Below, one piece after another: positions 1 to 64,000 of a stretch of DNA of 64,000 bases (position 1 is the stretch's first letter; every line of letters begins with the position of its first letter). The notes under the pieces are model-generated. The model worked only from the letters and a program-made list of their open reading frames with translations. It was not told the origin of the DNA and did not search any database. Position numbers and translations under genes: made by a program. This DNA comes from Alphaproteobacteria bacterium (GTDB lineage Bacteria > Pseudomonadota > Alphaproteobacteria > Rs-D84), in assembly GCA_017962125.1 (NCBI GenBank), contig JAGCVZ010000013.1:18509-82508 (forward strand). The letters run 5' to 3'.

Positions 1-899
1 TTGATGGGGACGGCGGTTTTTCTGTGATTGCAGAACTTTATGATGATACGGAAATTTGTGTATACTTTAATCATGGTGATTCAAATAGACACGCAAAAAT
101 TGATGGCGATGCAGCGACACTTTCTGATTTAGCAACCCGATTACGTATTGTTTGGATAACACCACGCGAAGATAGAATCTTTATCGATGCCGCTGCCGAT
201 AGGCGGGCGTTCTTTGACCGACTTGCTGCAAGTTTTGATTCTGCGCATGCCGGACGAGTCGCACGGCACGCAAAACTGCTATCCGAAAGGGCAGGGGCAT
301 TAAAGGCGGGCGCAAACACAAAATGGATTGATGCGTTGGATGCGCAAATCGCCGCAACGGCCGTTGCAATAGCTGCTGCCCGCATTCAATACGCCGGCGA
401 AATAAATTTCTTTTTAACCGATGCCGCCGTTTCGGTTGACGGACTGGTTGAATCTATGATTATGGAATCCGGCGCGGGAACAACAGAAAGAAATTATCTG
501 GATTATTTAAAACAAAACCGCGAATTGGTAAATGACAAAATGGTTTTAGACGGAGTGAATAAATCGGACTTTGGCGTTTTTAATCGTGAATTGAATTTAC
601 CTGCAAACCTTACCAGCACTGGTCAACAAAAAACATTGTTGTTAAAAGTAATTTTGGCGCATGCAAAACTTGTTCATACAAAAACCGGTGTAAATCCCAT
701 AATCTTGCTTGATGAAGCCGTTGCGCATCTGGATAAAAATGCACGCAGAAAATTATTTAACGAACTTGGTGATGCATCGGCTCAGGTATGGGCAACTGGA
801 ATTGATGCAGATATTTTTTCTGATGTTCCAGATGCACTATTTGTTACTTGCACTGGCAATAAACTAAGTCCTATAATCAGTGAACAGGGGGAAAAGTAA
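1..899 (+). CDS. recF: DNA replication/repair protein RecF, C-terminal part (5' end outside window)
   Basis: ORF 24..899 is open to the window edge. It carries the ABC-type signature (TGQQKTLLLKVILAHAKL) and Walker B (ILLDEAVAHLD) typical of RecF. Confidence 0.75.
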   Translation, partial: DGDGGFSVIAELYDDTEICVYFNHGDSNRHAKIDGDAATLSDLATRLRIVWITPREDRIFIDAAADRRAFFDRLAASFDSAHAGRVARHAKLLSERAGALKAGANTKWIDALDAQIAATAVAIAAARIQYAGEINFFLTDAAVSVDGLVESMIMESGAGTTERNYLDYLKQNRELVNDKMVLDGVNKSDFGVFNRELNLPANLTSTGQQKTLLLKVILAHAKLVHTKTGVNPIILLDEAVAHLDKNARRKLFNELGDASAQVWATGIDADIFSDVPDALFVTCTGNKLSPIISEQGEK

Positions 900-1364
900 A
901 TGGCAAGAATTGATTATCAATCTTTGTTAGATAACGCGTTAAAATCCGTTGTGCGCGAAGCATTGATTCATGCACAGATAAACGGCCTTGGGGACGGGAT
1001 GCATTTTTTTATAACTTTTCGCACGCATGATGCGGGGGTTGTGTTGCCGGATTTCCTGCGTATACGGTATCCCGACATTATGACGATTGTGTTGCAGTAT
1101 TCGTATAATAACCTGCATGTGTCGGACAAAGAATTCGGTGTTCAGTTGACATTTGATGGACGGCCGTTCTTTATTCGCGTTCCCTTTTCGGCATTGGTTG
1201 AATTCAAAGACCCGTCTGTTGATTTTATGCTGTCTTTCCACAAAGGGCCCGAACGCAACGCACCGGATAACGATATTGAATTGCCATTAGACGGCACCGG
1301 TGACACAATTCCCGACGACGGCCGCGTTGTGTCGTTAGATGAGTTTCGGAAGAGGAAAAAGTAA
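900..1364 (+). CDS. sspB: ClpXP adaptor SspB (stringent starvation protein B family)
   Basis: 154 aa. The conserved SspB core is present (GMHFFITFRT, VVLPDFLRIRYPDIMTIVLQ, PFSALVEFKDPSV) and the C-terminal tail is basic. Confidence 0.8.
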   Translation: MARIDYQSLLDNALKSVVREALIHAQINGLGDGMHFFITFRTHDAGVVLPDFLRIRYPDIMTIVLQYSYNNLHVSDKEFGVQLTFDGRPFFIRVPFSALVEFKDPSVDFMLSFHKGPERNAPDNDIELPLDGTGDTIPDDGRVVSLDEFRKRKK

Positions 1365-1366
1365 GA

Positions 1367-1394
1367 GATAGTGGTTAGTGTAAGTGGTTAGTGT
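1367..1394 (+). repeat. Genome-specific short repeat (TAGTGGTTAGTGTAAGTGGTTAGTG) immediately after the sspB stop
   Basis: Seen in sequence. The same motif recurs at 2483-2508, 3190-3215 (reverse complement), 6848-6858, 15533-15546, 16848-16875, 35527-35584 (as a palindrome) and 60218-60229. Confidence 0.7.
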
Positions 1395-1449
1395 CACCCA
1401 TGAATGCGGTCGGTTTTATTAGATTTTCAATACTTATAAATTTTACAAC

Positions 1450-1477
1450 CTTGCGTTTAATGCGTTTTTTGGTATAA
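1450..1477 (+). promoter_or_regulatory. Extended -10 sigma70-like promoter for cassette gene 1504..2163
   Basis: TTGCGT at 1450-1455, a 16-nt spacer, then TGgTATAAT at 1469-1477. An AAAAAGGA Shine-Dalgarno lies 7 nt before the ATG. Confidence 0.5.
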
Positions 1478-1503
1478 TTGCAATCAGAAAAAAGGATTTA
1501 TCT

Positions 1504-2163
1504 ATGTACAATTTTATTGGTAAAAACGGTGACAGTTTTGAAGCTTATTGGGTAATACACGGCCATCCGCGTGGCGAAGAAGACAATACCGACAGAACAG
1601 ACCCGCCTGTATTTCGTCAATATCTATCTAAATTTCATACTCCAGAAAGCACTTTAGATTATACAACCCCCGGTGAAACATTCATAAAAAAAGAAGTACC
1701 TGGTCTTACTGGTGGTTTTGCATATACATTTGCTCGTACTGGAATATATGGGAATCAGGGCGACAGACCAGGGACTAATTATGGTGCAGTAACAGTTATT
1801 ATGGACGATATGGATGAAAAAAGCACTGAACAATTCGAAAATGATTTAAAGGAATGGTTTATCGTCAATATATTAAACAAATTTACTTATAAACACCCAG
1901 GTAAAGTTGGATGGCGCAAATGGGACATGAATGCCGATAAGTTATTCAATGGCGCTTATGACGAAAAATTAAAAAATTCTATAGAATCTGTCATAAAACC
2001 GTATTTGGAAATAACCGCTTTGAAATCTGGCAACACAAAGGATATTGATAAGTACAAAGTAGCAACTGAAAGACTGCAAGCCGAAATAGAAAGATTAGAA
2101 CAACAAAGAGACGATCTCAATCGACAGATTGCCGAAAAACGCCGAGAATTAGCAAACATGTAA
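1504..2163 (+). CDS. Hypothetical cassette protein with a coiled-coil C-terminus, inserted downstream of sspB
   Basis: 219 aa ORF with its own promoter and RBS. No family recognised. The C-terminus is heptad-like (ERLQAEIERLEQQRDDLNRQIAEKRREL). Diverged copies of the sspB 3' end bracket it. Confidence 0.6.
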   Translation: MYNFIGKNGDSFEAYWVIHGHPRGEEDNTDRTDPPVFRQYLSKFHTPESTLDYTTPGETFIKKEVPGLTGGFAYTFARTGIYGNQGDRPGTNYGAVTVIMDDMDEKSTEQFENDLKEWFIVNILNKFTYKHPGKVGWRKWDMNADKLFNGAYDEKLKNSIESVIKPYLEITALKSGNTKDIDKYKVATERLQAEIERLEQQRDDLNRQIAEKRRELANM

Positions 2164-2338
2164 ATTTTTTATGATTTAGAGTGGTTTGTTTATTTTTTAT
2201 ATTATGATAAGAGCATGTTAAAACTTTTTTAAATACGCGAAATCGTTCTGGTTTCACAATCGTCTCATTTTATACAAAAATCGTATCATTTTTTGAGACG
2301 ATTTATGCCTGCGTCATAGTACAAACCGGCGCAATGCG

Positions 2339-2440
2339 CCGGACAACGATATAGAATTACCACTGGATGGCACCGGTGACACAATTCCCGACGACGGCCG
2401 CGTTGTGTCGTTAGATGAGTTTAGGAAAAGAAAGAAATAG
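2339..2440 (+). repeat. Second, diverged copy of the sspB 3' end (last 33 codons plus stop); att-like duplication
   Basis: Aligns with 1264-1364 and encodes the identical peptide DNDIELPLDGTGDTIPDDGRVVSLDEFRKRKK. About 13 substitutions separate the copies, all synonymous, and TAA becomes TAG. A CCGGCGCAATGCGCCGG hairpin (2326-2342) abuts the left edge. Confidence 0.85.
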
Positions 2441-2604
2441 TGGGTAGTCCGTCACGACCGCGGCGCGGTGTGCCGCGACGGGTGTTAGTGGCTAGTGTAA
2501 GTGGTTAGTGCCGCCCGCATTTGCGGGCGGTTTTTATAGTTTTTTAACTGCTTGTATTTAATACATATTTTGATATAATTCTGGAAAAGACAACGGAGAC
2601 AAAG

Positions 2605-3123
2605 ATGAAAGATGGTGAGGCTGGTGTTGTAGTATTTGGTGTTCCGTGCGGATTTGACACATCCAACTGTCCACCAGAGATACGAGATTTTTTACAGGGG
2701 TTTTATGTGCCGCATACTACGGGGACAGAGATACAAGTTATTCGCAGGAATGACAATAGTATGCATTATGTTTTCTTGGTATACGAAACAAATTCAGACG
2801 TGGGTTTTGTTGATGCAAATGGTCGTAGTGGTTCTTTTTTCGGGATAGACGTTATGTTTAAAAATCGATACCTGCCGAACACAGAAAAGTTAAAGAAATT
2901 ATTTGATTTAACCTATGAACGTTACGTAAAAGACCAAATCATACAAGAATCACCTAATGGGCTAAGGAAACATATGTTTTCGCGGTTTTGGTTTGAAGAC
3001 AATAGAATAGCAAACCATGTATCAAATGGTATGAACAAGTTGGTAAAAGAACATCCTGAATTGAATATTTTCCAAGACGTTCGACCATTACCACCATTAC
3101 AAAATAACAGACAACGGGTTTAA
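2605..3123 (+). CDS. Hypothetical cassette protein
   Basis: 172 aa ORF. TTGTAT-N16-TGaTATAAT promoter at 2552-2580. No family recognised. Confidence 0.55.
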   Translation: MKDGEAGVVVFGVPCGFDTSNCPPEIRDFLQGFYVPHTTGTEIQVIRRNDNSMHYVFLVYETNSDVGFVDANGRSGSFFGIDVMFKNRYLPNTEKLKKLFDLTYERYVKDQIIQESPNGLRKHMFSRFWFEDNRIANHVSNGMNKLVKEHPELNIFQDVRPLPPLQNNRQRV

Positions 3124-3217
3124 AAATCCCAAAACGATGATATCGCCTTTCTTTATTTGAATTAACGAATAAAACCGGCGCAGTGCGCCGGTTTCACTAA
3201 TCACTAACACTTACCAC

Positions 3218-4576
3218 TTATTTCTTTTTATGTTCTTTTTTTAGATATTCTTCCAACCAATGGTTATCAAAATTCAATGTTCTAACATCGCGGTTGTTCA
3301 GAAGTTTCTTTTGCAACGGGATTGTTGTTTTTACGCCTTCGATAACAAATTCGTCCAGTGCACGTTCCGCACGCATAATACATGCAGACCGCGTTTGCGC
3401 ATGCACGATAAGTTTTGCAATCATTGAATCGTATGTTGGTGGAATTGTGTATCCAGTGTAAACCGCACTGTCCACACGCACGCCAAGTCCGCCCGACGGT
3501 GCGTAAAGTGTGATTTTACCGGGGCAGGGCACAAAAGTTTCCGGGTCTTCGGCATTGATGCGAAATTCAATCGCGTGACCATGCGGAATCACGTTCGCCT
3601 GGGTATAGCCAAGTTTTTCGCCCGCCGCAACACGGATTTGTTCGCGCACCAAATCAACACCATAAACCATTTCTGTTACTGGGTGTTCAACCTGTAAGCG
3701 AGTGTTCATTTCCAAGAAATAGAATTTGCCGTCTTCGTACATAAATTCAAATGTTCCGGCGTTGGTATAGCCCATTTTCTTTGCCGCCGTTTTGCAGATT
3801 TCAATCATATCGTCGCGCTGTTTCTGTGTAAGCGCAGCGGCGGGGCATTCCTCCATAACTTTCTGATTCTTGCGTTGCAACGAACAATCGCGTTCGCCAA
3901 ATATAACAACATTGCCGTGTTTGTCGCCCAAGACCTGAAATTCAATATGCCGCGGGTGCAATAATAATTTTTCCATATAAAGCGTGTCATCGCCGAAACC
4001 ACTGCGTGCCTCGTTCTTGGTAATTTCGAACGCCTCACCCATTTCATCCGCAGACATAACAGGGCGCATTCCGCGACCACCACCACCAGCCGCTGCCTTT
4101 AACATAACCGGATATCCGATTTTTTTTGCCCATTTTAGTGCGTCTTCGACCGTATCGACCGCACCATCAGACCCCGGAACAACCGGCAATCCGCATTCAA
4201 TCGCGGTTTTCTTGGCATTTACTTTGTCACCCATTTTATTTATCATCGCCGCGTCCGGCCCAATCCAGATTAAACCATGTTGTTCAACCTTTTGCACAAA
4301 GTCCGCGCGTTCAGACAAAAAACCGTATCCTGGGTGAATCGCATCTGCATTAGTAAGCAACGCCGCCGTCAATATCGCGGATTCGTTAAGGTAAGATTCC
4401 TTGGACACCCCAGGGCCAATACACACAGACTCGTCCGCCAGTTGCACATGCATTGCATCGCGGTCCACGGTAGAATACACCGCAACCGTTCGAATACCCA
4501 TATCGCGGCACGCGCGAATTATTCGCAACGCAATTTCGCCACGATTGGCAATTAAAACTTTCTTTATCTTTGGCAT
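3218..4576 (-). CDS. accC: Acetyl-CoA carboxylase biotin carboxylase subunit
   Basis: 452 aa. ATP-grasp biotin carboxylase hallmarks (KVLIANRGEIA, GGGGRGMR, EMNTRLQVEHPVTE). Confidence 0.95.
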   Translation of the reverse strand: MPKIKKVLIANRGEIALRIIRACRDMGIRTVAVYSTVDRDAMHVQLADESVCIGPGVSKESYLNESAILTAALLTNADAIHPGYGFLSERADFVQKVEQHGLIWIGPDAAMINKMGDKVNAKKTAIECGLPVVPGSDGAVDTVEDALKWAKKIGYPVMLKAAAGGGGRGMRPVMSADEMGEAFEITKNEARSGFGDDTLYMEKLLLHPRHIEFQVLGDKHGNVVIFGERDCSLQRKNQKVMEECPAAALTQKQRDDMIEICKTAAKKMGYTNAGTFEFMYEDGKFYFLEMNTRLQVEHPVTEMVYGVDLVREQIRVAAGEKLGYTQANVIPHGHAIEFRINAEDPETFVPCPGKITLYAPSGGLGVRVDSAVYTGYTIPPTYDSMIAKLIVHAQTRSACIMRAERALDEFVIEGVKTTIPLQKKLLNNRDVRTLNFDNHWLEEYLKKEHKKK

Positions 4577-4584
4577 AGTTTTTC

Positions 4585-5025
4585 TTATTCAATAATTATC
4601 AATGGTTGGTCAAATTCAACGGCCTGGCCGTCAGTAACCAAAATTTCTTTGACAACGCCGTCCTTGTCTGACTTTATTGGGTTAAAGGTCTTCATCGCCT
4701 CTACTAAAATCACGGTATCACCGGCCTTTATTGATGCGCCAACCTTAGTAAACGGCTTGGCCCCCGGTTCCGGTGCAAGGTAAGCAACACCAACCATTGG
4801 CGATTTCAACGCATAGCCCGATGTAGTTGTATTAGCAGGTTCACTGTTTGTGTGTTTTGCATTCTCGGACACAGGCAATGTTGGCATTGTAATACCAGAT
4901 TGCTTTGAAAGATGAATGTGTTTGCGGTACACGCCAAACAAAAACTGGCGTTCCAAATCAAGTTCGGTAATTCCCATATCATCCATAATTTTTGACATGG
5001 ATTCCACGGTTGAACGAAATGACAT
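4585..5025 (-). CDS. accB: Biotin carboxyl carrier protein
   Basis: 146 aa. Biotinyl domain with an EAMKT motif and a C-terminal lipoyl-like fold. Adjacent to accC. Confidence 0.9.
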   Translation of the reverse strand: MSFRSTVESMSKIMDDMGITELDLERQFLFGVYRKHIHLSKQSGITMPTLPVSENAKHTNSEPANTTTSGYALKSPMVGVAYLAPEPGAKPFTKVGASIKAGDTVILVEAMKTFNPIKSDKDGVVKEILVTDGQAVEFDQPLIIIE

Positions 5026-5089
5026 TTTTTAATCCTTTTGTATAAATTCTTTTATGTTATCAGAATTCTAATCTTAAAACCCTTCATTG

Positions 5090-5350
5090 TCAAGGTACGG
5101 GGTCAAAACCAAAACCACCACCCGGGCGACAACGCAGAATTCTGCGCATTCCCATAACAGTTCCACGCACGAGTCCATATCGTAAAATTGCCGTTTTTGT
5201 GTATTCGCTGCATGTCGGTGTAAAGCGACAAACCGCCCGCCCCCCAAAAACCGGTGATATAAAATGTTGGTAAAACCAGATTAACCCAAGCCCGACATAA
5301 GCCGGAATTTTACGAATCTTTTGCATTTTTGTTTGCTTTCTTTGGCTCAT
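5090..5350 (-). CDS. yidD: Membrane protein insertion efficiency factor YidD
   Basis: 86 aa with the conserved CRFxPTCSxY motif. Confidence 0.85.
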   Translation of the reverse strand: MSQRKQTKMQKIRKIPAYVGLGLIWFYQHFISPVFGGRAVCRFTPTCSEYTKTAILRYGLVRGTVMGMRRILRCRPGGGFGFDPVP

Positions 5351-5678
5351 ATTTACGCATAATGTGTGTTAGTGCCTTTTCCATCGCAATCCGTCCCGCC
5401 GGCCGAGTTGCGTTCAAAATCATATGGCGTGCAATGAAAATATAATCAAATTCCGGACACATAAGCCTTTCATGATACCGAACCCAATCACGCAACAAGC
5501 GCTTTGCCCGATTGCGTTCCACCGCAAGTTTAAATGTATGCTTGGTCGCCATAAACCCGATACGCGGATTGGTTGGAAAGCGCGCCGGCTTTGCCCGGAC
5601 GAAAAAGAACAATGCCTTGGCCGATGGATCATCATCGGTTGTATGAAAGTCGGCATGTGATTTTATTGTATCGCGCAT
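5310..5678 (-). CDS. rnpA: RNase P protein component
   Basis: 122 aa, basic, with the RNR-like motif (AVERNRAKRLLRD). Overlaps yidD as is typical. The start codon is uncertain. Confidence 0.8.
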   Translation of the reverse strand: MRDTIKSHADFHTTDDDPSAKALFFFVRAKPARFPTNPRIGFMATKHTFKLAVERNRAKRLLRDWVRYHERLMCPEFDYIFIARHMILNATRPAGRIAMEKALTHIMRKYEPKKANKNAKDS

Positions 5679-5702
5679 GTGTCTAATAATAGCAAAATAT
5701 AA

Positions 5703-6848
<1,146 letters not shown>

Positions 6849-6864
6849 TAGTTAGTGTTTATCA

Positions 6865-6890
6865 AAATGGCGCAATGCGCCATTTTTTTA
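6865..6890 (+). terminator. Rho-independent terminator hairpin (ATGGCGCAATGCGCCAT plus a T-run) after mreB
   Basis: Perfect GC-rich stem followed by TTTTTTT. Belongs to the GGCGCAATGCGCC hairpin family seen at 2326, 3175 and 50975. Confidence 0.7.
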
Positions 6891-6972
6891 TATTTGCTTT
6901 ATACATTTCGGAATATAATAACCACTAAAATCCTTGCAATCGGGATTTTCTTTGTTATAATCTGCTTACTTT

Positions 6973-7049
6973 GGGTGGTTAGCTCAGTTGGTTAGAGCGT
7001 TACGTTGACATCGTAAAGGTCGTTGGTTCGAGTCCAATACCACCCACCA
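6973..7049 (+). tRNA. tRNA-Val (anticodon GAC)
   Basis: Cloverleaf folds by eye with GGGTGGT/ACCACCC acceptor, anticodon loop TTGACAT and CCA encoded. A TTGCAA-N16-TATAAT promoter lies at 6934-6962. Confidence 0.85.
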
Positions 7050-7172
7050 TGGATTTTTATTATCCAGAGAGTAAAAAATGAAACGAATGCAAATATAATT
7101 TTAGAAAAAACATAAACGGGATTCGGATAGACGCCCCGTTTGGCGTCATTTTTTATAAAAAGGAAAATAACA

Positions 7173-8819
7173 ATGGGCAAAAAATATCTTATTACTTCGG
7201 CATTACCATATATAAATGGTGAATTACATATTGGTCATTTGGTTGGTTGTTGGTTACCATCTGATGTATACGCACGGTTTTGTCGCGCAATAGGGCGTGA
7301 TGTTTTGTATATTGGTGGTGCGGATGAACATGGAACACCGGCACTTGTTGGTGCCATGAAGGAAAAAATGCCCGTTTTAGAATATACTAACAAATATTAT
7401 GAAAAACATTTGCGTGCAGTATCTGATTTTAATTTATCATTTGATTTATATGGACGGACACATACAGAATTACAAGAAAAATTAATTCATGATTTATTCA
7501 CACGTCTTGACGAACAGGGCTTAATTGAAGAACGCGAAACAGTGCAGCCTTTTTCTGTGGATGATGATATGTTTTTGGCAGACAGACAACTTGAAGGAAC
7601 TTGTCCAAAATGTGGTTATGAAAAAGCACGTGGCGACCAATGTGATAATTGCAGCGCAACATATGAAGCATCCGAATTACTAAATCCACGTTCTGTAATT
7701 TCAGGATCAACAAATATTGAAATGCGTAAAACAAAAAATTTATTTTTCCTTGCTTCTAAGATAGAAGATGTTTGGCGTAAATGGTTGCCACAACATGCAC
7801 CCAAATGGTCCAAAACGGCGTCTTCTATTGCAATGGGCTGGGCAAACGAAGGATTGCGCGATACAAGTATTACGCGCGATTTGAAATGGGGGATTCCGGT
7901 AAATAAGCCGGGATATGAAAACAAAGTTTTCTATGTGTGGTTTGATGCGCCGTGGGGCTATGTTTCAATTTCGCAAGCTGCGAGAAAAGATTGGGATTCT
8001 TGGTGGAAAAATCCAGATTGTTTTTATGCGCAATTTATGGGCAAAGATAATGTAAAATTTCATTCTGTGTTTTTTCCTGAACAACAATTGGCGATGAACG
8101 ATAATTGGAAAACAGTAGATTTATTAAAAGCCGTTAACTTTCTAAACGCTGGAGGAAGTAAAGTTGCAAAGTCAAGTGGAAACGGAATTTTCTTAGATAA
8201 AGCCCTAGATATCGCACCAAGTGATTGCTGGCGTTATGCCTTATTAGCATCTGAACCGGAAAGTGACGATACGGACTTTACAATGACGCGGTTTGCGGAA
8301 ATTGTGAACAAAGATTTGAACGGGTTGCTGGGGAACTTTGTATCACGCGTATGCAAACTGTCACAGAAAAATTTTGGTGACACTGTGCCGGCGGCGGGTT
8401 TGGCGGATAATGAATTGGCGGACAAAGTCAACGCAAAGATTGCCGAACTAACCGATGCACTCGATGCGTGCGAATTTAGGAAGTCTATTGTTGCGCTGCG
8501 TGATATTTACGGAATTGCAAATGAATATATGACTGCAAAAGAACCTTGGGCACTTGTTAAAAACGGCGATATGGCGGGTGCAGCGGCGGTTTTGTATGAG
8601 TGTTTTCAACTTATTGATTTGTTTGCGCGCATATCGGCACCAATTATTCCGGACACGGCGGAAAAAATTCAAAATATATTTGCCGGCAAGCACGATTTGT
8701 CTTGGCCGACAAAGTATGAACATCGTATCGACACGGGCGAAAAATTTACTGTGCCGGAAAATTTATTTAGTCGGATTGAGTTAGAAACAAACACAAACGG
8801 CGCATTAACTGGGGTTTGA
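7173..8819 (+). CDS. metG: Methionyl-tRNA synthetase
   Basis: Class I HIGH motif (HIGHLVG), CxxC zinc knuckles and the MetRS anticodon-binding region. ATG at 7173 follows AAAGGA. The ORF track uses an upstream TTG at 7140. Confidence 0.9.
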   Translation: MGKKYLITSALPYINGELHIGHLVGCWLPSDVYARFCRAIGRDVLYIGGADEHGTPALVGAMKEKMPVLEYTNKYYEKHLRAVSDFNLSFDLYGRTHTELQEKLIHDLFTRLDEQGLIEERETVQPFSVDDDMFLADRQLEGTCPKCGYEKARGDQCDNCSATYEASELLNPRSVISGSTNIEMRKTKNLFFLASKIEDVWRKWLPQHAPKWSKTASSIAMGWANEGLRDTSITRDLKWGIPVNKPGYENKVFYVWFDAPWGYVSISQAARKDWDSWWKNPDCFYAQFMGKDNVKFHSVFFPEQQLAMNDNWKTVDLLKAVNFLNAGGSKVAKSSGNGIFLDKALDIAPSDCWRYALLASEPESDDTDFTMTRFAEIVNKDLNGLLGNFVSRVCKLSQKNFGDTVPAAGLADNELADKVNAKIAELTDALDACEFRKSIVALRDIYGIANEYMTAKEPWALVKNGDMAGAAAVLYECFQLIDLFARISAPIIPDTAEKIQNIFAGKHDLSWPTKYEHRIDTGEKFTVPENLFSRIELETNTNGALTGV

Positions 8820-8921
8820 ATGAGAAATTTGTTGCAACGGAAAATTTGTTTAGTAAAATTCAACTATAGGACTGGTACAGCCTGGGGGGAATGTGGTTTT
8901 ATAGCACGAAGGGTGTAGACT

Positions 8922-9248
8922 ATGTCGCAAAATTTTAAGAGCTCAGAATATACAGTTATATCCAATACAGATGTTCCAAACAAAAAACGTGTTGCGGTGT
9001 TTAATAATTCTGAAAAAAAAGAACTGATGGATTATATAATAGGTGAAATTTACCTTAGCGATATGTACAGTATTGATACACTTCCAATAACATTGGTAAA
9101 AGAAACAACAATAAAAAATTTTCATACACGTATCGGCGGATTCGTAAATCAGCACCAAACAAGAACTAAGAAAATAAACATTTATTTTTACAACAATGCA
9201 GTTTGTGAATTTATAAACGGTTCATCAACAAAATTAAAGACTCGTTAA
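8922..9248 (+). CDS. Hypothetical protein
   Basis: 108 aa ORF at the head of the paralog array. No recognisable domain. Confidence 0.4.
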   Translation: MSQNFKSSEYTVISNTDVPNKKRVAVFNNSEKKELMDYIIGEIYLSDMYSIDTLPITLVKETTIKNFHTRIGGFVNQHQTRTKKINIYFYNNAVCEFINGSSTKLKTR

Positions 9249-9267
9249 TACCAAAGGAGTTAACAGA

Positions 9268-9825
9268 ATGAAACTTAAAAGTGTTGTTCAGTTTTATATG
9301 GATGATTATTTGGGTCGACAACAAATCACAGGGATTGACGATATCAAAAAAGTTATTGCAGAAAATTTAGAACAAAATGGTGTAATACCTTATAAAGTAG
9401 AGATTATAAGGAAGGTCTGTATTATTGATTTAGATAAATCAATCAGTGATGTAGGGGCACCATATGTATGGTCACCATATAGACCGGTAGAGTCCATTGA
9501 CGAACATCCAGTGGAGGTGTCACTGTTTGGAGGACGGTTTAATTTTATATGTCCTTGCATCATGTATCAAAAAGATATGATAAAATATTTAATGGAAACA
9601 CATTTGTTACAATCAACACCAAATTTTAAACCAATAACCCCAGACCAGCAGAATCTACCCATTTGTTTTGATATTGGTGCTACATATACTATATGGAGTT
9701 TTTTAGATAAAAATACAAATGTGATTCTTGATAAAAACCTGAATCAAATTTGGCCGACAAAAACAAATAAACCACCAGTTGGTCTGGTCGAATTAATGAA
9801 TAAAACAACCGAAAAGGTGTATTAA
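9268..9825 (+). CDS. Paralog family member 1 (conserved C-terminal NLNQIWPTKTNKPPVGLVELMNKTTEKVY)
   Basis: 185 aa with an AAGGAG RBS. Shares a core motif (IYPxDVxxYL...NFKP) and the C-terminal box with the next three ORFs. Confidence 0.6.
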   Translation: MKLKSVVQFYMDDYLGRQQITGIDDIKKVIAENLEQNGVIPYKVEIIRKVCIIDLDKSISDVGAPYVWSPYRPVESIDEHPVEVSLFGGRFNFICPCIMYQKDMIKYLMETHLLQSTPNFKPITPDQQNLPICFDIGATYTIWSFLDKNTNVILDKNLNQIWPTKTNKPPVGLVELMNKTTEKVY

Positions 9826-9826
9826 A

Positions 9827-10294
9827 ATGGAAACAACTAAAATTTATCTGTATCACACGGGACCGTGCACACAGTGCCACAATGGTCCATTTAAACAAAT
9901 TTCTTCGTTTGACGATTTGTTAAAATATACGCGCGGATATCCTTTGCATATGAATATACCGTATACACTTCGGCTGAAACGTATGGTGGACACAAAGGTC
10001 ACGGACGAATACACTATTTTGGTTGGTGATAGATTGATTTATCCAAATGACGTTGCAACATTTTTAAATGACCAATACAGAAAAACATTTAACTTTGATG
10101 CAAACAGTGCGGAAAACAAGCCTGTTATGTTGGACGGTGTTCCGGGACATTGTTTTGTCCGTTGGCATTATTTGACCGATAGTGATGTTTTTATAGAAAG
10201 GGAAACATTGAATCAGATATGGCCGGTTAAAACAGGTAAACCGCCGGTCAGTTTGGTTGAATTGCTGAACAAAAAAACAGAAAAGGTATATTAA
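9827..10294 (+). CDS. Paralog family member 2
   Basis: 155 aa. The C-terminus (LNQIWPVKTGKPPVSLVELLNKKTEKVY) is near-identical to member 1. The start abuts the previous stop. Confidence 0.6.
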   Translation: METTKIYLYHTGPCTQCHNGPFKQISSFDDLLKYTRGYPLHMNIPYTLRLKRMVDTKVTDEYTILVGDRLIYPNDVATFLNDQYRKTFNFDANSAENKPVMLDGVPGHCFVRWHYLTDSDVFIERETLNQIWPVKTGKPPVSLVELLNKKTEKVY

Positions 10295-18673: not shown

Positions 18674-21600
18674 TTAAGCCTTTTGTATAGAGATTCCAAA
18701 ATTATACCCTTCGATTTCCGTAAAGTATTCAGCCGCACCCGGCGACATTTCACGAATAAGCGCGTTCGACATTATCATCTTTTTATGCTGTTCCAATGCA
18801 CCAGACAGCGCCAAATCTGCCGTATAGGTAAGATTTATTCTGTCCGAAACATCCAATCCCAATGCTTTACGCGTGTCTTGGATGAAACGTAACGCGTCGT
18901 TCGCCAAACCTTCGGCAATCAGTTCAGAATTCAATTCTGTATCCAAAATGACAACCGCGGTATTATCTGGCAGTGGCATACCCGTTACACCATCGCGGAT
19001 ATTCAAACGATTTTCAAATTCGTCTGCGTTCAATGTATATTCGCCAACAACCAACTTATCGCCCGACAATTCATAATCGCCACGTTTCACGGCCGGCACA
19101 ATTTCACGCAAAGCACCGCCAAGGCGCGCACCGATTTTTGGTGTGATTAAATATATGAAACTGTCTGCGACCTTTGTCGTGTTATCAACCCATTCAACAG
19201 ACTTCACATTTAATTCATCACGAATAATGTTTGTGTATTCGGTCATCGGCACACCGCCCGCAACCGTCAGTTTACTAAGTGGCCAACGATTGTGAACCTT
19301 GTACTGTTCGCGCAATTGCTTTCCAACCGAAACGATTTCTTGGACGCGGCGCATATCGGCGACAATTTTCATATCCACAGAATTTGCCACCGGCCAATCA
19401 GTCAAATGCACAGATTCATCGCCTGTTAAATTTTTATAGATGTATTCTGATAAAAACGGTGTGAACGGCGCCATTAGTTTGCACAAGTTCACCAATACAT
19501 AATACAATGTATTAAATGCTGTGTTATCTTCGCCCCAGAATCTTTCACGATTGCGACGGATATACCAGTTATTTAACACATCCAAGAATCGGATAAATTC
19601 TTTGACCGCGGCATCCGGTTTATATTCATCCATTGCCGATGTTGAAACTTGAATCAAATAATTTAATTCGGCCAAGATATATCTATCCAACAAGTTGGTT
19701 GAAGTATCGTTCATACTCGCAGTAACATTGCCAGCATTCGCATACAATGTAAAGAAGTGATACGCATTCCAAAGAGGTGTCAAAACTGTTTTACCCGCAC
19801 CACTAAGTGCTTTGCCTTCTTTATCCACATAGACGGGTTCTGACCTTATCAAGTTGCTGCCCAAGATGAACAAACGAACGGTGTCTGCACCAAGCATCTC
19901 AAGTTGTTCTGATGGGTCAACATAATTACCCAACGATTTTGAAAATTTGCGCTTTTGTTCATCAAGAATCAAACCATTGACCGACACAGTTTTAAACGCC
20001 GGCTTGTCAAACAGCGCAACCGCAATCACCATTAGCGAATAAAACCACCCACGTGTTTGGTCTAGACCCTCTATGATATAACTTGCAGGGAAAGTTTTTT
20101 CGAACTTTTCTTTGTTTTCAAATGGGTAGTGCAGAGATGCAAATGGCATAGATCCAGACTCATACCAACAATCCAAAACATCGGGTATGCGTTTCCAGCC
20201 GTCTTTGGTTAAAGCGTCCAACGTCGGACGATGCAAGTCTTCGACTTTTGTTCCAAAGAATTCTTCCAATTCTGCGATAGAACCAAAGATTTTATATTCG
20301 CCGTCACGTTCCCAAATCGGTAATGGTGTTCCCCAAAACCGATTGCGCGAAAGCCCCCATGGACGCGCATTTTCAATCCATGACATAAAACGATTCTTTA
20401 CCGATGTCCAATGTGTTTCGTTTTTGGTTATTTCAACCAAACGGTCGCGAATCTTTGGGACATCGATATACCACGCATCGGTTGCACGATAAATAAGTTT
20501 TTCTTTACTGCGCGGACCAAACGGATAGCTGTGTTTATGTTGGTCTTTTTTAACCAAGATTCCTTTGCTTCGCAACCAATCTATGATTTTTGGATTTGCC
20601 ACGAATATATTCTCGCCAGCCCAATCTGTCACAGTATTATCAAAGTTACCATAATCATCGACATTTAATATAACTGGGAATTGTGGGTCAATCGCTTTGG
20701 CCACAAAATAGTCGTCTTCGCCATATGCCGGCGCAATATGCACGATACCGGTTCCGTCACTGTCCGATACGTAATCGCCGGAAATCACTGTATAAAGACC
20801 ATGACCATCCTTTGCCATATCCATATAATATGGGAATATCGGTGTGTAATGTAAACCAACCAATTCGGAACCCATAACCGTCCCAAGATTTTCAGACGTC
20901 GCAAATATCTTGTCATATGCGGACAAACGTGATTCAGCCAAGATATAAACATGACCATCATTGTGGCGCATACGAACATATTTCATTTTGTTATTTACCG
21001 CCAGCGCAGAATTAGCCGGTAGCGTCCAAGGCGTTGTTGTCCAAGCCATAGCACGATCGCCATTTTCTAATTCAAACCAAACGGTTACCGTATCATCAAC
21101 AATTTCTTGATATTCAGACGAAGCTTCGGAATTGGATAGTACTGTTCCTAATTTCCAATCATACGGATTAACTTTATAGTCCTTATATAACAGTCCTTTT
21201 TTATAGAACTCTTTTAATGACCACATAACAGATTCCATAAAGTTTTTATCAAGTGTGCGATAACCAACATTATCACCGCCATCAACCCAACGACCAATAC
21301 GCTCTAGATAACGCAACCAATCATTTGTATATTTCATAACATCGGTGCGACACATATCACAAAATGCGGCGATTCCGTCAGTTGCGACAATATCTTTGGC
21401 GGTGCGCCCTTGCTTTTTTTCAACAGATGTTTCCGCCGGCAACCCATGACAATCCCAACCAAGTGTTCTTTCAACATATTCACCACGCATAGTATGATAA
21501 CGCGAAACCGTATCTTTTATGACAGATGGAACCATATGCCCCCAGTGTGGCAAACCGTTGGCGAACGGTGGTCCATCATAGAAACAAAACGGATGTCCTT

Positions 21601-21733
21601 GCTTCGTCTTGTTTAAACTTTTATGAAAAGTATCATCACCACGCCAGAACTCTACTACTTCGTGTTCCAGTTCTGAAAAATTTACCTTTGCTTCGGTCTT
21701 TGGATATGCCATTTTGTTTACTCCTGTTTGCAA
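18674..21733 (-). CDS. ileS: Isoleucyl-tRNA synthetase, type 2 (eukaryote-like)
   Basis: 1019 aa with HMG/HIGH-region and KFSKSLGN (KMSKS) motifs. Domain layout is type-2 IleRS. The real start may be the internal MAYPKT. Confidence 0.9.
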   Translation of the reverse strand: MQTGVNKMAYPKTEAKVNFSELEHEVVEFWRGDDTFHKSLNKTKQGHPFCFYDGPPFANGLPHWGHMVPSVIKDTVSRYHTMRGEYVERTLGWDCHGLPAETSVEKKQGRTAKDIVATDGIAAFCDMCRTDVMKYTNDWLRYLERIGRWVDGGDNVGYRTLDKNFMESVMWSLKEFYKKGLLYKDYKVNPYDWKLGTVLSNSEASSEYQEIVDDTVTVWFELENGDRAMAWTTTPWTLPANSALAVNNKMKYVRMRHNDGHVYILAESRLSAYDKIFATSENLGTVMGSELVGLHYTPIFPYYMDMAKDGHGLYTVISGDYVSDSDGTGIVHIAPAYGEDDYFVAKAIDPQFPVILNVDDYGNFDNTVTDWAGENIFVANPKIIDWLRSKGILVKKDQHKHSYPFGPRSKEKLIYRATDAWYIDVPKIRDRLVEITKNETHWTSVKNRFMSWIENARPWGLSRNRFWGTPLPIWERDGEYKIFGSIAELEEFFGTKVEDLHRPTLDALTKDGWKRIPDVLDCWYESGSMPFASLHYPFENKEKFEKTFPASYIIEGLDQTRGWFYSLMVIAVALFDKPAFKTVSVNGLILDEQKRKFSKSLGNYVDPSEQLEMLGADTVRLFILGSNLIRSEPVYVDKEGKALSGAGKTVLTPLWNAYHFFTLYANAGNVTASMNDTSTNLLDRYILAELNYLIQVSTSAMDEYKPDAAVKEFIRFLDVLNNWYIRRNRERFWGEDNTAFNTLYYVLVNLCKLMAPFTPFLSEYIYKNLTGDESVHLTDWPVANSVDMKIVADMRRVQEIVSVGKQLREQYKVHNRWPLSKLTVAGGVPMTEYTNIIRDELNVKSVEWVDNTTKVADSFIYLITPKIGARLGGALREIVPAVKRGDYELSGDKLVVGEYTLNADEFENRLNIRDGVTGMPLPDNTAVVILDTELNSELIAEGLANDALRFIQDTRKALGLDVSDRINLTYTADLALSGALEQHKKMIMSNALIREMSPGAAEYFTEIEGYNFGISIQKA

Positions 21734-21921
21734 TTATCATAAAAAAACGGGCGCACCTGCGCCCGGGCCATCGCCAAAGCGCATAGCCAGTTTATCTTAT
21801 AATAATGATTGTTTTTTTGTTCATCATGCGCGCAGTTTATTACACAAAATGCAATATTTCAAGTATTTTTTTGACAAAGCACATATTTAATATAGAATGG
21901 AAAGGCAAAAAGGATTTATAT

Positions 21922-22530
21922 ATGAAAGACGAAAAGATTGTAAATTTAGCATATTTTGCAGGGAGATTATTAAAACCACTGGTCGCAGTTTGGGCGCCAA
22001 TTGTTGTGTCACAGCAAATTCGTCAAGAAATCGCCGACCCGAATAAAATTGATAAACCACTTGAACTAGGTAAGCGTATAAAAAAACACACCAAAAGTTT
22101 TATGGAATGCAAAGTGCATGCGTTGCCAGATTACTTTGCACACAAAGCGATGGCATATAACGAACGATGCACACAAAAACACATTTATGTTATTCAGGTA
22201 AAACCCCATGTACAACCAGAAATTGATAAGAAACAAATTGGCGATATTGTTGCAAAACTGCAAAGCGCGCCGGTACTTACTGTTTCATATTTTGAAAAGA
22301 CCGAACATCAACCGGCGGTGCCGGCATCGTGTGAATTTCGCGATTATGTTATTCAATTTTCACCGGCGGGAACCGAATGGTGTGGTGGTATGCGTAGCAA
22401 CGGATATATTTCAAAGAAAATCCCAAACGGTACATTGCGACAAATTTGCACTATTTCACCAAACCTTTCGGATTATTTGGCAGAAGTTGCAGATAGACAA
22501 TACGAATTGATGAAAAGAAAAACCAGGTAA
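21922..22530 (+). CDS. Hypothetical cassette-like protein (202 aa)
   Basis: ATG at 21922 is preceded by TTGACA...AAAAAGGATTTAT, the same promoter/SD arrangement as cassette 1504. No family recognised. Confidence 0.5.
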   Translation: MKDEKIVNLAYFAGRLLKPLVAVWAPIVVSQQIRQEIADPNKIDKPLELGKRIKKHTKSFMECKVHALPDYFAHKAMAYNERCTQKHIYVIQVKPHVQPEIDKKQIGDIVAKLQSAPVLTVSYFEKTEHQPAVPASCEFRDYVIQFSPAGTEWCGGMRSNGYISKKIPNGTLRQICTISPNLSDYLAEVADRQYELMKRKTR

Positions 22531-22540
22531 TCAATGTTTT

Positions 22541-22669
22541 GTGCGCGATAACAATTTGCTACAGCCCGCCTTCGCCGATAAGTGTGAAGTTTTTTTCTTT
22601 GGTTGCGACCAACGCTACGGCGAGGCACTCAAAAATTTTAATCGCGCACTTTATTGTGCGCGATAACAA
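22541..22669 (+). repeat. 17-bp direct repeats GTGCGCGATAACAATTT flanking ~95 bp next to the tRNA-Thr 3' end
   Basis: Exact copies at 22541-22557 and 22653-22669. Confidence 0.6.
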
Positions 22670-22676
22670 TTTTTGG

Positions 22677-22752
22677 TGGTGCCGGTGATAAGACTCGAAC
22701 TTACGACCCCCTCATTACGAATGAGATGCTCTACCAACTGAGCTACACCGGC
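22677..22752 (-). tRNA. tRNA-Thr (anticodon CGU)
   Basis: The reverse complement folds as a cloverleaf with anticodon loop TTCGTAA and CCA encoded. Confidence 0.8.
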
Positions 22753-22814
22753 GTTCCGTGAAACACACTTTACATGACAACCTTTCCATTTTCAAGTGTT
22801 TTCCGCGTTTATTT

Positions 22815-23273
22815 TTACCGCCCATGTTGGGTTTTGTAAATACGAACGATTAATTCATCAAAATTTATTTTTGTGACTGGTTCGCGCAGATTTCCATAAA
22901 ACGGATTTTTATACCTTTCGTTGGATTCGATTGGTTCCTTGGTGGTGGCGATTATTATTGTATCTATCACTGACATATTATACGCCGCCTTCAAGAATAC
23001 TGGCCCGCCAATTAAATATGCGCCTGGGTGCACAATGTTCAGGGCAGGCAAAGATTTAGCCCCCGTCTTTTCCGCAACAATAAATTCGCGTGCAGGGTCG
23101 TTTAACATTTTTTGTGGCAACAGGTTATATGTATGCTTGGAGCATACGCACACGCCACCAATGGTTGTTAGTAATTTAAATATCTGTTTATCCAACACCG
23201 GTGTCCATGTCATTGTGTCGTTTGGGCCTTTTGCCATATAACCGTTGGAAGATTCAACCAAGATTGTTTTCAT
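22815..23273 (-). CDS. Dihydrofolate reductase family protein (RibD C-terminal/DHFR-like)
   Basis: 152 aa. N-terminus TILVESSNGYMAKGP and LIGGPVF resemble the DHFR-like reductase fold. Assignment is tentative. Confidence 0.45.
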   Translation of the reverse strand: MKTILVESSNGYMAKGPNDTMTWTPVLDKQIFKLLTTIGGVCVCSKHTYNLLPQKMLNDPAREFIVAEKTGAKSLPALNIVHPGAYLIGGPVFLKAAYNMSVIDTIIIATTKEPIESNERYKNPFYGNLREPVTKINFDELIVRIYKTQHGR

Positions 23274-23435
23274 TTTTTCTCCTTTCCTTTGGGTCAGTAT
23301 AATCGGTTCGGGGATTTTTTTAAACGATATTTTTTATCGTCGCCATGAGTATATTTACCGGCTTTTTTGTAAAAAAATTGCAAAAAAGCCGGCAATGCCG
23401 GCCTAAATGACAAAAATGTTTAAAAATGCCGGTAA

Positions 23436-25742
23436 CTACTTGTCGCGCACGTGGGCAGGGCATTTCTTTTCAACCGCCGCGATTATATCGGCGTGCAATT
23501 TTGCCAAATCGTTTTCTGACATTTTTTCGCGTGGCGTAAATGTAATCGTGAACGCAACTGACTTTTTGCCATCACCCATTTCAAAAGAATCAAATACAAC
23601 CGCACTTGATATCGGGTTTGTGGCATAGCGCGCTGCCGCAACCAACCGGTCCGCCGGAAAATCAGACGGTACAATAAACGCAAAGTCCCGCGTTATCGGC
23701 TGAAAATCACTCATCACAATTGGACCATGTGGTAAAACCTGGCGTGGTAAGTTATTTATATCGCAAACAATTCCGATAACAACATTTGTTTTTATCTTTA
23801 ATTTGCGCGCAACCGACGGGTGCAATTCGCCAAATTCGCCAAGTTTTTTCTTGCCCTGCATTATCGCGCCATAGCGATATGGGTGCGCCCAAAGTGGTGG
23901 GTTTTCTGTTGATATTGTAAAATTCTGGCCTTTTAACAAGGAAACAATATCCGCCTTGACATCATATATATCAACATCGCGATTACGTTTCTGCCAGTGC
24001 TTTGGTGATGTTGTCCCGCTACGAACAATCGCAATTTCTGTATGCTGTTCGCCCGGCATATCGCCATCAAACACAGTTCCCATTTCGAACAAGTTCAAAT
24101 CTGGATAGCCGCGTTTTTCATTGTTTGCAACCGCAACCAAGATGTTCCCCAGTAAATTATTGCGCGCCGTATCCATATCAACAACAATCGGATTTGCGAC
24201 CCTGATAATCGGTTTATCAGTCAAGATTTTTTCAATTTCAGAATTGCCAAAACCAAAAGTTATTGTTTCATTTAACCCGCGCGCCGCCAATTTTTCCTTT
24301 AGTGGGATATTCAAATCATTGTGTTCTGCGGGGAATGTTTTTTCAGGAACATAATTCAAACCAACTTTGTCATACCCATAAATACGGATTAAATCCGCGA
24401 CAATTGTTTCTGGAATTTGAACATCAACACGCGAATTCTGCGCGGTTAGTTTCCACTTATTTCCGGCAAAACTTCCCGTATAGCCAAGTTTTGTTAAAAT
24501 GTTTTTCATGTCACCCACGGGCATTTCAATACCGGTTTTCTGAACAAACAGTTCCGGTGAAAATTCGATTTCCGGATTCATCGGTGCATCCGTCCCCCCC
24601 GCAGAAAAACCAACGATTTTACCACCACATGCATCTGTGATAATTTTTACCGCGAACATCAACGCCGACCCGGTTATTGTTGGGTCAATTCCGCGTTCAT
24701 AGCGATACGATGCGTCTGTCGATATCGACAGCCGCTTTGATGTTTTGCGAACACACACAGGGTCAAAATACGCGCTTTCCAGTATGATATTTTTTGTGTT
24801 ATCGGATGTACAACCACGCGCACCACCAACAACACCAGCCAGTGCAAGAACACCTGCATCATCTGCGACAACAATATCGTTTTCTTTTAATTCGTGTTTT
24901 GTTCCGAACAAATCGGTAAATTCTTCACCATCGTTCGCCATGCGCACAGTAATATCGCCGACAATTTCATCTGCATCAAAGCAGTGCATTGGTTGCGCCA
25001 TGTCATAGCAAATATAATTTGTTGCATCAATTGGCGCGTTCTTTGGATTTATGCCGATTGCACGCAGGCGCGATGCAATTTTTGCCGAACTTTGCGACAT
25101 TTTTATATCGTGAATTTCCGCAAGTTTATATGCGCGACATTTATCAGTTTTTAATTTTACACCACGCGCCTTGCCAGACACTGCAAATTTGTCGTCATGC
25201 GGTTCAATATATTCGCCTGCGCCCGCCGCAGACAAATCACGTGCAACACCGCGTACTGCCAAGTAATCCGGACGGTTCGGCGTAATACCCGCATCAAAAA
25301 CCGTTGGGCAATCGACAACGGGTGTGCCGATTTTTGTATCATCAGGCAATTCAATAATACCATCATCATCATCGTTTATCCCAAGTTCTTGCCCACTGCA
25401 CATCATGCCATCAGAAACAACGCCACGCAGTTTTCCACTTTGGATTTCGTGACCTTGGATTACACAACCCGGCCGCGCAAGTGCAGAAATCATTCCGACA
25501 CGGACATTGGGCGCGCCACAGACAACCTGGCGCAAATCTGTGCCACCATCATCCACTTTTAAAACATGCAGATGGTCGCTGTTTTCGTGTGGTTTGCATT
25601 CGACAATTTTTGCCGCAATAGGGGGCAGGGGGGCAGATAAATTTTCGACCTCTAATCCGGTGCGGGTCAATCTGTCCGCAATTTCCGTAGCGGATAAATC
25701 TGTTTTTAGGTATTCTTTTAACCAATCAAATGTCCATTTCAT
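23436..25742 (-). CDS. pheT: Phenylalanyl-tRNA synthetase beta subunit
   Basis: 768 aa with tRNA-binding, B3/4 and B5 domains and the class II-like C-terminal core. Adjacent to pheS. Confidence 0.9.
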   Translation of the reverse strand: MKWTFDWLKEYLKTDLSATEIADRLTRTGLEVENLSAPLPPIAAKIVECKPHENSDHLHVLKVDDGGTDLRQVVCGAPNVRVGMISALARPGCVIQGHEIQSGKLRGVVSDGMMCSGQELGINDDDDGIIELPDDTKIGTPVVDCPTVFDAGITPNRPDYLAVRGVARDLSAAGAGEYIEPHDDKFAVSGKARGVKLKTDKCRAYKLAEIHDIKMSQSSAKIASRLRAIGINPKNAPIDATNYICYDMAQPMHCFDADEIVGDITVRMANDGEEFTDLFGTKHELKENDIVVADDAGVLALAGVVGGARGCTSDNTKNIILESAYFDPVCVRKTSKRLSISTDASYRYERGIDPTITGSALMFAVKIITDACGGKIVGFSAGGTDAPMNPEIEFSPELFVQKTGIEMPVGDMKNILTKLGYTGSFAGNKWKLTAQNSRVDVQIPETIVADLIRIYGYDKVGLNYVPEKTFPAEHNDLNIPLKEKLAARGLNETITFGFGNSEIEKILTDKPIIRVANPIVVDMDTARNNLLGNILVAVANNEKRGYPDLNLFEMGTVFDGDMPGEQHTEIAIVRSGTTSPKHWQKRNRDVDIYDVKADIVSLLKGQNFTISTENPPLWAHPYRYGAIMQGKKKLGEFGELHPSVARKLKIKTNVVIGIVCDINNLPRQVLPHGPIVMSDFQPITRDFAFIVPSDFPADRLVAAARYATNPISSAVVFDSFEMGDGKKSVAFTITFTPREKMSENDLAKLHADIIAAVEKKCPAHVRDK

Positions 25743-25757
25743 CTTTTACACCTTTTA

Positions 25758-26714
25758 TTAAAAACCACATGTTTTAAGCCAGCGAACATCACTATTCGTA
25801 AAGGCACGAATATCGTTCAATCTATATTTCAACATCGCCAATCTATCCCAACCAAAACCAAACGCAAAGCCCTGGTACTTATCTGGGTCAATGCCACAAT
25901 TACGCAGAACATTTGGATGAACCATTCCCCCACACAACAATTCAAGCCATTTATCCCCCCATTTCATATCCACTTCAATTGATGGGTCTGTGAAAGGAAA
26001 ATAAGATGGGCGAATCCGCAATTCTACATCGTCACGTTCAAAAAACTTTGATGCAAAAACACGCATTGTTCCTAATAAATCCGACAAGTTTATATTTTTT
26101 TCAACCTTGTCAACATATAAACCTTCAAGTTGATCGAACATCGCAGAATGTGTTGCATCCAACTCTTTGCGATAGCAATTACCAACGGCAAATATTTTAA
26201 GAGGCGCCCCAAATTTTTCCATCGCACGAATTTGAATCGCAGATGTTTGTGTCCGCATAACATTACCATTTTGCAAAAAGAAGGTATCTTGCATGTCACG
26301 CGCAGGGTGGTACGCCGGTGTATTTAACGCGGTAAAGTTATGCCAATCATCTTCTATTTCAGGACCTGTCATAAGTGTGTATCCCATAGATTCGAAAATT
26401 CTGATTGCTTCTTTAAAAGACTGGGTTACAGGATGTATTGTTCCGCGGTTTTCTGGTTCGGCATCTAATGTTACATCCAACCGTTGTCCCGCAAGTGCGG
26501 CATCAAGTTCCGCCGTTTCGATTTCCGCTTGGCGCGATTTGAACAATTCGCGCAGTTCGGTGTTTTCACGATTTAACCGCGCACGCGCATCATTATCCAA
26601 ATTTTTCATATCTTTTAACTGCGCGGTCATTGTGCCGTTTTTACCAAATACGGAAGTATACAACTCCTGTAATTCAGCAAGTGATTTTGCATTTTTTATT
26701 TGTTCTTTTGTCAT
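25758..26714 (-). CDS. pheS: Phenylalanyl-tRNA synthetase alpha subunit
   Basis: 318 aa with class II motifs (FPFTDPSIEVD, GFAFGFGWDRLAML). Confidence 0.9.
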   Translation of the reverse strand: MTKEQIKNAKSLAELQELYTSVFGKNGTMTAQLKDMKNLDNDARARLNRENTELRELFKSRQAEIETAELDAALAGQRLDVTLDAEPENRGTIHPVTQSFKEAIRIFESMGYTLMTGPEIEDDWHNFTALNTPAYHPARDMQDTFFLQNGNVMRTQTSAIQIRAMEKFGAPLKIFAVGNCYRKELDATHSAMFDQLEGLYVDKVEKNINLSDLLGTMRVFASKFFERDDVELRIRPSYFPFTDPSIEVDMKWGDKWLELLCGGMVHPNVLRNCGIDPDKYQGFAFGFGWDRLAMLKYRLNDIRAFTNSDVRWLKTCGF

Positions 26715-26794
26715 AACTTTTACCTTTTAATAAATATGGGGTCGCGGTCGCGGCCCCATAATCTTAAAACAAAAACAATTCGCCGCCAAGGGTT

Positions 26795-27160
26795 TTATTT
26801 ATCCCCAGCAATAAATCGTTTTGCAGTTTCAATCAATTTTGCGAAATTCGCATCAGATGCATACGCCATTTCCGCCAAAACCTTGCGATCAAGTTCAATC
26901 CCAGCCTTGTGCAAGCCGTTCATGAATTGACTGTAAGTAATACCAGACGGACGAACCGCGGCATTGATACGAACAATCCAAAGGCTGCGAAAATCGCGTT
27001 TCTTTGTCCGGCGGTCACGATATGCATACTGACCCGCTTTCTCTGATTTTTCACGTGCGGCACGATATGTGCTGCTGTGCCGGCCAAGAAAACCCTTAGC
27101 ACGTTCAAGAATTTTATTGTGTTTTTGACGAACCGTTGTTCCACGTTTTACCCTTGCCAT
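26795..27160 (-). CDS. rplT: 50S ribosomal protein L20
   Basis: [25 protein letters not shown]-terminus. Confidence 0.95.
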
Positions 27161-27172
27161 TTTCGCCCCCTT

Positions 27173-27376
27173 TTATTTCAACCCATACGGCGCCAGGATT
27201 TTAGCCTGACCCATCATGTTATCATTTAAATACTGCGGCTTTGTCCCCGCGTTATTTGCACGCGCAGATTTTTTACGCAGAAGTTTCTTGTGGGCGTTTC
27301 GGCGAACGTTGATTTTACCAGTCGCGGTCATTTTTGCACGCTTTTTCAAGTATGACTTTGTTTTTAATTTTGGCAT
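27173..27376 (-). CDS. rpmI: 50S ribosomal protein L35
   Basis: MPKLKTKSYLKKRAKMTATGKI N-terminus. Confidence 0.9.
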   Translation of the reverse strand: MPKLKTKSYLKKRAKMTATGKINVRRNAHKKLLRKKSARANNAGTKPQYLNDNMMGQAKILAPYGLK

Positions 27377-27514
27377 TTTTACCTCTTTTTGTTATCATCC
27401 TTATGGCAATGCCTTTGCCATTTCGGATATTCAGTGTCGGTATTATTACACAAATAATACAAAAATCAAGTTTTTATTGAATAATCATTTTTTTCTGTTT
27501 AAACTTCGCATGAC

Positions 27515-28339
27515 ATGACTTCTAGAAAAGTATCTTCCAGGCTGCGCACTATTGTAAAAGCGATAGGTTTCGGGTGTTTAATCCCGGCAATCGTAATCTA
27601 TATTATTGTTGCAAAACCCGATTTTCGATTTGCAAACGGCATCGCGCACGTCGCTTTTCCGATTTTTAATGCGATTGGTGATGCAGTGACATGGCCTTTT
27701 CGGGCTGGGGGAAAACTAGTAAAACGGATTCATCGTGTTTCTGTGTTAGAAGAAGAAAATAAAGAATTACGCGCAAAACTTGCCGCGGCTTTGGCAAAGC
27801 AAACTGATTGTGATGTTGCGATACTTGAAAACAAGAAACTTATTCGTGAACTTGGGGTTGCTCGCAATTCAGATTACAACACTGTCATAGCCGATGTTAT
27901 TTATGATAATTCTGCAATAAACCATGAAACTTTCATGATAAATCGTGGTGCATCTGATGGTGTTGAACCGGGCATGGTGGTAATTTCTTTTGAAAACAAA
28001 CTTGTTGGTGTTGTTATTGATTCGGCCATGCATTTTGCACGCGTGCGTTCATTAATAGATTCGGCAACAAATATCGCAGTTCGAATAGCAGATTCCGAAG
28101 TCTATGGTTTCTTGCATGGTGATGGTTCTAACACACCTACGGTCGGATTTTTTAGCGACCACAAATTCCAAGGTGCCAAGGGTATAAAGTTACTTACTAG
28201 CAATATAAGTGGTGTTTTGCCCCCAGATATATATGTCGGTGAAATGGAAAACGAATCCGATGTGAATGTTGTTTTGCCACGAAATGTATCACGCGTTATT
28301 GTGCTAAAATTTACTGGTGAAAATGGTGAGTATCAATGA
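27515..28339 (+). CDS. mreC: Rod shape-determining protein MreC
   Basis: N-terminal TM, coiled-coil and double beta-barrel region. Followed by mreD and mrdA. Confidence 0.75.
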   Translation: MTSRKVSSRLRTIVKAIGFGCLIPAIVIYIIVAKPDFRFANGIAHVAFPIFNAIGDAVTWPFRAGGKLVKRIHRVSVLEEENKELRAKLAAALAKQTDCDVAILENKKLIRELGVARNSDYNTVIADVIYDNSAINHETFMINRGASDGVEPGMVVISFENKLVGVVIDSAMHFARVRSLIDSATNIAVRIADSEVYGFLHGDGSNTPTVGFFSDHKFQGAKGIKLLTSNISGVLPPDIYVGEMENESDVNVVLPRNVSRVIVLKFTGENGEYQ

Positions 28340-28785
28340 AAATTATAAAGTATTTACGATTTTCTTTTCCTTTTTTGATTACAATCGCTTTGTGGCGATT
28401 GTCTTGTCCATGGATAAATCCTGCTGGACTTCTTAGTATTATACCTATTTTTTATTGTTCTTTTATACGTCCGGTGCCTTATTTTTCACTGTTTGCATTG
28501 ATTATGTGTTTTTTATTAGATTATAAATTCGGAACTGTTTTTATGTGGACTATGTACTATTGCATGTGTTACGCGATTATAAAATTACAAACAATTGTGG
28601 ATTTAACACATACTAAAAAATTTGGGTTTTATGCATTTAGTGTATTTTTATGTCCGGTACTTATTTTTATGATTGTTCAGAATATAAACTTGAAAACATT
28701 GCTTTACAGCTTTATAGCGTTTGCTATCACATGCATAATGTATATTCCAACAGTTACGATAACAAGGACGATTCAAAATGATTGA
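28336..28785 (+). CDS. mreD: Rod shape-determining protein MreD (polytopic membrane protein)
   Basis: 149 aa, highly hydrophobic, sits between mreC and mrdA. Confidence 0.6.
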   Translation: MKIIKYLRFSFPFLITIALWRLSCPWINPAGLLSIIPIFYCSFIRPVPYFSLFALIMCFLLDYKFGTVFMWTMYYCMCYAIIKLQTIVDLTHTKKFGFYAFSVFLCPVLIFMIVQNINLKTLLYSFIAFAITCIMYIPTVTITRTIQND

Positions 28786-30547
28786 TAACGAGATTTCAAA
28801 ACAATTTGATCGTCGAAGTGCCTTGTTTCTAACTGGTGGTGTTGTTCTTACATCTGTGCTTATTTTGCGAATGTTGCAAATGCAGGTTTTTAAATACAAT
28901 GATTACAAGAAAAAAAGCGAAAACAATTCATTCAGAATTCAAATAAATATGCCTGAACGCGGCAAGATTTTATCGCGCACAGGCGCCCAAATATCTTATG
29001 ATGCACCAATTTACAGACTTTATGTTATCCCCGAAGAAACAGATGATTTAGAAGGTCTTGTGAATACTGTTTCGCGTGAATTAAATCTAACCGAAAAACG
29101 CGTAAAGACGATTTGGAAACATATAAAAAAGCAACCAAAATTTCAACCAGTTCTAATTAGCGAAAATACTGATTGGAATACGCTTGCGGGAATCCAGGCG
29201 AAAAACCTTATGGGATTACATATCCAAGATGGGTATGCCCGCGTTTATGAAATGGGACCTGCGGGTGCACAAATTTTTGGTTATGTTGGTGCTCCTGAAA
29301 AACCGGTCGCAAACACGCCTTTTTATACATGTGGTGTCACAGGATTAGAAAAGGTTTTCAATGAAAATCTTGCCGGAACCCCTGGAAAAACTGTTATGAT
29401 AACGAATGCGGTTGGACGTATAACAGGCGAAGATAAAACACAATTTGAACAACCAATTACTGGGCAAAATATTCAAACGACAATTCACGAATCTGCACAG
29501 AGGGCGTTATATGATTCTTTGACACTTTATAAATCTGGTTGCGGTGTTGCATTAGATATTGAAACAGGTGATATATTAGCAATCGCATCCAGTCCAAGTT
29601 TTGATCCGAATAATTTTTCAAATGATGATGCCGAAGAATACATTGCTGGGCTACGTAACAATTTTGCAAAACCTTTTATGAATAAAGTATTTGAAGGTCT
29701 TTATCCGCCCGGGTCAACATTTAAAATTGTTGTTGCACTTGCCGGTTTAGAATCTGGTGCTATTACGCCAAACGAAACTGTTTTTTGCCCCGGGCATTGG
29801 GATTATGGTGACCGCCGATATCATTGTTGGGAACACAAAGGTCATGGAAACGTAAATGTTGTCACAGCACTTAAACATTCTTGCGATATTTACTTTTATC
29901 AAATGGCATTGCGTATCGGTATTGATGCGATAAAGCAAATGGCAATTCGTTTGGGACTAACCGAAAAATATATAGAAGACATTATTTCTAAACAAATGAC
30001 AGGTATTATTCCTGATAGAAAATGGAAAGAAACAAATATAGGCTCACGTTGGGTACATGGTGATACTGTTATTTCTGGTATAGGGCAAGGCTTTATACTT
30101 GTTAATTGCATGCAACTTGCGGTTATGATGGCGCGCGTGGTATCAAATAAAAAGGTTGTTCCACGATTTATAAAATCTAGTAAAAAACCGGTATTTGAAA
30201 ATATCGGGTTACAAAAAAAGAGCCTTGATTATGTTTTAAATGGCTTAGAAGAAGTATTGAAACCAGGAGGAACAGCATCAGGTAGTGCAATAAATGTTGA
30301 TGGCGCAAAAATGGGTGGTAAAACAGGAACATCTCAAGTACGCAGTATTTCCAAAGCGGAACGCATAACCGGTGTTTTAACAAATGAACAGCTTGAATGG
30401 CATATGCGGAATCATGGGCTATTTGTTGGATATGCACCTACAACCAATCCTAAATATGCCGTATGCGTGATTACAGAACATTCCGGATCAAGCGGTTCTG
30501 CGGCACGTAGTGTTGCCAATGTGATGAAGGAGTTATTGAAAAAATGA
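28778..30547 (+). CDS. mrdA: Penicillin-binding protein 2 (peptidoglycan D,D-transpeptidase)
   Basis: STFK active-site motif with SCD and KTGT (GGKTGTSQV) boxes. Confidence 0.9.
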   Translation: MIDNEISKQFDRRSALFLTGGVVLTSVLILRMLQMQVFKYNDYKKKSENNSFRIQINMPERGKILSRTGAQISYDAPIYRLYVIPEETDDLEGLVNTVSRELNLTEKRVKTIWKHIKKQPKFQPVLISENTDWNTLAGIQAKNLMGLHIQDGYARVYEMGPAGAQIFGYVGAPEKPVANTPFYTCGVTGLEKVFNENLAGTPGKTVMITNAVGRITGEDKTQFEQPITGQNIQTTIHESAQRALYDSLTLYKSGCGVALDIETGDILAIASSPSFDPNNFSNDDAEEYIAGLRNNFAKPFMNKVFEGLYPPGSTFKIVVALAGLESGAITPNETVFCPGHWDYGDRRYHCWEHKGHGNVNVVTALKHSCDIYFYQMALRIGIDAIKQMAIRLGLTEKYIEDIISKQMTGIIPDRKWKETNIGSRWVHGDTVISGIGQGFILVNCMQLAVMMARVVSNKKVVPRFIKSSKKPVFENIGLQKKSLDYVLNGLEEVLKPGGTASGSAINVDGAKMGGKTGTSQVRSISKAERITGVLTNEQLEWHMRNHGLFVGYAPTTNPKYAVCVITEHSGSSGSAARSVANVMKELLKK

Positions 30548-31689
30548 CAAGACAAACACGTGTTTCAAATGCAAACATGATGAGTTTTTCTGAAAAACTT
30601 AGTCGTTTTTCATGGGCAATGTTTATTCCTATGTGTCTTGTTTTAGTGTTTTCTGAACTTATTCTTTATTCTGCCGGCGGTGGTTCGTGGCAACCTTTTG
30701 CTCTGTCGCAATTTGTAAAAATAATTCTTGGGCTTTGTCTATTTTTCTTTGCTACATTTACAAATATAAAACTTTGGATAAAGTCGGCGTATGGAATCTA
30801 TGCAATCGCGACGATTTTAATTATACTTGTTACTTTTGTTGGACATACCGGTATGGGGGCTCAACGTTGGTTAAACATTGGGTTTATGCACATTCAACCA
30901 TCCGAACCATTCAAAATGGCGCTTGTTTTGGTACTTGCTCGGTATTTTGCTTGGATGAATTCTGTTGAATTAAATCAAATTAAAAATTATCTTGTTCCAG
31001 CAATTATGATGTTAATTCCATTTGGTCTTGTTGTAATACAACCAGACTTAGGAACCGCACTTTCCATTGCCATGATTACAATTGGCATGTTTTATATCGT
31101 TGGCGCAAACAAGAAATGGTTTATTATTGGTATAATTTTGGCTGTTATGGCTGCACCCGTAGTTTGGTTTGGTGGACTGCATCAATACCAACGCGAAAGA
31201 ATCATAACTTTTTTAAACCCAGACCACGATATTCAAGGTGCAGGATATCAGATAACTCAGGCAAAAATAGCCTTTGGCAGTGGTGGTATTGTTGGAAAAG
31301 GTTATATGAAAGGTTCACAATCACAACAATCTTTCTTGCCAGAAAAACAGACTGATTTTATATTTACTATGCTTGGTGAAGAATTTGGTTTTCTTGGCGC
31401 TATGACTATATTGCTGATTTATACATTCATTGTTGTTGTACTGTTCTGGGCGGCAAAAACATGTCGAAATAGGTTTGGTCAACTGGTGTGTTTTGGTTTT
31501 ATGTTGAACTTTTTCATTTATTATTTTATAAATATATCCATGGTCCTTGGGCTTCTGCCCACAGTTGGTGTACCTTTACCACTGATGTCCTTTGGCGGCA
31601 GTAGTTTATTGTCACTTATGTTCGGCTTTGGACTTTGTGAAAATGCGCACATACATAAAGATCAACAATTATCTGCAAAAGGAAACTGA
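30544..31689 (+). CDS. mrdB: Peptidoglycan glycosyltransferase RodA (SEDS family)
   Basis: 381 aa polytopic FtsW/RodA-family protein located after mrdA. Confidence 0.85.
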   Translation: MTRQTRVSNANMMSFSEKLSRFSWAMFIPMCLVLVFSELILYSAGGGSWQPFALSQFVKIILGLCLFFFATFTNIKLWIKSAYGIYAIATILIILVTFVGHTGMGAQRWLNIGFMHIQPSEPFKMALVLVLARYFAWMNSVELNQIKNYLVPAIMMLIPFGLVVIQPDLGTALSIAMITIGMFYIVGANKKWFIIGIILAVMAAPVVWFGGLHQYQRERIITFLNPDHDIQGAGYQITQAKIAFGSGGIVGKGYMKGSQSQQSFLPEKQTDFIFTMLGEEFGFLGAMTILLIYTFIVVVLFWAAKTCRNRFGQLVCFGFMLNFFIYYFINISMVLGLLPTVGVPLPLMSFGGSSLLSLMFGFGLCENAHIHKDQQLSAKGN

Positions 31690-31690
31690 T

Positions 31691-33925
31691 ATGAACTTAC
31701 TTATCGTGGAATCCCCTTCAAAAGCAAAAACAATTGAAAAATATCTTGGACGTGGATGGCGCGTTATCGCATCTGTTGGGCATGTGCGCGACCTTGTACC
31801 GGAAAATGGTAGTGTTGATACAGAACATAATTTTACTATGCGTTGGCAAATTATGCCTGGAAAAGAAAAACAAATAAAACTTATTACAGACGAAGTTAAA
31901 AAAGCCGATGCTGTTTATCTTGCATCAGATCCTGATCGCGAAGGCGAAGCGATTGCATGGCATATCTTGGATATATTAAATTCAAAAAAATTACTTGGGA
32001 AAACACCGGTTTATCGTGTTGCTTTTCATGAAATTACGAAAAATGCTGTACTTGATGCTATTAAAAATCCGCGTGAAATCGATTCAAATTTGGTTGATGC
32101 ATACCTTGTGCGAAGGGCATTAGATTACCTTATTGGATTTGAAATATCGCCATTACTTTGGCGTCGCAACCTTGGTAAATCTGCGGGGCGTGTGCAGTCT
32201 GTTGCGGTAAAATTGGTTGTTGACCGCGAACGAGAAATTGAAGATTTTATTCCACAAGAATACTGGTCTATTGGCGCAAAGTGCAATTTTAATAAAAAAT
32301 CTTTTAACGCAGGTCTTTCATATTTTAATGGCGAAAAAATTGAAAAGATGACACTTAAAAATTCGTCTGATATTGATGCGGTTTTATCAAAACTAAAAAC
32401 GCCGATATATGCCGGAATCAGCCGTATAGACAAGAAAAAAGTATCACATAAACCGTATGCACCTTTTACAACAAGCACATTACAACAAGAAGCCGCGCGT
32501 AAACTTTATTTTTCATCAAAACGCACTATGTCCGTAGCGCAAAAACTTTATGAAAACGGTTTTATTACATACATGCGAACTGATGCGACAAATTTATCGG
32601 CCGAAGCAGTTGGTGAAATTCGCAACTTTATTGCTAAAAATTATGGTGATAAATTTTTACCTGCATCACCAAATGTCTACGTAACAAAATCCAAAAACGC
32701 CCAAGAAGCGCATGAAGCAATTCGTCCAACACACTTTGATAGTGCGGCACACGAACTTGACGGCGATGAAAAGAAACTTTATGAATTAATATGGAAACGC
32801 ACAATTGCGTGCCAAATGACTAATGCAGAATTTGATTCTGTCGCAGTTGATATTTTAACTGATGATAAACTTGCAACATTTCATACTGTTGGAACAACAC
32901 GGACTTTTGACGGTTTTATGGCGGTTTATGTTGAAGATAAAGATGATAATGATGACGAAGAAAATGAAAAATTGCCGGTACTTTCTGTTGGTGACCGTAT
33001 TACAATTTCTGAAATTGAACCCGAACAGCATTTTACACAACCACCTGCAAGATATACCGAGGCATCACTTGTTAAAAAATTAGAGGAACTTGGTATCGGC
33101 CGGCCGTCAACGTATGCAACTATTATGTCAACGATTGTTGATAGAAATTATGTTGAGCAAGATAAACAACGTCGTTTTCATCCTACATCTGGCGGTTGGG
33201 TAATTGCGGCGTATTTAGCAAAGTATTTTACCGATTTGGTTGATGTGAATTTTACCGCGAAAACCGAAGATACTTTGGATGATGTGTCAAATGGAAACAC
33301 CAATAAATTGGTTGCGCTAAATGAATTCTGGGGCGATACAAAACAAATGATTTCTGGGGCGCGCGATGTTAAGACGACTGAAATTATCGATGAAATAAAC
33401 AAGTTTATGACAAAGCATATGTTCATCGATGGCAATAATAAATGCCCAAAATGTGGCGGAAGTTTGGGAATAAAACTTTCTAAATTCGGACCATTTATTG
33501 GTTGTGAAAATTATCCAACTTGCGATTACACCGCACGTATGACACCAAATGAAACGACGGAAAAAACACAAACAAAAACAGAACCAAAAGATTTAGGTAA
33601 TGGTATTTCTTTCCGCATCGGGCGCTTTGGGCCGTATGTAACAGATGGCAAGAAAAATGCGCCTGCAAAAAAATATACTGCTGATACAATTACACTGGAA
33701 ATTGCATCAGAATTACTTGCCGGCGGCAAACAAAAAGTTGAACCGGTTGAGATTGGTAAAAATCCCGCAACCGACAAGATGATTTATTTCTATCCGACTG
33801 GGCGTTATGGCGCATACATTTCAAGCAACAAAGTAAATGTTAGTGTCAAAGAACAACCTGATTTGAAAACTGCAATTGATTTGATAAATAATAAAAAAAC
33901 AACAAAACGATTTCGTAAAAAGTAA
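31691..33925 (+). CDS. topA: DNA topoisomerase I
   Basis: Toprim N-terminus MNLLIVESPSKAKTIEKYLG and C-terminal Zn-ribbon (CPKCGG...CENYPTCD). The ORF-track start at 31592 overlaps rodA and is rejected. Confidence 0.9.
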   Translation: MNLLIVESPSKAKTIEKYLGRGWRVIASVGHVRDLVPENGSVDTEHNFTMRWQIMPGKEKQIKLITDEVKKADAVYLASDPDREGEAIAWHILDILNSKKLLGKTPVYRVAFHEITKNAVLDAIKNPREIDSNLVDAYLVRRALDYLIGFEISPLLWRRNLGKSAGRVQSVAVKLVVDREREIEDFIPQEYWSIGAKCNFNKKSFNAGLSYFNGEKIEKMTLKNSSDIDAVLSKLKTPIYAGISRIDKKKVSHKPYAPFTTSTLQQEAARKLYFSSKRTMSVAQKLYENGFITYMRTDATNLSAEAVGEIRNFIAKNYGDKFLPASPNVYVTKSKNAQEAHEAIRPTHFDSAAHELDGDEKKLYELIWKRTIACQMTNAEFDSVAVDILTDDKLATFHTVGTTRTFDGFMAVYVEDKDDNDDEENEKLPVLSVGDRITISEIEPEQHFTQPPARYTEASLVKKLEELGIGRPSTYATIMSTIVDRNYVEQDKQRRFHPTSGGWVIAAYLAKYFTDLVDVNFTAKTEDTLDDVSNGNTNKLVALNEFWGDTKQMISGARDVKTTEIIDEINKFMTKHMFIDGNNKCPKCGGSLGIKLSKFGPFIGCENYPTCDYTARMTPNETTEKTQTKTEPKDLGNGISFRIGRFGPYVTDGKKNAPAKKYTADTITLEIASELLAGGKQKVEPVEIGKNPATDKMIYFYPTGRYGAYISSNKVNVSVKEQPDLKTAIDLINNKKTTKRFRKK

Positions 33926-35535
33926 TGGCAAAATACGATAATAATTTTACTGACCAATTGCGCGAACGGCTTTCAATCGTTGATGTTGTGTCGCGGCGCG
34001 TGCCACTTGTTAAAAAGGGTCAAAATTATTGGGGTTGCTGTCCGTTTCATAATGAAAAAACTCCGTCTTTTTCCGTCAATGAAGACAAAGGTTTTTTCCA
34101 TTGTTTCGGTTGTGGAAAGCATGGCGATATTATCTCGTTCACTATGGAATCAGAACATATTGATTTCAAGACGGCTATTGCAGAACTTGCGGATATGGCT
34201 GGATTAAAGTTGCCGGAATATAAACCAAAATCACAGCAACAAATTGATGCCGAAGAATCTTATATTTCTATCACAACGTCGGCGGCAAAATTGTACGCAG
34301 AAAAATTATTCACACCTGATGGCGCACATGCTTTGGAATACATTCGCGGTCGCGGGTTTAGTGATGATATGATAAAAAAATACGGCATAGGATATGCGCC
34401 CAAAAATAACATTATTTCAAATAAATTTGTAAATGTGCATCAAGATAAACTTATTGCGACCGGCCTTACGCGGCGTGGCGAATATGGTATGTATGATTTT
34501 TTTCGTGATAAATTAATGTTTCCAATTTTTAATGCGCGCGGACAGATTGTTGCTTTTTCGGGGCGTTCACTCGATGGGTCGGAACCCAAATATATCAACA
34601 CGACCGATACAGAAATGTTTCACAAAAGACAAACTTTATTCGGTTTTAATTTTGCACGCGAAGCGATTCATCGTGCAAACCGCGCAATAATTGTCGAAGG
34701 ACAAATTGATGCGATTCAAATGCAATGCCATGGTTTTGGTGAAACTGTTGCACCATTGGGGACGGCACTTACCGAAGACCATATTGCGATTTTATGTAAA
34801 GCAAATAGAAATATCATTTTTTGCTTTGACGGTGATGGAGCAGGGCAAAAAGCCGCTGCACGTGCATGTAGTATAATCATGCCGTTCTTGCGCGATAATT
34901 CAGATGTGCGTTTTGCTTTTGTGACTGGTGGAAAAGACCCAGATGAAATCTTGCGCAAAGGTGATTCTGGTGATATGAAAAAAATTATTGATTCTGCAAT
35001 TTCACTAGTTGACTTTCTGTGGAATATCGTAAATAAAAACTTTTTAACAAACACACCATCAGGAAGGACACAAGCAGAAAAATTTTTAAAAAAAGAACTT
35101 GAAAAAATAACCGATAAATTATTACGCGCAGAATATGAACATGAATATGAATCACGCAAATTTAATAATTGGCATAAATGGAAAAAAAACTCAGAAATCG
35201 TGCGTATAGATGTTCCAGAAATTGATACTATTGTTAAAAATACTGTTATTTCGATTATAAATAAATATCCGACACTTGCCGAACGGTATGGTGATTTTAT
35301 TAGTAAATTTAATCTCAATTTTTCAGAAAAAGTTGCGGATTGTGGATTGTCTTTTGATGCAGCAGAAAAATATTTAGTATCATTAAAATTGCAAAAATAT
35401 ATAGAAAGTTTGGAAAAACAAAAACGTGATTTGACTGTGCGTGGGCTTTCTGGTGAAAACGATGTAAGCGAAGAAATCCGCCGTATAGATGATGAATTGA
35501 ATAAAATGAGAGAGAAGTTTGAATTGTTAGTGTAA
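33925..35535 (+). CDS. dnaG: DNA primase
   Basis: Zinc finger CCPFHNEKTPSFSV...CFGCGKHGD plus Toprim domain. Confidence 0.9.
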   Translation: MAKYDNNFTDQLRERLSIVDVVSRRVPLVKKGQNYWGCCPFHNEKTPSFSVNEDKGFFHCFGCGKHGDIISFTMESEHIDFKTAIAELADMAGLKLPEYKPKSQQQIDAEESYISITTSAAKLYAEKLFTPDGAHALEYIRGRGFSDDMIKKYGIGYAPKNNIISNKFVNVHQDKLIATGLTRRGEYGMYDFFRDKLMFPIFNARGQIVAFSGRSLDGSEPKYINTTDTEMFHKRQTLFGFNFAREAIHRANRAIIVEGQIDAIQMQCHGFGETVAPLGTALTEDHIAILCKANRNIIFCFDGDGAGQKAAARACSIIMPFLRDNSDVRFAFVTGGKDPDEILRKGDSGDMKKIIDSAISLVDFLWNIVNKNFLTNTPSGRTQAEKFLKKELEKITDKLLRAEYEHEYESRKFNNWHKWKKNSEIVRIDVPEIDTIVKNTVISIINKYPTLAERYGDFISKFNLNFSEKVADCGLSFDAAEKYLVSLKLQKYIESLEKQKRDLTVRGLSGENDVSEEIRRIDDELNKMREKFELLV

Positions 35536-35584
35536 GTGGGTGATGACCGCGGACGGGCTGTCGCCCACTACCCACTTACACTAA
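35527..35584. repeat. Perfect 15-bp inverted repeat (TTAGTGTAAGTGGGT / ACCCACTTACACTAA) around a GC-rich 28-nt core; convergent terminator built from the genome-specific repeat
   Basis: Lies between the dnaG stop and the stop of the minus-strand gene 35581..36213. Confidence 0.7.
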
Positions 35585-36213
35585 TCACACATTTTTAACT
35601 CGCGATTATCTTCTTCTTGGTCTATGCGTTTATTACGAATTTCCTGGGCCGCATTTATTTTTTGATGTAAAAGAACTATTTCTGGATGACTTTCAATTTT
35701 CTTATAAAGTTCTTCTACAAAAGAATCTATACTTTTTATATCTGGTGTAAAAATTGGCATTACAGAATTCATAGCATTAGAAACAGAATTTTTTATATCA
35801 GGTTCCATATCTGTTAAAATTGATAGGTACGCATCTATATGTTTTTGTTCGTGTTTTAAAACTGCATTATATGAACAAGAATCTTTTTTATGAGACTTAT
35901 CAATTTTAACCAAAAAATTTTCATATCCCAACGTTGCATCTACACCATTTACAATAATACAATATCCATCATTTTCTGGGATTATATTAAAATCCATTTC
36001 ATATTTTTCAACAAAACTTGTTTCGGTTGTTCCATGTAATTTAAAAGAAAAATATTTACCACTATATTCATCCATCGGATCATCAGATAATTCTACTGTT
36101 GTTGTCCATTTTGGATTTTTTATATTTACGAAAGGTGTTTTTTTATATTGCACACAATCGTCTGCTAATACAGTAAATGGCACCAGAAGAAAAAATAAAA
36201 TTTTTTTCAACAT
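35581..36213 (-). CDS. Hypothetical secreted protein with an HExxH (HEQKH) motif, immediately downstream of virB4
   Basis: Start MLKKILFFLLVPFTVLADD (signal peptide). The stop of virB4 lies 1 nt upstream of the ATG. HEQKH is a possible zinc-metallopeptidase signature. Confidence 0.5.
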   Translation of the reverse strand: MLKKILFFLLVPFTVLADDCVQYKKTPFVNIKNPKWTTTVELSDDPMDEYSGKYFSFKLHGTTETSFVEKYEMDFNIIPENDGYCIIVNGVDATLGYENFLVKIDKSHKKDSCSYNAVLKHEQKHIDAYLSILTDMEPDIKNSVSNAMNSVMPIFTPDIKSIDSFVEELYKKIESHPEIVLLHQKINAAQEIRNKRIDQEEDNRELKMCD

Positions 36214-36214
36214 A

Positions 36215-38632
36215 TTATATATCACCTGCACCTTGTTTACGCAGGTATTCCGCAACAAACGATGAACCATATTGGCGATAAAGTTCTTCTGCAAGTAATA
36301 CAGATGAACGACCAGATTCAAATAATTTAAGTAAACTGCCTAATCCACCAAGTTCAGTATTTAAAATTACCGATTCATTATTTACAGGTCTTGATAATAA
36401 TACTGCACGTTTAAGGCTTGGATACGCTTTTCCTTGGATAAATGCCATTTCTAGCGGATTTAAATTCCAATGCTCGTAATCCGCCGCATCCGCCGCAGGA
36501 TTACGGAAAAACATAACTGTTTGTGCCTGGCCACGAACAACATCACCGATACCAAGTTTATCTAATACATTTGCACGTTGAAACGCAACCATATAAGCCT
36601 GACGATTTTTACGACCTTCTTGGAGTCCAGTAATAAAATTATCACGGAACATCTTATTTTCAAGCATTGGTGCAGTTTCATCAATCATAATAAGTGACGG
36701 ATTTCCCCCAGATACAGTTGTGTTATTTATTCGATGTAATATATAAGATATAACAGCAGGTGCAAGAGTAGAATCTTGTAAAATTTCAGTAAAATCAAAA
36801 GTCGTAAGGCGTGATTGTAAATCAAGAGTATCTGTTTCTTCATTAAATATTTCGCCGTATTGCAACGGATCAACCCACTTTTTTAATGCAGCGCGCATTT
36901 TACCATTTGATGAAAAACAACTTTCCCATAAATTTTTTAACATTCTGTCTTTATCAGATAAATAATCAAAATTTACAGATACAGCACGTGCAATTTCATC
37001 ATCAGAAATTGGATCTGATTGTTCAGAAATCATTGAAAACCAACGACGTAAAAACGCACGATTACCAACAGTATCAGGCATTTTTAAAGGGTTAAGATGC
37101 GCAAGAAAATTTGTTTCATTTTTCTCTTTACCTTGCATAGTTATATACTTCCCACCAGTTGCAAGTGTGAATATTTCAGCACCTTTATTCCTATCAAAAA
37201 AGAATGCTTTTAATTTTTTGTGACGCATTGACTGTGCAATAAGAAAAGAGAACAATGTTGTTTTACCACCACCAGTTGGTCCTATGGTAAGTGTGTGCCC
37301 CACAGCGGCAGTTTTATCTGATACATGAAATTGAAATTGATATGGTGTACCTTGGGCGGTTGGAAATATAACAAGTGGCCCGGGTCCCCAATCTGAATTA
37401 GATATTCCGCGTGGTGCCGAAGACATAGGAACTGTAATTGCCGCCGCACGTGATAACATTTTAAAAGTCCGTGGAAAAGTGTCAAAACCGGGTACGGTAG
37501 AAAACCAAGACACTTTACTAGCAAAATTTTCTTGGATTGGGGAAACACCGAATGATGCAGATATTTTTTTAAATTCATCAACATATTCTTTTAAATCTTG
37601 TTCTGATTTTGCAAAAATCATAAACAAAGGATAATAATTTACCAATGTTTGATTTCCAGAAACATTTTCATCCATAGACGATTCAGCAGTTGAAATTTGT
37701 TCTTCGGTTGAATCATTTTCTTTGGATGCAACACTGCGCCGTTGGCGCAAAACCGCTTCAACATCAGCCGCACCCATTATTTTAAAACCGTTCATACAAA
37801 TCATTTCTGTTTGAATAGTATTTACAGAATCAAAAAAATCTTCATCAAGATAATCAGGCGCAGAACGAAACGATATTAATGATGCAAAATATTCATTATT
37901 ACCACTTATATATTTAACTGTACCATTTGATAAAAATTCAACATCATCAACAGTGATATTTTCTGTAATTTTATCATCACATATCGCAGGTGATGGTTTT
38001 GTAATAGGAGAAAATATACGTCCAAAAAATTTCGCCATGTTGTTACGCGATTTATTTTCCAGTACTTGCGGTTTATATGGTGCAAGTATAGATTCAATAT
38101 AATTTCCATATTGATTTAATTTATCGCGTGCATGCGCGCCACGAACTGATAATACTATGTAATAATTATTTAAAAATATCTTTAATCCTTGTGAATGCCA
38201 TTTGTCATATATTTTCTGTAATACAGGTTGATCAAACTCATAATCTGTATTTTCACCAACTGCATCGCGCACAGTAAAAAAACGCAAAACAACACTTGGG
38301 TCATGAATCTGATTAAATAATTGTGCACGCAAATCAAGAAATTTTTCACGTTGTTCATCGGTTTGCATACTGGTTTGAACACCGGCTAAAGAATAAACAC
38401 GTATCAAACACCCATCATTTAATTCAATAGAATTATCAGTATAAACAGTTGTAAATGGTATATATTCAGCATAATGCTTATAACCAAATTTTGGAAAAAC
38501 ATGTTTTACTATTGTCGGAATATACATTAACAAAATAATAAATACAAATATAACAGCCATAACCATAATAGTTAAAGTTATAGTATTTGAAAATCCATTA
38601 CCGGCAAAATATTTAAAAAATTCAGGTATCAT
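36215..38632 (-). CDS. virB4: Type IV secretion system ATPase VirB4 (N-terminal membrane segment)
   Basis: 805 aa. Walker A IGPTGGGKTTL and CagE/TrbE/VirB4 domain organisation. TM helices are present in the first 50 aa. Confidence 0.85.
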   Translation of the reverse strand: MIPEFFKYFAGNGFSNTITLTIMVMAVIFVFIILLMYIPTIVKHVFPKFGYKHYAEYIPFTTVYTDNSIELNDGCLIRVYSLAGVQTSMQTDEQREKFLDLRAQLFNQIHDPSVVLRFFTVRDAVGENTDYEFDQPVLQKIYDKWHSQGLKIFLNNYYIVLSVRGAHARDKLNQYGNYIESILAPYKPQVLENKSRNNMAKFFGRIFSPITKPSPAICDDKITENITVDDVEFLSNGTVKYISGNNEYFASLISFRSAPDYLDEDFFDSVNTIQTEMICMNGFKIMGAADVEAVLRQRRSVASKENDSTEEQISTAESSMDENVSGNQTLVNYYPLFMIFAKSEQDLKEYVDEFKKISASFGVSPIQENFASKVSWFSTVPGFDTFPRTFKMLSRAAAITVPMSSAPRGISNSDWGPGPLVIFPTAQGTPYQFQFHVSDKTAAVGHTLTIGPTGGGKTTLFSFLIAQSMRHKKLKAFFFDRNKGAEIFTLATGGKYITMQGKEKNETNFLAHLNPLKMPDTVGNRAFLRRWFSMISEQSDPISDDEIARAVSVNFDYLSDKDRMLKNLWESCFSSNGKMRAALKKWVDPLQYGEIFNEETDTLDLQSRLTTFDFTEILQDSTLAPAVISYILHRINNTTVSGGNPSLIMIDETAPMLENKMFRDNFITGLQEGRKNRQAYMVAFQRANVLDKLGIGDVVRGQAQTVMFFRNPAADAADYEHWNLNPLEMAFIQGKAYPSLKRAVLLSRPVNNESVILNTELGGLGSLLKLFESGRSSVLLAEELYRQYGSSFVAEYLRKQGAGDI

Positions 38633-38991
38633 GCGGCCAGTCTCCGTGGAATTCTATCTTTTATCATTCTTATTTTTGCAATTAAAATTTGACCAAGTTG
38701 AGGATCGCGTCGCGAATAATGTGCTAATAACATATGAACCAAGCATACTGATATTATAAAAAATAAAGGATTTAAATAATCATTTACTTTATCACCAAGA
38801 ATAAATATACCTGCGACATACAAAATAATAAAAATAAAGAACTGAATCATAAAATTCAGCACCGCTAAAGTGTACGGCACAAAAAATAAATGTGACGGAT
38901 TCGCCAAAGCTTTTAGCACTTGTTGCTTCATTTTATGTAACATCCCCCCTATGGATGTTTTTATTATAACAATTTCAACATTTTTCAACAA
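38629..38991 (-). CDS. virB3: Type IV secretion system protein VirB3
   Basis: Small protein with a LKALANPSHLFFVPYTLAVLNF box and a TM hairpin. Overlaps virB4 by 4 nt. The true start may be the internal MLHKMKQQ. Confidence 0.6.
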   Translation of the reverse strand: MLKNVEIVIIKTSIGGMLHKMKQQVLKALANPSHLFFVPYTLAVLNFMIQFFIFIILYVAGIFILGDKVNDYLNPLFFIISVCLVHMLLAHYSRRDPQLGQILIAKIRMIKDRIPRRLAA

Positions 38992-39200
38992 GCATAAAAA
39001 ATAAAAATATAAATTTGTTAAAAATGTTAAAAACTTACTATTTTTTTAACAGTCTTTTAACAATGATTTTTTTCAACAAATTTGATAAAAACACCGGAAA
39101 AATCCTAAAAAAATGTTGAAAACTTTGTTAAAAACGATTTTTTAACATTTTCAACATCCCCAATAACAACAACAAAATAAATATATTATTTGATTTTTGC
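38992..39200. promoter_or_regulatory. Repeat-rich divergent control region between virB3 and rpmJ, with multiple TGTTAAAAA / TGTTGAAAA half-sites and a ~45-bp palindrome
   Basis: At least ten copies of TTTTAACA/TGTTAAAA-type motifs. A near-perfect palindrome ATGTTGAAAACTTTGTTAAAAACGATTTTTTAACATTTTCAACAT sits at ~39103-39150. Confidence 0.5.
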
Positions 39201-39240
39201 GAAAAACTGTTTATAATTAGCAAAGCAAAAAGGATTAGAT

Positions 39241-39375
39241 ATGAAATTTTTAAGTTCTTTGAAAGCATGGAAAAAACGCGGGAACATTAAACAAGTTCGT
39301 CGCGGCAAACAGGTTATTTTAATGGATCCTGATAACCCAAAGTTCAAGGCTAAACAGGGTTTTAAGCGTAAATAA
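39241..39375 (+). CDS. rpmJ: 50S ribosomal protein L36 (alphaproteobacterial cysteine-less type)
   Basis: 44 aa (MKFLSSLKAWKKRGNIKQVRRGKQVILMDPDNPKFKAKQGF) matching the bL36 pattern MKVxxSLK...RRGxVxVI..NPKxKxRQG. TTGATT-N17-TATAAT promoter and AAAAAGGA SD. The minus-strand ORF 39186..39380 is rejected. Confidence 0.7.
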   Translation: MKFLSSLKAWKKRGNIKQVRRGKQVILMDPDNPKFKAKQGFKRK

Positions 39376-39438
39376 TCCATTGTTTTTATGCTATTTTTCG
39401 GCGTTTCTGTGTATACGGAAATGCCGATTTTCTTTATG

Positions 39439-40164
39439 CTAAAATAGATTAAAATCTTTAATAAAGGCTTCTGTAATAGTTTCTTTAACCTCTGTTCCAG
39501 ATAATCCAGCGGAACGCAAATAATTTTCTTGTGGTTCTGTTATATGCATCATGTATGCACTATGTTCTGCAAAATTTGGGACAGATTTTATACGTTGAGA
39601 TGGAATAAATCGTATTTTTGCGCTTTTATCTGTTGTATATCCTGCAAGTCGTATGTCTGATTTTGTATTTGGACAATTTTTATTTATAATTGCCGTTGCG
39701 GATATTTTAGAATAACTGTTTTTATATCCAATTATTTTTGTTTGGAGTAAGATACCTGTATCAGCGTTATCATGTTCTGTAATAATTTTACAGGCAAAAT
39801 CAGAGTAATTTTTGACCATTATATGACCGCGCAATTCAGAATTTTTACCGGCATTTTTGATAAAAATGTTTAAAAAACCCGGAAAATTATTTTCTACATC
39901 AACAGTTAAAAACACAGGTTGATTTTCGATTATTATGTTTATATTTAGTGTATTTTCACGTTCTATTTTTCCGGTGTATATAATATGTATAGGTAAATCA
40001 TACTTTTTTGAAAAAATTTCGGTTTCGTCTAGTGTTGAAAATTCTGGTCGAAAAATACCGTCGACATAAACCAATGTTTCGGACGGAAAGGTTTTTATAT
40101 TGAAATTGTTCCACATGTATGACATATTTATATATATTATAAAGGATTTTATTATGGGTTTCAA
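39439..40164 (-). CDS. SufD-like Fe-S cluster assembly protein (short form)
   Basis: The C-terminal region (HSAYMMHITEPQENYLRSAGLSGTEVKETITEAFIKDF) resembles the SufB/SufD C-terminal helix. Tentative. Start uncertain, as the annotated ORF overlaps the ychF start. Confidence 0.4.
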   Translation of the reverse strand: MKPIIKSFIIYINMSYMWNNFNIKTFPSETLVYVDGIFRPEFSTLDETEIFSKKYDLPIHIIYTGKIERENTLNINIIIENQPVFLTVDVENNFPGFLNIFIKNAGKNSELRGHIMVKNYSDFACKIITEHDNADTGILLQTKIIGYKNSYSKISATAIINKNCPNTKSDIRLAGYTTDKSAKIRFIPSQRIKSVPNFAEHSAYMMHITEPQENYLRSAGLSGTEVKETITEAFIKDFNLF

Positions 40165-41233
40165 TTGTGGAATTGTTGGATTACCAAATGTAGGAAAATC
40201 AACTTTGTTTAATGCGTTAACACAAAGTGCTGCGGCTGATGCGCAAAATTATCCTTTTTGTACGATAGAACCAAATACAGGTCGCGTAGTTGTGCCAGAT
40301 GAGACATTGCATAAATTGGCGGCGGTGGATAATTCGGCCAAGATTATTCCGACACAACTTGAAATTGTTGATATTGCCGGTCTTGTTCGTGGCGCATCTA
40401 CGGGCGAAGGGCTTGGTAACAAATTTTTAGGTAATATCTTAGAAACAGATGCAATAATTCATGTTGTCCGTTGTTTTGAAAATGATGATATTGTGCATGT
40501 AGATGGTCGTATAGATCCTATTTCTGATATTGATACAATTGAAACAGAACTTATGTTGGCAGACTTAGAAAGTTTAAATAAACAGATAAAAAATCTTGAA
40601 AAAAAAGCGCATGGACTTGATAAAGTTGCAATAAAACTTTTGGCTGATGCAAATATAATAAAAGAAAATTTAGAAAAATCTGTTCCGGCGCGCGATACAG
40701 ATATTGATACAAAACCATTTAATTTATTGACTGCAAAACCTGTTATTTATGTGTGTAATGTTGAAGAATCTGCTGCGGCAAATGGAAATAAATTTTCAGA
40801 TGCTGTAAAGCAAAAATTTGGTGAAAAAAATCCAGTACTAATTATATCTGGAAAAATAGAAATGGAAATAGCCCAAATTGTAGATTCTGGGGAACGTAAA
40901 ATGTTTTTGGATGATTTAGGTTTAAAACAATCTGGGTTAGAGCAGGTGATAAAAACTGGATATGAAACACTTGGTTTACAAACTTTTTATACTGTTGGAC
41001 CAAAAGAGGCGCATGCATGGACAATAACACGCGGTATGACTGCGCCACAGGCGGCTGGGAAAATCCATACTGATTTTGAAAAAGGGTTTATAAGAGCAGA
41101 GATTATTTCACCAGAAGATTATATAAAATATGGTGGTGAAGTTGCTGTGAAAGAAGCTGGAAAAATGCGTCTTGTCGGACGTGATTACATTATGCAAGAA
41201 GGCGATATCTGCCATTTCTTGTTTAATAATTAA
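40154..41233 (+). CDS. ychF: Ribosome-binding ATPase YchF
   Basis: MGFNCGIVGLPNVGKSTLFNALT Obg-like G1 motif and C-terminal TGS domain. Confidence 0.9.
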   Translation: MGFNCGIVGLPNVGKSTLFNALTQSAAADAQNYPFCTIEPNTGRVVVPDETLHKLAAVDNSAKIIPTQLEIVDIAGLVRGASTGEGLGNKFLGNILETDAIIHVVRCFENDDIVHVDGRIDPISDIDTIETELMLADLESLNKQIKNLEKKAHGLDKVAIKLLADANIIKENLEKSVPARDTDIDTKPFNLLTAKPVIYVCNVEESAAANGNKFSDAVKQKFGEKNPVLIISGKIEMEIAQIVDSGERKMFLDDLGLKQSGLEQVIKTGYETLGLQTFYTVGPKEAHAWTITRGMTAPQAAGKIHTDFEKGFIRAEIISPEDYIKYGGEVAVKEAGKMRLVGRDYIMQEGDICHFLFNN

Positions 41234-41619
41234 TGGTTTTATAACTTAACGAATCGAATAATTAGATTTTATGGACACCTCTGACAGGAATTGTATCATA
41301 AAAAATTGTATAAAATAGAGGTCATATAAAATACATTATATTTTTTCCTAATATGAATTTTTTGTAAATAAAAAATTGATAAAAAACCTAGGAAAACCGG
41401 TGCTTGTGAGATATTCATAAAGCTATACAATACAAAGGATAAATTTCATAACATGATATTTTTGTTGTTTATATATATTTATTTGATTACACTATAATTA
41501 TTTTAATATTTTTTATCTTTTTTACCTTTTTTAGATATCCGATACATAAAAATAGGATAAACTAAATTTTCCTGGGAATGAATATAATATGGACATGGTT
41601 ACAACAAAAGGAGATTACC

Positions 41620-41847
41620 ATGACTCATAAAGATATTTGGCAAGCAATTGATAATTTCGCTTTTCAGCAAAATATGTCTTGTTCTGGATTAGCGAGATTT
41701 TCAGGATTAGATGCAACAACATTTAACAGAAGCAAGCGTTGGTCGAAATATGGTCAACCAAGATGGCCTTCGACAAACAGTATTGCAAAGATATTAAATT
41801 CCACAGGAAAAACATTAGAGGATTTTGTAAAATGTATCTATGATTAA
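41620..41847 (+). CDS. Small HTH DNA-binding protein (phage CI-repressor N-terminal-like)
   Basis: 75 aa with AAGGAG 6 nt upstream. SGLARFSGLDATTFNRSKR...PSTNSIAKIL resembles a CI-repressor HTH. Confidence 0.5.
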   Translation: MTHKDIWQAIDNFAFQQNMSCSGLARFSGLDATTFNRSKRWSKYGQPRWPSTNSIAKILNSTGKTLEDFVKCIYD

Positions 41848-41892
41848 ATATTTTTTATTTACAAAAGTATTTAGTCGTGTAGTATACATGTT

Positions 41893-42795
41893 ATGTCAAC
41901 ATTAAAAACAAAAATAATTTTATTAAAAGAGTTATTAGCTCTGAAGGAGGTTGTTGATAAGGGTAGTATACAAATTGCCGCTGGTGAAAATGGTATCAAA
42001 AATTCTAATCTATCGCAGATGATCAAGAATTTAGAACATCGGTTTCATACTAAACTTATCAACAGGGGGGCGAATGGTAGTTTACCAACAAATTCTACGC
42101 AACTTATATATAATGATATATGTGCTGTAGAAGAAATAATAAATAAAATTTTAGAAAATTTTATAGATTTAGATGCTTTGTCTGGGTCTATGTCTGTATG
42201 GACCGAGGAGGGTTTGTTCGGAAGTTTTATTTTAAAAGATTTATCAGAATTTTATGCTAAATACCCAAAAATTCGTTTAGAATTATTAATGCGGAAAGAG
42301 CCTGATATATCTAGTATGGATATTTTAATTATCAAACCAAAATTACATCCAAATATTCATGGAACGGTTTTGTTTAAATTTAAAACACATTTAAAATTTT
42401 ATACCAGTAAAAAGTATTTATCTAAACATGGGGCACCAAAAAATATAAATGATTTACTAGAAAATCATAAATTATGTATGGTTATTCGTTATATGAATTT
42501 GCCTGAATATCAAAGTATCATAAAACGTGCAAAACATTTAAATACAACATCTGATTCTTTGGCGTTGATATATCGTTTGGTAAATGATGGTGATGGTATT
42601 ACGGTTTTTCCATCATGGTTTGAAGAAAGCAGTCCAAATCTTGTTTGTATAAAAGATTTAGATTTTGAATATGAAATGGAAACACAATGTATTTGCAGAA
42701 CAGAAATTGCAGAATCACCAAAAGTTAGTGCGTTTGTGAATTTCTTTATAGATTTTTGCAAAGGACATAATGTTCCGATTGATATATATTTTTAA
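41893..42795 (+). CDS. LysR-family transcriptional regulator
   Basis: 300 aa with an N-terminal wHTH (KGSIQIAAGENGIKNSNLSQMIKNLE) and a C-terminal substrate-binding domain. Confidence 0.65.
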   Translation: MSTLKTKIILLKELLALKEVVDKGSIQIAAGENGIKNSNLSQMIKNLEHRFHTKLINRGANGSLPTNSTQLIYNDICAVEEIINKILENFIDLDALSGSMSVWTEEGLFGSFILKDLSEFYAKYPKIRLELLMRKEPDISSMDILIIKPKLHPNIHGTVLFKFKTHLKFYTSKKYLSKHGAPKNINDLLENHKLCMVIRYMNLPEYQSIIKRAKHLNTTSDSLALIYRLVNDGDGITVFPSWFEESSPNLVCIKDLDFEYEMETQCICRTEIAESPKVSAFVNFFIDFCKGHNVPIDIYF

Positions 42796-42955
42796 AGATT
42801 TTGTTATTTGTAGTTTGTTATAAAAATATTAAGATTCTGATAAAAATCACCCAGATGGACAGTGGTTTCATTGGGTGTAGTTCCCGAGCCGAATTATTAG
42901 AAATTGGTCGAGAGATTGATTATTTGAAAGATAAATTATGGTTTGTGGATTTGAT

Positions 42956-43519
42956 TTAGACATATTTTTTAATTTTATTTCCACAAACTTTATAAATCTT
43001 GGTATGTTTTGGTATTTTTTTTAATATAATCGGTAATGTATCTTGGTCATAGTTCCATGTCCATTTTATTCCATTCCATAACCCGTTAAATGTTTCTTTA
43101 TATGTTGAACGTTCTATACCTAATTTTCTTTTAATATATATTTTTATCTGGCGATATACACGAGTTATTCTTGATGGTGAAACAATATGTATCTCTGTTG
43201 CACGTTTTAAAACTGGATTTATCCAATCAGAAAAAGATGCGCCCTCGGATACCCAATTTTGTGTGTTTGCAAATTCTTGTGCCATACGTGTTCGTTCTGA
43301 TTCACTTCGTTTACGTGATATAGAACCTGAATTATCATGATATATTTCGTCCAAATGATGTAAAGGTAATTTTTTTGAAATAGCTAGTTTACGTGCATAT
43401 GTAGTTTTTCCAGAACCTGGTGCACCAATAATATGAATTCGTGGCATAACATATCCTTGTGTTTTTATGAAACTATACCATAAAAAGTTCAAAAGCAGTA
43501 TAAAAATAGCCTTTTTCAA
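42956..43519 (-). CDS. P-loop kinase (topology modulation protein FlaR / adenylate kinase-like), cassette gene
   Basis: 187 aa with Walker A IIGAPGSGKTT. Shares the upstream junction module with the next two minus-strand genes. Confidence 0.55.
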   Translation of the reverse strand: MKKAIFILLLNFLWYSFIKTQGYVMPRIHIIGAPGSGKTTYARKLAISKKLPLHHLDEIYHDNSGSISRKRSESERTRMAQEFANTQNWVSEGASFSDWINPVLKRATEIHIVSPSRITRVYRQIKIYIKRKLGIERSTYKETFNGLWNGIKWTWNYDQDTLPIILKKIPKHTKIYKVCGNKIKKYV

Positions 43520-43596
43520 AAAGATAACTTTCGAACTTTTTGTGGGTATTGGAAAACAAATAAAAAACCGCTCTGAAACGAACGGTTGTCTATCTT

Positions 43597-43775
43597 GGTT
43601 GCGGGGGATGGATTTACTTCGTCACCTTGGCTCATTCGCTACGCTCACCGGTGCACTTTCGTTCACCTTTCGCCTACGGTTGAACCACGCTTTTTCGGTG
43701 GTCCAAACCCAACACAACACACGTTAAACAAAAAATACACCACAAAGGTGTATTTTTTATTTAAACTGGTTGTGC
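43597..43775 (+). repeat. att-like copy of the tRNA-fMet 3' end (TGGTTGCGGGGGATGGATTT) plus the shared 150-nt element S, copy 1
   Basis: Near-identical to 46183-46351. The first ~22 nt match the 3' end of tRNA-fMet at 46352-46373. Contains a hairpin (TACACCACAAAGGTGTA) with flanking T-runs. Confidence 0.8.
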
Positions 43776-43853
43776 TCGGTGTGCGGTTCTCGAACTGATA
43801 ACTATATGGATTTAATAGCATTTGTACGAGAAATACAAATTTTTAAAGATAAA

Positions 43854-44987
43854 TTACTTTTGTTTTGATTTTACCGATTTGTTAGTATTACGTTGATTTG
43901 CATATTCTGACAAAGCGACATCGAAAGCATCTTGACCATCTTTACATGCGATATCCGGTTTATAGCCATTTAATTCAAAATTCTTAACAAACATTTCACG
44001 ATATACACAACCGACATTAAATGTCATATTACTATGTGGCAACAAGATATACGCATAATTATACCCGTATACTTCACCACCACATGTGTTTGTACCGATA
44101 AATTTTATATTTGGATAATTAAGCATCTGTGTACAGACCACTTCCCCGGCAGACATTACTTTACCATTTATTAACATGTATATTTGACCATTAAATCCTG
44201 CTTTTTTAGCATCAAATTCTGGTAAAGCGTTTTTGCTAGCATCTTTAAAAATCACAGGATCTTCGTTTGATTCTATGTTAAATTTATTCCCATTAAAATG
44301 TTCATATAATTTTTTTACTGCATTTGCATCTGGATTATTACGTATAAAAACTCTGCGTGCTGCAGGGTAATGATATCCCAGGATATATGATGTTAATTTT
44401 ATCGTTGGCCTATCACTGCCACCATCGTTATCTCGTAAATCAATAATCAGAGTTTTTGCTTTTGGTAACATTGTTTGCCACTGTTGTTCAAATTCTTCTT
44501 TTTCTTCCGGAGTCCAATTAAACAATGTTCGAATACCGATTATACCAATGTCATTTTTTAATTTGACAATAAACTTTTTATCACCCGCAACATTAGAACC
44601 AACATTTGGTCGTTGTTTGCGCAACCTTGTTCGTACACCCTTATCATGCCCGATCATACGAAGGCTTATATGGTTATCTGGTATGATTTCAATGGCTGGT
44701 TTTAATTTTTCCAATAATTCTAACGATGTCATATCGTGTGCATTTTTGTGGATTTCTATCAGTATTTGCAAAATTTTGCGTTTCAGTATTTTATCATGAA
44801 AAGGCCATCCACAATACACATTTACCAGCACACGCGCGAACACAGATACTTCATGCTGGACTTGTTTCGCGGTAAGCATTGTATCAGGGGATTTTGCTTT
44901 TGTGTCGCCGGATGCCACTAAATCACTTGTCTTGGAATCCTGCAACAAAAAATATTCCATTTCCTTAATTGACGGTATTTTGACCAT
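43854..44987 (-). CDS. S41-family peptidase (C-terminal processing/tail-specific protease-like), cassette gene
   Basis: 377 aa. LIIDLRDNDGG and NGKVMSAGEVV boxes match the S41 catalytic Ser/Lys region. Confidence 0.55.
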   Translation of the reverse strand: MVKIPSIKEMEYFLLQDSKTSDLVASGDTKAKSPDTMLTAKQVQHEVSVFARVLVNVYCGWPFHDKILKRKILQILIEIHKNAHDMTSLELLEKLKPAIEIIPDNHISLRMIGHDKGVRTRLRKQRPNVGSNVAGDKKFIVKLKNDIGIIGIRTLFNWTPEEKEEFEQQWQTMLPKAKTLIIDLRDNDGGSDRPTIKLTSYILGYHYPAARRVFIRNNPDANAVKKLYEHFNGNKFNIESNEDPVIFKDASKNALPEFDAKKAGFNGQIYMLINGKVMSAGEVVCTQMLNYPNIKFIGTNTCGGEVYGYNYAYILLPHSNMTFNVGCVYREMFVKNFELNGYKPDIACKDGQDAFDVALSEYANQRNTNKSVKSKQK

Positions 44988-45195
44988 AAATAATCCTTTT
45001 TACGAATTATATCATAAAAAGTTCAAAAGTGGCGAAAATTTTCCGATTTTTTAAATTTAACTTTCGAACTTTTTGTAGGTATTAGTAAAAACTTGCCCCG
45101 GTGGGCAAGTTTTGAAACTCTGGTTGTGCAGTGCGTGCGGTCCTCGAGCCGAATTATTGGAAATAAGGCTAGATATTAATAGAGTAAAAGATAAA

Positions 45196-45939
45196 TTACC
45201 TGATATTAGATTGTTTCCATCTTAATGCGTTTAGAAGATAATTTCTGGCTAATTCAATATCAAATAATCCAGCACGTCGCAATTGACCCTCGGCATCAAT
45301 CCAAGTATCGTATTCTTGTGGCAAAATTCCAGAAATTTTATTCAAATTATATTCAACGTTATCAGCCGACATACCGCCGGCATAACCAAATTGAATATCT
45401 TTGTATACTGGAGTGTCCCAATGATCTGGAGACCTACCAATACCGTAAGATGCATCAAATAATAATTTAAATTTTGTACTGAATTTTTTTAACTCATAAA
45501 TTTGTGGCTTTGTATTTTGATTAAATGGAAATATAAATTCACAATCTGGAAAACACTTGAACAAACCTATAATTTTATTTGGTACAAAAGTTGTCGTATT
45601 ATCACCAATATTCAACTGAACACGTTTTATCAAAGATTTATTTGATTTATTATTTTTGCGACTAAGCCATCCAGCTATTTCGCTAGGAATTAAGCCATTT
45701 GACATATAGTCACACCATTCATAATTTACATGTAATGCAAGATTAGGTTGTATTGTCAAACTTTCAACAGCATCTAATAAATTATTCATCCACTCATTGC
45801 GTGGCATGCCAACAATCATCGCACTTTTATGCGCCTGAATTCCTAATTCCGCCAACGGTGATATTTGTAGTAACTTTATCGTTTCTTCTATTGATAAATT
45901 CTCACGCGGATCAGACATAGTTATATAACGCAAGTGCAT
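45196..45939 (-). CDS. Hypothetical protein (possible TIM-barrel/PRAI-like), cassette gene
   Basis: 247 aa. A weak FGYAGGMSADNV box. Preceded by the conserved promoter module (TTGCAT...TGtTATAAT). Confidence 0.45.
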   Translation of the reverse strand: MHLRYITMSDPRENLSIEETIKLLQISPLAELGIQAHKSAMIVGMPRNEWMNNLLDAVESLTIQPNLALHVNYEWCDYMSNGLIPSEIAGWLSRKNNKSNKSLIKRVQLNIGDNTTTFVPNKIIGLFKCFPDCEFIFPFNQNTKPQIYELKKFSTKFKLLFDASYGIGRSPDHWDTPVYKDIQFGYAGGMSADNVEYNLNKISGILPQEYDTWIDAEGQLRRAGLFDIELARNYLLNALRWKQSNIR

Positions 45940-46182
45940 GTAACCCCCTTTTTATTATTTTTACAACAAGTGATTATAACATAAAAAGTTCAAATGCAAT
46001 ATAAAAATAACCTTTTTCAAAAAGATAACTTTCGAACTTTTTGTAGGTATTGGAAAACAAATAAAAACTTGCCCCGGTGGGCAAGTTTTTGATACAGCCC
46101 GTCTTCGTCCTTTGGACTATGGCGCGGCACTGAATTTTCTAAACAAAAATACCGCAAACGCGGTATTTTTAGAAAATTCGTG

Positions 46183-46351
46183 GTTGCGGGGGATGGATTT
46201 ACTTCGTCACCTTGGCTCATTCGCTACGCTCACCGGTGCACTTTCGTTCACCTTTCGCCTACGGTTGAACCACGCTTTTTCGGTGGTCCAAATCCAACAC
46301 AACACACGTTAAACAAAAAATACACCACAAAGGTGTATTTTTTATTTAAAC
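46183..46351 (+). repeat. att-like copy of the tRNA-fMet 3' end plus shared 150-nt element S, copy 2 (directly abutting tRNA-fMet)
   Basis: Matches 43597-43775 with a single mismatch (C/T). Confidence 0.8.
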
Positions 46352-46428
<77 letters not shown>

Positions 46429-46565
46429 ATAAGTGGCATTAATTATATATCTTATTTTATTATTGTCAAACAAAATATGATTTTTTTAATAAAATACGTG
46501 GTTATCTGTTTATGTATTATTTTCGATTTATATATGGATAGAAATATGATATAATACGAAACTAG

Positions 46566-47120
46566 ATGGAGTTATTTATGGAAAAATATAATCCTGTTTC
46601 TGGTGACACATTAAAAATAAGACGTCTTATTGGTAGTTATAATTTTGCTTATTTGCAAAATGGTGGGGCGGTTTTTATTCGGCACAAGGCGAGGGGTACA
46701 GGTAAAAAGCATAAAGAAGATGTTGATGTTTGTGTTTTAAAATACGGCAAGGCTCTGACTTTCCGTATTAATGAATCTTTTGGGTATGATAATGGAACTG
46801 TTTTTACGGTCGCAAGGGTTGATAGTGTTCCACTAAAACAAAATCCAAATGATAGTGTCGGACTTTATCCATACGGCATTTTTGATGCCAAGGAATCCGA
46901 TATCATGGAACATGCGGCCCGGATTTTTAAAAAGTATGATGCGGAAAATCCAAATAATCTTGTTAAGATAGAAAAGATATTTAGGTCTTATGTTCCGGCA
47001 AGTTACAAGAAGATAAAAGAACAACTTGGTATGACGAATGAGGAAACAAAGCAAAATATCAAAAATGCCGATAATAAGGTGCAGATTATGCAGTTTGGTA
47101 AAAAGTTCGAAAATTTTTAG
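46566..47120 (+). CDS. Hypothetical protein, paralog A
   Basis: 184 aa. TGaTATAAT promoter. Clear paralog of 47185..47748 (LYPYGIF.../LYPFNIT..., KIFRSYVPASYKKIKEQL / KIFRKYVPMSYEKIREQL). Confidence 0.55.
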   Translation: MELFMEKYNPVSGDTLKIRRLIGSYNFAYLQNGGAVFIRHKARGTGKKHKEDVDVCVLKYGKALTFRINESFGYDNGTVFTVARVDSVPLKQNPNDSVGLYPYGIFDAKESDIMEHAARIFKKYDAENPNNLVKIEKIFRSYVPASYKKIKEQLGMTNEETKQNIKNADNKVQIMQFGKKFENF

Positions 47121-47184
47121 TTTTTGGTTTGGATATAAGGTAAATATATGATATAATTATCGCATAAAACAAAGGAGAATTATT

Positions 47185-47748
47185 ATGGAAAGAACTACGG
47201 TGGCAGGAAAAGAACAGATATTAGCGAGGGTTTTTGAGGGTGAGAGAATTAGTCTTGCTTATTCACACAATGGTGGTGATGTTTATATTTTCCGTGAAAA
47301 CAAAGATGGTGGGAGAGGATACAATTCAAAGGCTATAGTTTGCGTTATAAAGCAGGGTGAAAAGGAACCTTTGGTTTTTAGGATATCTGAATCTGTGAAT
47401 AATGAGGTGATGACTGTATTTACCAGAGCAACTGTTGATGGAATGCCGTCTAGAGGTAGTAAGGATAGTGATGGTGGGCTTTATCCGTTTAATATTACTT
47501 TGTCAGATGACAAAAAAACACCGAATACTGATATTATGGCGCATGCAGCGGAAGTTTATGAAAGATTTGATAAAGAATATCCGGATCTTGTTCAAATCGG
47601 AAAGATATTTAGAAAGTATGTTCCGATGAGCTATGAAAAGATAAGAGAGCAACTTGAATCTATGGATAAAAAGAAAAAAGAAGATGATTTAAAAAATATC
47701 AGGGTTGCTGATGTGGTGCGATTCAGTGAACAATTCAAAAGGTTTTAG
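47185..47748 (+). CDS. Hypothetical protein, paralog B
   Basis: 187 aa. TGaTATAAT promoter and AAGGAG RBS. Paralog of 46566..47120. Confidence 0.55.
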   Translation: MERTTVAGKEQILARVFEGERISLAYSHNGGDVYIFRENKDGGRGYNSKAIVCVIKQGEKEPLVFRISESVNNEVMTVFTRATVDGMPSRGSKDSDGGLYPFNITLSDDKKTPNTDIMAHAAEVYERFDKEYPDLVQIGKIFRKYVPMSYEKIREQLESMDKKKKEDDLKNIRVADVVRFSEQFKRF

Positions 47749-47875
47749 TTTGATTTCGTGTATTGTTAAACCTGTGCCATATGGCGCAGGTTTTTTGTTT
47801 TGGTTAAGTTGTATAGGATACTGTGCCTAATGTGTGCTTGAAATCTGTTTTTTTTATTGGTAAAATCATGGTGCT

Positions 47876-48655
47876 ATGTTTAGAAAAATTTGGAAAAAAT
47901 TTTGGGAACCTATTTTGAGGCTATCGATTTTTCAATGGATTATCGCCGCGATTATGGCGATGATAATTTGGTTTGTATATTTTACATGTCGTAAAAAAAT
48001 TGTAAATTATGAAACTTTTAAGAAATTTCGGCATAAACCGGCAATTTTTGTGTTCTGGCATGGACGCAGTTTTATGCTGTCGCCGATTGTATGTTTGGGT
48101 GGTATGAAGTCTTATGCGGTGGCAAGCCGGCACAAAGACGGTCGTATGATGGCAAAATTACAACATTTATTTGGTTTGCGCGCAATTTATGGCAGTTCGC
48201 ATAACGGTGGTTTGTCGGTTTTACGTGATGGGGTGCGTATGTTGCGGCGCGGTGACCATTCGCTTTGTATTTCGCCGGATGGGCCTGGGGGGCCGTCGCT
48301 AAGGGTTCAAGAAGGTGCGCTTTATTTTGCCAAAATGACAGGGGCGCCGATTATACCAGTGTGTTTTTCGGCACGGCATGTTTGGATTCAACGAAGATGG
48401 GATAGGTATTTATTGGTATATCCTTTTACAAAAATAAAGTGTATTGTTGGTGAACCAATGTATATTGATACTAAAATATCTTCGGATGATTTCGAATCAA
48501 AGCGTAAAGAATTGGAAAATATAATGGTTGGACAATTGCGCGAATTAGATGCAGAATTTAATTTGCCTGTCGTTGAACAAGATATGAATTCTGCGGATTT
48601 TAAAAAGGCCAAGAGAGAGGGCAGGGAACCAAAACTTACAAAAAGGTATAGATAA
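47876..48655 (+). CDS. DUF374-family lysophospholipid acyltransferase-like protein (lpxK-associated)
   Basis: 259 aa with an N-terminal TM. Sits in the conserved position upstream of lpxK. Confidence 0.5.
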   Translation: MFRKIWKKFWEPILRLSIFQWIIAAIMAMIIWFVYFTCRKKIVNYETFKKFRHKPAIFVFWHGRSFMLSPIVCLGGMKSYAVASRHKDGRMMAKLQHLFGLRAIYGSSHNGGLSVLRDGVRMLRRGDHSLCISPDGPGGPSLRVQEGALYFAKMTGAPIIPVCFSARHVWIQRRWDRYLLVYPFTKIKCIVGEPMYIDTKISSDDFESKRKELENIMVGQLRELDAEFNLPVVEQDMNSADFKKAKREGREPKLTKRYR

Positions 48656-48656
48656 A

Positions 48657-49568
48657 ATGAAAACACCTTGGTGGTTTTTACACAAAACTCCACTTAGTTT
48701 TTTGTTGTTGCCATTTGCGTTTGTTTATTATCTTGGTGGGCGCGTTGTGTTTTTGTGGCGAAAAATGTTTGCGTATAAATCGCGGCGTAAGGTTATTTGT
48801 GTTGGGGGAATCCTTGCGGGGGGGGTTGGTAAAACACCAATTGTGCGGACAATTGCAAATTTCTTGGATGCACCTGTGGTTATGCGTGGGTATAAACGGA
48901 CGGCGCATACGAATAACATAGGAGACGAGGCGGCAATGTTAATGTCTGATGGAATCGCCGTACATGTTGGGCATCGCAAAAGTAATATCATGTTATTAAA
49001 TCGTCAAAAGGATAATGGTCCAATTGTTATGGATGATGGCTTGCAAAACCCGTCTATTGTTAAGGATGTTTCTATTTTGGTTTTTGATGATGGTTTGGGG
49101 TTTGGTAATGGTTTTTTATTGCCTGCGGGGCCACTGCGTGAGTCAAAAAGACATGTTAAAAATGCCGATGCAATAATTGTTGTAAAAAGTAAAAAACCAC
49201 GAAAAAAATTTGTTTTGCCGAATGGTGTACCTGTCTTTTATGCTGAAAATAAAACAGTTTCCCCATATCAAAAAGGTGAAAAGTTATTCGCGTTTGCTGG
49301 GATTGGTTATCCAAAAAAATTCTTTAATTCTCTGAATGGGATTGTGGCAAAGCGTAGTTTTGGTGACCATTATCAATATACTGATAAAGATATTGCTGAT
49401 TTGATTGAAGCCGCAAAAAGAAAAAAAGCAAAACTTGTTACGACAGAAAAAGATTGGGTTCGTTTGCCGACAGATGTGCGTAAAAAAATAAAATTTGCAC
49501 AGTTGGAGACAAAAATAGAAGATTCTTTTTTTGATTGGTTAAAGGAGAAATTAGATTGCGAACAATAA
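48657..49568 (+). CDS. lpxK: Tetraacyldisaccharide 4'-kinase
   Basis: P-loop VGGILAGGVGKTP near the N-terminus. 303 aa. Confidence 0.8.
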   Translation: MKTPWWFLHKTPLSFLLLPFAFVYYLGGRVVFLWRKMFAYKSRRKVICVGGILAGGVGKTPIVRTIANFLDAPVVMRGYKRTAHTNNIGDEAAMLMSDGIAVHVGHRKSNIMLLNRQKDNGPIVMDDGLQNPSIVKDVSILVFDDGLGFGNGFLLPAGPLRESKRHVKNADAIIVVKSKKPRKKFVLPNGVPVFYAENKTVSPYQKGEKLFAFAGIGYPKKFFNSLNGIVAKRSFGDHYQYTDKDIADLIEAAKRKKAKLVTTEKDWVRLPTDVRKKIKFAQLETKIEDSFFDWLKEKLDCEQ

Positions 49569-50497
49569 AAAATAATGTTTTGTGTTCTGGGGTTGGTATT
49601 CATTCTGGGTTGCCAGTAAATATGGTTATACGACCATCTGAGGTGCCGGGTATATTTTTTAGACGTGTCGATTTGGATGATAAAACTTTGATTGCTGCGA
49701 CATATGATAATGTTTCAGATACAAAGATGCGTAACACAACAATTGGAAATTTATCTGGGGCACATGTTAAAACAATCGAACATTTAATGGCGGCTTTGTT
49801 CGTTGCAGGTGTTGATAGTGCAGTAATTGATTTGGATGGTGCCGAAGTACCTATTATGAATGGCAGCGCAAGTCTGTTTTATCGCAGAATTATGGAGGCC
49901 GGAATCACAAGGGGAAAATATAAAAAAATAATTGTGAAAAAGCCAATTATTGTTACAGCAAAGGAAGTTATGAGGAAATTACCTTTGTGGCAACGCATTG
50001 ATATATTTTTTTCAAATTTGTTTTCTGGGCGGCGCGCTGATGGTTATGTAAAACTTTCACCGTCAAGAGAAAAAGTGTTGAATATCAAGGCTACGCTGGT
50101 ATATAAAGAGCCAATAATCGGAAAACAAAGTTTTGTTTATTCTTTTGATGAATCAAAGTGGTCTACTGATAATTTTATTAGAAATATCGCGTCGGCACGA
50201 ACTTTTGGTAAATATTCAGAATGGAATTACCTTAAGGCGCATGGTATGGCACGTGGCGCAGATGAAAAAAATGTTATCGTTTTGGATTATGGTGGCGATA
50301 AAACATTGAATAGAATTTATTGGCCAGATGAATTTGTGCGTCATAAAATTATTGATGCGATTGGTGATATGTTTACATCTGGTGGTTTTATTGTTGGTAA
50401 TTTAGAATCTTATAAAGGCAGTCATGCTATGAATAATATGGTGCTTAAAAAGTTGTTTAGTAATCCAGAAAATTATGATATAATAGATGCACAATAA
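49535..50497 (+). CDS. lpxC: UDP-3-O-acyl-N-acetylglucosamine deacetylase
   Basis: RTIKNNVLCSGVGIHSG N-terminal signature and a C-terminal HAMNN-type motif. The true start is probably the TTG at 49556 after AAGGAGA. Confidence 0.85.
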   Translation: MVKGEIRLRTIKNNVLCSGVGIHSGLPVNMVIRPSEVPGIFFRRVDLDDKTLIAATYDNVSDTKMRNTTIGNLSGAHVKTIEHLMAALFVAGVDSAVIDLDGAEVPIMNGSASLFYRRIMEAGITRGKYKKIIVKKPIIVTAKEVMRKLPLWQRIDIFFSNLFSGRRADGYVKLSPSREKVLNIKATLVYKEPIIGKQSFVYSFDESKWSTDNFIRNIASARTFGKYSEWNYLKAHGMARGADEKNVIVLDYGGDKTLNRIYWPDEFVRHKIIDAIGDMFTSGGFIVGNLESYKGSHAMNNMVLKKLFSNPENYDIIDAQ

Positions 50498-50515
50498 GTA
50501 AAAAAAGGAAGTGTT

Positions 50516-50947
50516 ATGAAAAAGTATTTTGGTTTATTGACGTGTCTTTTGATACTTGGTGGTTGTGGCGGATATATTAAAAATGAAAATGGAAGCGAAT
50601 ATATAAAACAGCTTGATGGTGAACCAATCGGTTGCATTTTTCTTTATAAATTAGAATCAGAAGTTTCAGTATATGACCAAGATGATGCACGACGCTATTT
50701 GGAAAATCGTATTGCTGATCAGGCACGACCAGGAAATGCATATTGGATTGTTAGCCAAAGGACAAGACCAAATGAATGGGTTTTGTTTGGACCGGAACGT
50801 GCTTTTGTTTTGACTGCAAATGTTTACGAATGTCCGAATATACATAATATAAAAACCGCGCGTGCAGACAAGCCTATGCCAGAATATAATATAAAACCTT
50901 GTGGTGGTTCTTTTTATGGCGTGTCTAATGGATGCGCTGGTAATTGA
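50516..50947 (+). CDS. Hypothetical lipoprotein
   Basis: Lipobox LLTCLLILGGCGG. 143 aa. Directly upstream of the pilus-like cluster. Confidence 0.5.
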   Translation: MKKYFGLLTCLLILGGCGGYIKNENGSEYIKQLDGEPIGCIFLYKLESEVSVYDQDDARRYLENRIADQARPGNAYWIVSQRTRPNEWVLFGPERAFVLTANVYECPNIHNIKTARADKPMPEYNIKPCGGSFYGVSNGCAGN

Positions 50948-51080
50948 TGTGAATAGTTGAGGTTTTCTTGAACGGCGCGATGCGCCGTTTTTATTTTTTA
51001 CATTGATCTAATAAATTTTTACACTGGAATTAATTATTCATTTTATGTTATAATCTCTGTAAGCAAATTGGAGAGAGAAT

Positions 51081-52349
51081 TTGTCCGGTCAGTATATTTA
51101 TATAAAAAGGAGAAAATATGCATCGGGATTGGTATGGCAACCGATGGTGGCTGGATTTACGACACGTGCATATGCGCAAAAATTATCAAATGGAATTGAC
51201 AAGCGTTTAAACCTTTATGTTCGTTATAACAGTATGGTTGGTTTGGGCGCTCGTGCCAAAGGGCATAGGTCTGGGATGCCTTCGATTGCCATAGAAATTA
51301 TAAATGCGTTACCTGGGTATGCTTCGCTTTTAGCCGCGTTCCAAATAGCGGATAAGTTCGTGTTAATCGCGGTTAGAAACGGTGTTATTTTACAAGATTT
51401 GTTGTTTGATAATGAACAGGCGGCGCGTGAAAAATATGCTGAATTAAACGAAATTCCTGATTGGAATGCAACATTTGCACCAGCGGCATGGGGAATTCCC
51501 CGGGCTGTTGATCGTAATTTGTTGGAATTGATACCTGGGCGTGTTCATGCTGTTTTACATCCGATTAGTAGATTTGCTTCTGGTATTATGTCTTTGGTCT
51601 TTATATCGGTTTTTGCGTTGTTATTTTTGTATTTTTTTCGTGAACCAATAAATCAAGTGTTTGCGCCTAAACCGCAAATATCAAAGATAAATCCTGAACT
51701 TGCGGCGGAATATAAAAGAAAAATTGAAGAAAAAAATAAAGAATTAGATGATAAATTTAACATACATCAAGAGCAGGTGCATGAACCAATAGTTTTCCCA
51801 TATGATTCTTTGCCTGATATATATGAACGGGCTGATTTATGTTATCGTGCGATTGGTTTTTTGATGCAACCTGTTACTGGTTGGAATCAATCTGTTGTTG
51901 AATGTGATAAAACACATGTGAATGCTACATTTAAACGTTCATTTGGGACTTTGGATGATTTTTATGTTATTGTTGGTGAAATTATGCCCGGTGTTTTTGT
52001 TCAAGAAATTACGGACGATGAGATTTTTGTTCGTGCAAAATTGCCTGAACGTTTGGTGTATGAATCTTATGATTTGCGTGATGTTGATACTATTGTTCGC
52101 GAAATGACAAGTCGTTTTCAATCTATAAACATTGATGCGAATATAGTACCTTTGATTGATGTTGTGTCTAATGGTGTAGAATCTGTGGATATATATTTTA
52201 TTGGGATTACGGTTAAAACAAAACTTATTCCGGAACAGGTTATGAAAATTTTTGAAGATTTTGGCGGTGTTTATATGACAAAGGTGTCATGGAATACAAA
52301 TGAAAAAACTTGGAACTATGAGGTGGTAATCTATGCAAAACAAAATTAA
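51081..52349 (+). CDS. Hypothetical membrane-anchored protein of the pilus-assembly cluster (PilO-like position)
   Basis: 422 aa with one central TM segment. Probable TTG start after GGAGAGAGA. An out-of-frame 31-codon ORF with a strong AAGGAG RBS begins at 51117. Confidence 0.45.
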   Translation: MSGQYIYIKRRKYASGLVWQPMVAGFTTRAYAQKLSNGIDKRLNLYVRYNSMVGLGARAKGHRSGMPSIAIEIINALPGYASLLAAFQIADKFVLIAVRNGVILQDLLFDNEQAAREKYAELNEIPDWNATFAPAAWGIPRAVDRNLLELIPGRVHAVLHPISRFASGIMSLVFISVFALLFLYFFREPINQVFAPKPQISKINPELAAEYKRKIEEKNKELDDKFNIHQEQVHEPIVFPYDSLPDIYERADLCYRAIGFLMQPVTGWNQSVVECDKTHVNATFKRSFGTLDDFYVIVGEIMPGVFVQEITDDEIFVRAKLPERLVYESYDLRDVDTIVREMTSRFQSINIDANIVPLIDVVSNGVESVDIYFIGITVKTKLIPEQVMKIFEDFGGVYMTKVSWNTNEKTWNYEVVIYAKQN

Positions 52350-53022
52350 AATGTTATTTGGTTTAACTTTGTTCGCGATAACTTTTGGGTGTTATGCCGA
52401 AGAAGTAATTGTTGATGCGAATGTTGATGATATAACGGCAAACGAGCAGTTTTCTGCGGATGCGGTTGAAGAATACAATATAGATGGGTCTTTGTTTCAA
52501 CAAATTACTGATTTAGAGCAAGAAAAAGTTCTTATGCAACTGGAAAAAGAACGCGCGCAGTTGAATCTTGATTTGGATAGATTGGCCGCAGAAAAAATAA
52601 AGTTGCATATGGAGATTGATACTTTGTCTGGGCGTGCAGAACAACAGCAACAGGAATTTGAGACAGAACGTGCGCGCTTACAAAATGAAGCAAAGCGGTT
52701 AGAAAACGAACGCGAAGCATTGACAAATCGCGCAGCAACTTCTGTGTCAGCATATTCGGCTCCGATTCAGCAACAATATGTGGAACAAACACAGTCTAAA
52801 CCTGTCGCAGAGATATCAAAACAGTATAAACTTATAAATGTGTTCGGTGCAGGTGGACAATTACAGGCGACGGTTCAAGATTTATCAAATGGCCAAAATA
52901 AAAAGTTGAGTGTTGGTAAAACGTTAGATGGCTACACCGTTAAATCAATATCTTTGGATGAAGGTGTCGTGTTTTCAAAAGATGGAGAAATTCAAACACT
53001 GAATGTTACAAATGGCAATTAA
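52333..53022 (+). CDS. PilP-like periplasmic protein (signal peptide, coiled coil, C-terminal beta domain)
   Basis: 229 aa with a signal peptide, a Q/E-rich coiled coil and a C-terminal beta-rich segment. Assignment rests on context and architecture. Confidence 0.4.
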   Translation: MQNKIKMLFGLTLFAITFGCYAEEVIVDANVDDITANEQFSADAVEEYNIDGSLFQQITDLEQEKVLMQLEKERAQLNLDLDRLAAEKIKLHMEIDTLSGRAEQQQQEFETERARLQNEAKRLENEREALTNRAATSVSAYSAPIQQQYVEQTQSKPVAEISKQYKLINVFGAGGQLQATVQDLSNGQNKKLSVGKTLDGYTVKSISLDEGVVFSKDGEIQTLNVTNGN

Positions 53023-53024
53023 AA

Positions 53025-54647
53025 ATGAAGGGTTTTTCAGACAATATCGTTTTTGATAAAAAGCCGACCATACCTGTCGGGGTTGAACGTTTGGATACTG
53101 ACGATATTGTTGAATATTTGTTTTCAGAAAACAATCGATTACTTACGGCAAATGGTGCAGAATTTGAATTGCCAAAAGAAACCCAGAGTTTGTTAGCGTA
53201 TTTTTCTGGGGGTGGATTAATTATATCTCGGACGCATCGTTATGATGGACGTGTATTGGCTTTTTTAGATTTGTTGCGCAAGAAAAATTTGCCGATGCTT
53301 TCACCTTTTTATTCTGATTTGGGTTTATTGTCCGCGGTGTATAAGTATTACGAAAGTAAACTTGGTGGACCACGCACGCGTGTCGATTACAACAATCAGA
53401 TGCAAAAAGATTTTATAGATATTGTTGCAAAGGCTGCTGCACAAAAAGTTTCTGATATTCATATAGAGGTTGCAGACCAAACAACAATATATTTTCGTAT
53501 AGATGGCAGTATGCAACCAGTTTTGGAATTTAATTCTGGGTGGGGTGAATCTTTTGTACGTGCTGCATTTGCATCAGCGGATATTTCAAATTCAAATTAT
53601 GCGCAAAACGAATATCAATCTGCGCAAAAAGATGGTCGGACACCTTTGCGTGGAACAAAAGATTTATATTTGCCCGAAGGTGTGCTTAGTATCCGTATGC
53701 AATTTAATCCTGTTGCATTTGGGTCACGTTATGTGGTTATGCGATTGTTGTATGATAACCCATCAGAGAGTATTACGATCGAGCAAGAATTTGGAAAATA
53801 TGAACAAAAACTTTTACGCAGACTTCGTTCTTTCCCAACGGGATTGGTTGTGGTTGCCGGTCCAACGAGTTCTGGTAAATCAACAACGCTTGTCCGTAAT
53901 ATGGTTTTAATGCTAAAAGAGCATCATTACGAAATAAACCTTATTACAGTTGAAGATCCTGTTGAACAGAAAATTTTTGGTGCTCATCAGATTCCTGTTA
54001 TAAATACCGCCAATGAAGAACAGCGTGAAAACGAATATACCGAAGCGTTGGCGGCTGCGTTACGCAGTGACCCTGACACATTGATGGTTGGTGAAATTCG
54101 AACTCTGGCGGCGGCACAACTTACGGTTAAAGGCGCATTATCAGGACACAATGTTTGGACTACATTACACGCGAATTCTGCGATGGCGGCTTTGGTGCGG
54201 TTGCTTGATATGGGGGTTGAAGCATTCAAGTTAAAAGAAGAAACTATGATGCGTGGTCTTATTTCTATGCGGTTGTTTAAACGTCTTTGCCCACATTGTC
54301 GCGAAAGGTTAATGCATCATCCAGAACGTTCGGAATATGACAGGGTTGTTGAGGCTTTTGGAGATTTGGGTTTAAATCAAGTTTATATTCGTGGTGCAGG
54401 TTGTGAACATTGTAATGGAACCGGGACTATGGGGCGTATCAAGGCTGGTGAAGTTATTATAACAAATAGTGATTTCTTAAAACTCGCACTTGCCGGTGAT
54501 ACAGATGCGGCAGTGAAATACTGGTTGGAAGAAATGGATGGGCGTACTTTAAAAGAAGCAGCGTGTTCATTGATGTTACAAGGTATTATTGGTGTTGATG
54601 AATTAGAACGTTGGGTTGGATTATTGGATAGACCTGGGGTTTATTAA
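53025..54647 (+). CDS. GspE/PilB-family secretion ATPase (type IVb pilus PilQ/BfpD-like)
   Basis: Walker A GPTSSGKSTT, Asp box, His box TLHAN and a tetracysteine motif (CPHC...CEHCNGTG). Confidence 0.8.
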   Translation: MKGFSDNIVFDKKPTIPVGVERLDTDDIVEYLFSENNRLLTANGAEFELPKETQSLLAYFSGGGLIISRTHRYDGRVLAFLDLLRKKNLPMLSPFYSDLGLLSAVYKYYESKLGGPRTRVDYNNQMQKDFIDIVAKAAAQKVSDIHIEVADQTTIYFRIDGSMQPVLEFNSGWGESFVRAAFASADISNSNYAQNEYQSAQKDGRTPLRGTKDLYLPEGVLSIRMQFNPVAFGSRYVVMRLLYDNPSESITIEQEFGKYEQKLLRRLRSFPTGLVVVAGPTSSGKSTTLVRNMVLMLKEHHYEINLITVEDPVEQKIFGAHQIPVINTANEEQRENEYTEALAAALRSDPDTLMVGEIRTLAAAQLTVKGALSGHNVWTTLHANSAMAALVRLLDMGVEAFKLKEETMMRGLISMRLFKRLCPHCRERLMHHPERSEYDRVVEAFGDLGLNQVYIRGAGCEHCNGTGTMGRIKAGEVIITNSDFLKLALAGDTDAAVKYWLEEMDGRTLKEAACSLMLQGIIGVDELERWVGLLDRPGVY

Positions 54648-54649
54648 AA

Positions 54650-55720
54650 ATGACAAAGATTGAACTTTTTTATGCAAAAATGATTTGTCGGTTTAGCACG
54701 AACAAGCGAATTGCTATTTGGCGTAAATTGGTGTCGTTACTTAAAAACGATTTTACATTGGTAAATGCATTAAACAGATTGCAAATGACGGAATCACATG
54801 GTGGCGCAAAACCAAACGAACCGTTTGCAATATGTATGCGTGAATGGGAGCAAAACCTTGAACGCGGTCTTAGTTTTTCCGAAGCAACACGTGGTTGGAT
54901 TCCAACCGAAGAAACACTGTTGCTTACGTCCAGTAATATGTCAAGTTTGATTGTTGCACTTGAAAATGTTGGTAGGATTGTTGTTGCAAATAAACGTATT
55001 GGGCGTGCAGTATTTGGTGCGATTGCTTATCCGTTGTTATTATTGGTTTTAGTGTTTGGTATTGTTATTATGGTCGGAATTTATCTTGTTCCGCCTTTGG
55101 CAGAAGTCGCAGGTGATAACATAGTATGGACCGGTGGGGCGGCATCGTTAATTTGGCTATCAGAATGGGCGGGGAGATATTGGGACTTTATTGCTTTTTT
55201 ATTCATATTGATGGTTGTATTCACGTGGCTTTCGTTGCCGGTCTGGTCAGGTCGAATACGTGTATTGTTTGATAAATTGCCACCATGGAATATTTATAAA
55301 ATTCGTGTTTCAGTTGGATGGATGATGTCATTGGCGGCGATGGTTTCGTCCGGGGTTTCTATACCAGATGCAATGCGTATTATTGCGGATAATGCAAATA
55401 AATATCTGCGTGATATATTGGATAAAACATTGCGACATATTGCTAACGGTGATAACCTTGGAAACGCGTTACAAAATACAGGTATGGATTTCCCAAGCCA
55501 AGAATTGATAGGTGATTTGGCCGTTTATTCAGATATGAACGATTTTGATGAAAATTTGAATCATATCGCGAACGAGTATTTGGAAGAATCTGTTCGAAAA
55601 ATTGAATCTGTGTCCGATGCACTAAACACAGTCGGTATTTTGTTGATATCAGGTGTGATTGCGTGGGTCGTCCTTGGGACATTCCAAATGCAAGACCAGA
55701 TTACGACGTTTTTGTCATAA
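54650..55720 (+). CDS. GspF/PilC-family inner-membrane platform protein (type IVb PilR/BfpE-like)
   Basis: 356 aa with three TM regions and the GspF-like cytoplasmic repeat. Directly follows the ATPase. Confidence 0.7.
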   Translation: MTKIELFYAKMICRFSTNKRIAIWRKLVSLLKNDFTLVNALNRLQMTESHGGAKPNEPFAICMREWEQNLERGLSFSEATRGWIPTEETLLLTSSNMSSLIVALENVGRIVVANKRIGRAVFGAIAYPLLLLVLVFGIVIMVGIYLVPPLAEVAGDNIVWTGGAASLIWLSEWAGRYWDFIAFLFILMVVFTWLSLPVWSGRIRVLFDKLPPWNIYKIRVSVGWMMSLAAMVSSGVSIPDAMRIIADNANKYLRDILDKTLRHIANGDNLGNALQNTGMDFPSQELIGDLAVYSDMNDFDENLNHIANEYLEESVRKIESVSDALNTVGILLISGVIAWVVLGTFQMQDQITTFLS

Positions 55721-55855
55721 ACAAAAAAATAATTTTATGCAAACACCGCTATATGCAGCAATTTTGAAATTTTTTGTAAAAAATTCAGGCTACAAAGCAA
55801 CACCCGATGAATTCGTCGGTTTGGTCGATATATTATCCAAAGAGGCTTTAAAAAA

Positions 55856-56428
55856 CTAAACCATAAACGGCAGGTTTTCCAAAGTTCCCTCTGCAACACG
55901 CAAGTTGACATCAATCATCATGAACACGCAATCCGGACTTGATTTTACAAGTTCAGGGTCGAACATGTGGGTTGACAGCAAGTGGCTTGTGTTTACCGAA
56001 ATCTTTGTTATTAAATGGTCGTCGTCAAGTAGAGTGTAAATTGGTCCAGCATCCCGCGGGACATTCTGTCCGATTTCATGTTCGTTTTGTGGACAACGCA
56101 GACCGTCAAAAAGTGTCTTTATCCGGTTATCAATATCTGAACGCGGAACACCAATAATTTCCGGATGCAACATTTGAATATCCAATTCCGCAATCAATTT
56201 TAATTTAGGGGTGATAATCGGATTCCAATCTATGCCGCCAACATGCCTAGTTATAATCGGGCTTTTTTGAGCATTTGGTCCCATGTATTGCGTCAAATTT
56301 GTCCATGGTTCATGTTCTAGTAATTTTTTTAGTTGTGGGTGAAACTGCATACGGATATCAGAAACGTGCTGAGCGCGTTTTTTGGGATTAATTAAAATTT
56401 CACCGAAATATAGCAGTTTGAATTTCAT
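55856..56428 (-). CDS. Hypothetical protein (190 aa)
   Basis: Overlaps the upstream small gene by 4 nt, which suggests an operon. No family recognised. Confidence 0.45.
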   Translation of the reverse strand: MKFKLLYFGEILINPKKRAQHVSDIRMQFHPQLKKLLEHEPWTNLTQYMGPNAQKSPIITRHVGGIDWNPIITPKLKLIAELDIQMLHPEIIGVPRSDIDNRIKTLFDGLRCPQNEHEIGQNVPRDAGPIYTLLDDDHLITKISVNTSHLLSTHMFDPELVKSSPDCVFMMIDVNLRVAEGTLENLPFMV

Positions 56429-56676
56429 TGTTTTTCCTTTTGAAGTTTTTTAATGATTTCCATAAATTTTGCTTGTGCCTCTGTACAGGGATGGATGCGT
56501 GGAGAATTTCTCTTGCTGCCTGTTCTTATGATAATATTAACCTGATGCCCCGCATGCATCACGACCAAACTTTCGGCTTTTTTTATAGCTTTTTTGACCG
56601 TATCCAAGTCTAGTCCTTTGTTTTTAGCATAATCTGTCGCGGTAAGACAGTCTTTTGCCCCATAATTTTCTGGCAT
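56425..56676 (-). CDS. Hypothetical small protein (possible HTH)
   Basis: 83 aa from the internal Met (MPENYGAKD...). The longer ORF-track start at 56766 runs into the gyrB start region. Confidence 0.35.
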   Translation of the reverse strand: MPENYGAKDCLTATDYAKNKGLDLDTVKKAIKKAESLVVMHAGHQVNIIIRTGSKRNSPRIHPCTEAQAKFMEIIKKLQKEKQ

Positions 56677-56741
56677 TATTAAATCTCCTTTATTTTTTCC
56701 TTTTTCTTTGACAATTATACCACAATTTGCTATGTTTTTGA

Positions 56742-59165
<2,424 letters not shown>

Positions 59166-59192
59166 TGTATGTTTTAAAAAGGAGCAAAATTT

Positions 59193-59519
59193 ATGTCTGA
59201 AAAATTTAAAGTTGATGAAAATGGTACAATTATATTTGATGACAGAAAAGATGAACCGCAAACTGAACACGATAAATTGATGGCGGAATATGTTACTTTG
59301 GAACACGATGTTGTGAACAGTATTGCACATCATACTGATGACCCGGTTAAGGTTGCGCGTTATCATGAATTGAAAGAGAAACTTGGTATACCAGATGCCA
59401 AAGATGTTTTTAAACAGGGGGAAAACGTATTAACCGAAGCCGAAAAAACAGAAAGAGAATCTGATAATGCTGAATTTTGGAACTTGGTTAAAAATTTCAA
59501 AAATGGTGGCAAAAAGTAA
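59193..59519 (+). CDS. Hypothetical acidic protein
   Basis: 108 aa with a GGAG RBS. No family recognised. Confidence 0.4.
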   Translation: MSEKFKVDENGTIIFDDRKDEPQTEHDKLMAEYVTLEHDVVNSIAHHTDDPVKVARYHELKEKLGIPDAKDVFKQGENVLTEAEKTERESDNAEFWNLVKNFKNGGKK

Positions 59520-59521
59520 AC

Positions 59522-60229
59522 ATGTTCACTGCAAATTGGTTCTTTGATTTAGAGAAAAAAATAAAAGATTTGGGCGCAGACAGTGACGCCCAATCTTTTG
59601 ATGAAATTCGTGAAATGTTGTCGCGGCCGCGGCGATTTTCGGCTGATGAATTTGCGACCATGTGTGTCTATGTGATTTTGGCGGGCGGGTTTTCGCAGAA
59701 AACCGCAAAGCGGATTCATAAAAACATAATGGAATATATTTATAAAAATGGTGCGAATTTTGATGCGTTGTTTCAAATATTTCATAATAAAAATAAAGTA
59801 AGCGCTATTTGTAAAATATGGGAAAACAGGACAGGACTGTGCAATGGCTTTTATAATTGCGCAACGGATTCAGAAAAACTTATTTATTTATCAAAATTGC
59901 CACATATTGGAAAAATAACTGCGAATCACCTTGGGCGGAATTTGGGAATTGATGTGGTAAAATATGATGTTTGGATTCGTCGTTTAGGCGCGCTATACGC
60001 CGGAATTAGCCGTACGGACGATTTGACACCGGAAATAAAAACGGCATGTGATGATATGTTTGCGCACCTGGTGCATGAAACGAATTTGCCACGGGGATAT
60101 ATTGATGTGGTGTTATGGAAGGCGTGTCAGCTTAAATTGATTTCTATGGATTTCTGCTTGCGGTCGGTAAAGACTCTCCCGGCCTTCGGCCACCCATCCG
60201 CAGGAGAGGAACTGGCTACTAACCACTAA
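59522..60229 (+). CDS. HhH-type DNA glycosylase-like protein
   Basis: 235 aa. LSKLPHIGKITANHLGRNLG resembles a helix-hairpin-helix GPD motif. Adjacent to ung. Tentative. Confidence 0.35.
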   Translation: MFTANWFFDLEKKIKDLGADSDAQSFDEIREMLSRPRRFSADEFATMCVYVILAGGFSQKTAKRIHKNIMEYIYKNGANFDALFQIFHNKNKVSAICKIWENRTGLCNGFYNCATDSEKLIYLSKLPHIGKITANHLGRNLGIDVVKYDVWIRRLGALYAGISRTDDLTPEIKTACDDMFAHLVHETNLPRGYIDVVLWKACQLKLISMDFCLRSVKTLPAFGHPSAGEELATNH

Positions 60230-60247
60230 ATGAACGGAGTGAACGAT

Positions 60248-60910
60248 ATGGATGTAAAGATAGAAGAATCTTGGAAGCGGGTGTTAGCACCGGAATTTGA
60301 TAAAGATTATTTTATCAAACTGACTGATTTTGTGCGTGCGGAATATATGGCAGGTAAAAAAATTTACCCTGCGGCAAAAAATATTTTTAATGCGTTCAAT
60401 CTGTGTCCGTTTGATTCTGTGCGTGTCGTCATTATTGGTCAAGACCCGTATCATGAACCGGGTCAGGCGCATGGCCTTTGTTTTTCGGTGCCGGACGGAA
60501 TTACACCACCACCGTCACTGGTGAACATTTATAAGGAAATTGAATCTGATTTAGGGCGGCCAAGCGTTACGCACGGCGATTTGACGTCATGGGCAAAGCA
60601 GGGTGTATTATTATTAAATTCCACGCTTACGGTTGCAGCGCATTTAGCAGCATCACACGCGGGGTATGGATGGGAACAATTTACCGATGCTGTAATTCGC
60701 GCATTGTCCACGCGCGATGGTCTGGTTTATATGTTGTGGGGCAGTTATGCGCAGCGCAAAGCAGAATTCGTGGATGCAACGCGTAATTTAATTTTGAAAA
60801 GCGCGCATCCATCACCGCTTTCGGCATATCGTGGTTTTTTTGGATGTCATCATTTTTCGCATGCAAACGAATACATTGTCGCACACGGGGGAAAACCAAT
60901 AGAGTGGTGA
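60248..60910 (+). CDS. ung: Uracil-DNA glycosylase (family 1)
   Basis: VVIIGQDPYHEPGQAHGLCFSV water-activating loop and a C-terminal HPSPLS motif. ATG at 60248 after GGAGTG. Confidence 0.9.
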   Translation: MDVKIEESWKRVLAPEFDKDYFIKLTDFVRAEYMAGKKIYPAAKNIFNAFNLCPFDSVRVVIIGQDPYHEPGQAHGLCFSVPDGITPPPSLVNIYKEIESDLGRPSVTHGDLTSWAKQGVLLLNSTLTVAAHLAASHAGYGWEQFTDAVIRALSTRDGLVYMLWGSYAQRKAEFVDATRNLILKSAHPSPLSAYRGFFGCHHFSHANEYIVAHGGKPIEW

Positions 60911-60924
60911 AAGATACCTTTTTA

Positions 60925-61494
60925 TTAGAAATTATATGTTACGCCAAGACCGTAAAATGCATAGGAATAGTTTTCTGGGGCGGTATTTCCATTTGAAAAA
61001 TGTTGCATAAAAAGTTCCAGAGCCCAGACATCATTTATATGATACCCCCCAACCAATTTGAATTGAAACAACAGTTTCGCTCCAAGTCTGTCGTTTTGCT
61101 GGGCCTGCATACCAACACCAGCGCCAGCAGATACATAAAAATTCTTATATTCAGAAAGGCGTACGTCGCCCGATAGTAACACCATAGGAATCGTATATTT
61201 ATCCCAGTTCCACCCATATTTTGCGCCGAATCCAACAGTTTGCCCAATGTTTAATGATTGACGCGCCGGCAAGCCAAAAAATGTTGTCGGTTGTGAATAC
61301 TGTAATTGCAAAAGGTAAAAAGGAACAGGCTTTAGCGGTGGTGGCAATAAAAACCCACTGTCGATACCTTGACCGAAATTAAAGGCTATTTGATTTTTAT
61401 AATGTCTGGTAAAGGTGTTTTTCGCCGATTCGGCAAATGCCGAAAATCCGGCTAGCATCACAGCAAGTGAAAAAATAATCGCGATTTTTTTCAT
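60925..61494 (-). CDS. Outer-membrane acyloxyacyl hydrolase (lipid A deacylase PagL-like beta-barrel)
   Basis: Signal peptide, HFSNG catalytic His/Ser box and a C-terminal aromatic YNF. Confidence 0.6.
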   Translation of the reverse strand: MKKIAIIFSLAVMLAGFSAFAESAKNTFTRHYKNQIAFNFGQGIDSGFLLPPPLKPVPFYLLQLQYSQPTTFFGLPARQSLNIGQTVGFGAKYGWNWDKYTIPMVLLSGDVRLSEYKNFYVSAGAGVGMQAQQNDRLGAKLLFQFKLVGGYHINDVWALELFMQHFSNGNTAPENYSYAFYGLGVTYNF

Positions 61495-61610
61495 GACGAG
61501 TAATTATACACTATTTTGGAACAATGTTCAAATGGTAATCGGTTCCCATAAAAGTTTGACTATGATTTTCTTGCAATCGGGAAAAAGTTTGTTATAATGC
61601 GCGATGTTAT

Positions 61611-61686
61611 GGCGGCGTAGCTCAGTGGTAGAGCAGAGGAATCATAATCCTTTGGTCAGGGGTCCGAATCCCTTCGCCGCTACCAA
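61611..61686 (+). tRNA. tRNA-Met (elongator, anticodon CAU; tRNA-Ile2/lysidine cannot be excluded)
   Basis: Cloverleaf by eye with anticodon loop ATCATAA and CCA encoded. A hairpin terminator ATCGGGCTTGTCCCGAT plus T-run lies at 61692-61720. Confidence 0.8.
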
Positions 61687-61825
61687 AAATTAAATCGGGC
61701 TTGTCCCGATTTTGTTTTTGGTATAGTCCGCGGTGGATGAGGACCCGCGGGTCCGACACGATAGCCGGTTTTGCAAGCCTTGGCGTAGCGAAACCGTTGC
61801 GAGTGGAAAGGGGCCCATTGCAGAG

Positions 61826-61855
61826 CAATGGGAATATACAATCCCTTCGCCATAT
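61826..61855 (+). repeat. Partial copy of the tRNA-Met 3' portion (GGGAATATACAATCCCTTCGCC)
   Basis: Matches the T-arm/acceptor 3' strand of tRNA-Met (GGGGTCCGAATCCCTTCGCC). A second partial copy lies at 63935-63965. Confidence 0.6.
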
Positions 61856-61948
61856 AGTCACGAAATAAAAAATCTAAAAAATGGACAAAAATATCAAATT
61901 TTTTCAAATTTTCTACACAACGGATACACAGATGTTTACATGGATATA

Positions 61949-63847
61949 TTATTGTTTTTTTACTTTGGATAGGTTTTTGTAAAATTCGTTCAGCATATAC
62001 ATATTATCTGTATTTTTTATCCCCAATGCATTTAATGCTTCGCGTTGCATTTTATTTGAATTTTCCGGCATCCAATACCCAACTATTTCAGGGAATATTT
62101 CTTTGAATTTTGGATAAATATCGTTACGTTCCTGGGATAATGCAGTAATAAAATCATAATATTTTTTTGGGATTCCACGTATTTTTTTCAAAGCAAGCAA
62201 ATCTGCAAATGTGGCATCCGCCAAGTGTAATTTTTGTGCTGTTTCATAGTATAGTTGATATAAAGCAATTGCACGTGGAAATATGACGTCCAATATTATA
62301 TATTGTGCAACAACAGTTTCACTGTAATATAATCTGGTTGCGGCATTTGTAGTGTTTTGTGCCAAAGAAATATATTTTTTTGCAGTATTTATACAAGATT
62401 TATAAAAACGGTGAACGGCGGATGCAGACATAGATTTTGCAATTTCATATGCTTTATTTAATGCAGGCAAATATCCCGGCAATTTTTTATGATTTCTGTC
62501 TTCAAACCATGAAAAGAATTTCATGCTATATTGGGAATCGCCACGTATAATATTCGGTGCAACACCAAATTTTTTACGGATAAACAAATCTAAATCTGAA
62601 ACATCTTTGGATTCCATCCATGGTGCATAAACATTCAACCTATTTGGTAACGATTCTGCCAAGACACAGCCACCGTTATATGGCACGCGTTTCATATTAT
62701 CAAACAACCATGCTTCATCCATCCAAGCGGTTTCATTTGATTGCATAAATTCGATATCTTCTTTGATTTGACCGGTGGTTGCATTCATTGTGATTATATC
62801 GCCGGTTTTGAACTTTTTCGTCGCGTTTGGATAATTAACTATGCATGGAATACCAAGTTCCCGTGATAAAATTGCAGCATGACTTAAAACGCCACCTTGT
62901 TCAGTTATAATACCAGAGGCGCGTTTCATAATTGGAACAAAGTCAACTTCGGTATAAAGTGCAACCAGTATCGCCCCATCTGGAAAATTATCAAAACGTT
63001 TTTTCATAATCTCTGGTGATGTATGCGCACCCAATTCTGGAATTACGTATACAGGGGCAGTCACAGTTCCGCCAACCACAGGAATAGCAGAATTATTGGT
63101 GCGATTTTTTATAAATACAGGTTGGGTTATTGGGCGTGCTTGGACAAACCAAACATGTCCATCAGAATCAATACACCATTCTGTATCCAATTTTTTCTTT
63201 GATTTATTACGCAGAATTTGTATTTTTTCAATTAAACTGTTTATTGAATCTATACCAGGCAATAATTTTCCAGAAATAGATATGTTATTATTATCCAAAA
63301 TATTGTTACGAACAGGCACTTTGATTTGTGTTGGTGTGACTAATCCAGAAACCAATTTATCACCAAGACCCGATGTGACTTCTATCAAAACAACTTCTGA
63401 ACTATCTGTGTCAACAGCACTGGTGAAAGCGACCCCAGAAATAACAGGATTGACCATTTTTTGAATCACGACACCCATATTATTGGTGCTGCCATCGTAT
63501 TCGTTTACGCGTAACGATTTACCACTGGCAATAACAGATGAAATCGCATTGCGTAAATCTTTCTTTGTTGTCGGGATATTTAATTTGCTTTCAAACATAC
63601 CAGCAAAAGATTTTTGTGCGCCATCTTCATTTGCGGCAGAGGAACGAACTGCAACTAAAACATTTTTGCCAAAATATTCAATAATTTCATCTAATGTTTT
63701 ATCAGATATATCGGATGCCTGTGACCAATTCAAAGCCACCCATTGTGGGACTGGCATCTTCAATTTATTTAACAAAGCAAGCCCTGCGGCTTTGCCACCA
63801 CAGGTATTTGAGTTATCATTATTAAATTTATTTGTTTTTTGGGTCAT
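61949..63847 (-). CDS. PEP-utilising-enzyme family phosphotransferase (PPDK-type ATP-grasp plus mobile phosphohistidine domain), rifampin-phosphotransferase/PEP-synthase-like
   Basis: ATP-binding CGGKAAGLALL N-domain, swivelling His domain GGVLSHAAILSRELGIPCIV, then a ~260 aa C-terminal domain of unknown family. Start at MTQKT follows AAAGGA. Confidence 0.65.
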   Translation of the reverse strand: MTQKTNKFNNDNSNTCGGKAAGLALLNKLKMPVPQWVALNWSQASDISDKTLDEIIEYFGKNVLVAVRSSAANEDGAQKSFAGMFESKLNIPTTKKDLRNAISSVIASGKSLRVNEYDGSTNNMGVVIQKMVNPVISGVAFTSAVDTDSSEVVLIEVTSGLGDKLVSGLVTPTQIKVPVRNNILDNNNISISGKLLPGIDSINSLIEKIQILRNKSKKKLDTEWCIDSDGHVWFVQARPITQPVFIKNRTNNSAIPVVGGTVTAPVYVIPELGAHTSPEIMKKRFDNFPDGAILVALYTEVDFVPIMKRASGIITEQGGVLSHAAILSRELGIPCIVNYPNATKKFKTGDIITMNATTGQIKEDIEFMQSNETAWMDEAWLFDNMKRVPYNGGCVLAESLPNRLNVYAPWMESKDVSDLDLFIRKKFGVAPNIIRGDSQYSMKFFSWFEDRNHKKLPGYLPALNKAYEIAKSMSASAVHRFYKSCINTAKKYISLAQNTTNAATRLYYSETVVAQYIILDVIFPRAIALYQLYYETAQKLHLADATFADLLALKKIRGIPKKYYDFITALSQERNDIYPKFKEIFPEIVGYWMPENSNKMQREALNALGIKNTDNMYMLNEFYKNLSKVKKQ

Positions 63848-63934
63848 CTGTAATCCTTTGATAACAATCAATATGGCATAAATTTGTGGATAATACAATA
63901 AAAATCCTGGTTAGCTCAATTTATAAAATCGGTG

Positions 63935-63965
63935 GAGTGGGAATGTGCAATCCCTTCGCCACCGC
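63935..63965 (+). repeat. Second partial copy of the tRNA-Met 3' portion (GGGAATGTGCAATCCCTTCGCCACCGCCCCA)
   Basis: Seen in sequence. Together with 61826-61855 it brackets the PEP-utilising enzyme gene. Confidence 0.6.
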
Positions 63966-64000
63966 CCCATTTTACATAATTCTACACACCGACTATATGG

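Follow-up and report, generated by a model that had tools for sequence, protein, structure and literature searches.

Two small gene cassettes stand in tandem between sspB and accC in Candidatus Enterousia, an uncultured gut alphaproteobacterium with a reduced genome (~0.9 Mb), and a second copy of the sspB 3′ end lies between them. We consider it probable (roughly 0.8) that the cassettes were stacked by an illegitimate joint at a short homology together with homologous recombination between two alleles of the locus, with no dedicated recombinase involved. The mechanism is ordinary and is well documented by this locus, which offers a clean natural example in that samples exist of each parent, of the unoccupied site and of the product.

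The duplicated sspB 3′ end

We analyzed a window of 64,000 nucleotides, in which the interval between sspB and the convergent accC contains the features listed in Table 1; the layout of the two cassette genes and accC was as given in a preliminary description of this DNA. The sspB 3′ end is present twice, once within the intact gene (copy A) and once between the cassettes (copy B), each copy comprising 36 codons and a stop and specifying the same peptide (RNAPDNDIELPLDGTGDTIPDDGRVVSLDEFRKRKK). The preliminary description had located this repeat correctly but reported it as the last 33 codons plus stop (1264–1364 and 2339–2440), short of its in-frame extent. It had also counted about 13 mismatches, every one synonymous, with a TAA to TAG change at the stop; our alignment gave 14 mismatched bases, of which 13 lie in 12 codons and are all synonymous and the last is that stop codon change. 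Comparison of the aligned tails yielded dN = 0 and pS = 0.53, and when 13 substitutions were placed at random 200,000 times the peptide was never preserved. Exclusively synonymous differences mean that each tail goes back to a functional sspB, the two genes belonging to different lineages; for copy B, a functional donor homologue had already been proposed. Consistent with this origin, the same tail peptide is encoded by 18 nucleotide alleles, whose mean pairwise difference of 12.9 nt compares with 13 between copies A and B. Copy B is untranslated, as no in-frame start codon precedes it.

The duplication had been presented as one of the gene tail alone. The likeness of the two copies in fact goes on beyond the stop codon at ~79% identity (1369–1480 versus 2486–2580), across an array of the GTTAGTG type, then a terminator hairpin and a promoter, and includes on the copy B side a GC-rich insert of 35–41 nt; the 35-nt insert also occurs at other array sites in alleles L027, L005 and L013. 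The left edge of copy B sits at a hairpin, as previously noted (CCGGCGCAATGCGCCGG, 2326–2342), which is scored as a minus-strand terminator. We rejected the idea that this hairpin belongs to a dispersed repeat family, because within the window it occurs at this locus only. The promoter-like site of gene 1 is missing from the list of a consensus scan because its −35 element matches at 3 of 6 positions. The inverted repeat at 2257–2305 is a remnant of another cassette.

Table 1 Features of the sspB–accC slot (window coordinates)
Feature	Position	Strand	Remarks
sspB, 154 aa, intact	900..1364	+	Pfam SspB, E = 8e-27; identical protein on ≥20 contigs
Tail copy A, sspB codons 119–154 + stop TAA	1254..1364	+	Last 27 nt and everything downstream same as in the gene-1-only allele L178
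Heptamer/hexamer array TAGTGGTTAGTGTAAGTGGTTAGTG	1369..1393	+	Stops in all three frames; then degenerate hairpin and T-run, to ~1420
Gene 1 promoter-like site: TTGCGT, 16 nt, TGGTATAAT (extended −10)	1451..1478	+	Sequence reading; homologous to gene 2 promoter
Gene 1, 219 aa	1504..2163	+	Predicted longin/roadblock-like domain and C-terminal coiled coil
Inverted repeat AATCGTCTCA...TGAGACGATT	2257..2305	+	Homologous to the Fic gene's upstream promoter/operator region (alleles L002, L005)
Joint J, hairpin AAACCGGCGCAATGCGCCGG	2323..2342	.	Left arm from accC-side terminator of gene-1 allele; CGC onward = sspB codons 119–123
Tail copy B, untranslated second sspB codons 119–154 + stop TAG	2330..2440	+	From repeat comparison and tail search among loci
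GC-rich insert, 35 nt, breaking the array after copy B	2447..2481	+	Not in L001 or L196
Heptamer array (2486–2510) and intrinsic terminator GCCGCCCGCATTTGCGGGCGG, then T-run	2486..2541	+	
Gene 2 promoter-like site: TTGTAT, 16 nt, TGATATAAT	2552..2579	+	Sequence reading; conserved in L001 and L196
Gene 2, 172 aa	2605..3123	+	Predicted longin/roadblock-like fold
accC-side terminator hairpin (3172–3194) and inverted heptamer array starting at the accC stop codon	3172..3220	-	
accC (biotin carboxylase)	3218..4576	-	Convergent with sspB

The arrangement is real and inherited. The duplicated tail was recovered in six independent assemblies, made from different samples with different assemblers, four of them the same as the window and two slightly diverged. 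Unitigs built at k = 31 do break at a 54-nt core common to the two tails (L177 corresponds to window 1317–2398, and L184 and L185 begin at 2393), as might be seen if two co-occurring strains had been fused through common sequence during assembly. Against such a chimera, MEGAHIT (k = 141) and scaffold-type contigs span the region in six samples, two of them with SNPs of their own, and the homology at the joint, being only 13 nt, is too short for a k-mer join. The concern about an artefact raised in the preliminary description has thus been met by the six assemblies, and we regard a chimera as extremely unlikely.

The variable slot and its single-cassette alleles

The interval between sspB and accC varies among strains. 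It measures 7–46 nt in many relatives and elsewhere holds genes for Fic, HTH or hydrolase proteins or other small genes. Five alleles with an identical SspB protein (L007, L009, L011, L012 and L015) are empty, with a gap of 7 nt; in many species the gap consists of the hairpin alone (16–46 nt), and in others it contains 283–3,600 nt of varied cargo. The uninterrupted junction that the preliminary description had suggested looking for in this lineage therefore exists in relatives. Oliveira et al. reportedly described, in 2017, intervals flanked by conserved core genes that act as hotspots of horizontal transfer. The sspB–accC slot likewise has constant core-gene flanks, varying content and, among close relatives, both empty and variously filled states, with small accessory or toxin-antitoxin-like cargo turned over via flanking homology; we see no difference in kind, and sspB–accC belongs among these hotspots, here within a genome of <1 Mb.

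Each cassette of the window occurs singly in other lineages. Allele L178, represented by one contig of 2.1 kb, the only one known with gene 1 alone, has the order sspB–gene 1–accC and a single tail. It differs from window 1338–2320 at 5 positions per 1,000 nt, and its gene 1 is 99.5% identical, compared with ~92% identity (~8% divergence) for the flanking sspB. Alleles L001 and L196 have the order sspB–gene 2–accC, again with a single tail, and the L001 cassette is ~97% identical to that of the window, as against ~87% for the flanks. These values bear out the earlier proposal that the cassettes were acquired. The identity of the gene 1 cassette ends inside sspB, at ~1338, and not at a fixed site such as an integrative element would have led one to expect. 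Among ~195 loci searched by tblastn with the 36-aa tail, the second tail is confined to the window's lineage. In the flank phylogeny, the close relatives of the window's chromosome that have been sampled carry the same arrangement only.

These alleles also bear on whether an ancestral unit of tail, promoter and gene was duplicated in tandem within one genome, the two gene copies diverging afterwards. Such an origin would account for the inclusion of the array, terminator and promoter in the repeat and for the common predicted fold and weak profile similarity of the two proteins (hhalign E = 0.0012). The genes themselves, however, have no nucleotide similarity while their flanks are 79–86% identical, each cassette is found alone in other lineages at 97–99.5% identity (L178, L001 and L196), and the differences between the tails are of inter-lineage size and match the haplotypes of other lineages. 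Local duplication is therefore very unlikely.

The joint, the mosaic tails and the stacking of the cassettes

The new joint lies within 13 nt (CGCAATGCGCCGG) that are common to the accC-side terminator hairpin and to sspB codons 119–123, two otherwise unrelated sequences. Past the hairpin, L178 continues into the array and accC, whereas the window continues into sspB codon 119. The hairpin matches the allele's own sspB codons at 13 of 13 positions in L196 and at 11 of 13 in L178; L196 has the exact hairpin of the window beside accC as well as CGCAATGCGCCGG in its own sspB. We take the match to be a chance similarity.

The mismatches between copies A and B are distributed unevenly: 8 fall within the first 39 nt and 6 within the last 18 nt, leaving the intervening 54 nt free of any. 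Such a difference-free center was found in 1 of 120 pairs of tail alleles and in none of the 76 pairs differing at 12 or more positions (P ~2e-5). Given that the copies are overall as divergent as tails of different lineages, this identity shows that they have exchanged sequence. Their ends also have different affinities: the 3′ end of copy A is that of L178 (0 differences) and its 5′ end is closest to L001 and L007 (0–1), while the 5′ end of copy B is closest to L196 (1 difference, against 2 for L178) and its 3′ end differs from L001 at 2 positions. The homology flanking the cassettes is thus a mosaic of the crossover or conversion type, and both parental arrangements exist. L178 is not itself the donor, since its differences from the window are concentrated around the joint (5 in 47 nt). 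Copy B may be a displaced resident tail, or both copies may be chimeras.

From this pattern we infer the order of events and the enzymes involved. Lineages would exchange small cassettes at sspB–accC by homologous recombination in the conserved flanks, and the window's lineage has the gene 1 allele (as in L178) and the gene 2 allele (as in L001 and L196) in tandem. Stacking would require a single illegitimate joint, formed at CGCAATGCGCCGG, a sequence found both in sspB and in the accC-side terminator hairpin with which every cassette ends; the remaining step would be homologous recombination within the 111-nt sspB tail. The outcome would be a full-length sspB that has copy A as its end, plus copy B as a spare that stays silent. 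Descent from functional sspB genes in separate lineages, together with a recent event, would explain why the tails show synonymous differences only, and the identical central 54 nt would represent the crossover or a conversion tract.

Two routes can be envisaged. In one, a 1,076-bp unit consisting of tail, gene 1 and joint would have arisen in a gene 1 lineage, either in circular form or as a piece of a tandemly duplicated stretch, and would have been inserted by a crossover inside the tail of a gene 2 chromosome, making the two copies reciprocal chimeras. In the other, an incoming gene 1 allele with its own tail A would have been joined at the 13-mer ahead of the resident tail B, and the middle of the tails would have been homogenized later by conversion. 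Both fit about equally well; they are not separable because L178, which carries gene 1, and L196, which carries gene 2, both have the B-type 5′ haplotype. We discarded single-step homology-facilitated illegitimate recombination (HFIR) of a linear gene 1 fragment with its left crossover in the tail, which predicts the same 5′ part in both copies, whereas A and B differ there at 8 of 39 nt. We also withdrew an argument for a circular intermediate that relied on the nearness of the copy B 5′ end to L178, as the gene 2 allele L196 is nearer still. The window includes PilB/PilC-like genes as well as VirB3/VirB4, which are no more than suggestive with regard to DNA uptake.

We also weighed a dedicated capture system, in which the inverted stop-rich heptamer arrays and hairpins would serve as recognition sites and the duplicated tail would be a by-product. 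Every occupied allele does lie between inverted arrays, one starting at each stop codon; L021, which has no cargo, forms an almost perfect palindrome of 90 nt; and other lineages have other heptamers at the same site. Yet arrays also follow many genes without variable cargo, the breakpoint of gene 1 identity lies in sspB rather than at an array, and no candidate enzyme was found, so we judge such a system quite unlikely. It is likewise doubtful, at little better odds, that the sspB–accC palindrome is an integrase-free capture site for which the 1,076-bp unit would be a circular intermediate, targeting the slot through its own gene end. The heptamer was considered as an uptake-signal-like motif and rejected, its density being too low (~4 sites in 64 kb).

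Integrative elements and other known systems

The preliminary description explained the repeat by an integrative element whose attP reconstitutes the end of the target gene. On this account, a gene 1 element carrying a copy of the sspB tail would have been put into sspB by a site-specific recombinase encoded elsewhere. Its premises stood up: the tails derive from functional genes of different lineages, the cassettes were acquired, and the empty junction exists. Moreover, sspB is restored in frame, the repeats show a reciprocal-chimera pattern whose identical 54-nt center resembles the common core of attL and attR, and an integrase using the tail as attP would yield an identical reciprocal chimera with the same core. 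The element itself did not. The 1,076-bp repeat unit encodes gene 1 alone, without a Pfam match, and no recombinase family appeared in the Pfam annotations of window 1–11.4 kb and 26–64 kb or among extra ORFs at 8.9–11.4 kb, 15.6–18.7 kb and 21.8–23.3 kb; a recombinase may be encoded in the remainder of the window (~11.4–15.5 kb and parts of 18.7–26 kb) or elsewhere in the ~0.9-Mb genome. L178 has the same cassette in the slot, ending at the normal accC terminator without a second tail, and L001, L196 and all other occupied alleles among the ~195 loci also have one tail. The outer limit of the supposed attP is the 13-nt chance match to the terminator, and searches with the cassettes found no relatives on viral contigs, phages or plasmids. 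We therefore consider this explanation unlikely. An integron fits no better, as the array lies between sspB and accC with no integrase in the parts of the window checked (rather than beside intI and attI), both genes, unlike promoterless cassettes, have their own promoter-like sites of the TGnTATAAT type, and the breakpoint at ~1338 in sspB stands in place of a fixed core.

Some prophages, such as phage 21 and e14 in icd of E. coli, and islands in tRNA genes integrate at a gene's 3′ end, which they replace with one of their own. In these systems the integrase gene adjoins attP, and attL and attR are present in every lysogen. The Enterousia locus resembles them in its duplicated target gene end, silent differences and intact gene, but its unit has no integrase and its single-cassette alleles have no repeat. 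Thus, a gene-end duplication with silent differences only is not in itself evidence of an integrase-type element. The locus shows how accessory cassettes can become stacked with no machinery of a mobile element, through a short homology arisen by chance and recombination within the conserved end of a gene, and that this extends to a genome of <1 Mb.

Closer parallels are HFIR and Campbell-type insertion-duplication by a single crossover, known in transformable bacteria (PMC3240628; de Vries and Wackernagel 2002 and Prudhomme et al. 2002, both cited in PMC5361080). There, too, a conserved segment pairs by homology, a single joint forms where the match is very short, and the foreign DNA ends up beside the anchor, between direct repeats of the segment that paired. 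Classical cases combine insertion with deletion, whereas the Enterousia slot shows no loss and a duplication of 111 nt; the Enterousia event, in addition, is deduced from natural alleles. Sequential displacement at T6SS effector-immunity loci and in Rhs/CDI orphan modules (PMC5361080) is similar in that the incoming module uses the conserved 3′ portion of the upstream gene as its point of entry and pushes the older one downstream, leaving orphaned 3′ fragments and stacked cassettes without an integrase. Those systems vary the C-terminus of the upstream gene and the immunity gene, while the Enterousia tail specifies the same peptide in both copies and variation is confined to a distinct gene that has a promoter of its own.

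The Enterousia cassettes give no sign of a toxin or immunity function. Pfam, PADLOC, sequence and profile searches gave no named function for gene 1 or gene 2, and fold searches returned only the generic longin/roadblock fold. An Rfam search of the window found tRNAs only, and a lookup of a 1,019-aa ORF gave no record.

Heptamer arrays anchored at stop codons, noticed in passing, are a feature of the whole lineage. They recall the TAACTGA heptamer direct repeats in intergenic regions of Beggiatoaceae, cyanobacteria and Bacteroidetes (PMC4679880), being likewise short, tandem, intergenic, stop-codon-containing arrays of a lineage-specific motif. TAACTGA arrays lie mostly just upstream of start codons, whereas the (N)NAGTG arrays of Enterousia begin at stop codons, precede terminators and often form inverted pairs. 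They seem to be previously undescribed and may merit separate study.

The duplicated end of sspB

The intact sspB gene, which matches the Pfam SspB family, is followed by a second copy of its last 36 codons plus stop, and two small genes lie between it and accC (see table). The two tails, copy A at the end of the intact gene and copy B as the repeat, encode an identical peptide. They differ at 14 bases: 13 of these are spread across 12 codons, each being synonymous, and the other converts the stop codon from TAA to TAG. When 13 substitutions were placed at random on the tail, the peptide was kept in none of 200,000 simulated placements. The preliminary description of a gene end present twice with only silent differences was thus borne out, as were its gene 1 (219 aa), gene 2 (172 aa) and convergent accC. 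Copy B, which lacks an in-frame start, is a silent relic. Likeness between the copies extends 3′ of the stop (1369-1480 versus 2486-2580, ~79%) over a stretch comprising a GTTAGTG-type array, a terminator hairpin and an extended -10 promoter.

Features of the sspB-accC region and positions of (N)NAGTG arrays
Feature	Position	Strand	Remark
sspB	900-1364	+	intact
Tail copy B	2330-2440		repeat of last 36 codons + stop of sspB
Gene 1	1504-2163
Gene 2	2605-3123
accC	3218-4576		convergent with sspB
(N)NAGTG arrays, window	1369-1393, 2486-2510, 3194-3220, 16851-16864, 35528-35583
(N)NAGTG arrays, other loci	L002:15845, L017:10114, L023:11931		examples of many

The order sspB, 219-aa gene, 172-aa gene, accC is present in six assemblies from differing samples and assemblers; four equal the window exactly and two carry their own SNPs, which excludes an assembly chimera. 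An ENA scaffold (XIEF21-1_SAMN15830194 scaffold_516) shows one mismatch to the window over 11 kb. The host is Candidatus Enterousia (order Rs-D84, Alphaproteobacteria), gut and rumen bacteria with genomes below ~1 Mb (PMC12306168). The Logan unitigs L177 (window 1317-2398), L184 and L185 (starting at 2393) end exactly 30 nt inside a 54-nt core identical between A and B, showing that the repeat fragments k = 31 assemblies.

A strain-variable slot between sspB and accC

Comparison of contigs encoding an identical SspB and 160 more loci from genomes and metagenomes established that the sspB-accC gap is a strain-variable slot. Uninterrupted junctions were found among relatives: the stops are 7 nt apart in five loci, and in many species the gap is 16-46 nt and contains a bidirectional terminator hairpin alone. 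In one locus, L021, the hairpin is flanked by two inverted heptamer arrays in a gap of 77 nt. The remaining slots measure 283-3,600 nt, and their cargo varies: secreted proteins, an alpha/beta hydrolase, Fic with a small gene, an HTH protein, or the 172-aa gene by itself. When the 36-aa tail served as a tblastn query, a second tail copy came up in the window's own lineage only. In the cargo-free slot of L021 (6455-6550), the inverted arrays together with the shared hairpin make up a near-perfect palindrome of 90 nt (-44 kcal/mol, z = -16.6) that extends into the last codons of both sspB and accC; such palindromes may make the site break-prone.

Three relatives carry a single cassette. L178 (Logan SRR16020794) reads sspB, gene 1, accC; it differs from the window at ~5 sites per 1,000 nt from 1338 to ~2320, its sspB is ~8% diverged, and 3′ of the hairpin it has the usual inverted array and then accC. 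L001 and L196 read sspB, gene 2, accC; the L001 cassette is ~97% identical to that of the window and its flanks ~87%, and the gene-2 variant of L196 is more distant. None of the three has the tail repeat. Each cassette therefore occurs singly in the same slot without the repeat, and has moved between lineages via recombination in the flanks. At the ~0.5% that separates the gene-1 cassette from L178, 111 nt should have gained fewer than one new mutation, and we ascribe the synonymous-only pattern to a recent origin.

Elsewhere, the 5′ part of metG (~7400-8400) is 97-99% identical to L001, versus 80-87% for the surrounding genes, which suggests a recent import by recombination between species-level lineages. 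Five small ORFs without Pfam matches lie 3′ of metG (8922-11387), their number and content varying by strain (L001-L010). The region 3′ of mreB in L004 and L010 contains an integrase-like gene, resolvases, an EcoRI-type methylase and GmrSD.

Mosaic tails and the recombination proposed

Among eighteen nucleotide alleles encoding the identical tail peptide, the mean pairwise difference was 12.9 nt, as against 13 in the coding part of A and B; the copies have therefore diverged like tails of different lineages. Their central 54 nt contain no differences. An identical centre was seen in 1 of 120 allele pairs and never among the 76 that have at least 12 differences, and for 13 differences over 37 variable sites the probability of no central difference is P = 2e-5, which shows that A and B have exchanged sequence. 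The 3′ end of A equals that of L178, and its 5′ end is nearest to L007 and L001 (0-1 differences). For B, the 5′ end is nearest to L196 (1 difference) and L178 (2), and the 3′ end to L001 and L027 (2 differences).

The hairpin at 2326-2342, oriented as a minus-strand terminator, once formed the terminator on the accC side of the gene-1 allele. Its bases from CGC on are those of sspB codons 119-123, the common stretch being CGCAATGCGCCGG. L196 has the exact hairpin beside accC and the exact 13-mer in its own sspB, so that natural genomes do contain a perfect direct repeat of 13 nt. In L178, 11 of the 13 positions agree. We rejected the idea that the hairpin belongs to a dispersed repeat family, as within the window it is present at this locus alone.

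We propose that a gene-1 allele and a gene-2 allele were combined by one illegitimate joint, within the 13-nt chance homology, together with homologous recombination inside the 111-nt tail. The data suit two routes about equally. In a gene-1 lineage, the 13-mer repeats could have given rise to a tandem duplication or to a circle of 1,076 bp (tail, gene 1 and joint); a fragment or circle would then have recombined with a chromosome carrying gene 2, inside its sspB tail, leaving reciprocal chimeras whose core is a copy of the recipient's. Alternatively, a gene-1 allele could have arrived together with its tail and been joined, through the 13-mer, in front of the tail already in place, with later conversion homogenising the core. 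The B-type 5′ haplotype, being common to L178 and L196, fits either route. A single-step event with a homologous crossover inside the tail is ruled out, since the first 39 nt hold 8 differences between A and B.

The preliminary description had instead proposed an integrative element whose attP rebuilt the sspB end. Although attP x attB insertion by a site-specific recombinase would also give a reciprocal pattern with an identical core, the 1,076-bp unit encodes no recombinase, L178 carries the same cassette without an attR-like repeat, no other occupied allele among the compared loci repeats the tail, and on its outer side the A/B homology ends in a stretch that matches a terminator. We consider this origin very improbable. 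No recombinase was found in the parts of the 64-kb window that were checked (Pfam annotations of 1-11.4 kb and 26-64 kb, and extra ORFs at 8.9-11.4 kb, 15.6-18.7 kb and 21.8-23.3 kb), and searches of viral, phage and plasmid sequences returned no cassette relatives. The phage 21/e14-icd case resembles the sspB event in outcome only. The tail duplication is rather a case of already known recombination processes, matching homology-facilitated illegitimate recombination and insertion-duplication (PMC3240628) as well as the displacement model of T6SS immunity arrays and Rhs/CDI orphans (PMC5361080), in the setting of an ordinary transfer hotspot flanked by core genes. The reduced genome retains VirB3/VirB4 (type IV secretion) and PilB/PilC/PilO-like (type IV pilus/competence-like) genes (36215-38991, 51081-55720), possible routes for the DNA exchange proposed here.

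Cassette proteins and small repeated elements

The gene-1 and gene-2 proteins matched no Pfam or PADLOC family and have a predicted longin/roadblock-like fold. A gene-2 family profile retrieved 637 proteins, all unnamed, many of them ~600 aa long with the domain N-terminal, followed by coiled-coil and membrane segments; more distant relatives occupy other genomic sites. Both cassette promoters (1451-1478 and 2552-2579) have a near-palindrome overlapping the -35, TGCGTTTAATGCG in gene 1 and TGCATTTAATGCA in L001 and L196, which could be a shared operator. An inverted repeat 3′ of gene 1 (AATCGTCTCA...TGAGACGATT, 2257-2305) is homologous to sequence upstream of the Fic gene in L002 and L005, and likewise to part of the promoter region of L006; a piece of the control region of another cassette thus survives in the gene-1 cassette.

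The (N)NAGTG arrays, made of heptamers or hexamers such as GTTAGTG and TAAGTG, are a clade-wide element at gene 3′ ends. They start at the stop codons of sspB, accC, mreB, dnaG, der and others, usually with a terminator next. Of 50 distinct arrays, 31 begin at a stop codon that closes an open frame of 80 or more codons (random positions, 3%), and 32 provide stops in all three frames. Other lineages have other heptamers at the sspB-accC site, AGTTCAA (L086) and AGAGCAA (L126-L129). The closest described analogue, the TAACTGA repeat (PMC4679880), differs in position. A 35-nt GC-rich element, GTCCGTCACGACCGCGGCGCGGTGTGCCGCGACGG (2447-2481; also L027:6989-7014, L005:16033 and L013:12033), sits inside heptamer arrays, at genes that differ from one lineage to the next, and appears to be a very small mobile or copy-pasted element. 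A GC-rich inverted pair of ~75-85 nt, directly 3′ of both stops and outside the heptamer arrays, flanks the Fic and small-gene cassettes (L002:10466-10545 and 12140-12221; L005 and L008 alike).

Follow-up and report, generated by a model that had tools for sequence, protein, structure and literature searches.

RtT-like structured repeats ending in tRNA tails at a probable insertion hotspot downstream of tRNA(CAU) in an Enterousia-like alphaproteobacterium

The rtT RNA of Escherichia coli was reportedly first described in 1991 and the tyrT repeats some years before, and local duplication or unequal crossing-over is said to have been proposed historically for these repeats. To our knowledge, RtT has been recorded only from enterobacteria, and we know of no report of its insertion polymorphism within an integrase hotspot. 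Integration into tRNA genes was reportedly divided into sublocation classes by Williams in 2002. CIMEs and MITE-like derivatives are att-flanked units without recombination genes that accumulate in tandem beside tRNA genes, and integron attC sites are folded sites, conserved in structure rather than in sequence, which can form short integrase-less arrays by one primary site.

Expression of RtT and variation in its copy number are on record (PMC4147364, PMC2658671, PMC3318445), and in E. coli it is a processed RNA as well (PMC3318445, PMC4147364). In Salmonella, its copy number acts as a VNTR (PMC2658671), and its mode of action is unknown according to a 2024 preprint (10.1101/2024.07.17.603846). 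Genomic islands in tRNA and tmRNA genes are described by the Islander concept (PMC4383910), and in tycheposons and tRNA islands known from streamlined marine genomes, older elements are moved outward as new ones integrate in tandem (10.1101/2020.12.28.424599).

Here we describe a tRNA locus in a window of 64,000 nt (the whole stretch of DNA analysed, from contig JAGCVZ010000013.1). The host is a Candidatus Enterousia-like gut/rumen alphaproteobacterium with a reduced genome, from a lineage of about 1 Mb. The tRNA gene, with anticodon CAT, is called Met and is either elongator Met or Ile2 (lysidine); the identical sequence was found in about 30 related genomes. In the initial annotation, two partial copies of its 3' half were read as att-like sites bracketing an enzyme gene. 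The features of the locus are:

61571-61598, + strand: promoter-like site of the tRNA gene from a consensus scan (TTGCAA, 16 nt, TATAAT, with TG)
61611-61685, + strand: tRNA, anticodon CAT (ARAGORN; Rfam RF00005, 66.4 bits)
61681-61723, core 61692-61712: intrinsic-terminator hairpin, terminator-like on both strands
61720-61858, + strand: module A, an RtT-like structured repeat (nhmmer family member; 123.9 bits with the covariance model R2, whose seed includes it)
61829-61852, + strand: copy 1, TGGGAATATACAATCCCTTCGCCA, with exact tRNA identity only at 61840-61851
61852-61948, + strand: junction and arm-type-repeat DNA, ATATAGTCAC and onward, with CTACAC at 61913, ATACAC at 61924 and TTTACA at 61935
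61949-63847, - strand: gene for a PEP-utilising-type enzyme of 632 aa (Pfam PPDK_N and PEP-utilizers domains)
63875-63967, + strand: second A-type module remnant, containing copy 2 (second-best R2 match in the window, 16.7 bits, E 0.019)
63938-63961, + strand: copy 2, TGGGAATGTGCAATCCCTTCGCCA, whose tail equals the tRNA at 63949-63960
63961-64000, + strand: arm-type-repeat DNA right of copy 2, TTTACATAATTCTACACACCGACTATATGG, then CGGTTTACAC past the window end

ARAGORN places the tRNA end at 61685, not at 61686 as first annotated, and the tail duplicated downstream consists of the final 19 nt, AATCCCTTCGCCGCTACCA (61667-61685). In relatives, the motif cttgcaat..gttataat is kept 5' of the gene. 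The terminator already noticed in the spacer is an inverted repeat with 19-nt arms that are 89% complementary, its stem extending leftward into TACCA of the tRNA and rightward into GGTA, with which module A begins.

The exact 12-mer AATCCCTTCGCC occurs at 61667, inside the tRNA, and at 61840 and 63949, every time on the + strand. The copies share 22 of 24 nt with each other (61829-61852 against 63938-63961) and are closer to one another than to the tRNA, their identity with which is limited to the 3' end of the T loop, the 3' strand of the T stem and 4-5 nt at the start of the acceptor 3' strand. Both tails are truncated, copy 1 retaining 12 and copy 2 15 of the 19 nt: copy 1 lacks GCTACCA, being cut after CGCC and joined to ATATAGTCAC, and copy 2 runs on as ACCGCCCCA. 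An exact identity as short as 12 nt might suggest a chance resemblance, but at no more than one mismatch AATCCCTTCGCC has 5 matches against 0.23 expected, a number reached in 0 of 100 shuffles, and the 22-mer GGGAATRTRCAATCCCTTCGCC singled out by the initial annotation has 2 exact matches against 0.00 expected. With the same structure recurring in dozens of genomes and co-varying with the tRNA, we give chance practically no credence. The suggestion that the fragments might fold as tRNA-like structures fared otherwise, as neither copy was called as a tRNA, tmRNA or Rfam family (ARAGORN; Rfam at gathering thresholds and at E<=10 on 61500-64000), and ARAGORN and Rfam call only four true tRNAs in the window. 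A T-loop intron or insertion in a functional tRNA was discarded, the insert never being present in a true tRNA.

Rather than being a bare att scar, copy 1 forms the tail of a structured, conserved module of about 135 nt. Module A opens with a 5' segment, GGTATAGTCCGCGGTGGAT, that is the complement of the tRNA tail, and a closing helix pairs GUAUA (61721-61725) with UAUAC (61835-61839). Its stem P1 is the exact palindrome GGACCCGCGGGTCC (61741-61754), found once in the window, whose 3' strand, GGGTCCGA, equals the T-stem 5' half together with the beginning of the T loop. Two hairpins follow, a middle one at about 61764-61801 and a distal one at 61814-61832, and then the tail. Across 14 aligned members, RNAalifold gives 25 pairs, 11 of them with compensatory changes, and P1 itself appears as GGCCCC..GGGGCC in L029 and as GAACTG..CAGTTC in L091. 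The 14-bp palindrome had been rightly reported, but its proposed role as a protein-binding site did not hold up, since P1 varies by compensatory changes, which argues for base pairing over a sequence-specific protein site. No Rfam family matches module A (E<=10 on 61500-64000). In relatives, this module has the complete AATCCCTTCGCCGCTACCA at its end, and the truncation of its tail here suggests that the module A of the window may be a dead copy.

Copy 2, in turn, is formed by the last 30 nt or so of a second, decayed module; this remnant, which can be aligned with a third copy in L043, is missing from L182 and L184. On inspection, a hammerhead ribozyme (from GGAUGAG, a stem and CGAC) was dismissed, as positions C3, U4 and A14 of its core do not fit and no Rfam match exists, and so was a minihelix with an acceptor stem of canonical form, because its 5' strand does not adjoin the T stem. 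A permuted or two-piece tmRNA was likewise set aside, there being neither a tag reading frame nor an ARAGORN call.

The parallel drawn in the initial annotation with tRNA-fMet is real. The 20-mer AAATCCATCCCCCGCAACCA has exactly three occurrences on the - strand of the window (46352, 46181 and 43596), which lie within these features:

46178-46428, - strand: the whole tRNA-fMet parallel locus
46352-46428, - strand: tRNA-fMet
46309-46349, - strand: terminator hairpin of tRNA-fMet
46181-46292, - strand: B-family module ending in the tRNA-fMet tail AAATCCATCCCCCGCAACCA (full-length match of covariance model R1, E about 1e-4)
43593-43772, - strand: second 180-nt unit of terminator, B module and fMet tail, 99% identical (R1 match at 43596-43707)

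The second unit lies 2.6 kb farther from tRNA-fMet, past two unrelated genes. The seed of R1 holds only clade-2 tRNA-Met modules of other species, and the model recovers clade-1 modules together with both fMet modules of the window. In a set of 11 B-family sequences, 93% of cells are paired and 14 of 32 pairs show double changes (0 of 500 shuffles equal this). With 31 distinct sequences, the paired fraction is 92.5%, a value inflated by fitting the alignment to the model, and compensatory changes affect 25 of 32 pairs, against 0 of 500 shuffles and 31-50% for slid controls. The helices contain 22 G.U against 7 A.C combinations, and the A/G variation in TRTRC faces U; both features point to folding of the tRNA-sense strand, on which the modules would thus be expected to fold.

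We searched for modules on both strands of 1.47 Mb, comprising 81 loci and the window, a sample biased to the tRNA-Met locus, and all matches by nhmmer and covariance model sit 3' of tRNA-Met or tRNA-fMet. A dispersed repeat of the RPE, REP or MITE type was rejected on the ground that matches are confined to these neighbourhoods in the locus-biased 1.47 Mb. Over four variants of the tRNA-Met tail, module tails match the tRNA of their own species at 18-19 of 19 nt, and T-arm stems and tails alike follow the sequence of each host's tRNA. The difference between occupied and empty sites is exactly terminator, module and tail. Beyond these loci, a strict B-module pattern gave nothing in IMG/VR and three true matches in metagenome contigs, all 3' of a tRNA-Met of the same clade, while the 80 IMG/VR matches of a loose pattern were all chance. 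The A-module pattern found one IMG/VR contig, the phage-like L091, with tandem A modules that carry a different tRNA-like tail beside an endolysin gene. The modules of L023 and L032 gave neither a tRNA or tmRNA fold nor an Rfam RtT match.

These data bear on whether the modules act through RNA at all. They might operate at the DNA level only, as attP arm plus attR of an element or phage family or as CIME/MITE-like units of about 170 bp mobilised in trans, with hairpins acting as cruciforms or attC-like folded single strands and the RNA having no function. Precise insertion with a 17-19-nt target duplication, tandem units (L015, L029, L065, L087 and L091), mosaic hairpin variants across species and the position of the L091 modules would all be consistent with this, as would the tail matching the host tRNA, which is expected of a displaced host end at attR, and the truncated-tail junctions, which show recombination there. 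However, the modules have neither arm-type TTACAC repeats nor a recombinase gene, a circle as small as about 170 bp makes an awkward substrate for recombination, and the multi-branch fold, the conserved junction nucleotides and the sense-strand G.U bias are more typical of RNA, as is suggested also by the expression and processing of the analogue RtT (PMC3318445, PMC4147364). We hold action in DNA alone to be possible, though on balance doubtful.

Taken overall, the locus is hypervariable. Across 80 related genomes, PagL, tRNA-Met, tRNA-Thr(GGT) and aspS stay in this order, but the gap between the two tRNAs can be as short as 74 nt (L050) or as long as 9647 nt (L053). Flavodoxin, DNA_alkylation and nitroreductase genes beside tRNA-Thr are conserved in 13-18 loci, the genes proximal to tRNA-Met are not conserved among relatives, and inverted arrangements are present. 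In L017, L024 and L053, elements of 3.4-4.4 kb occupy the tRNA-Met site and encode a tyrosine integrase of 473-476 aa (HTH_17, Arm-DNA-bind_3 and Phage_integrase), with a P4-like domain set in relatives. They are bordered by the tRNA and a 45-nt duplicate of its 3' half, running from the anticodon loop through CCA, and this duplicate adjoins an arm with CTACAC repeats, as it does in L176. The presence of intact elements in three relatives makes the site a genuine att hotspot, so that the att reading of the initial annotation holds for the tRNA itself.

Arm-repeat DNA with TTACAC or CTACAC, which flanks these integrase elements, also stands right of both window copies. The stretch at 61852-61948 is common to L182, where it is attached to a different module, and the DNA right of copy 2 is about 90% identical to L184 and to the sequence flanking the third L043 copy. 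Both window tails are cut within the acceptor strand and joined to such DNA, from which we infer that module tails may have served as secondary att or crossover sites. A 10-nt match, TAATCCTTTG at 63851-63860, was considered as an anticodon-arm remnant of attR; it may be chance and was downgraded, given its overlap with the PEP gene's Shine-Dalgarno sequence and the diverged forms of it found in L182 and L184.

Right-hand flanks of a single set follow either the tRNA or a module tail depending on the species and break exactly at ACCA. This pattern, the intact integrase elements that use this tRNA in relatives and the arm-repeat DNA abutting both window copies are hard to reconcile with an origin free of site-specific recombination, in which the 3' region of the tRNA was duplicated locally or by unequal crossing-over and then drifted. 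Such an origin could account for repeats that are local and in tandem, for the VNTR-like copy number of RtT in Salmonella (PMC2658671) and for the doubling of the 180-nt fMet unit at 99% identity; we nevertheless consider it very improbable.

Between the copies lies, as had been recognised, a minus-strand gene for an enzyme with an ATP-grasp PPDK_N domain, a phosphohistidine swivel domain and a C-terminal part of about 270 aa that has no Pfam match; the protein falls under all NCBIfam cut-offs. Its likely promoter, at 63919-63890 on the - strand, is inside the second A-type module remnant. The notion of a species-specific new cargo was overturned by homologues 83-96% identical at the same locus of metagenome contigs, with differing flanks.

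Taken literally, the initial annotation describes two sequential integrations that left two attR scars, the PEP gene being cargo of an element bounded by the copies. The direct repeats are correctly oriented for this and have arm-type repeats to their right, the PEP gene region is lower in GC (35-37% against 41-46% on the PagL side), the gene was not found in the 80 related reference loci, and tandem accretion is documented for tycheposons (10.1101/2020.12.28.424599). The nearest relatives decide otherwise: L182 and L184, with PEP proteins 96% and 90% identical, have the gene in the same position and orientation without copy 2, and hence copies 1 and 2 are not the bounds of a single cassette. 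In L184, the arm found right of copy 2 in the window sits on the opposite side of the gene, and in L176 and L179 the gene has inverted or rearranged surroundings. The segment bounded by the copies shows no presence or absence with repeat breakpoints among close relatives, since L182 and L184 keep the gene, miss copy 2 and have shuffled flanks. Module A, with copy 1, is of a kind present in many species without the PEP gene, and no integrase or fragment of one was found; tblastn with the P4-type integrase of L024 detected no homologue in the window, its extension, L005 or L006 (best E 2.3). We therefore consider the two-integration account unlikely. The PEP gene is a resident of the variable region rather than demonstrated cargo of a live element, and the window holds no active element today.

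Taken together, the stretch 3' of tRNA(CAU) is probably an old, still variable hotspot with two layers of tRNA-tail duplication. In the first, shown in relatives, tyrosine-integrase elements enter the tRNA, restoring the gene as they do so and shifting a partial tRNA copy away from it; later insertions move older material farther from the tRNA, and integrases are subsequently lost through deletions and inversions. The second layer is the folded module of about 135 nt directly behind the tRNA terminator, opening with the anti-tail segment and continuing with a hairpin of the T-arm 5' half and its complement, two or three more hairpins and the last 17-19 nt of the tRNA. The PEP gene, a resident of the variable region, would lie between two tails by happenstance. 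By analogy with E. coli RtT, the modules would be read-through or processed RNAs with a 3' end formed in the way of a tRNA 3' end, although the intrinsic terminator between tRNA and module speaks against this.

As a tentative extension, which we consider possible rather than probable, RtT-type modules could form a widespread, so far unrecognised class of tRNA-tail-capped structured elements (Met, fMet and a further tRNA in a phage-like contig here, Tyr in enterobacteria) that copies itself onto tRNA 3' ends, rebuilds the anti-tail segment, T-arm hairpin and tail for each host and has its own function. If so, they would be processed RNAs imitating the acceptor/T-arm end of a tRNA or, alternatively, decoy landing pads at which integrases with acceptor-strand crossovers insert, so that the essential tRNA gene is spared. 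The modules combine strong covariation, insertion polymorphism and parts co-varying with the host tRNA, and with the same architecture on other tRNAs in another bacterial class, RtT is no longer a mere curiosity and becomes open to comparative study. It can now be asked which features are universal (anti-tail segment, split T arm, CCA-ending tail) and whether integrase traffic at tRNA genes has a link with the repeats. In its att scars the locus is ordinary, a further tRNA-linked flexible island, though in a barely studied gut/rumen alphaproteobacterial lineage in which such hotspots seem to serve as a main path of gene turnover.

Compared with known systems, the locus resembles tRNA-gene islands in having a regenerated intact tRNA at one end and a displaced partial copy at the other, and the integrase elements of relatives are island-like in their identity block, from anticodon loop to 3' end, and their variable occupancy. 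The window differs in having no integrase, copies of only 12-15 nt and no bounded single island. With tycheposons it shares a small genome, tRNA-Met(CAT) among the targets, tandem integration with outward displacement of older elements, degenerate remnants, scattered partial tRNAs and non-mobile 'island genes' between partial tRNAs; unlike here, no structured modules are described for them (10.1101/2020.12.28.424599). As against CIMEs and MITE-like units, the modules are only about 170 bp, with a strongly conserved multi-helix fold and parts that follow the tRNA sequence. Like integron attC arrays, they are folded, structure-conserved, integrase-less short units beside one primary site. R''/R' motifs (RYYYAAC/GTTRRRY) were not noted by eye in the sequences, the P4-type query, which matched nothing in the window, would miss an IntI-type integrase, and the genes here, unlike integron cassettes, have their own promoters and lie in either orientation.

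Judged by architecture, the closest analogue of the modules is RtT (rttR; Rfam RF00391; tyrT-tyrV operon). Both are units of about 130-178 nt directly 3' of a tRNA, on the same strand and often in tandem, and both close with the last 19 nt of their tRNA at the same T-loop start (AAT|CC...CCA), carry the T-stem 5' half and T-loop start farther upstream in a small hairpin and open with a segment complementary to the tail, which allows a closing helix to form. Module A and RtT also share GGAUGAG between the 5' segment and the hairpin. In E. coli NC_000913.3, the 19-nt tRNA-Tyr tail is present 6 times, and each RtT unit has AAGGTTCGA (T-arm 5' half) in a hairpin, an insert and the tail, with a 5' GGGGAAGG that pairs with the tail. 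The best E. coli matches of R1 and R2 are all four RtT units at full length, with weak scores of 8-16 bits that come partly from tRNA-derived segments (tRNA genes score 5-7 bits). The Rfam RtT model, which gives 133-138 bits on E. coli as a positive control, has no match at gathering in the window, at E<=10 on 61500-64000 or in L023 and L032, and nhmmer finds nothing significant between modules and RtT in either direction. The two differ in host and tRNA (Alphaproteobacteria with Met/fMet against Enterobacteria with Tyr) and in their interior helices; unlike in the E. coli tyrT operon, an intrinsic terminator separates tRNA and module in Enterousia, where the modules, compared with RtT, are insertion-polymorphic and embedded in an integrase hotspot. 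The locus is of a known kind and carries a new tRNA-linked repeat variant.

The DNA behind tRNA-Met in the window is most likely a decayed integration hotspot in which the tRNA-proximal repeat is a structured module resembling the RtT repeat of Escherichia coli. Two partial copies of the tRNA 3' end lie on either side of a minus-strand gene for a PEP-utilising enzyme, the first of them closing a module, that is, a structured repeat behind the tRNA terminator that ends in a copy of the tRNA tail (its last 17-19 nt). The features of this interval are listed below.

61611-61685, plus strand: tRNA, anticodon CAT (ARAGORN; Rfam tRNA, 66.4 bits)
61692-61712: terminator hairpin
61741-61754: 14-bp palindrome
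61829-61852: copy 1, the 3' end of a GC-rich A module of ~135 nt
61949-63847, minus strand: PEP-utilising enzyme gene, with PPDK_N and PEP-utilizers domains
63938-63961: copy 2, retaining the A-specific TGGGAATGTGC and 12 nt of the tail

The label "Met" for 61611-61685 is the ARAGORN default, and the anticodon CAT also fits tRNA-Ile2 (lysidine).

The 64 kb contain three exact occurrences of the 12-mer AATCCCTTCGCC (61667, 61840 and 63949), always on the plus strand; it begins in the last part of the T-loop, takes in the T-stem 3' strand and runs into the acceptor 3' strand. With at most one mismatch it has 5 matches against 0.23 expected, as many being reached in 0 of 100 shuffles, and the 22-mer picked out in the initial annotation has 2 matches against 0.00 expected, so the similarity to the tRNA 3' end proposed there is not due to chance. 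The annotation was also accurate on the terminator hairpin, on the palindrome and on the matching geometry at tRNA-fMet, the last 20 nt of which are found three times, at 46352, 46181 and 43596. The check it proposed, for tRNA-like folding of the fragments, was negative: neither copy is called as a tRNA, a tmRNA or an Rfam family (ARAGORN; Rfam even at E<=10). Copies 1 and 2 have 22 of 24 nt in common, each being closer to the other than to the tRNA.

The module that ends in copy 1 begins right behind the terminator, at 61720, and belongs to family A; about a dozen relatives have this family behind tRNA-Met, with the full tail AATCCCTTCGCCGCTACCA. Family B comprises tRNA-Met modules of both clades together with both tRNA-fMet units of the window, and A/B hybrids are present, for example in the related loci L013 and L182. 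Both families are built alike. At the 5' end, a segment is complementary to the tail of the tRNA (in A, GGTATAGTCGCGAGTGGAT versus ATCCCTTCGCCGCTACC); next comes hairpin P1, which repeats the T-stem 5' half and the first T-loop bases in its 3' strand and has their complement as its 5' strand; two to three more hairpins with conserved linkers follow, and the tail closes the module. Put differently, the module resembles the T arm plus acceptor 3' strand of the tRNA, with the T-loop widened by an 80-nt insert and an antisense cap added.

P1 and the tail co-vary with the host tRNA. Tails agree with the tRNA of the same species at 18-19 of 19 positions over four tail variants, and in the loci L063 and L070, the modules of which are nearly identical, the tails differ, each being equal to its own tRNA. 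A tail copy lies 124-170 nt behind the tRNA in about a third of loci.

P1 strands of the modules
Clade 1 tRNA-Met: GGACCCC / GGGGTCC
Clade 2 tRNA-Met: GAACCCCC / GGGGGTTC
tRNA-fMet: GGACCAC / GTGGTTC
tRNA-like tail of the phage-like contig L091: GAACTG / CAGTTC

This phage-like contig (IMGVR_UViG_3300037512_000333, positions 1-400) ends in tandem A-type modules, whose tail AATCTGGTCACCCGCCCCA, P1 GAACTG/CAGTTC and 5' anti-tail segment all fit a different tRNA; the array lies directly behind an apparent endolysin-like gene, a call made from sequence only.

Family B was annotated with five helices, namely P1, a three-way junction Pa with P2 and P3, and P4, and the modules covary along them. Across 11 clade-2 B sequences, 93.1% of cells are paired, against 27-47% with slid partners, and changes on both sides occur in 14 of 32 pairs, a number matched by 0 of 500 shuffles. 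A covariance model of these 11 sequences recovers, at full length, the clade-1 modules and also the two fMet modules present in the window (E 1e-4 to 6e-6), with no match outside these tRNA loci in 1.47 Mb. Among 31 distinct B sequences, double changes are seen in 25 of 32 pairs (equalled by 0 of 500 shuffles) and 92.5% of cells are paired; these sequences were aligned to the model, which pushes the paired fraction up. For family A, RNAalifold gives P1, a two-level middle hairpin, a distal hairpin and a closing helix GUAUA/URURC. Because G.T exceeds A.C in the family B helices (22 versus 7), and because the A/G variation that the initial annotation wrote as "RTR" stands opposite U, with A-U alternating with G.U, these patterns point to the tRNA-sense strand as the one that would fold. 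The modules are presumed to be expressed as RNA. The palindrome, first read as a possible protein-binding site, is P1 itself, and since P1 changes by compensation (GGCCCCCAGGGGCC in the relative L029), a sequence-specific protein site is unlikely here.

Modules are discrete insertions that are polymorphic between relatives. In L033 and L035, TCCGTCTTCGCTTCGCTCC... stands directly behind the tRNA. L020 and L026 have this flank behind a module tail, with ~175 nt of terminator, module A or B and tail in between. A few right-hand flanks recur behind the tRNA or a module tail across species, the break always falling at ACCA, and tandem units are found in L015, L029, L065, L087 and L091. A flank of ~100 nt, TCCGTCTTCGCTTCGCTCCGTCGCGATTGG...GACGGGC, lies downstream of tRNA-Met or of a module tail in L020, L026, L033, L035 and L044; it is ~90% identical between two clades that differ at many tRNA-Met positions, and probably represents a further small mobile unit joining on behind ACCA.

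A different kind of break is seen at copy 1, the tail of which stops after CGCC and runs on as ATATAGTCAC..., with CTACAC, ATACAC and TTTACA repeats to its right. In L182, the nearest relative (PEP enzyme 96% identical), the same arm DNA and PEP gene are present but attached to a different module, ending AATCCCGAGCCGC/GTAGTCA, so 61851/61852 is a recombination junction. Copy 2 is covered by the second-best window match of R2, a covariance model of family A with the window module in its seed (63875-63967, 16.7 bits, E 0.019), and its right flank TTTACATAATTCTACACACCGACTATATGGCGGTTTACAC is ~90% identical to that of the equivalent junction in L043. Tails that break off within the acceptor strand and continue as (A)TAGT... 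are seen in the window, L016, L019, L043, L182 and L184. Because these junctions are confined to module tails and never fall on the tRNA, we infer that module tails may be usable as secondary att sites, where they would serve as harmless crossover sites.

The tRNA-fMet locus (42869-46428, minus strand) resembles a small cassette array. Its 180-nt unit of terminator, B module and fMet tail is duplicated at 99%, and the second unit is preceded at 43768-43800 (minus strand) by AAATCCA/TATAGTTATCAGTTCGAGAACCGCACACCGAGCACAACCA, a truncated fMet tail with a TATAGT-type junction. Copy 1 has a similar junction on its right (61852), so two different tRNAs share this junction type. A promoter-like segment of 93 nt has two copies 95% identical (43474-43566 and 45975-46067) and a third, diverged one at 45035-45089, the copies preceding three unrelated genes: a 247-aa protein without assigned function, an S41 peptidase and an AAA_33 or "DNA topology modulation"-like kinase. 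At the stop codon of each begins a segment of 48-70 nt (42869-42938, 43809-43856 and 45129-45198). GC-rich hairpins of the form GTGCC(G/T)CGCCGTAGC...GGCGAAG(A/G)CGGGCTGTA lie on the minus strand downstream of tRNA-Thr(CGT) (22560-22640) and of the first fMet unit (46100-46140), and this family also stands behind tRNA-Met or module tails in many relatives, as the "CGAATTTT..." flank. Elsewhere in the window, direct repeats are found at 1254-1430 and 2330-2547 (119 nt at 86% and 62 nt at 79%, ~1.1 kb apart) and at 15461-15533 and 16777-16849 (73 nt at 86%, 1.3 kb apart).

Through the neighbouring PagL-like protein, we collected 80 related loci from uncultured Alphaproteobacteria of gut and rumen; many of these carry the label Candidatus Enterousia, with ~1-Mb genomes. 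The order PagL, tRNA-Met(CAT), tRNA-Thr(GGT), aspS is kept across them, and the locus is hypervariable, with 74 to 9647 nt between tRNA-Met and tRNA-Thr. For the window's genome the figure is ~5.25 kb, and the genes in this gap encode the PEP enzyme, an S51 peptidase, a flavodoxin, a DNA_alkylation protein and a nitroreductase. The last three, on the tRNA-Thr side, are found again in 13-18 relatives, and the tRNA-Met-proximal genes do not recur among the relatives' loci, a pattern that would be expected if new DNA enters at the tRNA and older DNA is displaced outward, as described for tycheposon islands (10.1101/2020.12.28.424599).

Intact integrase elements occupy this position in L017, L024 and L053, as segments of 3.4-4.4 kb immediately behind the tRNA. 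Each encodes a protein of 473-476 aa with HTH_17, Arm-DNA-bind_3 and Phage_integrase domains, along with defence-type cargo (AAA_21/AbiEii-like ATPase, DUF3800). The tRNA-proximal end opens with a terminator and TTACA(C/T) repeats; at the other, an arm with CTACAC repeats precedes the terminal ATCATAATCCTTTGGTCAGGGGTCCGAATCCCTTCGCCGCTACCA, which equals the tRNA from anticodon loop to CCA. This attR is present in L176 too. tRNA-Met is a genuine att site, and a regenerated target with a displaced fragment is the classical picture of a tRNA island (PMC4383910). No integrase homologue was found in the window, L005 or L006 (best E 2.3). In L064, L084, L176, L179 and L180, the tRNA-Met-proximal segment, tRNA included, is inverted relative to PagL, which suggests inversions between oppositely oriented tail-like sequences.

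The att-site reading of the initial annotation was thus right in kind, given these elements, but not in treating the PEP gene as cargo bounded by the two copies. The gene is at the same place in L182 and L184, both of which lack copy 2; in L184, the arm found right of copy 2 in the window sits at the opposite end of the gene, and in L176, L179 and L180 the gene has inverted or rearranged contexts. It is therefore a variable-region gene with shuffled flanks and not the cargo of a single element between the two copies; the order of events in the window is a reconstruction. Homologues 50-96% identical are found only in this alphaproteobacterial group, and those in Bacilli are ~35% identical. The enzyme has an unusual build, with an ATP-grasp domain, a phosphohistidine swivel and then ~270 aa that match nothing in Pfam and stand where a TIM-barrel PEP-utilizers_C domain is usual, and it falls under every NCBIfam cut-off. 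The same two Pfam domains occur in thousands of metagenome proteins, almost all unnamed, and most of the best 120 listed are 600-650 aa long. In a more distant organism, a homologue 64% identical adjoins tRNA-Ser(TGA) (L181, 2378-8878), where a prophage-like element is integrated with a large serine recombinase, DUF2924, a reverse-transcriptase-like gene and a terminase.

The modules match no Rfam family. Their nearest known counterpart is the RtT repeat (RF00391) of the E. coli tyrT-tyrV operon. NC_000913.3 has six occurrences of the 19-nt tRNA-Tyr tail AATCCTTCCCCCACCACCA; four mark the ends of RtT units, three of which are spaced 178 nt. Like the modules, the RtT unit has a segment, GGGGAAGG, pairing with the tail, a GAUGAG, a hairpin GAA(C/G)CUU...AAGGUUC in which the 5' half of the T arm stands against its complement, and an insert followed by the tail from the same T-loop position. 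The best matches of R2 and of R1, a model of clade-2 tRNA-Met B modules, both built from Enterousia sequences only, are all four RtT units, at full length and with agreeing ends; the scores are only 8-16 bits, tRNA genes themselves reaching 5-7 bits, and sequence-only HMMs find nothing in either direction. The modules therefore share the architecture of RtT: they look like it and may work like it, yet fail membership of RF00391, and homology is not established. For the island aspect of the locus, the nearest concepts are tRNA-gene islands (PMC4383910) together with tycheposon-type accretion.
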